Shown here piece by piece: positions 1 to 64,000 of a stretch of DNA of 64,000 nucleotides. Location of the stretch: NCBI RefSeq assembly GCF_045037415.1, contig NZ_CP173438.1. The stretch is one strand, 5' to 3'. The DNA comes from Escherichia coli (GTDB lineage Bacteria; Pseudomonadota; Gammaproteobacteria; Enterobacterales; Enterobacteriaceae). The number at the start of each line of letters is the position of its first letter. Positions within the stretch are counted from its first letter, which is position 1. The notes under the pieces are model-generated. The model did not search any database, had not been told where the DNA came from, and was given only the letters and a program-made list of their open reading frames with translations. The position numbers and the translations under genes are program-made.

Positions 1-60
1 ATATTTCTTATATGAATGAGTACAAAAAGGCGGGGGAAACTTATCTGTGTAAAAACAGTG

Positions 61-240
61 GGTAGGCATGATAAGACGCGTCAGCGTCGCATCAGGCATC
101 TGCGCATGGTGTCGGATGCGGCGCGAGCGCCTTATCCGACCTACGGTTCAGGCCTGTAGGCATGATAAGACGCGTCAGCGTCGCATCAGGCATCTGCGCA
201 CGGTGTCGGATGCGGCGCGAGCGCCTTATCCGACCTACTC
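61..240. repeat. Tandemly duplicated REP/BIME element (two near-identical ~94 bp units containing GCCTGATAAGACGCGTCAGCGTCGCATCAGGC-type REP palindromes)
   Basis: Two almost identical copies visible at ~67-160 and ~161-240; REP consensus palindromes (gcctgatgcg / cgcatcaggc, cttatccgacctac); sits immediately 3' of prpE. Confidence 0.85.
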
Positions 241-2121
241 TTCCATCGCCTGGCGGATCTGATCCAACGACGCCGGATCATCAATGGTCGTCAGATCCCC
301 AGGATCGCGTCCTTCGCAAATCGCCTGGATCGTGCGGCGCAGCATTTTTCCGGATCGCGTTTTTGGCAATTGCGAGACAAACCAGACGTGCGCCGGGCGG
401 CCAAAGTTGCCAATCTGGCTGTCCACCAGCGCCATAATCGCCTTCTCTTGCGAGTGCGCCACCTCACGGTCTTCCAGACTGTCGCTCTCTTTCGGAATGA
501 CAAACGCCACCGCCACCTGCCCTTTCAGCGCATCTTTCACCCCAACCACCGCCACTTCGGCAACGCCCGGATGACTGGAGATACTCTCTTCAATCTCACG
601 CGTACCCAGCCGATGTCCGGCAACGTTAATCACATCGTCAGTGCGCCCGAGAATAAAGTGATAACCGTCAGCATCGCGGATGCCCCAGTCAAAAGTGGCG
701 TACACCGGACGGGAAAACAGCGACCAGTACGTCTTCACAAAGCGGTCGTCGTCGCCCCAGATGGTCTGAATACAGCCTGGCGGCAATGGCCCCTCCACTA
801 CCAGCATCCCTTTCTCATTGACGCCACACGGTTCGCCGGTGACTTCATTGAGCAACTGCACGTTATAGCCATACATCGGCACGCCGGGGCTTCCCAGACG
901 CGTCGGTCTGTCATCCAGACCGCGAGCAATCGCCATAATCGGCCAGCCGGATTCGGTCTGCCAGTAGTTGTCGATGACCGGCACATCCAGCGTATTGCTC
1001 ACCCAACTGGCGGTCGGCTCGTCCAGCGGTTCTCCAGCCAGATAGAGCACTTCCAGCGACGAAAGATCGTGTTTGCGAATTTCAGCGGTAGGGAATTTTT
1101 TCAGCACGCGAATGGCGGTCGGCGCTGAGAACATGCGGCTAACCTGATATTTCTCGACAATTTTCCACCACACGCCGCAGTCCGGCCAGGTCGGCAATCC
1201 TTCGTAAACGATAGTCGCCATCCCCGCCAGCAGCGGCGCGTAAACGATATACGAATGCCCTACCACCCAGCCGATATCCGAAGCACAAAAGAACACGCCG
1301 CCCGCTTTGCCGCCAAAAATGGTGTCCATCGAGGTCGCCAGCGCCACCGCATATCCGCCGACATCACGCTGCACACCTTTAGGTTTGCCGGTCGTGCCGG
1401 AGGTGTAGAGAATGCAGGAGGTTTCGTTGGATTCCAGCCATGCCACCGGCACCCGCGCGCCGATGTGCTGATGGCGCAACGACGCGAAATCGACATCCCG
1501 CCCGCTAACGCGCGCCATTTTCGCCAGCCCGCGATCCACCAGTAAAACGTGACGCGGCTGATGCTGTGCCTGACTTATCGCATCGTCGAGCAATTTTTTA
1601 TACGGAATGATTTTACCGCCGCGCGCCCCGGCATCAGCCGAGACAATCAGCACCGGTTTAGCGTCATCAATTCGCGCCGCCACGCTGTGCGAGGCAAAAC
1701 CCCCAAACACCACCGAGTGAATAGCACCAATGCGCGCGCAGGCCAGCAGGGTAATATGCGCTTCGGCAATCATCGGCATATACACCAGCACCCGATCGCC
1801 ACGCTGCACGCCCAGCGAGCGCAGCATTGACGCCACCGCATTCACTTCGTCATGCAGTTGGCGGAAGGTAAAGGTACGCTCTTCCTCTGTTTCCGAAGAG
1901 ACGGCAATCAATGCCAGCGCCTCTGGCTGTTTCTCCAGCCAGCGGTCGATAGCGTTGTGACACAAGTTGGTTCGGCCTTCACAAAACCAACGGGCAAACG
2001 GCGGGTTGCTGTGGTCGAGCGTTTGCGTAAAGGGCGTCTGCCAGTCAATACGCCGGGCCTGCTCGGCCCAGAACTGCTCCGGTTCGTTAATCGAACGCTG
2101 ATAAAATTCGCTAAAAGACAT
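235..2121 (-). CDS. prpE: Propionyl-CoA synthetase (acyl-CoA synthetase family)
   Basis: 628 aa ORF; AMP-binding signature YTSGTTGKPKGV seen; last gene of prpBCDE operon by synteny. Confidence 0.95.
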   Translation of the reverse strand: MSFSEFYQRSINEPEQFWAEQARRIDWQTPFTQTLDHSNPPFARWFCEGRTNLCHNAIDRWLEKQPEALALIAVSSETEEERTFTFRQLHDEVNAVASMLRSLGVQRGDRVLVYMPMIAEAHITLLACARIGAIHSVVFGGFASHSVAARIDDAKPVLIVSADAGARGGKIIPYKKLLDDAISQAQHQPRHVLLVDRGLAKMARVSGRDVDFASLRHQHIGARVPVAWLESNETSCILYTSGTTGKPKGVQRDVGGYAVALATSMDTIFGGKAGGVFFCASDIGWVVGHSYIVYAPLLAGMATIVYEGLPTWPDCGVWWKIVEKYQVSRMFSAPTAIRVLKKFPTAEIRKHDLSSLEVLYLAGEPLDEPTASWVSNTLDVPVIDNYWQTESGWPIMAIARGLDDRPTRLGSPGVPMYGYNVQLLNEVTGEPCGVNEKGMLVVEGPLPPGCIQTIWGDDDRFVKTYWSLFSRPVYATFDWGIRDADGYHFILGRTDDVINVAGHRLGTREIEESISSHPGVAEVAVVGVKDALKGQVAVAFVIPKESDSLEDREVAHSQEKAIMALVDSQIGNFGRPAHVWFVSQLPKTRSGKMLRRTIQAICEGRDPGDLTTIDDPASLDQIRQAMEE

Positions 2122-2160
2122 AATGCTCTCCTGTTGAACTTACGCCTTACCGCCGTTTAC

Positions 2161-3612
2161 TTAAATGACGTACAGGTCGAGATACTCATTGACCGGCATC
2201 TGTTCCAGGCGAGTTCTGTCGAGAGAAACCTCCAGAATGCGCTGCTGCTGGCGAGTCGGGAACTGGCGCGCGAGATTGATTTTGAATTTATCGACCAGCT
2301 TCGGAATGCCATCCTGACGGCGGCGAGCATGACCAATTGGGTACTCCACCACCACTTCTTCAAATCGCGTGCCGTCGGTGAACTCAAGGGTTATGGCATT
2401 GGCGATGGCGCGTTTTTCCGGGTCGTGGTAGTCAGCGGTAAACACCGGATCTTCAAAGCAATTGATCTTCTCGCGCAGAGCGTCGATGCGTTTATCTTGC
2501 GCAACGTTGTCCTCGTAATCTGCCGCCGTTAAGCGCCCGAACAGCAGCGGGATCGCCACCATGTACTGAATGCAGTGGTCGCGGTCAGCCGGGTTATTGA
2601 GCGGCCCTTTTTTGTCGATGATGCGAATACAGGCTTCGTGGGTGCGAATGGTCACTTTTTCGATATCCGCCGCCGTTTTGCCTGCTGCCTGCATCTGTTC
2701 ATAGAGCGTCATCGCTGCTTCAACTGCCGTCTGGGAGTGGAACTCCGCCGGGAAGGAGATTTTGAACAGCACATTTTCCATCACGTAAGAACCATACGGG
2801 CGCTGGAAGCGGAACGATTCGCCTTTAAAGGAGACGTCGTAGAAGCCCCACACCGGCGCAGTCAGGGCTGACGGATAACCCATTTCGCCGGTTTTCGCCA
2901 TCAGTGCCAGACGTACCGCGCGGGAAGTGGCATCGCCCGCCGCCCAGGATTTACGCGTACCGGTGTTCGGCGCATGGCGATAGGTGCGCAGCGACTGTCC
3001 GTCTACCCATGCCAGCGAAACGGCGTTGAGAATTTCCTCGCGGGTCAGGCCGAGCATTTCGGCGACCACGGCGGTGGAAGCCACTTTCACTAACAGAACG
3101 TGGTCGAGGCCGACGCGGTTAAAGGAGTTTTCCAGCGCGATGCAGCCCTGAATTTCATGGGCTTTGATCATTGCGGTCAGCACCTGTTTCATGGTCAACG
3201 GCGCTTTGCCGCTGGCGACCGCGTTGCGCGAAAGCCAGTCCGCCGTTGCCAGAATGCCGCCGAGGTTGTCGGAAGGATGCCCCCACTCCGCCGCCAGCCA
3301 GGTATCGTTGAAATCGAGCCAACGGATCATCGCGCCAATGTTAAATGCCGCCTGGACGGGGTCGAGCTGAAACTGAGTTCCGGGGACGCGCACGCCATTG
3401 GGTACGACGGTGCCGGGGACAATTGGCCCCAGCAGTTTTTTACAGGCCGGATATTCGAGAGCTTCCAGACCACAGCCGAGCGTGTCGAGCAGGCAGTAAT
3501 GTGCGGTGTCGTAGGCTACTCTGGAGCTGATTTCGTAGTTCATCACGTAATCGACGATATCAACGATTTCACGATCAAATTCCGGGCGAATGTTGTTGAT
3601 TTGAGCTGACAT
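2161..3612 (-). CDS. prpD: 2-methylcitrate dehydratase (MmgE/PrpD family)
   Basis: 483 aa ORF matching PrpD length and position between prpC and prpE. Confidence 0.95.
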
Positions 3613-3645
3613 TGGGTACGTTTCCTTATTGTTATTCGTAGAGGT

Positions 3646-4815
3646 TTACTGGCGCTTATCCAGCGCGACAAACTGGCGGTCTTCCGGTCCAACATAATTG
3701 GCGGAAGGACGGATAATTTTGTTGTCCTGACGTTGTTCGATAATGTGCGCCGCCCAGCCAGTGACGCGGGCGATAACAAACAGTGGTGTGAATATCTCGG
3801 TGGGAACACCCATCATGTTGTAGGAAACAGCGGAGAACCAGTCGAGATTGGGGAACATCTTTTTGCTCTCCCACATCACTGTTTCCAGGCGATCGGCGAT
3901 GTTGTACATCTTCAGCGAGCCGCCTTCCTGCGAGAGCTGCTTTGCCACGCGTTTGATCACCTGGTGGCGCGGGTCGGCGATGGTATAAACCGGATGCCCA
4001 AAACCAATGACCACTTCTTTGTTTTCCACCCGCTTACGGATATCAGCTTCGGCTTCGTCCGGCGTTTCGTAGCGTTGCTGGATCTCCAGCGACACTTCAT
4101 TCGCTCCGCCGTGTTTCGGCCCGCGCAGTGCGCCAATCGCGCCAATAATGGCGGAATACATATCAGAGCCAGTGCCCGCAATCACCCGGCTGGTAAAGGT
4201 GGAAGCGTTAAACTCGTGTTCGGCGTACAGCACCAGCGAAATATGCATCGCCTTTTCCCAGCTTTGCGACGGCTTTTCGCCGTGCAGCAGATGCAGGAAG
4301 TGACCGCCGATAGAGTCGTCATCGGTTTCCGGCTGAATGCGTTCGCCGTTGTGGCTGTAGTGATACCAGTAGAGAAGAATCGAGCTAAGTGACGCCAGCA
4401 GTTTGTCGGCAATATCCCGTGCGCCAGAGACGGTATGCCCCTCTTTTTCTGGCAGCGTGCAGCCGAGCGCGGAAACGCCGGTGCGCATAACATCCATCGG
4501 GTGTGACGCCGCCGGTAAGGCTTCCAGCACGGTACGCACGTTAGCCGGTAAACCACGCAGGGCTTTCAGTTTCGTTTTGTAGGCGGCGAGTTCGTCACGG
4601 GTTGGCAGTTTGCCGTGGATCAGCAGATGCGCCACTTCTTCAAATTCACAATGTTCCGCCAGATCAAGAATATCGTAGCCACGGTAATGCAGGTCGTTGC
4701 CGCTTTTACCCACGGTGCAGAGCGCCGTATTGCCCGCCGGAACGCCGGAAAGTGCCACCGATTTTTTCGGTTTAATGACATGGGTACTGTTTTGCAGGAT
4801 CGTTGTGTCGCTCAT
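3646..4815 (-). CDS. prpC: 2-methylcitrate synthase (citrate synthase family)
   Basis: 389 aa ORF; citrate-synthase motif [10 protein letters not shown] seen; synteny. Confidence 0.95.
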
Positions 4816-4857
4816 ATTGTCCTCGTCATTGTTATCATTTGTAGGGTCGAGATTGTT

Positions 4858-4958
4858 GTCGGATGCGACGCTATGCGTCTTATCCGACCTACAGTTCAGT
4901 TCACCTCGTAGGCCTGATAAGTCGCGTCAGCGGCGCATCAGGCATCGGTTGTCGAATA
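4858..4958. repeat. REP/BIME element pair between prpC and prpB
   Basis: Inverted REP palindromes (tcggatgcgacgc...cttatccgacctac; gcctgataagtcgcgtcagcggcgcatcaggc) in the prpB-prpC intergenic gap. Confidence 0.85.
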
Positions 4959-4974
4959 CAACCAACGGGCGTTT

Positions 4975-5865
4975 TTATTTCACCTGACCACGGGCAAACA
5001 GGTCGTCGAGCTTCTCTTCGTACTGGTAGTAGTTGATGCTTTCGTACAGCTCGTTGCGGGTCTGCATGGTGTCGATGACGCTTTTCTGTGTGCCTTCCTG
5101 ACGCAGGATGTTGTAGACATGTTCAGCGGCGCGGTTCATGGCGCGAAACGCTGAAAGCGGGTAGAGCGCCATTGCGACATGGGCGCTGCGTAATTCGTCG
5201 GTGGTAAACAGCGGTGTTGCGCCAAATTCGGTAATGTTGGCGAGGATCGGTACCTGCACCGCATCGGCAAACTGGCGATACATGGCGAGTTCGGTAATCG
5301 CCTCCGGGAACAGCATTTCGGCACCCGCTTCAACATAGGCCTGCGCACGCTCGATCGCCGCATCCAGCCCCTCTACCGCCAGCGCATCGGTGCGCGCCAT
5401 GATCACAAAATCAGGATCGGTTTTCGCATCCACCGCCGCACGGATCCGATCCACCATTTCCTCTTTCGAGACGATCGCTTTGTTCGGGCGATGACCGCAG
5501 CGTTTCGCACCAACCTGATCTTCAATATGCAATCCTGCCGCACCGGCTTTAATCATCGATTTCACGGTGCGCGCCACGTTAAAAGCAGAAGAACCAAAAC
5601 CGATATCCGCATCCACCAGCAGCGGTAGCGAACAAACGTCGGTGATACGGCGAATGTCAGTCAGCACATCATCAAGAGTAGAAATACCGAGATCGGGCAG
5701 CCCCAGCGACCCTGCCGCCACGCCACCGCCGGAGAGATAAATCGCCTGATATCCGGCACGCTGCGCCAGCAGCGCATGGTTAGCGTTGATAGTGCCAACA
5801 ATCTGCAATGGATTTTCTTTAGTCAGTGCAGCGCGAAACGCTTTACCTGGAGAGTGTAGAGACAT
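4975..5865 (-). CDS. prpB: 2-methylisocitrate lyase (isocitrate lyase/PEP mutase family)
   Basis: 296 aa ORF; KRCGH active-site loop seen (GAKRCGHRP); first gene of prp operon; AAGGA RBS upstream. Confidence 0.95.
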
Positions 5866-5911
5866 AGCCCATCCTTTGTTATCAACTTGTTATTTGCGTT
5901 GATAAAGACAA

Positions 5912-5927
5912 AGCAATGGGTGTGCCA
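5912..5927 (-). promoter_or_regulatory. Sigma-54 (RpoN) promoter of prpBCDE: TGGCAC-N5-TTGCT on the minus strand
   Basis: Plus strand reads agcaatgggtgtgcca, reverse complement TGGCACACCCATTGCT with GG and GC elements at the canonical -24/-12 spacing, ~45 bp upstream of prpB ATG. Confidence 0.8.
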
Positions 5928-6001
5928 CAATTGCCTTAATAAAATTAAACATTTAATTTCAATGAGTTAAAGATAAATTCATGAAGTAATCCGCAAATAT
6001 G

Positions 6002-6059
6002 CGTTTCAGTTAACGTTTCAGGCAATGTTTCACCGCGTTTCATTGCAACAATTATGAAA
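6002..6059. promoter_or_regulatory. Candidate PrpR enhancer (UAS) repeats in the prpR-prpB divergent region
   Basis: Direct repeats cgtttcag(6002-6009)/cgtttcag(6014-6021) and a palindrome GTTTCAT-N9-ATGAAAC (6037-6059) lying 80-150 bp upstream of the sigma-54 promoter; binding not proven from sequence. Confidence 0.4.
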
Positions 6060-6103
6060 CAAGACTAAACCCAATATTCGGTTTCTTAACTTTGCGGTGC
6101 GCT

Positions 6104-7691
6104 ATGGCACATCCACCACGGCTGAATGACGACAAACCGGTTATCTGGACGGTATCTGTAACGCGCCTGTTCGAGCTGTTTCGCGATATCAGCCTCGAGT
6201 TTGATCACCTGGCGAATATCACCCCTATCCAGCTTGGCTTTGAAAAAGCGGTGACCTACATCCGCAAGAAACTGGCCAACGAACGGTGCGACGCCATCAT
6301 CGCTGCTGGCTCTAACGGCGCATATCTTAAAAGTCGCCTGTCAGTGCCAGTTATTTTGATTAAACCGAGCGGCTACGATGTGTTACAGGCACTGGCAAAA
6401 GCCGGAAAACTCACCTCTTCTATCGGTGTTGTCACCTATCAGGAAACCATTCCAGCGCTGGTGGCGTTTCAAAAGACCTTTAATTTGCGCCTCGACCAAC
6501 GTAGCTACATCACCGAAGAAGACGCCCGCGGGCAAATCAATGAGTTGAAAGCCAACGGCACCGAAGCGGTGGTCGGCGCAGGGCTGATTACCGATCTGGC
6601 AGAAGAAGCCGGAATGACCGGAATTTTTATCTATTCCGCCGCCACCGTGCGCCAGGCATTCAGCGATGCGCTGGATATGACGCGCATGTCGTTACGCCAT
6701 AACACTCACGATGCCACCCGCAACGCCCTGCGTACTCGTTACGTGCTGGGCGATATGCTCGGTCAATCACCACAGATGGAACAGGTGCGGCAGACTATTT
6801 TGCTGTATGCCCGCTCCAGTGCGGCGGTGTTGATTGAGGGGGAAACGGGGACGGGCAAAGAGCTGGCGGCCCAGGCGATTCATCGGGAATATTTTTCCCG
6901 CCACGATGCGCGACAGGGCAAAAAGTCACATCCGTTTGTTGCCGTTAACTGCGGGGCGATTGCCGAATCGCTGCTGGAAGCGGAGCTGTTTGGCTATGAG
7001 GAAGGGGCGTTTACCGGCTCGCGACGCGGAGGACGCGCCGGGCTGTTTGAAATCGCCCACGGTGGTACGCTGTTTCTTGACGAGATAGGCGAAATGCCGC
7101 TGCCGTTGCAGACTCGGCTGCTGCGGGTGCTGGAAGAAAAAGAGGTCACCCGCGTCGGCGGGCATCAGCCTGTTCCGGTGGATGTGCGGGTCATTAGCGC
7201 CACTCACTGCAATCTGGAAGAAGATATGCAGCAAGGGCAGTTTCGCCGTGACCTGTTTTATCGGCTGAGTATTTTGCGTCTACAACTGCCGCCGCTACGC
7301 GAGCGGGTGGCGGATATTCTGCCGCTGGCGGAAAGCTTTTTGAAAATGTCTCTGGCGGCACTCTCTGTCCCTTTTTCTGCCGCATTACGTCAGGGATTAG
7401 AGAACCTGTCAGATTCTATTATTGCACTACGACTGGCCGGGCAATATTCGTGAACTGCGCAATATGATGGAACGACTGGCGCTGTTTTTAAGTGTGGAAT
7501 CGACGCCGGATTTAACGCCGCAATTTTTGCAGCTGCTACTGCCGGAACTGGCGCGCGAGTCGGCGAAGACTCCCATTCCAGGCTTGCTGACAGCACAACA
7601 GGCACTGGAGAAATTTAATGGCGATAAAACAGCAGCGGCGAATTATTTAGGTATCAGCCGGACGACGTTCTGGCGGCGGCTGAAAAGCTGA
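6104..7691 (+). pseudogene. prpR: Sigma-54-dependent propionate regulator PrpR, reading frame interrupted by a +1 frameshift near 7405-7422 (pseudogene or sequencing indel)
   Basis: Frame 1 ORF (to 7453) has Walker A GETGTGKE and GAFTGS; the C-terminal [17 protein letters not shown] and Fis-type HTH (AAANYLGISRTTFWRRL) continue in the +1 frame (7422-7691); intact PrpR is ~528 aa. Confidence 0.8.
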
Positions 7692-7791
7692 ACTGCCGAA
7701 TGCAGCGCGAACGCTTTATCCGGCATAAATTTCGATAGATGATGATCACCGATAAACTAACGCATCGGGGATGTTTACATAGGATTCAGAA

Positions 7792-8067
7792 TTACTTCTT
7801 CTTATAAATATTTGCCGTGCCGTGGATCTTATTGTCAGTTTGACCAGAGGTCAGTACCAACACATCAGCCCCTTTTTCATCGGCTTTTTTGATCAAATCT
7901 TCTTTCGCATCTGCGGTCGACATTTCATTACTGGTTGAAATATCACCTATTTTTTCATATTGCGATGCAACCTTTTCAAATTCCGCTTTGGTCATTAATT
8001 CTGCGGCATAGACATTGGTAACGGCAAACGCTAACGCACCGACTAACATTTTAGAGATTATTTTCAT
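7792..8067 (-). CDS. yahO: Small periplasmic protein YahO (DUF1471 family), signal peptide
   Basis: 91 aa ORF with N-terminal signal peptide ([21 protein letters not shown]); position next to prpR as in K-12. Confidence 0.85.
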
Positions 8068-8213
8068 ATTACGGCTCCAGAGTTGTTATCACACTATCAC
8101 CCACCCACATTATTGGGTTGATTAATAATTAGTTCAGTCAGGGCATAAACGCCAGTAACCGGAAATAAGACACTTTGTGATCTCTCTCGCACCCGATTAT
8201 TTTTGGTAGAAAT

Positions 8214-8885
8214 ATGATGAAGTTACTTCACTTATTTATGGATGAAATCACTATGGATCCTTTGCACGCCGTTTACCTGACCGTAGGATTGTTCGTGATT
8301 ACTTTTTTTAATCCGGGAGCCAATCTCTTTGTGGTAGTACAAACCAGCCTGGCTTCCGGTCGACGCGCGGGGGTGTTGACCGGGCTGGGCGTGGCGCTGG
8401 GCGATGCATTTTATTCCGGGTTGGGTTTGTTTGGTCTTGCAACGCTAATTACGCAGTGTGAGGAGATTTTTTCGCTTATCAGAATCGTCGGCGGCGCTTA
8501 TCTCTTATGGTTTGCGTGGTGCAGCATGCGCCGCCAGTCAACACCGCAAATGAGCACACTACAACAACCGATTAGTGCCCCCTGGTATATCTTTTTCCGC
8601 CGTGGATTAATTACCGATCTCTCTAACCCGCAAACCGTTTTATTTTTTATCAGTATTTTCTCAGTAACATTAAATGCCGAAACACCAACATGGGCACGAT
8701 TAATGGCCTGGGCGGGGATTGTGCTCACATCAATTATCTGGCGAGTCTTTCTAAGCCAGGCGTTTTCTTTGCCCGCTGTGCGTCGTGCTTATGGGCGTAT
8801 GCAACGCGTTGCCAGTCGGGTTATTGGTGCAATTATTGGTGTATTCGCGCTACGCCTGATTTACGAAGGGGTGACGCAGCGGTGA
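8214..8885 (+). CDS. yahN: LysE/RhtB-family amino acid exporter
   Basis: 223 aa hydrophobic ORF with LysE-type N-terminus; synteny. Confidence 0.85.
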   Translation: MMKLLHLFMDEITMDPLHAVYLTVGLFVITFFNPGANLFVVVQTSLASGRRAGVLTGLGVALGDAFYSGLGLFGLATLITQCEEIFSLIRIVGGAYLLWFAWCSMRRQSTPQMSTLQQPISAPWYIFFRRGLITDLSNPQTVLFFISIFSVTLNAETPTWARLMAWAGIVLTSIIWRVFLSQAFSLPAVRRAYGRMQRVASRVIGAIIGVFALRLIYEGVTQR

Positions 8886-9692
8886 GCAGATAATTTACTC
8901 TCTACGTAATCAACCTGATTTGCCGAATCCCAACCATCGGCGATGATAGCCCCCGTAATGCGTGGTCCTTATTTCCGATAAGTTTACTTGAGTCTTTAGC
9001 TTCCCATTTCAGCCTACTCTCCCCTGTGTGGGCTTTTTCATTGGTCTGACCCGTCCTGAATAGCCAAACAATGGCAATGTTCCACTTTGCAGGGATGATA
9101 ATAAGGGGATCTGATTCAGAAGAGTTTTGAAAAGTTGGACCGCCATCGAGGCCTCGAACCCCGTACCATACAACAATCCTGGTTGTCGTCTGCTCTTCCT
9201 GATGAGCTAATGGCGGTTTTTGATATGAGCCTTACAGCATATTTTCTGTCAGGCTTGAGTGCGATGCGTAAGATACAGAAAAGCCCCCACACAAACATGA
9301 TGGAATTATGATTTTTTTCATATGAATGTCAACCCACACATTCACAAAACATCTGTATGAGAACATTTTTTATACACCATATAGCTGCGAAACCACTGCT
9401 GGTGCTTTTTTAAGCGAAACTTCGTCGATCACAACAAAATATCGGCGAAAAAGGAGGGGGAATGCCATTTGGCATACAGATATACAGATGAAATGATGAC
9501 CTGCTTTGCGATTCACTCTCTGGTGGAATAACAACTTGCAGGTGGCTCTCTTAAATAAAAATAAACGTCGCAGATAATAAAGCTCTGATTAAACCAGACA
9601 CTATCAGAAATCGCTCATAACTAACGTGTAAAGTAGTAGAGTTAATTTAACAATCTGAATTTACGCTATAGGTTTACCACTACTTTGATATT

Positions 9693-9732
9693 ATTTCGCT
9701 CTCCTTAACTAAAAAGTTAAGGAGAGCGAAAT
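9693..9732 (-). terminator. Perfect 17 bp stem-loop (ATTTCGCTCTCCTTAAC-taaaaa-GTTAAGGAGAGCGAAAT) 36 bp downstream of yahK stop; probable terminator
   Basis: Exact inverted repeat read directly from sequence; no clean U-tract, so terminator function is uncertain. Confidence 0.45.
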
Positions 9733-9768
9733 TAATATGTTAAACCACAGGATATTTATTAATTTTTT

Positions 9769-10818
9769 TCAGTCTGTTAGTGTGCGATTATCGATAACAA
9801 AACGATATTTCACATCACCACGCAGCATTCGCTCATAGGCTTCATTAATTTGATCGGCCCGAATCATCTCTATATCAGCCACGATGCCATGTTCGGCGCA
9901 AAAATCGAGCATCTCCTGAGTTTCTGGAATGCCGCCAATCATAGAACCAGCTATCGCGCGGCGTTTCATGATCAGGTTGAAAACTTCCGGCGATTTATGC
10001 GGTGTCGCAGGCGCACCAACCAGCGTTATGGTGCCATCGCGCTTCAGCAAGGTGGTAAAATCGTCGAGATTATGTGGCGCAGCTACTGTATTCAAAATGA
10101 AATCGAAACTCTTCACATGAGCCACCATCTCATCGGCATTGCGTGAGTTAACAACTTCATCGGCCCCCAGGGCTTTTGCCGCTTCGCGTTTTGACTCAGA
10201 AGTGGTAAATGCCACCACATGCGCCCCCATCGCGTGGGCCAGTTTAATCCCCATATGTCCCAGACCGCCGATGCCGACCACGCCCACTTTTTTACCCGGC
10301 CCGGCCTGCCAGTGGCGTAGCGGCGAGTACGTGGTGATTCCTGCACACAATAAAGGAGCCACCGCCGCCAGCTGCTCTTGCGGGTGACGAATACGCAGAA
10401 CATATCGCTCATGAACGACGATCTGTTGTGAGTAGCCTCCCAGAGTATGGCCCGGTTCATCCGGTGTCGGCGAGTTATAGGTTCCGGTCATGTGATCACA
10501 GTAGTTTTCCAGCCCGTCTTCACACTCTTCGCAATGTTTACAACTGTCGACAATGCAGCCGACACCGACCAGATCGCCCGGCGCATGTTTTTCTACCTGA
10601 TCACCAACGGCTACCACGCGCCCCACAATTTCATGACCCGGCACGCAGGGGTAAACCGTCCCCGCCCACTCCGAACGGACCTGGTGGAGATCGGAATGGC
10701 AGACGCCACAGTAAGCGATTTCGATTTTGACATCATGCGGTCCCGGTTCACGCCGGGTGATATCCATCGGTTCAAGCGGTTGTTTAGCGGAATATGCACC
10801 AACAGCTTTGATCTTCAT
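9769..10818 (-). CDS. yahK: NADPH-dependent aldehyde reductase, zinc-type alcohol dehydrogenase family
   Basis: 349 aa ORF; Zn-ADH signature GHEIVGRV and CxxC structural-zinc cysteines seen. Confidence 0.9.
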   Translation of the reverse strand: MKIKAVGAYSAKQPLEPMDITRREPGPHDVKIEIAYCGVCHSDLHQVRSEWAGTVYPCVPGHEIVGRVVAVGDQVEKHAPGDLVGVGCIVDSCKHCEECEDGLENYCDHMTGTYNSPTPDEPGHTLGGYSQQIVVHERYVLRIRHPQEQLAAVAPLLCAGITTYSPLRHWQAGPGKKVGVVGIGGLGHMGIKLAHAMGAHVVAFTTSESKREAAKALGADEVVNSRNADEMVAHVKSFDFILNTVAAPHNLDDFTTLLKRDGTITLVGAPATPHKSPEVFNLIMKRRAIAGSMIGGIPETQEMLDFCAEHGIVADIEMIRADQINEAYERMLRGDVKYRFVIDNRTLTD

Positions 10819-11194
10819 TGTGTTTACTCCTGATTAGCTATGTGTATTTGACGATGCCTGATATGTCATCGCGGCAAAACGCGTCCATTGAATATAGCCA
10901 ATATTTAAACCACCCGATCCAGCCCTAACATGCCGCGAGCCTGAATGAAACAGAGCAGCAACGTTCCCCATAAGGCGAGCGCCTATAAGTGTGATATTTG
11001 CTATCCGTAAAAGACAAAAATCGGCAAAACTGATGATATTTTCACGTAGACAAATAGTTATCTACACAACGTCAATAAGGGCATATTCTTCAAAGATAAT
11101 GTCCATTTCTGCCGACACACTCATACTCAGGCCGCCCCACTCCCTGGGGCTTAAATCTCTTACTGTTCACCGTTGCAAACATATCAAGTTCGTA

Positions 11195-12577
11195 TCAACC
11201 TGCCACACTCCCCCACACCAGTTGCCCTTTATGGAACGTCGCCGTTCTCGGCGAAATACGCGCCACCGCCTCGGCGGAACAGGAGGCGTCCACCAGCACA
11301 AAACTGGCATCATCCTGCGCTTTGGGCCACACGCGCTCGCCTTTTTCGTTGAGCGGCAATACATCGCCAGTGGCTAAAAACAGAGAGCGGGAGAGGTTCT
11401 GTTCGTTAGGACGAATATAGAGCTGCGCGTACAGATTGGCTTTTTCCAGCATGTCGCCCAGGCCGTAAGGCGACCAGTGGTCGATAACGCTGTCGGTGCC
11501 GGTCATCACTTTTACGCCTTTGTCGTGCAGCTGTTTGAGCGGCATATGCAGCGTGCCAATCGGCACCGTCGAAGCGATCGAAATTCGCTGCGCCGCCATC
11601 CGGTGCGCCAGTTCATCTACCTGTTGTTCGTTGAGCGTTGCCAGCGCAAAGGCGTGGCTGATGGTCAGCTTGCCCTTCAGCTGTGGCGTTTTCTCCACTG
11701 TTTCAACCATATAATTGATGGCTGCCACGCCTGCCGGCGTGGTTTCGTGCAGGTGAATATCGACGCCTTTGTCATAGTCCAGCGCAATCTGGAACATGGT
11801 GTCGAGGGATTTTTCCATCGCGCCATCAACACTGGTCGGGTCCAGCCCGCCGACGTAATGCGCCCCCGCCTGCATCGCTTCGCGCATTAAGGATTCCGAT
11901 TTCGACAGCAGCAAACCGTGCTGCGGGAAGGCGACGATCTCACACTCGAAGCCCGTCTGACGTCGCGCCAGCACCGCCTGCAAATTTTGCAGATTTTTCA
12001 GGCCGGAAACCGGTTCGATATTGCAGTGGCTGCGGGCAATAGTGGTGCCTTTCGACTGCAATAAATCGATCAGTTTTTCCGCCCGTTCCTGCGTGTACGG
12101 TTGCAGTTCCGGCAGCATTTTCTGCTCGAGTTTGATCATGTCCTGGATAGTGGTGCCTGCCGGACGATTGAGCGAGCGCCACGGCCCGCCGTAGAAGGTT
12201 TTGTCGAGATGAATATGCATATCGCGGGTGGTGGGCAGCATCAGCTTACCGCCAGCGTCATAGTGCGGCAGCGTGGCGTCCGGATGCTGCTTGTTCTCGC
12301 GCAGGGCAACAATTTTACCGTCCTGAATCTCCACGGTCTGGCGCGCCGTGCGGGTCTGTACCGCCACGCCATTTTCGTAGTCAAAACCGGTTTCCAGCAG
12401 CACGTTATCGAGATAGTAATGCGGGTCAGTGATTTTCATGGTGTTGTTCGCTTCGCAGTTTAGGGTGCCAGCTACCCCCGCATGGGCGAGCGGCACTGAG
12501 GTACCAAACAGCGCGGCGGCGGTGACCATCTTACCGCTCTGGCTCAGAAATTCACGGCGGCTATTGTTTTCTTTCAT
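11195..12577 (-). CDS. yahJ: Amidohydrolase-superfamily deaminase/hydrolase with twin-arginine (Tat) signal peptide
   Basis: 460 aa ORF; N-terminus SRREFLSQS followed by hydrophobic stretch and AHA cleavage site; metal-binding HIHLDK motif. Confidence 0.85.
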   Translation of the reverse strand: MKENNSRREFLSQSGKMVTAAALFGTSVPLAHAGVAGTLNCEANNTMKITDPHYYLDNVLLETGFDYENGVAVQTRTARQTVEIQDGKIVALRENKQHPDATLPHYDAGGKLMLPTTRDMHIHLDKTFYGGPWRSLNRPAGTTIQDMIKLEQKMLPELQPYTQERAEKLIDLLQSKGTTIARSHCNIEPVSGLKNLQNLQAVLARRQTGFECEIVAFPQHGLLLSKSESLMREAMQAGAHYVGGLDPTSVDGAMEKSLDTMFQIALDYDKGVDIHLHETTPAGVAAINYMVETVEKTPQLKGKLTISHAFALATLNEQQVDELAHRMAAQRISIASTVPIGTLHMPLKQLHDKGVKVMTGTDSVIDHWSPYGLGDMLEKANLYAQLYIRPNEQNLSRSLFLATGDVLPLNEKGERVWPKAQDDASFVLVDASCSAEAVARISPRTATFHKGQLVWGSVAG

Positions 12578-12586
12578 CTTACGTCC

Positions 12587-13537
12587 TTAGGTTTTAATAA
12601 TATGGGTGCCCGTTTCGCCGCGTAGCGCCGCAGGCAGGCATTCCGGCGTGGTGATAATCACTTCTTTGCCGTCCTGTTCCAGGAACGTCAGGCTGGCGAT
12701 GATTTTTGGCAACATGCTGCCAGGTGGGAAATGCCCTTCCTGCATATAGCGGGTCATGGTGGCAATATCTACGCGATCGAGCGCCTGTTGCTGCGGCTTG
12801 CCAAAGTGGATACAGACTTTTTCGACGCCGGTGGTGATCACCAGAATGTCGGCGTGAATTTCGCGGGCCAGTAGCGCGGTGGAGAGATCTTTGTCGATAA
12901 CCGCGTCCACGCTTTGGTAATCTCCCGCTTCGGTGCGCACCACAGGAATTCCACCGCCGCCCGCGCCAATCACCACAAAGCCTTGTTGGATCAGCGCCTT
13001 AATGGCAGGTGCTTCGACAATACGTTTCGGTTCCGGCGAGGCGACCACGCGGCGATAGCCCCGTCCGGCATCTTCAACAAAACGCCAGTCAGGGTTTGCC
13101 TTTTGTAGTTCGTCACGCTGGCTTTCACTAAAGAATGCGCCGATGGGCTTGGTGGGATGGGCAAAACCCGGATCGTTTTTATCCACTTCCACCTGAGTCA
13201 CCACAGTGACGGCTTTTTTCTCGCCGTGACGCGCCAGTCGGTTGTTCAGCGCCTGCTGGATCAGATAGCCAATGCCACCTTGCGTATCCGCCACACAGTT
13301 CGCCAGCGGCGTTAAGGGCAGCCCTTCGCGCTCGTGGGCAATCTCCGCACGGCGTAAATCCAGCCCGACCTGCGGCCCGTTGCCGTGGGTCAGCACAATG
13401 TCGTAATCGGAAGCCAGCATTTCCAGCACCGTATCGGCCACGGCTTTCACCGCCTCCGCCTGATGCTCAATCGACTGGCTGGCGTTATCTTTGATAATGC
13501 TGTTGCCACCAATGGCAACGACCACAAGTTCTTTCAT
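12587..13537 (-). CDS. yahI: Carbamate kinase-like protein (amino acid kinase family)
   Basis: 316 aa ORF; N-terminal VVVAIGGNS motif typical of carbamate kinases; synteny. Confidence 0.85.
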   Translation of the reverse strand: MKELVVVAIGGNSIIKDNASQSIEHQAEAVKAVADTVLEMLASDYDIVLTHGNGPQVGLDLRRAEIAHEREGLPLTPLANCVADTQGGIGYLIQQALNNRLARHGEKKAVTVVTQVEVDKNDPGFAHPTKPIGAFFSESQRDELQKANPDWRFVEDAGRGYRRVVASPEPKRIVEAPAIKALIQQGFVVIGAGGGGIPVVRTEAGDYQSVDAVIDKDLSTALLAREIHADILVITTGVEKVCIHFGKPQQQALDRVDIATMTRYMQEGHFPPGSMLPKIIASLTFLEQDGKEVIITTPECLPAALRGETGTHIIKT

Positions 13538-13577
13538 GTTGTTATGTCCGCGACAGAGGGTGATGGGGTTATGACCA

Positions 13578-13680
13578 ACGCCAGACTGCCTGATGCGCTA
13601 CGCTTATCAGGCCTACAATTCTCGTGCCACTCGTAGGCCGGATAAGGCGTTCACGCCGCATCCGGCAGAGACAACGCGTA
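13578..13680. repeat. REP/BIME element pair between yahI and yahG
   Basis: gcctgatgcgctacgcttatcaggcctac and gtaggccggataaggcgttcacgccgcatccggc REP palindromes. Confidence 0.85.
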
Positions 13681-13689
13681 CTTTGCAGG

Positions 13690-15108
13690 TCAGACGCCGT
13701 AACGTTCGCACCAGCCAAGAATGGCTTTCTCGAAGCAGGCGAAGGGTGGATGCACAATGCCCGCGCCAATCATGCCGACGCCCGCATCTTTATGGGCAAT
13801 GGCGGTGTTGATCACCGGCAGAATGCCGCTGCTACCCACGCGGGTGATGTCGATTGCCGACGGCACGCCCATAAAACCGAGCAGCGGAATGGTGACGTTG
13901 GGGTTTTCGCCAAGGGTGATTTCACGCATCTGACGGGAGAAATCGATAGCCTCTTCCACCGTGCCGCCCACCAGCGCAACGATCGCGGGCGCGGTCGCCA
14001 TCGCAAATCCGCCGATACCGTAGGTTTCGGTGATGGCGCTGTCGCCGATATCCAGCCCCGAATCTTCCGGCTTATAACCGGCAAACATCGGGCCGATGAC
14101 CTGCTGCGCCGGGCCGGTAAACCATTGCCCCGGCAGGCCGCTGACCCGCAGGCCGAACTCGACGCCGTTACGCGCCATGGTGGTCACCACGGTGCTGTAT
14201 TCAATGCCGTGCGCCGCATCCATCGCCGCTTTACACATCGCCATCCACGTTGGGCCGGAGAAGTAATCGCTGCTGGCGACAAACTCAAACACTTCGCGCT
14301 GTTGCTCAACGGAATAACCCGCCTGAATAATCCCCGGCGTCAGCGCCTGAATCAGCAGCGTCGTCCCGGCGTTATTGCGGTTATGGCATTCATCGCCCAT
14401 ATGCAGCGCCTGCGCCAGCATTAAGCGCAGATCGATCTCGCCGATAATTTTCATCGCGTCACGCAGCATTGGCCCCTGCACATCGCGCATCCAGTTGAGG
14501 CGGTCGATCACGCTCTGGTCGTTAGCGCCCATACGCAAAATCTTCGCCATCTGCTCGCTCATGTTGGTATAAGCGATGTTGCCATAGGTTTTGTTTTTCA
14601 CGATGTGCATAAACATCGAGGCCGAGGTGACGCCCGCCATCGATCCCACACAGTCGTGCTCGTGGCACGGCGAGAAGGTGATCTCCCCGGAAGCCGCCAG
14701 CTCAGCCGCCTCGTCGAGATCTTTCGCCAGTCCTTCAAACACCAGCGCTCCGGTGACCGCGCCTTTCATCGCGCCGCACATTTTTTCCCAGGTGACCGGC
14801 GGCCCGGCGTGAAGAATGGTTTTCGCCGTCATGCCCGGCACCACGTTAATCGCCTGATCAAAACCAATCAGCACTGGATGCGACTGGATAATGCGCTCCA
14901 GCGCCTGCTGGTTAGCGGCGGTGATTTTGTCCGCCAGCGGCGAATCGGCAATGTTGTCCAGTGCCTGCACCACCTGCATATTGCCCTGCCCCGGCGGCGT
15001 CCAGTCGAGTTGGGTCACTTCTACATGCTGCTTTTTCAGATCATCGCTAAACATGGCGATACCGACGTTAATAACGTTCAACGGTTGGCTAAACAGTGAC
15101 TGGCTCAT
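13690..15108 (-). CDS. yahG: DUF1116-family protein (paralog of YlbE/AllG)
   Basis: 472 aa ORF; length and position match YahG; start overlaps yahF stop (ATGA), indicating translational coupling. Confidence 0.8.
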   Translation of the reverse strand: MSQSLFSQPLNVINVGIAMFSDDLKKQHVEVTQLDWTPPGQGNMQVVQALDNIADSPLADKITAANQQALERIIQSHPVLIGFDQAINVVPGMTAKTILHAGPPVTWEKMCGAMKGAVTGALVFEGLAKDLDEAAELAASGEITFSPCHEHDCVGSMAGVTSASMFMHIVKNKTYGNIAYTNMSEQMAKILRMGANDQSVIDRLNWMRDVQGPMLRDAMKIIGEIDLRLMLAQALHMGDECHNRNNAGTTLLIQALTPGIIQAGYSVEQQREVFEFVASSDYFSGPTWMAMCKAAMDAAHGIEYSTVVTTMARNGVEFGLRVSGLPGQWFTGPAQQVIGPMFAGYKPEDSGLDIGDSAITETYGIGGFAMATAPAIVALVGGTVEEAIDFSRQMREITLGENPNVTIPLLGFMGVPSAIDITRVGSSGILPVINTAIAHKDAGVGMIGAGIVHPPFACFEKAILGWCERYGV

Positions 15109-16655
15109 CAGGCTTCCTCCCCTTTGCAGATAAATTCACGCGCCAGCAATCCGGTATTGGTGCTGCTGCTCGCCAGAATCACTCCGGCATCAAGCAGCAT
15201 CTGGCTTTGTTGTTCTAATGATGGCGTATCGAGATCGGTGCCCAGCACATAGGCGAGAATGATCAACTCGCGTCCTTCGGCAGCGGCGATCGCTTTCGCT
15301 TCTTTGATCGCCTCGATGGTGGAACCGACCGGATCTTCATGCGATCCAAATCCGAGCACAAAATCCATCACGATCACCGCCACTTCTGGATCGCGCGCTT
15401 CTTCGATCAAGCGGCTGATACGGTTGGTCGGGTCAATCATTGGATGCGGCTTGCCGTTGGTGAAGTCATCATCGCCAAAGTCGAGGAAGGTGTGTTTGAT
15501 GCTGCGGTTGATATCTTGCAGGCGGAATTCAGGATCGGGCTGGATATTGCTGTAGACATCGCCATGTTTTTCCATCACCGCGAACAGGGTTTCGTCACAC
15601 AGCGTACCGCCGCAGAACAGACCACGAATGTATTTCTGCTGCGGTTGCAGACGCGCGCGCACATCCGCAATCAACGGCTGGTCAAGCGTATGCAGATCGA
15701 GATGTTCTTGTTTCACGCCGGAGAGCATCACCGCTTTCAATGCCGCCTCTTTGCTGCCGCGAGCAAACTGTAGCCCCTGCTCATCCACTGGCGTTTCGCC
15801 ACGACCGAGGAAGCAGGCCACCACTGGCTTGCGGCAGGCGCGTGCGCGTTCCAGCACTTTGCGGGCCACCGCAGGCGCAGGCGGTTTGGAGATAAGCACA
15901 ATGATTTCAGTTTGCGGATCGTTTTCCAGCATGCTGATGGCATCGAGCATCATCAGTCCGCCGATTTTCTCGCTCAGGTCGCGCCCGCCGGTGCCGATCA
16001 GTTGTGAAACGCCGCCACCAAATTCATGGATACGGACGCTCAATTCCTGGCTGCCGGTGCCAGATGCGCCAACAATACCGATGTTGCCGCGACGCACGGC
16101 GTTACCAAAGCAGAGCGCCGCGCCGTTGATAATCGCCGTGCCGCAGTCTGGCCCCATCATCAGCAGCCCTTTTTCATGGGCCAACTGTTTGAGCGCCAGT
16201 TCATCTTCAACTGAGACATTATCGGAAAACAGCATCACGTTGAGGTCATTTTGCAGCGCCTGACGCGCTTCGCGAGCGGCAAACAGACCGTTGACCGAAA
16301 TCACTGCCAGGTTACTTTCCGGGATATGCTTTTTGGCGCTGGCAATAGTGCCGTAACGCGCCTCGTGCGAGCCGCTTTGCGCTTTGGTGTTGAACAGTTC
16401 TTCAATCTCCGCCAGCAACTGCTCGTTGTCCACACCCGATTTACCATTGATGACAATCATCAGGTCGCCGTTTTTCGCCTGCTCCAGCTCCGGCGTCAGC
16501 AGTCCTAAATTCTTCAACACGCCTTTGTTCATTTCGGTCGCCATCGCCACAAATGCCTGCTCGACGCCGTCGAGTTTATTTGCACGCGTGGAGATAGACA
16601 TCAGCGAGACAGAATCAAAATAGGTATTCGGTTTAATGACTATTTTAACTGACAT
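15108..16655 (-). CDS. yahF: FdrA-like CoA-binding protein (succinyl-CoA synthetase alpha-like fold; paralog of FdrA/AllF)
   Basis: 515 aa ORF; glycine-rich CoA-binding regions; synteny. Confidence 0.8.
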   Translation of the reverse strand: MSVKIVIKPNTYFDSVSLMSISTRANKLDGVEQAFVAMATEMNKGVLKNLGLLTPELEQAKNGDLMIVINGKSGVDNEQLLAEIEELFNTKAQSGSHEARYGTIASAKKHIPESNLAVISVNGLFAAREARQALQNDLNVMLFSDNVSVEDELALKQLAHEKGLLMMGPDCGTAIINGAALCFGNAVRRGNIGIVGASGTGSQELSVRIHEFGGGVSQLIGTGGRDLSEKIGGLMMLDAISMLENDPQTEIIVLISKPPAPAVARKVLERARACRKPVVACFLGRGETPVDEQGLQFARGSKEAALKAVMLSGVKQEHLDLHTLDQPLIADVRARLQPQQKYIRGLFCGGTLCDETLFAVMEKHGDVYSNIQPDPEFRLQDINRSIKHTFLDFGDDDFTNGKPHPMIDPTNRISRLIEEARDPEVAVIVMDFVLGFGSHEDPVGSTIEAIKEAKAIAAAEGRELIILAYVLGTDLDTPSLEQQSQMLLDAGVILASSSTNTGLLAREFICKGEEA

Positions 16656-17508
16656 AATTCCCTCCGTAGGTTTGACTCAGCGCACAACCATCGGCCATGC
16701 CATACAGCATGTCGCAGCCGGAACTGGAGCCAATATGTTTAATTTTTTCTATTGCCTGAGTTGCGTTCCCAGGGATGTCATAAATAATGTTGTGAATAAA
16801 ACGATGAATATTTTCCCGGCAGCGTTGTTGTAATGCGGCTTCCAGCGTGATGGCACTTAATAACGTGGTATTATTTCTGCCGCGTTGCAGGCCGAGATAA
16901 AATTCCTCTTTGTATTTTTCCGCCGGATGTCCGGAAATAAATAAAATAAGTACCAGTCCGGTCAGATAATCATCGGCTGATGGCGTAAGGCCAATCCCTA
17001 ACCCCATCATACTGGCGACTGCTGAGGCGATATTTTGTTTATCGTTTACGGCCTGAATAACTGCCCGTCGTTTAATATGTAGTTCTTTATTTAACGCCTG
17101 ATAAAACGGATTATCGCCGCGATAATTAAACAGGGTTTCATTTTCCCCCAGGTGCTGATGAATAATGTCGTACCACTGTTGCCAGGCGATAAGGTGAAAA
17201 TTCACAGCGGTCATTTGCAAGGTTGGGGACAGCCAACGCTGGCAATGACTCATCTCTATATGATGATGTTGACCAATCGTAATGCCTTGATCGTCAAACT
17301 GAACCTTATCATCATGCCGGAACAGACCATTAAAGTGAGTGAGTGCCAACCGACAACTGTTAGGCGCATTGTCGTACTCTTCACAAAGCAGCGTCAGCAA
17401 CTGCTGGCGAGCCGGGAGTGCGATATTTACCGCTCTGGCAAAGACCTGTTCAACCTGTCCTTGCCCCCGCTGCGCCAGAAAATCAGCATCCGCAGTTAGC
17501 GCCCACAC
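16645..17508 (-). CDS. yahE: DUF2877-family protein (paralog of YlbF/AllH)
   Basis: 287 aa ORF overlapping yahF start by 11 bp; synteny. Confidence 0.75.
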   Translation of the reverse strand: MWALTADADFLAQRGQGQVEQVFARAVNIALPARQQLLTLLCEEYDNAPNSCRLALTHFNGLFRHDDKVQFDDQGITIGQHHHIEMSHCQRWLSPTLQMTAVNFHLIAWQQWYDIIHQHLGENETLFNYRGDNPFYQALNKELHIKRRAVIQAVNDKQNIASAVASMMGLGIGLTPSADDYLTGLVLILFISGHPAEKYKEEFYLGLQRGRNNTTLLSAITLEAALQQRCRENIHRFIHNIIYDIPGNATQAIEKIKHIGSSSGCDMLYGMADGCALSQTYGGNYVS

Positions 17509-17547
17509 ACACCGTTTTTCTGGTGTGTTGATAACAAGCCTCCCGGT

Positions 17548-18153
17548 TTATGCACCTGCGGCGATCAGCAACTGCGCAATCTCTTCAAAGCCCCGTTCCC
17601 GCGCCAGTTTCAGCGGCGTTTTGCCATATTTATCGGTCAGATGCGGGCTGGCACCGTGTTCCAGCAATAACTGGACAATCGCCTGCTGTTTAATCCCACC
17701 ATCATTAAGCACAATCGCTTCCAGCAACGGTGTCCAGCCAACATGGTTAGTCTGGTTAACGTTAATCTCCGTATTTGCCAAAAGCTCTTTTACAATACTT
17801 AAATGGCCTTTTTCACAGGCAGGCGTCAGGCCGACACCGCCAAAACGGGTTACGCAATTAAGATCGGGTTTAGCCGGTAAAATAATTCGTAGTAGCGTTA
17901 AATCATCGTTCAGACAGCTAATTAAAAAAGGATTTAAACAGGTATGATCTTGCTTATTAATATCCGCTCCGGCATCAATTAATGCCTGAACGCAAGCATA
18001 TTGCTGATATAAACTTGCCAGCGTAATTGCCGTTTTCCCCTGACGATCGCAGGTATTAATATCGACACCCAGCGCAAGGCAGGTTTTTACTTTATCGATA
18101 TCACCCTGTTGCGCAGCCAATAAATAGTCGGCAGGTAGATTTTTTATAGTCAT
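17548..18153 (-). CDS. yahD: Ankyrin-repeat protein
   Basis: 201 aa ORF with repeated ankyrin-like motifs (G-TPL--A---GH---V--LL--GA). Confidence 0.85.
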   Translation of the reverse strand: MTIKNLPADYLLAAQQGDIDKVKTCLALGVDINTCDRQGKTAITLASLYQQYACVQALIDAGADINKQDHTCLNPFLISCLNDDLTLLRIILPAKPDLNCVTRFGGVGLTPACEKGHLSIVKELLANTEINVNQTNHVGWTPLLEAIVLNDGGIKQQAIVQLLLEHGASPHLTDKYGKTPLKLARERGFEEIAQLLIAAGA

Positions 18154-18410
18154 TCACATTCCCCTGGTTTTTGTGGCTGTTTTCGATGAATTGAGAATAG
18201 CAACGATAATCTGATAAAAGAACCCGCTTAAATTTAATTCGCCGTATTTCGCCTTTTTGTTGAATGATGTTCAACAATCTTTTCGCAGTGTGCGGTAGTG
18301 CAATATTTGTTTCTTTGACCCGATACCCTTTCACTCAATCAGGTTTTATTTCTCTATAGTCTGCACATGTAAGAGTAGCTTTTGTCCATGTCTAACCAGA
18401 GGGGAACAAG

Positions 18411-18908
18411 ATGAACGGACTCACGGCAACGGGTGTCACCGTCGGTATTTGTGCAGGGCTTTGGCAGTTAGTGTCTTCACATGTCGGGCTCTCTCAGGGA
18501 TGGGAATTATTAGGAACCATTGGCTTCGTCGCCTTTTGCAGTTTTTATGCCGCAGGCGGCGGTAAATCGGGGTTTATCAGAAGTCTGGCGGTTAATTATT
18601 CCGGGATGGTGTGGGCATTTTTCGCCGCGCTGGCTGCCGGTTGGCTGGCCTCGGTGAGTGGGATTTCTGGGTTCTGGGCGAGCGTGATTACTACCGTGCC
18701 TTTCTCAGCGGTAGTGGTCTGGCAAGGACGTTTCGGTTTATTGTCTTTTATTCCCGGAGGCTTTCTCGGCATGACGCTATTTTTTGCCAGCGGGATGAAC
18801 TGGACGGTGACATTACTGGGTTTTCTGGCGGGTAACTGCGTGGGGATAATTTCAGAATATGGAGGACAAAAATTAAGCGAAGCGACGACTAAACGCGACG
18901 GGTATTAA
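18411..18908 (+). CDS. yahC: Inner-membrane protein of unknown function
   Basis: 165 aa ORF, four predicted hydrophobic helices; divergent from yahD. Confidence 0.8.
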   Translation: MNGLTATGVTVGICAGLWQLVSSHVGLSQGWELLGTIGFVAFCSFYAAGGGKSGFIRSLAVNYSGMVWAFFAALAAGWLASVSGISGFWASVITTVPFSAVVVWQGRFGLLSFIPGGFLGMTLFFASGMNWTVTLLGFLAGNCVGIISEYGGQKLSEATTKRDGY

Positions 18909-18999
18909 AAGTTATTCAAAAATGATTATCTATCTTTAACCGATACCTCTACAGTCATGGCTGGAGAAATTCATATTCGATAATGGCGGGAATGGTTTA

Positions 19000-19932
19000 A
19001 TGAACTCAATTTTTACCGAAGAGAATCTGTTGGCATTTACTACCGCTGCACGTTTTGGCAGCTTCAGTAAAGCCGCAGAAGAGTTGGGTTTAACCACTTC
19101 CGCCATTAGCTACACCATCAAGCGAATGGAAACAGGGCTGGATGTGGTGCTGTTCACTCGCAGTACCCGCAGCATTGAGTTAACGGAGTCCGGGCGTTAT
19201 TTTTTCCGCAAAGCTACCGACCTGCTGAATGATTTTCACGCCATTAAACGCAGTATCGATACTATTTCGCAGGGCATAGAAGCGCGTGTGCGCATTTGTA
19301 TTAATCAGCTGCTTTATACGCCCAAACACACCGCACGCTTATTACAGGTGCTGAAAAAGCAGTTTCCTACCTGCCAGATTACCGTCACCACCGAAGTGTA
19401 TAACGGCGTCTGGGATGCGATTATTAATAATCAGGCAAATATCGCTATCGGCGCACCCGACACGCTGCTGGACGGTGGCGGCATTGATTACACGGAGATT
19501 GGCGCGATTCGCTGGGCTTTTGCCATCGCTCCGGATCATCCATTAGCCTTTGTGCCGGAGCCGATCGCCGAAAGCCAGCTGCGTCTCTACCCTAATATCA
19601 TGGTGGAGGACACCGCGCATACGATTAATAAAAAAGTAGGCTGGTTGCTGCATGGGCAGGAATCGATTCTGGTGCCCGATTTCAACACCAAATGTCAGTG
19701 CCAGATTTTAGGTGAAGGAATTGGTTTTTTGCCGGATTACATGGTCCGTGAGGCGATGGCGCAATCCTTGCTGGTTACCCGACAAATCCATAACCCGCGC
19801 CAGGATTCACGCATGTTACTCGCAACCCAGCACTCTGCCACCGGTCAGGTGACGCAGTGGATTAAAAAACAATTTGCGCCAAATGGCATATTAACGGGGA
19901 TCTATCAGGATTTACTGCATCGGGAGAGTTAA
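19000..19932 (+). CDS. yahB: LysR-family transcriptional regulator
   Basis: 310 aa ORF; N-terminal LysR HTH (FSKAAEELGLTTSAISYTIKRME). Confidence 0.85.
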   Translation: MNSIFTEENLLAFTTAARFGSFSKAAEELGLTTSAISYTIKRMETGLDVVLFTRSTRSIELTESGRYFFRKATDLLNDFHAIKRSIDTISQGIEARVRICINQLLYTPKHTARLLQVLKKQFPTCQITVTTEVYNGVWDAIINNQANIAIGAPDTLLDGGGIDYTEIGAIRWAFAIAPDHPLAFVPEPIAESQLRLYPNIMVEDTAHTINKKVGWLLHGQESILVPDFNTKCQCQILGEGIGFLPDYMVREAMAQSLLVTRQIHNPRQDSRMLLATQHSATGQVTQWIKKQFAPNGILTGIYQDLLHRES

Positions 19933-19973
19933 TCGCTGCCAACCTCCCGATGCGCTGTGAATAGCGGTTTACA

Positions 19974-21062
19974 TCAACCACCTGCTTTCATTACCCATTC
20001 AGAGATAAATTTATTACCCGGTACTGGCGGAGAGTACAAATAGCCCTGTAAAAAGTGAACGCCTTTGCCGATCATTAAATCCGCCTGCTCCTGGGTTTCT
20101 ACCCCTTCCGCCACGATACTCAAACCAGGCTTACGCGCCAGTTCGACAATATTGTCCACAATATGACCGGAGATTTCGTCGACACTCGCCATTTGCACAA
20201 ACGACTTGTCAATTTTAATAAAATCGACCGGGAACGCCTGCAAGTAACGATAGGTCGCATAACCCGTACCAAAGTCATCCAGCGCAAAAGTAATATTGTG
20301 CTGATGAAGGCTGTCAAATATCGCTCTGGCTTCTGGCGTTACCGGAATAGGATTACGTTCAGTCAACTCAAGAACCAGCTTGATTTTATCGTTACCTAAT
20401 TTCTTAACCAGGTTCAGACACTCTTTTTCAAATCCCGCAGCCAAAAAACAGCCCGCCGAGACGTTGATACCAATATGGAAATTGTCCGGCAGCAAATGTT
20501 TTACCGGCATCAGAATATCCGCAGTCTGTTTCATCAGCTGGCGAGTCATTATGACAATAAGACCGGATGACTCCGCCAGAGGAATAAACTGATCCGGTGG
20601 GATCATTCCCGTTTGTGGATGTTCCCAGCGGACAAGCACTTCACAGCCCGTCAGTACCCCAGTCTGCGCGCAGAAAACCGGTTGGATCCACGGTTTAAAC
20701 TCGTGGTTTTCCAACGCCAGACTGATGGCTTCAGGCGTGACGATATGGTGATAGTGATTATCATTAATATATTTGTGACTATTATTACCCGTGGCGGATA
20801 TGATCTCCGGATTGTACTGAAAGAAAATATCCCGCCAGAAAGTAATATCGCTCTGAATCCCCAGTTTCTCAAAGAGCTGTTTCTTTTGATGTGAAATGGT
20901 CTTTGCACTGCGATTTCTGTACTGTGATATTTCTGTTACAGACATTCCCTGCATCAGCAGCTTGAGTAGCAGTCGTTCTTTCTCGGATACGCTACCAGGC
21001 AATGACAAATGAACCGTTGTACCGAACTCTTGCAGAAAAACACGAAAATCACATGAATTCAT
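19974..21062 (-). CDS. pdeL: c-di-GMP phosphodiesterase with N-terminal LuxR-type HTH and C-terminal EAL domain
   Basis: ORF 19974-21068 (364 aa), likely start at MNSCDF; LuxR HTH (LSVTEISQYRNRSAKTISHQKKQLFEKLG) and EAL-domain motifs (ELTE, DDFGTGY). Confidence 0.9.
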   Translation of the reverse strand: MNSCDFRVFLQEFGTTVHLSLPGSVSEKERLLLKLLMQGMSVTEISQYRNRSAKTISHQKKQLFEKLGIQSDITFWRDIFFQYNPEIISATGNNSHKYINDNHYHHIVTPEAISLALENHEFKPWIQPVFCAQTGVLTGCEVLVRWEHPQTGMIPPDQFIPLAESSGLIVIMTRQLMKQTADILMPVKHLLPDNFHIGINVSAGCFLAAGFEKECLNLVKKLGNDKIKLVLELTERNPIPVTPEARAIFDSLHQHNITFALDDFGTGYATYRYLQAFPVDFIKIDKSFVQMASVDEISGHIVDNIVELARKPGLSIVAEGVETQEQADLMIGKGVHFLQGYLYSPPVPGNKFISEWVMKAGG

Positions 21063-21939
21063 GAACACACCTTTTATCTTTTATCGCTGTTCAGTATGAG
21101 TGATTACCTGTGGATTCCTGAGCACACATAAGGGGTAACCATAAACATTAGCGATGCCATACGTATAACATCCCACATCACTATCAAGAAGATTATCTTT
21201 ACCTCTGATGCTCGCTCAAAAACAGTTACGCTAAATACCTTAAAAAGGTAATCACAAGTCAAACTCAGGAGATAATCACGCAAGAATGCAATATTAAAAT
21301 TCAGATACTCATTTTTGGTAATAAAGAAGTAGTTGGACTATTTCGATATTTATAATTTCCCACTACGTATTGACGTCCATTCATGAGTAAAGGCGCATTA
21401 TATGAATTTAACAATCCAGATCAACTGAAAATACCTCAACCTCATAAACACATAGCGTCAACATTCAATGACATAATGAGTAAAGATGTTGGTTATGCAT
21501 ACACGTCATTACTCTATGCTAATCCCTTAACAACCTGCTTTTTAAGACTGAATCCATTCAGCAATAGATAGCCAACATTATAACAATGACAATAAAAACA
21601 ATATTTAAAACAATCAATAAAATATCAGACACAGACAATTAAACCTTAAACAACAAACGGTTACATTGATTTTGGTTGATTTGCGCTACGCGTTTCCCAT
21701 GAATAAAGCGTCATTTCAAATTAGCACCAATATTTACATTAAATAAGACTAAGCTTATTGAACATTCACAACAGTCCAAGCGTAGGTTTTGGGCTTCAAT
21801 AGTTCTTTTCTTTTTTATTATCTGTTGCCTGGCAATCATCAATCGATACTAAGGGCTTAACTGTACACAGATATAACGTATCAAGAGGTAAGAGAAACCG
21901 CGCCATATGCAGACATGGCGCGGTTTTATGCAATAACAA

Positions 21940-23973
21940 TCACGCGTCCGGGAACATCACGCTATGGCCCGGCGCTTCACGATGGAGATGGATAAAGTTA
22001 AGGTGCCGCTCGTACTGGTCGAGAATATCGGTGATCACCTGCTCTTTGCTGTAGTCCATCAGGTCGTTGCCCTGGCTGCCTTCTAACAGGAAGGTTTCCA
22101 GCCGGTAGTAGGTCGATTTCCCGCTACGTGCGCGGTAGGTAAAGCCCGGCACCGAATATTGCTGTGGCCAAATCTGATAGACAAAGTTTTGCTCTTCGCC
22201 CATATGCACCAACAAATCCAGATGCCCCAACTGTTGTCCCTCTTCCGGCGGCAGGTTTTTTAGCTCCACGTACGCGCCGCGCAACCGCAGTTCCTGCGCC
22301 ACTTCTTCCATTGCCGGATAACAGACCGTCTCCATCATCTGTTTAGTGTAACGCGTGCCCGGATAATTCATCAGGCGCGAGAGACGTTTTTTCCAGCTCA
22401 GGCGATCCTGAAGCCCCAGCGGTCGCGGTGCGGTATCGCGGTTGGCACTTTCACGGCGGTAATCTTCTACCTTCAGAGATTTATACAACCCCGCCATCAC
22501 GAAGAAGATCACAAAGCTGAACGGCAGGCCCATAATCACCGTGGTGTTTTGCAGCGCGGATATCCCGTTGGTCATCAGCATGCCTAGCGTCAGCAGGCCA
22601 ATCGCCACCGACCAGAAGACGCGCAGCCAGCCGGGTGCGTCGCTGTTGATATCTTTAAGCTGCGAGGTGAAATTCCCCAGCACCAGCGCACCGGAGTCCG
22701 CCGAGGTCACATAAAATAGCAGGCCAGTAATGGTGGCGACGGAGGCGCTAAAGGTAAACGCCGGATACTGCGCCAGCAGGCTGTAGAAGCCGCGCTCCGG
22801 ATGGACCATCGCTTCCTCGGCAAATGCCGCGCCGCCGTGGATGATTTCATACAGCGCGCTATTGCCGAATACCGAGAGCCATAACAGCGTGAAGGTAAAC
22901 GGAATAATCAACGTGCCCAGCACGAACTGGCGAATGGTACGCCCACGCGAGATACGCGCCAGGAACAAGCCGACAAACGGCGACCATGCCACCCACCATG
23001 CCCAGAAGAAGAGCGTCCAGTTATTCATCCACTCAACCGGACGGTCGAAGGCAAAACTATTGAGCGTCATGCCCATAAAGCGATTCACATAGTCGCCAAC
23101 GTTCAGCACCAGTGCATTAAGCAGGAACGAGGTGTCGCCCATAAACAACACGAACAGAATCAATCCCAGCGCCAGCGCAACGTTGAGTTCCGATAACACG
23201 CGAATGCCCTTATCGACACCGGATGTCACCGAGATAGTGGCGATGATCACCGACAAGGCGATCAGTGCCGCTTTCGCCGCCATCGAATCGGGAATATCAA
23301 ACAGCACGCTCAAGCCATAGTTAAGCTGCACCACACCGATACCGAGCGTAGTGGCAATACCGAAGATGGTGCCGATCACCGCAGCAATATCCACTGAGTG
23401 ACCTATCGGCCCGTTAATCCGTTTACCGAAGATCGGGTACAGCGCCGAGCGGATGGTGAGCGGCAAATTATAACGATAGCTAAAGTATCCGAGCGCCATG
23501 CCCATCAGCGCATACATCGACCAGCCGGTTAAGCCGTAGTGAAACAGCGTCCAGACCATCGCCTGACGCGCGGCCTCAATCGTCTGTCCCGCGCCTTCCG
23601 GCGGCTGCATATACTGCGTTACCGGTTCGGCTACGGAGAAGAACATCAGGTCGATACCGATCCCGGCAGCAAACAGCATCGCCGCCCAACTCAGCAAACT
23701 GAATTCCGGTTTTGATTGTTCTGGCCCGAGCTTCACCGAACCAAAACGCGAACAAGCGATACAGACCACAAAGACAATATAGAGCGTTGCCGCCAGCAGA
23801 TAGTACCAACCGAAGGTTTTAGAAACCCAGTCCAGCGTGCGGCCAATCCACAGGGCCGAGAAGTCGCGAAACAGGATCGTTGTCAGGGAAAACAACAAAA
23901 TCAGTCCGGCGGAAGTGTAAAACACCACCGGATTGATTTTGTCCTTTTCCCTGCTGTGTGAAAGGTCTGTCAT
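21940..23973 (-). CDS. betT: High-affinity choline transporter (BCCT family)
   Basis: 677 aa polytopic membrane ORF; divergent from betIBA. Confidence 0.95.
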   Translation of the reverse strand: MTDLSHSREKDKINPVVFYTSAGLILLFSLTTILFRDFSALWIGRTLDWVSKTFGWYYLLAATLYIVFVVCIACSRFGSVKLGPEQSKPEFSLLSWAAMLFAAGIGIDLMFFSVAEPVTQYMQPPEGAGQTIEAARQAMVWTLFHYGLTGWSMYALMGMALGYFSYRYNLPLTIRSALYPIFGKRINGPIGHSVDIAAVIGTIFGIATTLGIGVVQLNYGLSVLFDIPDSMAAKAALIALSVIIATISVTSGVDKGIRVLSELNVALALGLILFVLFMGDTSFLLNALVLNVGDYVNRFMGMTLNSFAFDRPVEWMNNWTLFFWAWWVAWSPFVGLFLARISRGRTIRQFVLGTLIIPFTFTLLWLSVFGNSALYEIIHGGAAFAEEAMVHPERGFYSLLAQYPAFTFSASVATITGLLFYVTSADSGALVLGNFTSQLKDINSDAPGWLRVFWSVAIGLLTLGMLMTNGISALQNTTVIMGLPFSFVIFFVMAGLYKSLKVEDYRRESANRDTAPRPLGLQDRLSWKKRLSRLMNYPGTRYTKQMMETVCYPAMEEVAQELRLRGAYVELKNLPPEEGQQLGHLDLLVHMGEEQNFVYQIWPQQYSVPGFTYRARSGKSTYYRLETFLLEGSQGNDLMDYSKEQVITDILDQYERHLNFIHLHREAPGHSVMFPDA

Positions 23974-24101
23974 CCAGTATCCCCACTGTTATTGTTACCA
24001 TTTAAAATCAAATTAGTAACAATTAAGACACATTTTATATTGAACGTCCAATCAATAACCGCTTTAATAGATAAACAACGCTGATGAATGGAGTGGCGAA
24101 A
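23974..24101. promoter_or_regulatory. Divergent betT / betIBA promoter-operator region
   Basis: AT-rich 128 bp gap between divergently oriented betT and betI; by established knowledge contains overlapping promoters and the BetI operator. Confidence 0.5.
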
Positions 24102-24689
24102 ATGCCCAAATTGGGAATGCAGTCGATCCGGCGCAGACAACTGATCGACGCCACGCTGGAAGCAATAAATGAAGTGGGCATGCACGATGCAACGATCGCG
24201 CAGATCGCCCGCCGTGCAGGCGTTTCTACGGGGATCATCAGCCACTATTTCAGGGACAAAAATGGTCTGCTGGAAGCAACCATGCGCGATATCACCAGTC
24301 AGCTGCGTGACGCGGTTTTGAATCGATTACATGCACTTCCGCAGGGCAGTGCAGAGCTGCGATTACAGGCGATTGTTGGCGGAAACTTCGATGAAACCCA
24401 GGTGAGCAGTGCGGCGATGAAAGCCTGGCTGGCCTTCTGGGCCAGCAGTATGCATCAGCCGATGCTTTACCGTTTGCAGCAGGTCAGTAGCCGCCGCTTA
24501 TTGTCGAATCTGGTGAGCGAATTTCGCCGCGAGTTACCGCGCCAACAGGCACAGGAAGCGGGCTACGGCCTTGCCGCGCTAATTGACGGATTATGGCTGC
24601 GCGCGGCACTGAGCGGCAAACCGCTGGATAAACCTCTCGCACACTCGCTGACCCGTCACTTTATTACTCAGCATTTACCCACCGATTAA
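24102..24689 (+). CDS. betI: TetR-family repressor of the bet regulon
   Basis: ORF 24084-24689; probable start MPKLG; TetR HTH ([21 protein letters not shown]). Confidence 0.9.
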
Positions 24690-24699
24690 CCGAGGAGAC

Positions 24700-26176
24700 G
24701 TGATGTCCCGAATGGCAGAACAGCAGCTTTATATACATGGTGGTTATACCTCCGCCACCAGCGGTCGCACCTTCGAGACCATTAACCCGGCCAACGGTAA
24801 CGTGCTGGCGACCGTGCAGGCCGCCGGGCGTGAGGATGTCGATCGCGCCGTGAAGAGTGCCCAACAAGGGCAAAAAATCTGGGCGGCGATGACCGCTATG
24901 GAGCGCTCGCGTATTCTGCGTCGGGCCGTTGATATTCTGCGTGAACGCAATGACGAACTCGCAAAACTGGAAACCCTTGACACCGGAAAAGCATATTCGG
25001 AAACCTCAACCGTCGATATCGTTACCGGTGCGGACGTGCTGGAGTACTATGCCGGGCTGATCCCGGCGCTGGAAGGCAGCCAGATCCCGTTGCGTGAGAC
25101 GTCATTTGTTTATACCCGCCGCGAACCGCTGGGTGTGGTGGCGGGGATTGGCGCATGGAACTACCCGATCCAGATTGCTTTGTGGAAATCCGCCCCAGCG
25201 CTGGCGGCAGGCAATGCAATGATTTTCAAACCGAGCGAAGTCACCCCGCTTACCGCGTTAAAGCTGGCCGAAATTTACAGCGAAGCGGGCCTGCCGGACG
25301 GCGTATTTAACGTGTTGCCGGGCGTGGGCGCGGAGAACCGGACAATATCTGACCGATCATCCGGGCATTGCCAAAGTGTCATTTACCGGCGGTGTCGCCA
25401 GCGGCAAAAAAGTGATGGCTAACTCGGCAGCTTCCTCCCTGAAAGAAGTGACCATGGAGCTGGGCGGTAAATCACCGCTGATCGTTTTCGACGATGCGGA
25501 TCTCGATCTCGCCGCCGATATCGCCATGATGGCGAATTTCTTCAGCTCCGGTCAGGTGTGTACCAACGGCACTCGCGTCTTCGTTCCGACGAAATGCAAA
25601 GCCGCATTTGAACAAAAGGTTCTGGCGCGCGTTGAGCGCATTCGCGCGGGCGACGTTTTCGATCCGCAAACTAACTTCGGCCCGCTGGTCAGCTTCCCGC
25701 ATCGCGATAACGTGCTGCGCTATATCGCCAAAGGCAAAGAGGAAGGCGCGCGCGTACTGTGCGGCGGCAATGTACTGAAGGGGGATAGCTTCGATAACGG
25801 CGCATGGGTTGCACCGACCGTGTTCACCGATTGCAGCGACGATATGACCATTGTGCGAGAAGAGATTTTCGGGCCAGTGATGTCCATTCTGATCTACGAG
25901 TCGGAAGACGAAGTCATTCGCCGCGCTAACGATACCGACTACGGTCTGGCGGCGGGTATCGTGACGGCGGACCTGAACCTCGCGCATCGCGTCATTCATC
26001 AGCTGGAAGCGGGTATTTGCTGGATCAACACCTGGGGCGAATCCCCGGCAGAGATGCCCGTTGGCGGCTACAAACACTCCGGCATTGGTCGCGAGAACGG
26101 CGTGATGACGCTCCAGAGTTACACCCAGGTGAAGTCCATCCAGGTTGAGATGGCTAAATTCCAGTCCATATTCTAA
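24700..26176 (+). pseudogene. betB: Betaine aldehyde dehydrogenase, reading frame broken by a single-base insertion (extra A at ~25336-25337); pseudogene or sequencing indel
   Basis: Frame 1 reads ...LPGVGAEN then garbage to a stop at 25422; deleting one A from gagAAcc restores ...[28 protein letters not shown]... continuous with ORF 25376-26176; intact BetB is ~490 aa. Confidence 0.8.
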
Positions 26177-26189
26177 CCAGGAGGTTTAT

Positions 26190-27860
26190 TTGCAATTTGA
26201 CTACATCATTATTGGTGCCGGCTCAGCCGGCAACGTTCTCGCTACCCGTCTGACTGAAGATCCGAACACAACCGTGCTGCTGCTTGAAGCAGGCGGCCCG
26301 GACTATCGCTTTGACTTCCGCACCCAGATGCCCGCCGCGCTGGCGTTCCCGCTACAGGGCAAACGCTACAACTGGGCCTATGAGACGGAACCCGAACCGT
26401 TTATGAACAACCGCCGCATGGAGTGCGGACGCGGCAAAGGTCTGGGCGGTTCATCGCTGATCAACGGTATGTGCTACATCCGTGGCAATGCGCTGGATCT
26501 CGATAACTGGGCACAAGAACCTGGTCTGGAGAACTGGAGTTATCTCGACTGCCTGCCCTACTACCGCAAGGCCGAGACTCGCGATGTGGGCGAGAACGAT
26601 TACCACGGTGGCGATGGCCCGGTGAGCGTCATCACCTCCAAACCCGGCGTCAATCCGCTGTTTGAAGCGATGATTGAAGCGGGCATGCAGGCAGGCTACC
26701 CACGCACGGACGATCTCAACGGCTATCAGCAAGAAGGTTTTGGCCCGATGGATCGCACCGTCACGCCGCATGGCCGTCGCGCCAGCACCGCGCGTGGCTA
26801 TCTCGATCAGGCCAAATCGCGCCCTAACCTGACCATTCGTACTCACGCCATGACCGATCACATCATTTTTGACGGCAAACGCGCGGTGGGCGTCGAGTGG
26901 CTGGAAGGCGACAGCACTATTCCGACCCGCGCGGCGGCGAATAAAGAAGTGCTGTTATGTGCAGGCGCGATTGCTTCACCGCAGATCCTGCAACGCTCCG
27001 GCGTCGGCAACGCTGAACTGCTGGCGGAGTTTAATATTCCGCTGGTGCATGAATTACCCGGCGTCGGCGAAAATCTTCAGGATCACCTGGAGATGTATCT
27101 GCAATACGAGTGCAAAGAACCGGTTTCCCTCTACCCTGCCCTGCAGTGGTGGAATCAGCCGAGAATCGGTGCGGAGTGGCTGTTTGGCGGCACCGGCGTT
27201 GGTGCCAGCAACCACTTTGAAGCAGGCGGATTTATTCGCAGCCGTGAGGAATTTGCGTGGCCGAATATTCAGTACCATTTCCTGCCAGTGGCGATTAACT
27301 ATAACGGCTCGAACGCAGTGAAAGAGCACGGCTTCCAATGCCATGTCGGATCGATGCGCTCGCCAAGCCGTGGGCATGTGCGGATTAAATCCCGCGACCC
27401 GCACCAGCATCCGGGAATTCTGTTTAACTACATGTCGCACGAGCAGGACTGGCAGGAGTTCCGCGACGCAATTCGCATCACACGCGAGATCATGCATCAA
27501 CCCGCGCTGGATCAATACCGTGGCCGCGAAATCAGCCCTGGTGTCGAATGCCAGACGGATGAGCAGCTCGATGAGTTCGTGCGTAACCACGCCGAAACCG
27601 CGTTTCATCCGTGCGGTACCTGCAAAATGGGTTATGACGAGATGGCTGTGGTTGACGGCGAAGGCCGCGTACACGGGCTGGAAGGCCTGCGCGTGGTGGA
27701 TGCGTCAATTATGCCGCAAATTATCACCGGCAATTTGAACGCCACGACGATTATGATTGGCGAGAAAATAGCGGATATGATTCGTGGGAAGGAAGCGTTG
27801 CCGAGGAGCACGGCGGGATATTTTGTGGCAAATGGGATGCCGGTGAGAGCGAAAAAATGA
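26190..27860 (+). CDS. betA: Choline dehydrogenase (GMC oxidoreductase, FAD-dependent)
   Basis: Probable TTG start 6 nt after AGGAGG RBS giving [15 protein letters not shown] (FAD Rossmann motif); 556 aa; the ORF-track extension to 26145 overlaps betB and is not used. Confidence 0.9.
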
Positions 27861-27896
27861 GTCGTGATGTGAACTGACTCAGGAACCTATCAGATT

Positions 27897-27955
27897 GAGA
27901 GTTACCGTTCTACTATGAGGACCGAATCCTTATATAAAACACTGAGGTAACTCTC
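27897..27955. repeat. 10 bp inverted repeat (GAGAGTTACC ... GGTAACTCTC) 37 bp past betA stop, at the proximal edge of the accessory island
   Basis: Read directly from sequence; could be a betA terminator or island boundary. Confidence 0.4.
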
Positions 27956-28944
27956 ATGCTTCATCGTGACAATCTCGCCAGCAAATTCTAAGCTGACTTG
28001 CTCAATCTGGCTGATGAATGTGCTATGCATACACAGATAAACTACAGATGAAATACCACTCAGCTTAAGAATTACGCCGCTAATGTTCCTGGCTATGGTT
28101 ACCTGTTCATTCCCGCTCACGGTTAGCATATACGAAAAGGGTTCTTGTAACGAGTACAAAAATAAGTCAGACCAAAACCACATGGAGCTTTAAACACGAT
28201 TCGTATAATTTATTAGCAGTGATTTATTTTTACTCTTCTTTAATTAATCATCATGCTTAAATATTTTTTAGCACAAGATTATCGCTTCGCTAACATTTTA
28301 GTTTACATTAATTTTCAATTGATAATAAAAAGTTGTTAATAAGTTTTTTGCGGAAAATAAAAAGTGTTGGAATACTCTCCATCAAATGAATGCAAAATAA
28401 ACAAATTGAGATATACAAAAAGTAAAAATCATTTAAATGAATATTTTAAATTTATGAGCAGAACCCATTAACAATGATTTACTCACGACCAGAAAAGTAA
28501 AGAACACCTTGCAATAATATGTATTTATAAATTCATATCATTGATATTAAACTAATCTTACTTTCTACCCTCCAAATTTATGCATCAAAAAAAACAAAAG
28601 TAAAATCAATTAGATACACAACAAGACGATCTCACAGGAAATGATGTTAAATATCTCAAAACTAATAAAAATCACTAAAACATTAGACGTAATACACATC
28701 CCACACGACCTGTCACTCATAGTTTTAATATTTATTTTTTCACATCATAGTAGATAAAAATACGCATTAAAAATGACTTGTAGAAAAGCTGCACAATAAA
28801 TAGTTCATATTTAATCTGTTGCGTAGAACTACTATTCAAAAAATCTTATTAATGAGATAATGAGATTACATCGATAACGTTCTGATTGCAGGCATACTTA
28901 TCTGGGTGTGCCTCTCTTTTTTTTACAACTGTACACGGTGGCGT

Positions 28945-29508
28945 ATGACGAGAAAATATCTCACACAGGATGAAGTCTACAGGCTGATGGATGCAGCCCA
29001 GAGCATGTCCTTTCCTGAAAGAAATCGCTGTCTAATTATGATGGCTTTCATTCACGGTTTTAGGGCCAGTGAACTTCTTGATTTACGTTTATCCGATATT
29101 GATGCATCTGGAAAACAACTTAATATTCGGCGTATTAAAAATGGTTTCTCGACAACACATCCTCTTCTTCCTGATGAATATAATTTGATCAAGTTGTGGC
29201 TTAAGCAGAGGAAGTTAATTGAAAACGGAGTTGAAGGAGACTGGCTTTTTCTCTCCCGGAAACGCCGCCCTATCAGCAGACAACATTTTTTTTCTATCAT
29301 TCGTGAGGCTGGAAAACGTGCAGGATTAGCTGTAAAAGCACATCCTCATATGTTACGTCATGCCTGTGGTTTTGCTCTGGCTGACAATGGTGTCGATACC
29401 CGACTACTTCAGGATTATCTGGGTCATCGAAATATTCAGCATACTGTCAGATACACAGCCAGTAATGCTGCTCGTTTTAAAGGGGTGTGGAAAAAAAAGC
29501 CTCGTTAA
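28945..29508 (+). CDS. FimB/FimE-type site-specific tyrosine recombinase (phase-variation recombinase, IpuA-like)
   Basis: ORF 28906-29508, probable start MTRKYLTQDEV; strong similarity by eye to FimE (LLDLRLSDID, INIRRIKNGFSTTHPL, HPHMLRHACGFALA, LGHRNIQHTVRYTASNAARF) including catalytic R-H-R-Y residues. Confidence 0.85.
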   Translation: MTRKYLTQDEVYRLMDAAQSMSFPERNRCLIMMAFIHGFRASELLDLRLSDIDASGKQLNIRRIKNGFSTTHPLLPDEYNLIKLWLKQRKLIENGVEGDWLFLSRKRRPISRQHFFSIIREAGKRAGLAVKAHPHMLRHACGFALADNGVDTRLLQDYLGHRNIQHTVRYTASNAARFKGVWKKKPR

Positions 29509-29520
29509 AACAGTACCTTC

Positions 29521-29798
29521 TGATTCAAAATGTCAGATTCCTACGTTTTCCTCAATTCTTCCATAAAAAAACAGCCCATTCAATTAAATAAAACACATAA
29601 CATGTTGATATTTCTAGCTAAAGTAAAATAACCCTATGATTTGAAATGATTAATCACAAAGGTCATACCAGTGATTAACTTTCGCCCATATCGTTAAATA
29701 ACACAAAATTAAAAACAATAAAAATCAAACAAATTAGATTTATATTCCAAGAAAATTAAATATTCAGGCTATTAAACCAAACCTGACATTTTGAATCA
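29521..29798. other. Candidate invertible DNA element (phase switch): 278 bp segment bounded by perfect 16 bp inverted repeats
   Basis: TGATTCAAAATGTCAG at 29521-29536 and its exact reverse complement CTGACATTTTGAATCA at 29783-29798; right end also forms palindrome CCTGACATTTTGAATCAAAATGTCAGG (29782-29808); lies between recombinase stop (29508) and regulator start (29838); internal sequence very AT-rich. Confidence 0.6.
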
Positions 29799-29837
29799 AA
29801 ATGTCAGGTTTTGTAGCAATGGCGTGGACGAGTCTGA

Positions 29838-30632
29838 ATGAAGAAGCCTCTGGTTATTATCAGTGCCTGTCAGTTCACCAGGCTGGCACTGGAGTCTCTC
29901 ATCCCAACGGACAGGTATATCGTGCGGGTGTACAGCAACGTCACTACAGAGGTTGAATTCGTTTTAAAGACCTCCTGTGGCTACCTGTTAGCTGATATCC
30001 CTTCGCTTCCTTCGGGGGAGTTGGTTCTTCTGGCTTGTCTCGCCCGTTTGCGGAGTGATGCCGGGCAATGGCAGGTCTGCCTGACCGGTGACTCCGACTG
30101 GTTCGATAATGCTCCTGCTGCAAGTCTGTATAACGGCTTCCCACGCATCGGCACCATGCTGACAGCGAGTCGTTATCAGAATCAAATTATCCGCTGGTTA
30201 CTGCGTCCTTTGCCCGGCGATATGAGCGATTTCTGGCTCCTGACTGCACGGGAGTTGAGCGTGCTTAAGATTCTGATGCAGGGCATGAGTTTCAGTGAGA
30301 TTGCCCGTTATGAACAACGCAGTTCAAAGACCCTGCATGCGATTGCCACACGGGCTTTAATGAAACTTGGACTGAGAACACTGAGCGATTTCAGGCTGCT
30401 CTATACGGGATGCGGTGACAGCAGAGTGAAACGGAATATACGGCTACATGCAAAATATATCGGACAACATTCCGCTCATCGACTCACTCAGTATGTGCAG
30501 AACATGGTATCCGGAATCCTTTATCCAGAGAAAGTTGCCGTTGGTGAATCAATAAATTCTGACGCCATTTCCGGAAAAGTACTTTCCGGACAAAGAAAAA
30601 ATATATCTAAAAAAAGACCAGGATTGTTATGA
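29838..30632 (+). CDS. LuxR/EcpR-like transcriptional regulator (IpuR-like)
   Basis: 264 aa ORF; C-terminal LuxR-type HTH (LTARELSVLKILMQGMSFSEIARYEQRSSKTLHAIATRALMKLGL); immediately downstream of the candidate switch. Confidence 0.75.
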   Translation: MKKPLVIISACQFTRLALESLIPTDRYIVRVYSNVTTEVEFVLKTSCGYLLADIPSLPSGELVLLACLARLRSDAGQWQVCLTGDSDWFDNAPAASLYNGFPRIGTMLTASRYQNQIIRWLLRPLPGDMSDFWLLTARELSVLKILMQGMSFSEIARYEQRSSKTLHAIATRALMKLGLRTLSDFRLLYTGCGDSRVKRNIRLHAKYIGQHSAHRLTQYVQNMVSGILYPEKVAVGESINSDAISGKVLSGQRKNISKKRPGLL

Positions 30633-30785
30633 CACAGCAGCGTTGTTACTACCACCCACTGCGGCGCACACGGACTCGCTACAGTGTAGGAGCCAAAATA
30701 TTTCTACTGTTCTGGGCTGCAGGATTGGGAGGCATGCTGTACAGCCTGTACAGCGTGCTGGCGTACTGACATCTGTGAGGGAAGG

Positions 30786-31547
30786 ATGCGTTTCGTTCTT
30801 TTCTGTCCCTCAGGAATTGTACCAGCGCAGTTCGCAGCTCTATCAACCGGTTCTGTCGGCAATGTTACCTGCATAAGAACAGAAGAGGAGTTACGCAATA
30901 AATTGCGGCACAGGCCACAGAGTGTCGTGATATCGGCAGGGCGACCTGCCGAATGCGCTGAAATGTGGTTCCGATTTTATCTGGATCACTCATTCGTGGT
31001 GGTGTTGTGCGTCGCGCCCTTTTTTCTGCCACCGGATGTGAGTATTTCTGGCGTTCTCAAAAACCTGAGGTTACTGAAACCAGGAATGTCAGTAGAGCGT
31101 GTCATCAGTATTGCAAATGCCTCTGGTGGGTTTTCAGGACTGAAACATGCAGAAAATTTGCCAGTTATGGACTGTTACTCTGTCTTTATGAAAGAGGTGA
31201 ATAACCGCACAAAGACAATCGTCATGTCAGAACGCTTCCCGGAAAAGCAAAAGAAGGTGTTGTCGTTGCTTCTTGCCGGACACAGCTGGGAATACAGTGC
31301 GCAGTTTCTCAAAACGGGGATAAGACAGATATGGCTTGCCGAGCAGTCGCTAAAAAAGCGTTGGGGGATACCGGACAGCATGTCATTGCGGGAAGCCCTG
31401 CTGCTGAGCAGCAATAATTTTCACGGTGATGGAAATGCATTGGAAACAACGAATGCCATGACATTGCGTGAAAACGGAAATACCAACAGGTATTCCGTGG
31501 TGGTAAATGCAGGGACGCAGGCTTTATCTCTGCATAAATATAAATAA
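30786..31547 (+). CDS. Second regulator-like protein with degenerate LuxR-type HTH
   Basis: 253 aa ORF; C-terminal region KQKKVLSLLLAGHSWEYSAQFLKTGIRQIWLAEQSLKKRWGI resembles a LuxR HTH; true start uncertain. Confidence 0.5.
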   Translation: MRFVLFCPSGIVPAQFAALSTGSVGNVTCIRTEEELRNKLRHRPQSVVISAGRPAECAEMWFRFYLDHSFVVVLCVAPFFLPPDVSISGVLKNLRLLKPGMSVERVISIANASGGFSGLKHAENLPVMDCYSVFMKEVNNRTKTIVMSERFPEKQKKVLSLLLAGHSWEYSAQFLKTGIRQIWLAEQSLKKRWGIPDSMSLREALLLSSNNFHGDGNALETTNAMTLRENGNTNRYSVVVNAGTQALSLHKYK

Positions 31548-31588
31548 GTGGGAAATTGAAATTAGTTACCAGAATGGAGAATTTCTTC

Positions 31589-41861: not shown

Positions 41862-42746
41862 TCAATCATGTATTTTTACAGCAAGACAACCACGAACAAA
41901 CTCAGGATTAAAATGTTTTACCGATTCCCCAACATAACCCAAATCTAGCGAACTAATTTGCGCCATTTCTTTCTCTGTCAGTGAGAAATCCCAGATAGCA
42001 AAATTTTCTTCGATACGCTGTTGATGTGTCGATTTCGGAATAACGACCACTCCCCGTTGAATATTCCAACGCAGAATGACCTGAGAAATCGATTTTTGAT
42101 GGGCATCTGCAATACTCTGAAGCAGATTATTTTCAAAGGGTTTATGTCGTCCACCACCTAACGGAGCCCATGCTTCAGGCTGCACGTTATAATACTTCAT
42201 GGTTGCCAGCGCCTCTGGTTGGGCAAAATAGGGATGCAACTCGACCTGGTTGACCATCGGTTTAACTCTTACCGTTTCACAAAAGTTCGCCAGAACATGA
42301 GGGTAGAAATTGGAAACCCCAATCGCTTTTAATTTGCCCTCTTCATAGGCATCTTCGAGTGCACGCCACGCACTAAAATAATCGCGCATGGCCTGGTGCA
42401 ATAAATAGAGATCGAAGTATTCTAGCCCCGATTTTTTTAATGATGCTTCAATACCTGCTGCTGCAATATCCTGATTCAACATATCCTGCACCCACAATTT
42501 AGACGTTATAAATAACTCTTCTCGGGTACATAAACCTTCAGATATGGCTTCACGAACGGCTTCACCGACGGCATCTTCATTACCGTATACCGCTGCAGTG
42601 TCGATGAGTCGATAACCCGTGCGGATAGCATTCAACACTGACTGTTTGCACACGTCTTTATCGGTAACCTGAAAAACACCAAATCCCATCATCGGCATTT
42701 TCAGATTGTTACTTAATACGGAAAATTCCACTGTCAGTCCCTCCAT
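41862..42746 (-). CDS. Aldo-keto reductase (DkgA-like NADPH-dependent reductase)
   Basis: 294 aa ORF; AKR motifs ([27 protein letters not shown]); N-terminus parallels DkgA. Confidence 0.85.
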   Translation of the reverse strand: MEGLTVEFSVLSNNLKMPMMGFGVFQVTDKDVCKQSVLNAIRTGYRLIDTAAVYGNEDAVGEAVREAISEGLCTREELFITSKLWVQDMLNQDIAAAGIEASLKKSGLEYFDLYLLHQAMRDYFSAWRALEDAYEEGKLKAIGVSNFYPHVLANFCETVRVKPMVNQVELHPYFAQPEALATMKYYNVQPEAWAPLGGGRHKPFENNLLQSIADAHQKSISQVILRWNIQRGVVVIPKSTHQQRIEENFAIWDFSLTEKEMAQISSLDLGYVGESVKHFNPEFVRGCLAVKIHD

Positions 42747-42945
42747 TAGGTATGAACAATGAGTCTACGTTAAAACGTAACCTCAAATTAGTATGTGGAT
42801 TTTGATATCACTTATGCAAAAAATTCATTAATAATGTAGGACTGAAACCTCTCTATTTTTGGGGCAATGAAGCAGACGCTATCAGTGCTTTTGCCTTGGG
42901 ACTTGCTGTTTTTGATACACTTAGGGCCCAGGACATAACGAAAAT

Positions 42946-43836
42946 GTGCGATATGACAAAGAATTAACGGAGTATGTGATGATCAGGCAGAAGATTCTAC
43001 AGCAGCTCCTGGAGTGGATTGAGTGCAATCTTGAGCACCCTATTTCAATCGAAGATATCGCACAGAAATCTGGCTACAGCAGACGCAACATCCAGCTTCT
43101 GTTCCGAAATTTCATGCATGTGCCTTTGGGAGAATACATTCGCAAACGAAGGCTTTGTCGTGCCGCCATTCTTGTCCGGCTCTCCGCGAAATCTATGCTT
43201 GATATTGCACTCTCTTTGCATTTTGATTCACAGCAGTCATTCAGCCGCGAATTTAAAAAGTTATTCGGCTGCTCTCCCCGTGAATACCGCCACCGTGATT
43301 ATTGGGATCTCGCAAATATCTTCCCTTCTTTTTTAATACGTCAACAGCAAAAGACGGAGTGTAGATTAGTCAACTTTCCTGAGACACCTATTTTTGGCAA
43401 TTCATTTAAATATGATATTGAAGTGTCGAATAAATTACCGGATGAAGAAGTCAAACTGCGACGTCATCATTTAGTCAGATGTATGAAGAATTTTAAGACG
43501 GATATCTATTTCGTCTCCACGTTCGAACCATCAACAAAATCGGTCGATTTGCTCACAGTTGAAACTTTTGCCGGTACGGTATGCAAACAAACCGATTCAG
43601 AGATGCCGAAAGAGTGGACAATTAACCGAGGACTGTATGCCTCTTTCCGCTATGAAGGTGAGTGGGAGCACTACCCTGAATGGGCGCGAAACCTCTATCT
43701 GATGGAATTACCTGCCAGGGGGTTAGCCAGAGTGAACGGCAGTGATATTGAGCGATTTTATTACAATGAAAACTTCGTCGAAATTGATAGCAATAACATT
43801 GTTTGCGAAATTTTTATCCCCGTTCGCCCGGTTTAG
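42946..43836 (+). CDS. ykgA: AraC-family regulator with C-terminal GyrI-like effector domain
   Basis: 296 aa ORF (start could be 42979 MIRQK); AraC HTH (ISIEDIAQKSGYSRRNIQLLFRN... SFSREFKKLFGCSPREYR). Confidence 0.75.
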   Translation: MRYDKELTEYVMIRQKILQQLLEWIECNLEHPISIEDIAQKSGYSRRNIQLLFRNFMHVPLGEYIRKRRLCRAAILVRLSAKSMLDIALSLHFDSQQSFSREFKKLFGCSPREYRHRDYWDLANIFPSFLIRQQQKTECRLVNFPETPIFGNSFKYDIEVSNKLPDEEVKLRRHHLVRCMKNFKTDIYFVSTFEPSTKSVDLLTVETFAGTVCKQTDSEMPKEWTINRGLYASFRYEGEWEHYPEWARNLYLMELPARGLARVNGSDIERFYYNENFVEIDSNNIVCEIFIPVRPV

Positions 43837-43960
43837 CCTGTAACTCCATCACATAAGATTTACCCTACCCTGCCACCGTCTAATCGGTGCCAGGGTAGGT
43901 ATTCAGTAAATAATGGCGCTGCGCATGTCAACGCCATTATTATTTATTACATCGTCGTTT

Positions 43961-46900
43961 TTATTTCTCCTCAGCACCTTCAGTATCTGCAGGAACGGCG
44001 TTAATTGTCACAGTCACGGGTTTCATTTCATACCCTCCATATGTCAAAGAGTTGAATGTGAATGTGTATGTACCTGGCTTGTTGGTACTAAATGTACGCG
44101 TGATTTTCCCGCTCGCGAAATGGTCATTTTTCGACGGCAGGAACTGATAATCCGCCTCTGTCACCCCTTCCGGAGCCTCAATGTCGACCCACATGGTTCC
44201 TCCTACCGGGTTGTTTGCCGAGAACAGGGTTACCGTCAGTGTTGCTGTCGTTACCCCATCCGCCACCAGAGAATGCACATCAGATGTTGCGGCGAGCTCC
44301 GCGTTTTTATCATCCGCGACGAATTTAGATTCGGCAGTTTTCGTCGATTCCTGACCGTCGGCCTGTTCCACTTTCGCCGTGAGTGTATATGTCGCTGCGA
44401 CAGTGGTCGTGGCGGTGAAAATAGCCTGCCCTTGCTCATTCGTTGTCGCCGTCCCATTGGGAGTCAGAACTAAATTTTCCGGGCTGGCAGTCAGCGTCAC
44501 TTCGCTATCTTTCAGCAGGTTGTTATTGGCATCAGTCACCGTAACTTTATACGTCTGTTTGGTTTTGCCGTCCGCCACTGCACGGTTGCCAATCACCTCA
44601 ATACTGGAGATGGTCGCCGTAGTCTTATCGGCCACAAACGTTACAGACTGCGCATTCGAAGGCTGGTCATTTCCTGCTGACGCCGTGATCTCATAGGTTC
44701 CGGCAGTCACGGAAACCACCTGCAACTCCGCTTTCCCCTCATCGTTGGCTTTCACCCACACATTATCGCCTGTAAGCGGCTTGACACCCCGGGGCAGATT
44801 AAAGGTCACCAGGCTCCCTGGAACAGGGTTACCATTTTTATCCTCAACGTTCGCCGTCAGCGTAAAGGCATCTTTGCCGTTTGCCACTTTTTGAACGGCG
44901 GTGTCTACCTGCAGGTTTGCCTGACCGGTGCTGGCATCCGCGTTGAATTTCACCGTGACCGTCTTCTGAGCACCATTCACCGAAGCGGAAATATTGTGTT
45001 CTCCCGCAACCGTTGACATAAGCTCAATGTCCACTTTCCCTGCCGCATTGGTTGTTACTGTATTCCCCGTCTTGCTGGTCACACCCTGCGGTAAAGTCAG
45101 CGTAACTTCTTGCCCCTGCAACGGGTTACCATAGCTGTCCACGACGGTCAGGGTTATCTGGTTAGCAGACTGTCCATTAGCCAGTTGGTTATTAACCTTC
45201 ACTGTCATATCACGAATCTCAGCCTTAGATGCGTCACCTGCAACATTCAGCACCAGTGGCTGAGCAACGGCATTTTGGCCGTTCACTCGCGGCATCACAG
45301 ACAACTGACCCGCGGCAGATCCCAGCGTTAAGGTCGACACGTAGACCCCATTACCTTTCTCTGTCCAGTTTCCTGCTGAAGGACGCTCACTCCCCGTGCT
45401 GGCGGCACCACTAAACACTGGTGCATCTGGCTTCAGCCCGGTGACCGGATTCCCGTACGCATCCTTCACGGTGAAGGTGAGTTCCGTCGTCGTTTTAACC
45501 GTTGGAGTTTTATTGTCCGCAACAAGCGTAGAGTTCGCTGATGACATCTCTCCGGCAATAACAGTCAGCTGCGCGGCTTCGGTGGCTGCAGGCTGGCCGT
45601 TGAAGAGCGGCATGACACGAAGCTCGCCCGTCTTTCCGCCTGTAGTTAACGTAGCAACATAGGAACCGTCACCTTTTTCGGTCCAACTGGAAACGGTCGC
45701 CCCTTCAGAGGCGGTCCCCGTCAAACTTGCCGACAACGAAAGACCACTGATAGCGTTGCCATGCGCATCTTTCGCCACCAGCGTTACGGTTGTGCTTTCA
45801 CCGGCTTTTACGTGATCTTCTGCGACAGAGACTTTCGACTGGTTTGAAGATAATGCATCAGCCACCACGGTTACTTTTGCCGCATTCGCTGCCGCGTCCT
45901 GCCCATTGAGCTTCGGCATAACGTCTAATTCACCCGCCGTAGTGCCGAGAGAAATCTGCGCAATCCAGGTCCCGTCGCCATTATCCGTCCAGCCTGATGC
46001 CGTAGAACCAGCAGCAGCTGCGCCCGATAATGACGGTGCATCCGGATTGAGGCCAGTTACAGGGTTGTCATTAGCATCTTTTGCCGTCCAGATTGCCGTA
46101 ACTGTACCGCCAACCACCGGTTTATCAGGATTCAGGGTGATGGACGAATGTGCTGCATCAAGCGGCCCGGCAACAAACTTCAGCGTTTGTTGTAACGTGC
46201 CCAGCTGATACTGCTCGCTGAAGGCACGCACAACAACGTTCCCGGCACGGGTCGAAGAAACCGTGGCGCTGTAAACCCCTGGTTTTATTTCCGAAATGGC
46301 ACCAACGGTTACACCATTAGTGTCTTGCGGAACAAGTCGCAGGCGGCTGGCTTCTCCCGTCACCGGATTACCCTCGGAGTCCACCGCTGTCAGTGTCAGC
46401 GTGTAGGCTTGCTGACCATCAGCAACCACATCACCTGACGGCTCGTTAGCGCTCAGGGTGGAGTTTGCCACATCCATCATCGTGGCCCGCAGTTCTGCAG
46501 TGACAGTTTTGCTCATGTCATCAACGCTAACAGTAATCGTTGCCTCACCTGACTGCGTTCCGGTAGTAAAGACAGACTGATACACCCCTGATTCAGTTTC
46601 GGTGAACTCACCCAGTGTTGGCTTTGCCTGTGATTTAGTGGCCTTCAGGGTACGAGTCACAATATTTCCAGCCGGTTTGAAGGTTAGTTCAGTCTTGATC
46701 TGATCTTTCATGCCCGTGACTGGCTGACCCTCGGCGTCGCGCAGAGACAGCACCAGCGGCTTTTGCTCATTACCGTTAGCAAGCATTTGAATACGGCTCT
46801 GACCGTCAAGCGTTAACGCCGTACGATCGGCGCTCATACCAGCTCCGCTAATAACCACTTCTGTCTGCACACGTTTCGAGGCATTGCCTTTGTTATCGTA

Positions 46901-48208
46901 GGCAATCGCTGAAATCGCATAATAATTGTCTTTGCCTGCCTGATAAGCCGGGAGCGTCACTTGCCACTGATTGCCCTGCCCCGTAATTTTTCCGCCTGCG
47001 GCCAGCAAAGACGGCGCTTCCCATTGCACATTTTTCAGACCGTGAGTTGCTTTGCTGACCACAAGCCCCAGGGAAACCGTCTGGCCGCCCTTGCCTTCAA
47101 TACGCTCAGGCAGAGCAATACGGATCACTTCAGATTTGCGATACTCAAGAACGATATTGTTATTACGCTCAACCAGGTCATAGCGGCTGCCTGCCAGCAT
47201 TCGACGCTCGCGAATGCTGTCTGTATCGAGTTGTTTTTCCAGAGGTTCGCCAATCCGATAATTAACTTCCAGGCCAAAGCGAGTGTCATTCTCACCACTC
47301 TTGCCCTGCTTATGCCCGGCACTCAGGGTCAGAAGAGGCACTGGCGTGTAATTCACTTCAGCGGTAATCGCATGTGGATCTTTCTGGCGTTTATCTTTAC
47401 CAAACAGCCCGACTTCATCGCCATAATACTGTTCATACATGAGGCTTGCGCCAAGCTGCGGCCAGGCAGGTAAATAGCCCTCAGCACGAATATCCCAGCC
47501 ATTCGCCGGGCGTTCCTGATAATCCTCAACATCCGGCGATTTTTTCCAGCCAGAAGCCCGGATATAACCATTGGCGCTCAGTTTCAAATAATCACGCCAG
47601 TATTCCGCACCAACACCAATGCGGGTATGACTACGGGATAAATCATGATCGATAAAAGTATTCACCCCCGCCATCCAGTCATTTTCTGAAAAATGACGCC
47701 AGCCAAAACCAATATTTGACTGAGTACGATCGTCGGTACGATGTATTGCCCCCTGAGTGAACAACATATTTGTCGGTGTATCATAAATCGGATAAAGCAT
47801 TTCCAGCGAAGAGTCCTTCAGCGAGAAATTTTTATCGACATTCAGTTTGACGCGCGCAGTACCGTATTTCCCGAGCCACTCCTGAATTTCCTGGTTAGCT
47901 TTAGCGGTGGCCATTCCGGTAATAAAGTTACGTGTCGCATCGCTATCTGGCTGACTGCTTAAAAATGTCCCGGCATTAGCGGCAAGCGACGCGACATTTT
48001 TCTCCACGTTATTATTAGCAGTTACCGTAGTATTTTCCATGCTCAACCGTGGCTGAACCGCATGCTGCGCACGTGCTGCCATTACTGGCGTAAAGGTGAC
48101 TGCGAGTGGAAAAAGAACCTGAACAGAGATATTTGCCCACGCCACGCAGCGGGCCAGAACTGAATAACGAAATCGTGGCTGTTTATTGTCTGTTTTATAA
48201 CGTGACAT
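43961..48208 (-). CDS. fdeC: Intimin/invasin-family outer-membrane adhesin (FdeC/EaeH), intact
   Basis: 1415 aa uninterrupted ORF; N-terminal beta-barrel region and repeated Ig-like units (e.g. recurring VMPxxNGQxAxAxxAxxTV). Confidence 0.9.
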   Translation of the reverse strand: MSRYKTDNKQPRFRYSVLARCVAWANISVQVLFPLAVTFTPVMAARAQHAVQPRLSMENTTVTANNNVEKNVASLAANAGTFLSSQPDSDATRNFITGMATAKANQEIQEWLGKYGTARVKLNVDKNFSLKDSSLEMLYPIYDTPTNMLFTQGAIHRTDDRTQSNIGFGWRHFSENDWMAGVNTFIDHDLSRSHTRIGVGAEYWRDYLKLSANGYIRASGWKKSPDVEDYQERPANGWDIRAEGYLPAWPQLGASLMYEQYYGDEVGLFGKDKRQKDPHAITAEVNYTPVPLLTLSAGHKQGKSGENDTRFGLEVNYRIGEPLEKQLDTDSIRERRMLAGSRYDLVERNNNIVLEYRKSEVIRIALPERIEGKGGQTVSLGLVVSKATHGLKNVQWEAPSLLAAGGKITGQGNQWQVTLPAYQAGKDNYYAISAIAYDNKGNASKRVQTEVVISGAGMSADRTALTLDGQSRIQMLANGNEQKPLVLSLRDAEGQPVTGMKDQIKTELTFKPAGNIVTRTLKATKSQAKPTLGEFTETESGVYQSVFTTGTQSGEATITVSVDDMSKTVTAELRATMMDVANSTLSANEPSGDVVADGQQAYTLTLTAVDSEGNPVTGEASRLRLVPQDTNGVTVGAISEIKPGVYSATVSSTRAGNVVVRAFSEQYQLGTLQQTLKFVAGPLDAAHSSITLNPDKPVVGGTVTAIWTAKDANDNPVTGLNPDAPSLSGAAAAGSTASGWTDNGDGTWIAQISLGTTAGELDVMPKLNGQDAAANAAKVTVVADALSSNQSKVSVAEDHVKAGESTTVTLVAKDAHGNAISGLSLSASLTGTASEGATVSSWTEKGDGSYVATLTTGGKTGELRVMPLFNGQPAATEAAQLTVIAGEMSSANSTLVADNKTPTVKTTTELTFTVKDAYGNPVTGLKPDAPVFSGAASTGSERPSAGNWTEKGNGVYVSTLTLGSAAGQLSVMPRVNGQNAVAQPLVLNVAGDASKAEIRDMTVKVNNQLANGQSANQITLTVVDSYGNPLQGQEVTLTLPQGVTSKTGNTVTTNAAGKVDIELMSTVAGEHNISASVNGAQKTVTVKFNADASTGQANLQVDTAVQKVANGKDAFTLTANVEDKNGNPVPGSLVTFNLPRGVKPLTGDNVWVKANDEGKAELQVVSVTAGTYEITASAGNDQPSNAQSVTFVADKTTATISSIEVIGNRAVADGKTKQTYKVTVTDANNNLLKDSEVTLTASPENLVLTPNGTATTNEQGQAIFTATTTVAATYTLTAKVEQADGQESTKTAESKFVADDKNAELAATSDVHSLVADGVTTATLTVTLFSANNPVGGTMWVDIEAPEGVTEADYQFLPSKNDHFASGKITRTFSTNKPGTYTFTFNSLTYGGYEMKPVTVTINAVPADTEGAEEK

Positions 48209-48758
48209 TGAGATAATTTCCTGATGAACGAATTAACGAACATAGGCAGACACAAATAATGGCGTCTGCTTGTCAGAAAAACCGGGGATTTCCCGGTTTC
48301 CTTTTCCACAGAAAAGGAAATACCTTTATGTAAGAAAGTACACCGCCACCTAATATATCCAGTGTCTGTAGCCACTCATCAGGTGGTTGGGCGCGGGATT
48401 ATATTTTTATTTATGGGTAAAAATTTAGCTTTTTGTGCAAGTCATTAAATAGATACTTAAGTTATATTTCTTACTCTGCGGGCAGTGAATAATTCATTAT
48501 CCAGAGTGAATAATAATGACCCGTCTTTAATTAACTGCTATTGGGAGTACGTCGAAGTAAGTATATACGCCGGGATAAACCAATATATTTTTTATGGACA
48601 TTCATTTTTATTCATCGGACTGTAAATTCCGGGGATATCGAACTTGCACGACTAATCTCAACCCTCAAACAGATTTATGAATTTTGTTCATAACCCCTGA
48701 CAAATCCTGCCGTCTAATCGAGCTCTTCCCTTTACGTTATGCTTCTCATGAACGATAA

Positions 48759-51682
<2,924 letters not shown>

Positions 51683-51764
51683 CTAAACTTTCAGGAGATT
51701 TATTATGAATAAACGTATTCTCACGATTGCGCCATTCTTCTTACCGATATTCTGACACACATCA

Positions 51765-52691
51765 TTAACTTTCTATTTTTACTCTTTTCTCCACCATAAA
51801 ATCAATAAAAGCACGAACTTTAGAGGGCATTCTCACCCGAGATGAAACATATATATAAAATCCAGGAAATGAAACGGCCCAATCCTCAAGAATCGGCTGT
51901 AACTTGCCCGCATTGATATGTTCAGCGATTGCAAAATCCAGATGTTGAATGATACCCGTTCCATTCAGCGCCATTCGTATCATGCTTTCGTCATCATTAG
52001 AAATATACTTACCTGACACCTCTATTTCGAACTCTTCATTACCCCCCACAACATTCGAAAACTCCCATGCTGAGAGTGCACCGCTACTTTTATGCCGCAA
52101 CCGAAGACAATTATGGTTACTCAATTCCTGAGGAGTTTCAGGAATACCGTGTTCTTTTAAATAATCTGGCGATGCCACAGTAACCAGTTTAATAAGCGGA
52201 GAAACAGGAATGGCAGTCATATGCTCATCCAGTCCTTGCTCAAGACGTATGCCCACATCACAGCCGTCCGCAATAATGTTAGATAAACCGTCATCCATAA
52301 TGAGTTCTATCTTTGTTTTGGGGTAACGAGTAAGAAACTCGCCAATATGAGGCTCAACAAGCATCCTTGCTGCAACACGGGAGGAATTTATTCTCAACAG
52401 TCCTGTAGGTTCAAGTTGGGTATCACCGACATCTTTCAACGCATCATCAATTTGCCCCAAAGCCGACACCAGCACTTCATACAGATGCTGTCCTTCCTCA
52501 GTAAGCGACATATTGCGGGTTGTACGGTATATCAGCTTGGTGTTAAGACGTTCCTCAAGAGATTTTAAATTCTGGGACAATGCGGCCCGCGTAATACCCA
52601 TTTCAGAGGCTGCTCTGGAAAAACTGCCGGCACGAACAATCAGCGCAAACCAGGCAAGGGAAGGCAAAATTGAAGGCTCTATTTTCATCAT
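51765..52691 (-). CDS. LysR-family transcriptional regulator, divergent from hydrolase/OYE genes
   Basis: ORF 51765-52754; probable start MMKIEPS; HTH FSRAASEMGITRAALSQNLKSLE. Confidence 0.8.
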   Translation of the reverse strand: MMKIEPSILPSLAWFALIVRAGSFSRAASEMGITRAALSQNLKSLEERLNTKLIYRTTRNMSLTEEGQHLYEVLVSALGQIDDALKDVGDTQLEPTGLLRINSSRVAARMLVEPHIGEFLTRYPKTKIELIMDDGLSNIIADGCDVGIRLEQGLDEHMTAIPVSPLIKLVTVASPDYLKEHGIPETPQELSNHNCLRLRHKSSGALSAWEFSNVVGGNEEFEIEVSGKYISNDDESMIRMALNGTGIIQHLDFAIAEHINAGKLQPILEDWAVSFPGFYIYVSSRVRMPSKVRAFIDFMVEKRVKIES

Positions 52692-52847
52692 TGTAAACCT
52701 TAACTTAACACTGTGATAGATATTAGACCATTGATGATAACCAATACAAGTCATACTATTACGCCGTTCGCGATATGAACACGAATGCCAGTTGCGGATA
52801 ATAGAAATGATATTTAAATCTGTTTAGGCAAATCCCTGGAGCTTGAA

Positions 52848-53768
52848 ATGAAAACTGTTTCAATAAAACACACTTACTGGGATATAGCTGCTGATATCTA
52901 TTTCCCTGACGATTTTAATAGTGAAAAAAAGTATCCTGCCATTATCAGTGCCCATCCAATTGGAAGCTGCAAAGAACAGACATCGGGTAGTGTGTATGGT
53001 GCCGCCCTGGCAAAAGCTGGCTTTATCGTCATTGCTTTTAATGCCAGTTTTCAGGGAAGCAGCGGTGGAGAACCGCGTTATCTGGAAGATCCAACAATGC
53101 GAGTAAAAGACTTCAGCATTGTCGTTGATTACCTTACCACCTTACCTTACGTTGATGCCGGGCGTATTGGTGTACTGGGTATTTGTGGTGGAGGTGGATA
53201 TGCCATTAATGCCGCAATGACAGAACGTCGGATTAAAGCCATTGGTACTGTCACAGGTGCAAACTACGGGCGTCTTATGCGTGAGGGATTTACAGCGTTT
53301 AATCCTATCGGAGCACTCGAAGCAATGGCGCAACAAAGAACAGACGAAGCTAACGGCGCAAAACTTCGCGTAGATGATTTGCTTCCTTCTTCTCCGGAAG
53401 CAGCTCTTGAAGCGGGATTAACAGAAATAGACCTTTTTGAAGCAACAGAATATTATCGTTCGCCACGAGGCTGTGCGCCTAATGGGGTAAATCGTTCGCT
53501 ATTTTCACATCAGACTGTTGCCGTGGGCTGGGATGCTTTTCATCTTGCAGAAGTCCTGTTAACTCAACCACTAATGGTTGTAGTAGGCGATAGAGTGGGC
53601 GCTTTTGGTGCCTATCGTGACGGCTGCGAAATTATTGGTCGTGCAGCCTCAAAACATAAAGAGTTGGTCGTGGTTGAAGGTTATTCACATTACGACCTGT
53701 ATGATAAGCCAGAACCTGTGAAACAGGCGCTCGATAAATTAATTCCTTTTTACAAAACACATTTGTAA
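52848..53768 (+). CDS. Alpha/beta hydrolase (dienelactone hydrolase-like, Cys nucleophile)
   Basis: 306 aa ORF; nucleophile elbow GICGGGGY. Confidence 0.75.
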   Translation: MKTVSIKHTYWDIAADIYFPDDFNSEKKYPAIISAHPIGSCKEQTSGSVYGAALAKAGFIVIAFNASFQGSSGGEPRYLEDPTMRVKDFSIVVDYLTTLPYVDAGRIGVLGICGGGGYAINAAMTERRIKAIGTVTGANYGRLMREGFTAFNPIGALEAMAQQRTDEANGAKLRVDDLLPSSPEAALEAGLTEIDLFEATEYYRSPRGCAPNGVNRSLFSHQTVAVGWDAFHLAEVLLTQPLMVVVGDRVGAFGAYRDGCEIIGRAASKHKELVVVEGYSHYDLYDKPEPVKQALDKLIPFYKTHL

Positions 53769-53940
53769 TAACCTTGCAGGGAGATTCATTATCTCCCTGA
53801 CATTTATCCTTTATTGACTACACGACAATAATAAAATTACTCAAAAAGAATTCTATTAAAGGAAAAAAGCATCAAAAAGTAGCAACTCAACTTATTAAGA
53901 TTATACGCATTAAAATCAGATAAACATTTGAGGTATTGTT

Positions 53941-55083
53941 ATGACAAATAAACACCCATCATTGTTTTCTCCTTTTATGCTGACAGAAAAAATAAAGCTA
54001 CGTAATCGTATCGTTATGGCTCCTATGACAACCTGGTCAGCTAATCCTGATGGAACCATCTCTGAGCAAGAACTCGAATTTTATAAACGTCGCTCACAAA
54101 ATGTTGGTTTAGTAATAACAGGATGTACCTATGTCACGCCAAGCGGCATTGGGTTTACTCATGAATTTGCCGCGTATGACGACCGTTTCATTAACAGCCT
54201 TGAAAAGTTAGCAGCTGCAGCCAAAAGTGGCGGTGCTCCGGCTATTTTGCAGATTTTCCACGCCGGTAATAAAGCCATCCCGGAGCTTGTGCCAAATTAC
54301 GATGTTATTAGTGCCAGCGCATCAAGCGTAAAATCTGGTGACTTTATGAAGAGAGTGGTACAAAGCAGGGAAATGACTGAAAACGAAATTCAGGAAACCA
54401 TTAGAGCATTCGGAGATGTCACAAAAAGGGCGATTAAAGCAGGTTTTGATGGCGTTGAACTTCATGGTGCGCACGGATTCCTTCTGCAGAATTTCTTCTC
54501 CCCTCTATTTAACCAGCGTAATGACCGATGGGGAGGAGATCTTGAAGGACGTATGCGCTTCCCGCTGGCCGTATTACAGGAAGTAAAAAATGTAGTCTAT
54601 GAATATGCGACAAAGCCCTTTGCTATCGGTTACAGAATATCTCCTGAAGAATCTGTAACAGGGGGACTGCGGATAGAGGATACTTATAAACTCCTTGATC
54701 GGCTCATTTCATCCGGTATTTCGTATATACATACCTCGCTGGTCAGTATTAACGATAGCTACCCTGTTGAGTCGCCAAATGGTCCCCGAACTATTGAATT
54801 GATTTTAAATCATATTGCAGGCAGAGTGCCGGTAATCGCCGCAGGTAAAATACGCACACCGTCTCAGGCTCAAGAAGCAATTTCCGCTGGCCTGCCACTT
54901 GTTGCGATCGGTAAAGGGCTGGTGATAAATCCAGAATGGGTGACTTTAGCTGAATCAGGTAGAAGTCATGAAATTCAAACAGCCCTTAATCCACAACGCG
55001 TTCCTGAATTAACCATTCCGGATAAACTATGGGATCAAATTCAGGCATCGAAAGGAACTGGCTGGTTTCCGTTAATGGATTAA
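53941..55083 (+). CDS. NADH:flavin oxidoreductase (Old Yellow Enzyme family)
   Basis: 380 aa ORF; OYE-type TIM-barrel motifs (MAPMTT, ILQIFHAGN, GVELHGAHGFLL). Confidence 0.85.
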   Translation: MTNKHPSLFSPFMLTEKIKLRNRIVMAPMTTWSANPDGTISEQELEFYKRRSQNVGLVITGCTYVTPSGIGFTHEFAAYDDRFINSLEKLAAAAKSGGAPAILQIFHAGNKAIPELVPNYDVISASASSVKSGDFMKRVVQSREMTENEIQETIRAFGDVTKRAIKAGFDGVELHGAHGFLLQNFFSPLFNQRNDRWGGDLEGRMRFPLAVLQEVKNVVYEYATKPFAIGYRISPEESVTGGLRIEDTYKLLDRLISSGISYIHTSLVSINDSYPVESPNGPRTIELILNHIAGRVPVIAAGKIRTPSQAQEAISAGLPLVAIGKGLVINPEWVTLAESGRSHEIQTALNPQRVPELTIPDKLWDQIQASKGTGWFPLMD

Positions 55084-55555
55084 ATATCGATTACTCTCCC
55101 GAGAGTAAAACTATCAAATCAATGAGTAACCGATACAGCCTCGCAAATTCTTTCAGATAATTAACCCGTCACTGCGGCACGTTCTCTCGCAAGGCGTGCC
55201 TGCAGTGTAATCCAGTATGTATCCGGCATAGTTGACGGTTTAATAGACTCAATTCCTCTCCCTGGTTACCTACAACGATATCTTGTATAACACCCCAGGA
55301 GATACGACGTTACGATGAGATGCGATATGCTCCTCAGCGCCAATCAACGCCAGGACTGGGCCAGTCTTGAGATCAGACTCATTCCCGTAACTGATTTCAG
55401 GCGACATATATCAATGACGTTGGGGCAATAAAAGATAGCCGATGTAATACATCTATTCAAATTTGTGATACATGTCAAAAAATTGGTTGACCAAACTCGT
55501 TATTTATATAAGGGCACTTACGAAGTGCACTCTTTTTTAAAGCGAGGAAGTACCA

Positions 55556-55657
55556 ATGAAAGAGAATAAAGTACAGCAAATCAGTCATAAACTGATTAAT
55601 ATCGTTGTTTTTGTCGCAATTGTAGAATACGCCTATTTATTTCTCCATTTCTATTAA
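55556..55657 (+). CDS. ykgR: Small hydrophobic protein (33 aa), YkgR-like
   Basis: ATG at 55556 after GAGGAAG RBS; MKENKVQQISHKLINIVVFVAIVEYAYLFLHFY; not in ORF track because under 60 aa. Confidence 0.6.
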   Translation: MKENKVQQISHKLINIVVFVAIVEYAYLFLHFY

Positions 55658-55992
55658 TAACGGCAATAAACTGTTCACTTCAGTGATATTTAAAATATGC
55701 ATCCTCTCCCTTTTTTGTAAGTAATTATTATATCCGTGGGAGAGGAATACACATTGTCAGGTAATCAATCATGCTGCAATAAATCATCGGCCAGTAAAGT
55801 GGAGATAGCCTCCATTCTCGAAAAATCCATACTCTCAGCGAAACCATCATCAATCACTCATCCAGGCGTTTATGGGAGCGTCGCCAATGGCTGCTAACAA
55901 TGCCAGACTTCCCCGTTGCGGAAATTCCACATCCCACAAATAGTCACAGTGATTGGGTGTTGAAATGATCCGGATGAGCATGTATCTTTACG

Positions 55993-56010
55993 GTTATGTT
56001 ATAACATAAC
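55993..56010 (+). promoter_or_regulatory. Zur box (zinc uptake regulator operator) overlapping the ykgM promoter
   Basis: Perfect AT-rich palindrome GTTATGTTATAACATAAC ~12 bp upstream of ykgM start, matching the Zur consensus core (TGTTATAACA). Confidence 0.8.
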
Positions 56011-56021
56011 AGGTAAAAATG

Positions 56022-64000: not shown

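What the first reader, a model, noticed from the sequence alone, without database searches (positions are those of the whole stretch)
43961..48208. Intact 1415 aa intimin-like adhesin FdeC (EaeH)
From memory, in K-12 this gene is disrupted by an IS element; here it is one uninterrupted ORF with N-terminal beta-barrel features and a long series of Ig-like repeats. This indicates a non-K-12 strain with a functional adhesin. The repeat array is a likely site of recombinational length variation.
Basis: partly seen in the sequence, partly recalled or inferred. Interest (0 to 1): 0.45.

Follow-up and report, generated by a model that had tools for sequence, protein, structure and literature searches.

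The report
Intact fdeC adhesin gene, already known
This is a complete copy of fdeC, a well-studied E. coli surface adhesin gene found intact in most non-laboratory strains, so the finding is correct but ordinary.

Summary
Window 43961-48208 holds one uninterrupted 1415-codon ORF, on the minus strand. It is fdeC (eaeH), the inverse-autotransporter adhesin. It is 100% identical to the annotated fdeC of E. coli DSM 111506, and 412 of 414 residues match the crystallised FdeC fragment 4E9L. The protein has a long N-terminal signal-like segment, an inverse-autotransporter beta-barrel (aa 76-357), and ten Ig-like domains (aa 358-1405). It has no LysM domain and no lectin-like tip.

The K-12 recollection is partly right. 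MG1655 keeps only the first 876 nt. IS3 replaces 3693 bp: the rest of fdeC, the spacer and the 3' end of ykgA. That is an IS-flanked deletion, not a simple insertion, and the pseudogene status was published in 2012.

The idea of a recombination-prone repeat array is not supported. The domains are 17-45% identical to each other. The gene has no DNA repeat longer than 24 nt. Six distinct sequenced alleles are 1415-1418 aa. Whole-domain length variants exist but are rare. Variation instead takes the form of mosaic allelic divergence, concentrated in the distal domains.

Verdict: already known, low interest.

The parts
43961..48208 (-). fdeC (eaeH) coding sequence, 1415 aa plus stop, intact
   Evidence: ORF list and translation. 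100% identical to annotated fdeC WP_000092552.1.
48068..48208 (-). N-terminal extended signal-peptide-like segment (about aa 1-47): a basic N-region, a hydrophobic core at aa 17-44, then VMA-ARA
   Evidence: Hydropathy scan. The cleavage site is inferred, not predicted with a dedicated tool.
47138..47983 (-). Inverse-autotransporter beta-barrel domain (aa 76-357)
   Evidence: PF11924 matched at aa 76-350, E 4.8e-110, covering profile positions 3-279 of 279. Invasin 4E1T and intimin 4E1S beta-domains match aa 113-357, E 4.6e-85 and 9.2e-73.
43994..47137 (-). Passenger of ten Ig-like (Big_1/Invasin_D3) domains. D1 to D10 start at aa 358, 454, 574, 679, 782, 884, 989, 1088, 1191 and 1296, and the array ends at aa 1405.
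   Evidence: Pfam, linker-motif boundaries and pairwise identities of 17-45%, PDB sequence matches, and an AF2 model of D9-D10.
45185..46426 (-). Segment equal to the crystallised FdeC region B (aa 595-1008, PDB 4E9L)
   Evidence: 412 of 414 residues identical, E 2e-257.
48209..48773 (.). AT-rich (about 38% GC) divergent intergenic region between fdeC and an aldo/keto reductase gene; presumed fdeC promoter region
   Evidence: Composition and annotation. About 90% identity between lineages versus 97-99% in the flanks. The promoter itself was not mapped here.
43837..43960 (.). 124-bp spacer between convergent fdeC and the ykgA-like gene, with two strong hairpins (probable terminators)
   Evidence: RNA fold -51.3 kcal/mol, z = -5.95. 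The terminator role is inferred.
43640..47332 (.). Stretch that is missing in K-12 and replaced there by IS3
   Evidence: blastn of the window against K-12 locus L002. MG1655 annotation shows eaeH pseudogene, IS3A, ykgA pseudogene.
42979..43836 (+). ykgA-like AraC-type helix-turn-helix regulator gene, convergent with fdeC, intact here
   Evidence: Annotation of the identical record. HTH_18, HTH_AraC and GyrI-like domains in the syntenic gene of a relative.

Best explanation
The ORF is an intact allele of fdeC (eaeH), the prototype FdeC-type inverse autotransporter (type Ve secretion) adhesin of E. coli.

Proposed mechanism. Steps marked [shown] rest on sequence or structure results here. Steps marked [literature] or [inferred] do not.
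- A long N-terminal signal-like segment directs Sec export [inferred from hydropathy].
- Residues 76-357 form an outer-membrane beta-barrel like those of intimin and invasin [shown by profile and PDB matches].
- Barrel insertion is helped by BAM/TAM [literature, PMC4943183].
- The C-terminal passenger is threaded out through the barrel and folds outside into a rod of ten Ig-like domains ending in an Ig-like tip, not a lectin-like tip [shown].
- The exposed rod binds epithelial cells and collagens I, III, V and VI, and promotes bladder and kidney colonisation [literature, PMC3324786].
- Transcription starts from an AT-rich upstream region. It is kept low in culture and rises with host contact or high temperature [literature, not tested here].

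Between lineages the gene varies by mosaic allelic exchange and faster amino-acid change in the distal domains. It does not vary by changes in domain number.
For: - Intact 1415-aa ORF.
- 5077 of 5426 complete E. coli genomes match, 4585 of them over at least 80% of the gene, annotated fdeC.
- 100% identity to NZ_CP192202.1 over 27 kb around the gene and 99.995% over the rest of the window.
- PF11924 plus Big_1 and Invasin_D3 domains.
- PDB 4E9L (FdeC) matches 412 of 414 residues, and the intimin and invasin barrels match aa 113-357.
- AF2 model of aa 1186-1415: pLDDT 89.9, two all-beta domains. Best PDB matches are tandem Ig-like domains of intimin, InvE, invasin and InvD.
- Synteny: ecp operon, ykgMO and ykgR upstream; ykgA-like gene and rclCBA-rclR downstream.
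- dN/dS is 0.04-0.07 in the barrel, 0.11-0.17 in D1-D6 and 0.25-0.40 in D7-D10.
- Identity is mosaic: 76-100% per 250 nt inside the gene versus mostly 96-100% in the flanking genes further out.
- Function and K-12 pseudogene status are published (PMC3324786; PMC4943183; PMC11143625).
Against: Nothing contradicts the identification.

Caveats:
- Expression and adhesive function of this particular allele were not tested and cannot be tested with these tools.
- Signal-peptide cleavage was judged only by hydropathy.
- NCBIfam has no FdeC-specific model among the hits. All related inverse-autotransporter models score below their cut-offs, so the name rests on near-identity to named and crystallised FdeC rather than on a curated HMM.
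Confidence: 0.97

Rival explanations
1. The Ig-like domain array is a hot spot for unequal homologous recombination, so strains commonly differ in domain number.
For: Rare domain-sized variants exist in the protein collection. There are in-frame deletions of 91-107 aa, 152-156 aa and 196-222 aa, and a 1627-1630-aa class with 213 extra residues inserted exactly at the D5/D6 boundary.
Against: - No tandem repeats and no direct DNA repeats longer than 24 nt in the gene.
- Domains are only 17-45% identical at protein level.
- Six distinct alleles spanning 92-100% identity are 1415-1418 aa.
- Clusters holding about 24,400 of about 24,800 listed member sequences have representatives of 1413-1420 aa (my own addition of the member counts in that table).
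- The 213-aa insert is only 33-38% identical to its neighbouring domains, so it is not a recent duplication, and that gene sits in a different upstream context.
- The deletion in complete genome CFSAN061761 is 665 bp, out of frame, at an imperfect microhomology. It is a pseudogenising event.
- Most deletion variants are single sequences from draft assemblies and could be assembly artefacts.
Confidence: 0.07
2. The ORF is intimin (eae), Yersinia-type invasin, or another E. coli inverse autotransporter paralogue (YeeJ, SinH, YchO) rather than FdeC.
For: [quoted passage not shown] NCBIfam models for intimin, IatC, Ilp, SinH and YchO all give significant E-values.
Against: - Every one of those NCBIfam scores is far below its curated cut-off. 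For example intimin_all scores 389 against 1400, and SinH scores 308 against 999.
- No LysM or Intimin_C hit.
- The tip is Ig-like, not lectin-like.
- The neighbours are aldo/keto reductase and ykgA-like genes, not tir/cesT.
- 412 of 414 residues match crystallised FdeC.
Confidence: 0.01
3. The gene is intact but effectively silent (cryptic) in this strain, so it contributes nothing to the phenotype. Intactness would then reflect recent descent rather than use.
For: - The upstream region is AT-rich at 38% GC, the kind of DNA that H-NS silences.
- The literature reports no expression in ordinary culture, H-NS repression, and induction only on host contact or at 39 C or above (PMC3324786; PMC11143625 citing Easton 2014).
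- Independent IS1, IS3 and deletion knockouts occur in other strains.
Against: - dN/dS is well below 1 over the whole gene, including 0.04-0.07 in the barrel. This shows long-term purifying selection.
- The gene is kept over at least 80% of its length in 4585 of 5426 complete genomes.
- Published competition experiments show a colonisation defect of the mutant (PMC3324786).
Confidence: 0.1

Closest known systems
FdeC (ECOK1_0290) of ExPEC IHE3034 / EaeH of ETEC H10407; PDB 4E9L
   Same: Same gene. The architecture is the same, 412 of 414 residues match over the crystallised region, and the chromosomal locus is the same, with reductase, hydrolase and regulator genes around it as described in PMC3324786.
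   Different: 1415 aa here versus 1416 aa reported for IHE3034. This allele lacks one residue at alignment column 1311, in D10.
eaeH pseudogene (b0297) of E. coli K-12 MG1655
   Same: The first 876 nt are orthologous at 95.8% identity, and the position next to ykgR/ykgP is the same.
   Different: K-12 lacks fdeC nt 877-4248, the spacer and 197 bp of ykgA. IS3A sits in their place. K-12 also lacks the 6.2-kb block upstream of fdeC.
Intimin (Eae) of EPEC/EHEC and invasin of Yersinia pseudotuberculosis
   Same: The secretion logic is the same (type Ve): an N-terminal 12-stranded-type barrel homologous at E 1e-73 to 1e-85, followed by a C-terminal rod of Ig-like domains.
   Different: No LysM periplasmic domain and no C-type-lectin-like receptor-binding tip. 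It has ten Ig-like domains rather than about four. It is not in the LEE. The intimin HMM score is far below its cut-off.
1630-aa FdeC-like variant (P0085 cluster)
   Same: 84% identity over the aligned residues. The same ykgA-like gene lies downstream.
   Different: It has two extra Ig-like domains (213 aa) after the D5/D6 boundary and a different upstream neighbourhood of sulfatase, radical-SAM and SbmA-like genes.

Membership tests
Inverse autotransporter (type Ve secretion) family | N-terminal IAT beta-barrel domain (PF11924) | tested here: met
   aa 76-350, E 4.8e-110, full profile coverage. The 4E1T and 4E1S barrels match aa 113-357.
Inverse autotransporter (type Ve secretion) family | Passenger lies C-terminal to the barrel and is built of Ig-superfamily (Big) domains | tested here: met
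   Nine Invasin_D3 and five Big_1 stretches downstream of the barrel. Ten domains delimited. The AF2 model of the last two is all-beta and Ig-like.
Inverse autotransporter (type Ve secretion) family | Sec signal peptide at the N-terminus | tested here: inconclusive
   There is a basic N-region and a hydrophobic core at aa 17-44 followed by VMA-ARA. No dedicated signal-peptide predictor was available.
Inverse autotransporter (type Ve secretion) family | BAM/TAM-dependent outer-membrane assembly and surface exposure of the passenger | not testable with these tools
   Shown for CFT073 FdeC in PMC4943183. Not testable on sequence.
FdeC/EaeH orthologue group | Near-identity to experimentally characterised FdeC | tested here: met
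   412 of 414 residues match 4E9L. 92-97% aa identity to the non-identical annotated FdeC alleles compared, from other lineages. 100% identical to WP_000092552.1.
FdeC/EaeH orthologue group | Conserved chromosomal position between ecp/ykgMO/ykgR and ykgA/rcl genes | tested here: met
   Annotation of the identical record and of five other lineages. MG1655 map.
FdeC/EaeH orthologue group | Adhesion to epithelial cells and collagen; role in urinary-tract colonisation | not testable with these tools
   Literature only (PMC3324786).
Intimin (Eae) | Score at or above the curated cut-off of NCBIfam intimin_all (NF033627) | tested here: not met
   389 bits against a cut-off of 1400. The match covers only aa 57-484.
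Intimin (Eae) | Periplasmic LysM domain and C-terminal C-type-lectin-like Tir-binding domain | tested here: not met
   No LysM or Intimin_C family at E <= 0.01. The C-terminal 230 aa model as two Ig-like beta-sandwiches.
Intimin (Eae) | Location in the LEE next to tir/cesT | tested here: not met
   The neighbours are aldo/keto reductase and AraC-type regulator genes.
Yersinia-type invasin | C-terminal lectin-like integrin-binding domain (D5) | tested here: not met
   Only Ig-like domains of invasin 1CWV match (aa 1008-1140). The predicted tip is all-beta and Ig-like.

The most novel reading that the evidence does not exclude
The mosaic, faster-evolving distal domains (D7-D10, plus patches in D1 and D4) could define functionally or antigenically distinct FdeC classes that are exchanged between lineages by recombination under diversifying selection. 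Under this reading, the B2-type allele seen here would bind different host ligands, or escape antibodies raised against other alleles. That matters for FdeC-based vaccines. Rare domain-number variants, such as the 12-domain 1630-aa form, would be a second, slower axis of variation.
Probability: 0.3. Interest if true: 0.3.

Novelty: already known. Interest (0 to 1): 0.08.

Why it matters
It matters little beyond correct annotation. An intact fdeC marks the window as coming from a non-K-12 strain. The strain is probably an ExPEC-type lineage, given the near-identity to IHE3034 FdeC and the fimX-hyx island nearby. FdeC is a vaccine candidate, so the allele class could matter for antigen coverage. 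The gene, its structure, its function, its K-12 pseudogene state and its allelic variants are all published. The useful corrections are that K-12 carries an IS3-flanked deletion rather than a simple insertion, and that the domain array is not a recombinational length-variation hot spot.

Tried and rejected
- Plus-strand reading of the stated coordinates: full of stops. The gene is on the minus strand.
- Tandem Repeats Finder and the direct-repeat search inside the gene: only a 19-nt hexamer run and matches of 15-24 nt. This rejects DNA-level repeats.
- Rfam scan of 41500-51000 at E <= 1: no RNA family.
- Consensus promoter and terminator scan: counts no higher than in shuffles, so it is uninformative for the fdeC promoter.
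- Intimin, invasin, SinH, YchO, IatC and Ilp identities: all NCBIfam scores are below their cut-offs.
- The deletion in CFSAN061761, examined as a possible functional domain-loss variant: it is 665 bp and frameshifting.
- The 1630-aa variant, examined as a possible recent duplication: the inserted domains are only 33-38% identical to their neighbours.
- Easton et al. 2014 (PMC4249167) could not be read. Its content is cited only as reported in PMC4943183 and PMC11143625.
Full report
**Observation**

The ORF list shows a single ATG-to-stop ORF of 1415 aa at exactly 43961..48208, on the minus strand. The plus-strand translation of the same coordinates is full of stops. The minus-strand translation is uninterrupted and ends ...NAVPADTEGAEEK*. 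An AGGAA motif lies about 10 nt upstream of the ATG. It gave no strand.

**Identity**

- A megablast against 5426 complete E. coli genomes finds the gene in 5077 of them. In 4585 the match covers at least 80% of the gene. It is nearly always annotated 'fdeC: inverse autotransporter adhesin FdeC'.
- The window is base-for-base identical to E. coli DSM 111506 (NZ_CP192202.1) from 36961 to 64000, and 99.995% identical from 1 to 37094. That record's annotation therefore applies directly. There fdeC is WP_000092552.1, with the same start and stop.
- Residues 595-1008 match the crystallised FdeC fragment of ExPEC IHE3034 (PDB 4E9L) at 412 of 414 positions.
- Nesta et al. 2012 (PMC3324786) named and characterised this protein. 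It is 1416 aa in IHE3034 and about 95% identical to EaeH of ETEC. It binds epithelial cells and collagens I, III, V and VI. Its expression is triggered by host-cell contact. It contributes to bladder and kidney colonisation, and it is protective as a vaccine antigen.

**Anatomy**

- Pfam gives a full-length IAT_beta domain at aa 76-350 (E 4.8e-110), followed by nine Invasin_D3 and five Big_1 stretches. It gives no LysM or Intimin_C hit.
- The invasin (4E1T) and intimin (4E1S) barrels match aa 113-357. The intimin D00 domain matches aa 358-466. Invasin Ig-like domains match aa 1008-1140.
- Recurring linker motifs delimit ten Ig-like domains. They start at aa 358, 454, 574, 679, 782, 884, 989, 1088, 1191 and 1296, and the array ends near aa 1405. 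This agrees with the '10 Big domains' of Heinz et al. 2016 (PMC4943183).
- The domains are only 17-45% identical to one another. The most similar trio is D4-D6.
- An AlphaFold2 model of aa 1186-1415, built on 14 diverse homologues, has mean pLDDT 89.9. It consists of two all-beta sandwiches. Its best PDB matches are tandem Ig-like domains of intimin (D0-D1), InvE, invasin and InvD. The tip is therefore Ig-like, not the C-type-lectin-like domain of intimin and invasin.
- The N-terminus has a basic stretch and a hydrophobic core at aa 17-44. This fits the extended signal peptides of this family. The cleavage site is inferred.

**Mechanism**

The following are shown here: the barrel homology, the barrel-then-passenger order, and the Ig-like rod and tip. 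The following come from the literature: TAM-assisted assembly and protease-accessible surface exposure (PMC4943183), adhesion and collagen binding (PMC3324786), and temperature, H-NS and contact-dependent expression (PMC3324786; PMC11143625 citing Easton 2014).

Three points are inferred for this allele:
- It behaves the same way as the studied proteins.
- The 565-bp, 38%-GC upstream region carries the silenced promoter.
- The two strong hairpins in the 124-bp spacer downstream (z = -5.95) terminate the convergent fdeC and ykgA-like transcripts.

**The K-12 claim**

In MG1655 the order is eaeH pseudogene (b0297), IS3A, ykgA pseudogene (b0300). Aligning the window to a K-12 locus shows that homology stops at fdeC nt 876 (window 47333) and resumes at window 43639, inside the ykgA-like gene.

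IS3 therefore stands in place of 3693 bp. That stretch comprises fdeC nt 877-4248, the 124-bp spacer and 197 bp of the 3' end of ykgA. This is an IS-flanked deletion rather than a simple insertion. The pseudogene state was already published (PMC3324786).

A true simple insertion does occur elsewhere. Strain TUM13881 carries this very allele with an IS1 at about nt 302-311, flanked by a 10-bp duplication.

**The 'recombinational length variation' claim**

- At DNA level the gene has no tandem repeat of note and no direct repeat longer than 24 nt.
- Seven copies taken across the whole identity range (six distinct sequences, since DSM 111506 is identical to the window) encode 1415, 1415, 1416, 1416, 1417, 1418 and 1417 aa. 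They differ only by one codon in D10 and by the last two residues.
- In the protein collection, the clusters that hold nearly all member sequences have representatives of 1413-1420 aa. That is about 24,400 of about 24,800 in the top 120 clusters, by my own addition of the member counts in that table.
- Domain-sized variants do exist. There are in-frame deletions of 91-107, 152-156 and 196-222 aa, almost all single sequences. There is also a 1627-1630-aa class of about 237 member sequences with 213 extra residues inserted exactly after aa 884, the D5/D6 boundary.
- That insert is only 33-38% identical to any neighbouring domain. The gene carrying it lies in a different upstream context. It is an old, divergent form, not a recent unequal crossover.
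- The one deletion variant sampled among complete genomes (CFSAN061761) lacks 665 bp, is out of frame, and joins at an imperfect microhomology. It is a pseudogene.
- The array is therefore not a hot spot for length variation.

**What does vary**

- Nucleotide identity to this allele falls into bands. It is at least 99% in 537 records, 95-99% in 1172 and 90-95% in 3349. The flanking genes further out are mostly 96-100% identical in the same comparisons.
- Divergence inside the gene is mosaic. For example, GW-AmxH19 is 99-100% identical except for blocks of 80-93% in D7-D8 and D10.
- Divergence rises towards the tip. dN/dS is 0.04-0.07 in the barrel, 0.11-0.17 in D1-D6 and 0.25-0.40 in D7-D10.
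- This pattern is expected for an exposed antigen exchanged by recombination.
- FdeC subtypes and variant-specific adhesion are already reported (PMC4943183 Fig. 5 legend; PMC11143625).

**Comparison and verdict**

The ORF is a member of the inverse-autotransporter family and of the FdeC orthologue group. All testable defining features are met. It is not intimin or invasin. The intimin HMM score is 389 bits against a cut-off of 1400. There is no LysM domain, no lectin-like tip and no LEE context.

Nothing about the gene is new. The finding is a correct identification of a known, widespread gene. Two details need correction: the nature of the K-12 lesion and the supposed repeat instability. Interest is low.

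Noticed in passing
window 48760-54991: A 6.2-kb block lies directly upstream of fdeC. It holds two aldo/keto reductase genes, two LysR regulator genes, an alpha/beta hydrolase gene and an NADH-dependent flavin oxidoreductase gene. It is absent from K-12, EC590, KO11FL (W) and CFSAN061761. K-12's ykgP pseudogene corresponds to the 3' end of the flavin oxidoreductase gene, so those lineages lost the block rather than this strain gaining it. O157:H7 has a third arrangement.
   Followed up: partly
window about 28945-33880: This stretch holds ipbA (fimX/hbiF, a tyrosine DNA invertase), hyxR, hyxA and hyxB (an autotransporter). From memory, this island is typical of ExPEC. It fits the B2-like fdeC allele.
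   Followed up: no
window 41991-42715: This part of an aldo/keto reductase gene downstream of the ykgA-like gene is intact here. It is deleted in K-12 (ykgQ pseudogene), EC590 and CFSAN061761.
   Followed up: partly
window 43837-43960: Two strong hairpins lie in the 124-bp spacer between convergent fdeC and the ykgA-like gene (MFE -51.3 kcal/mol, z = -5.95). This spacer and the gene ends next to it are only 70-80% identical to the O157, EC590 and W alleles.
   Followed up: partly
window 47898-47907 (equivalent site in L003): Strain TUM13881 carries the identical fdeC allele, interrupted by an IS1 with a 10-bp target duplication. This is an independent, simple IS knockout of the same gene.
   Followed up: yes
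L011-L013, gene at 5001-9893: A 1630-aa FdeC-like protein has two additional Ig-like domains. It is flanked upstream by sulfatase, radical-SAM maturase-like and SbmA-like genes, and downstream by the same ykgA-like regulator gene. It may be a lineage-specific long form of FdeC.
   Followed up: partly
window about 56460-56685 and about 8903-9147: ykgL and yahM are annotated as frameshifted pseudogenes in the identical genome record.
   Followed up: no
window 43913-44473 (+) and other plus-strand ORFs inside fdeC: Several ORFs of 60-186 aa lie antisense to fdeC. None is annotated in the identical RefSeq record. They are most likely chance ORFs opposite a long coding region.
   Followed up: no
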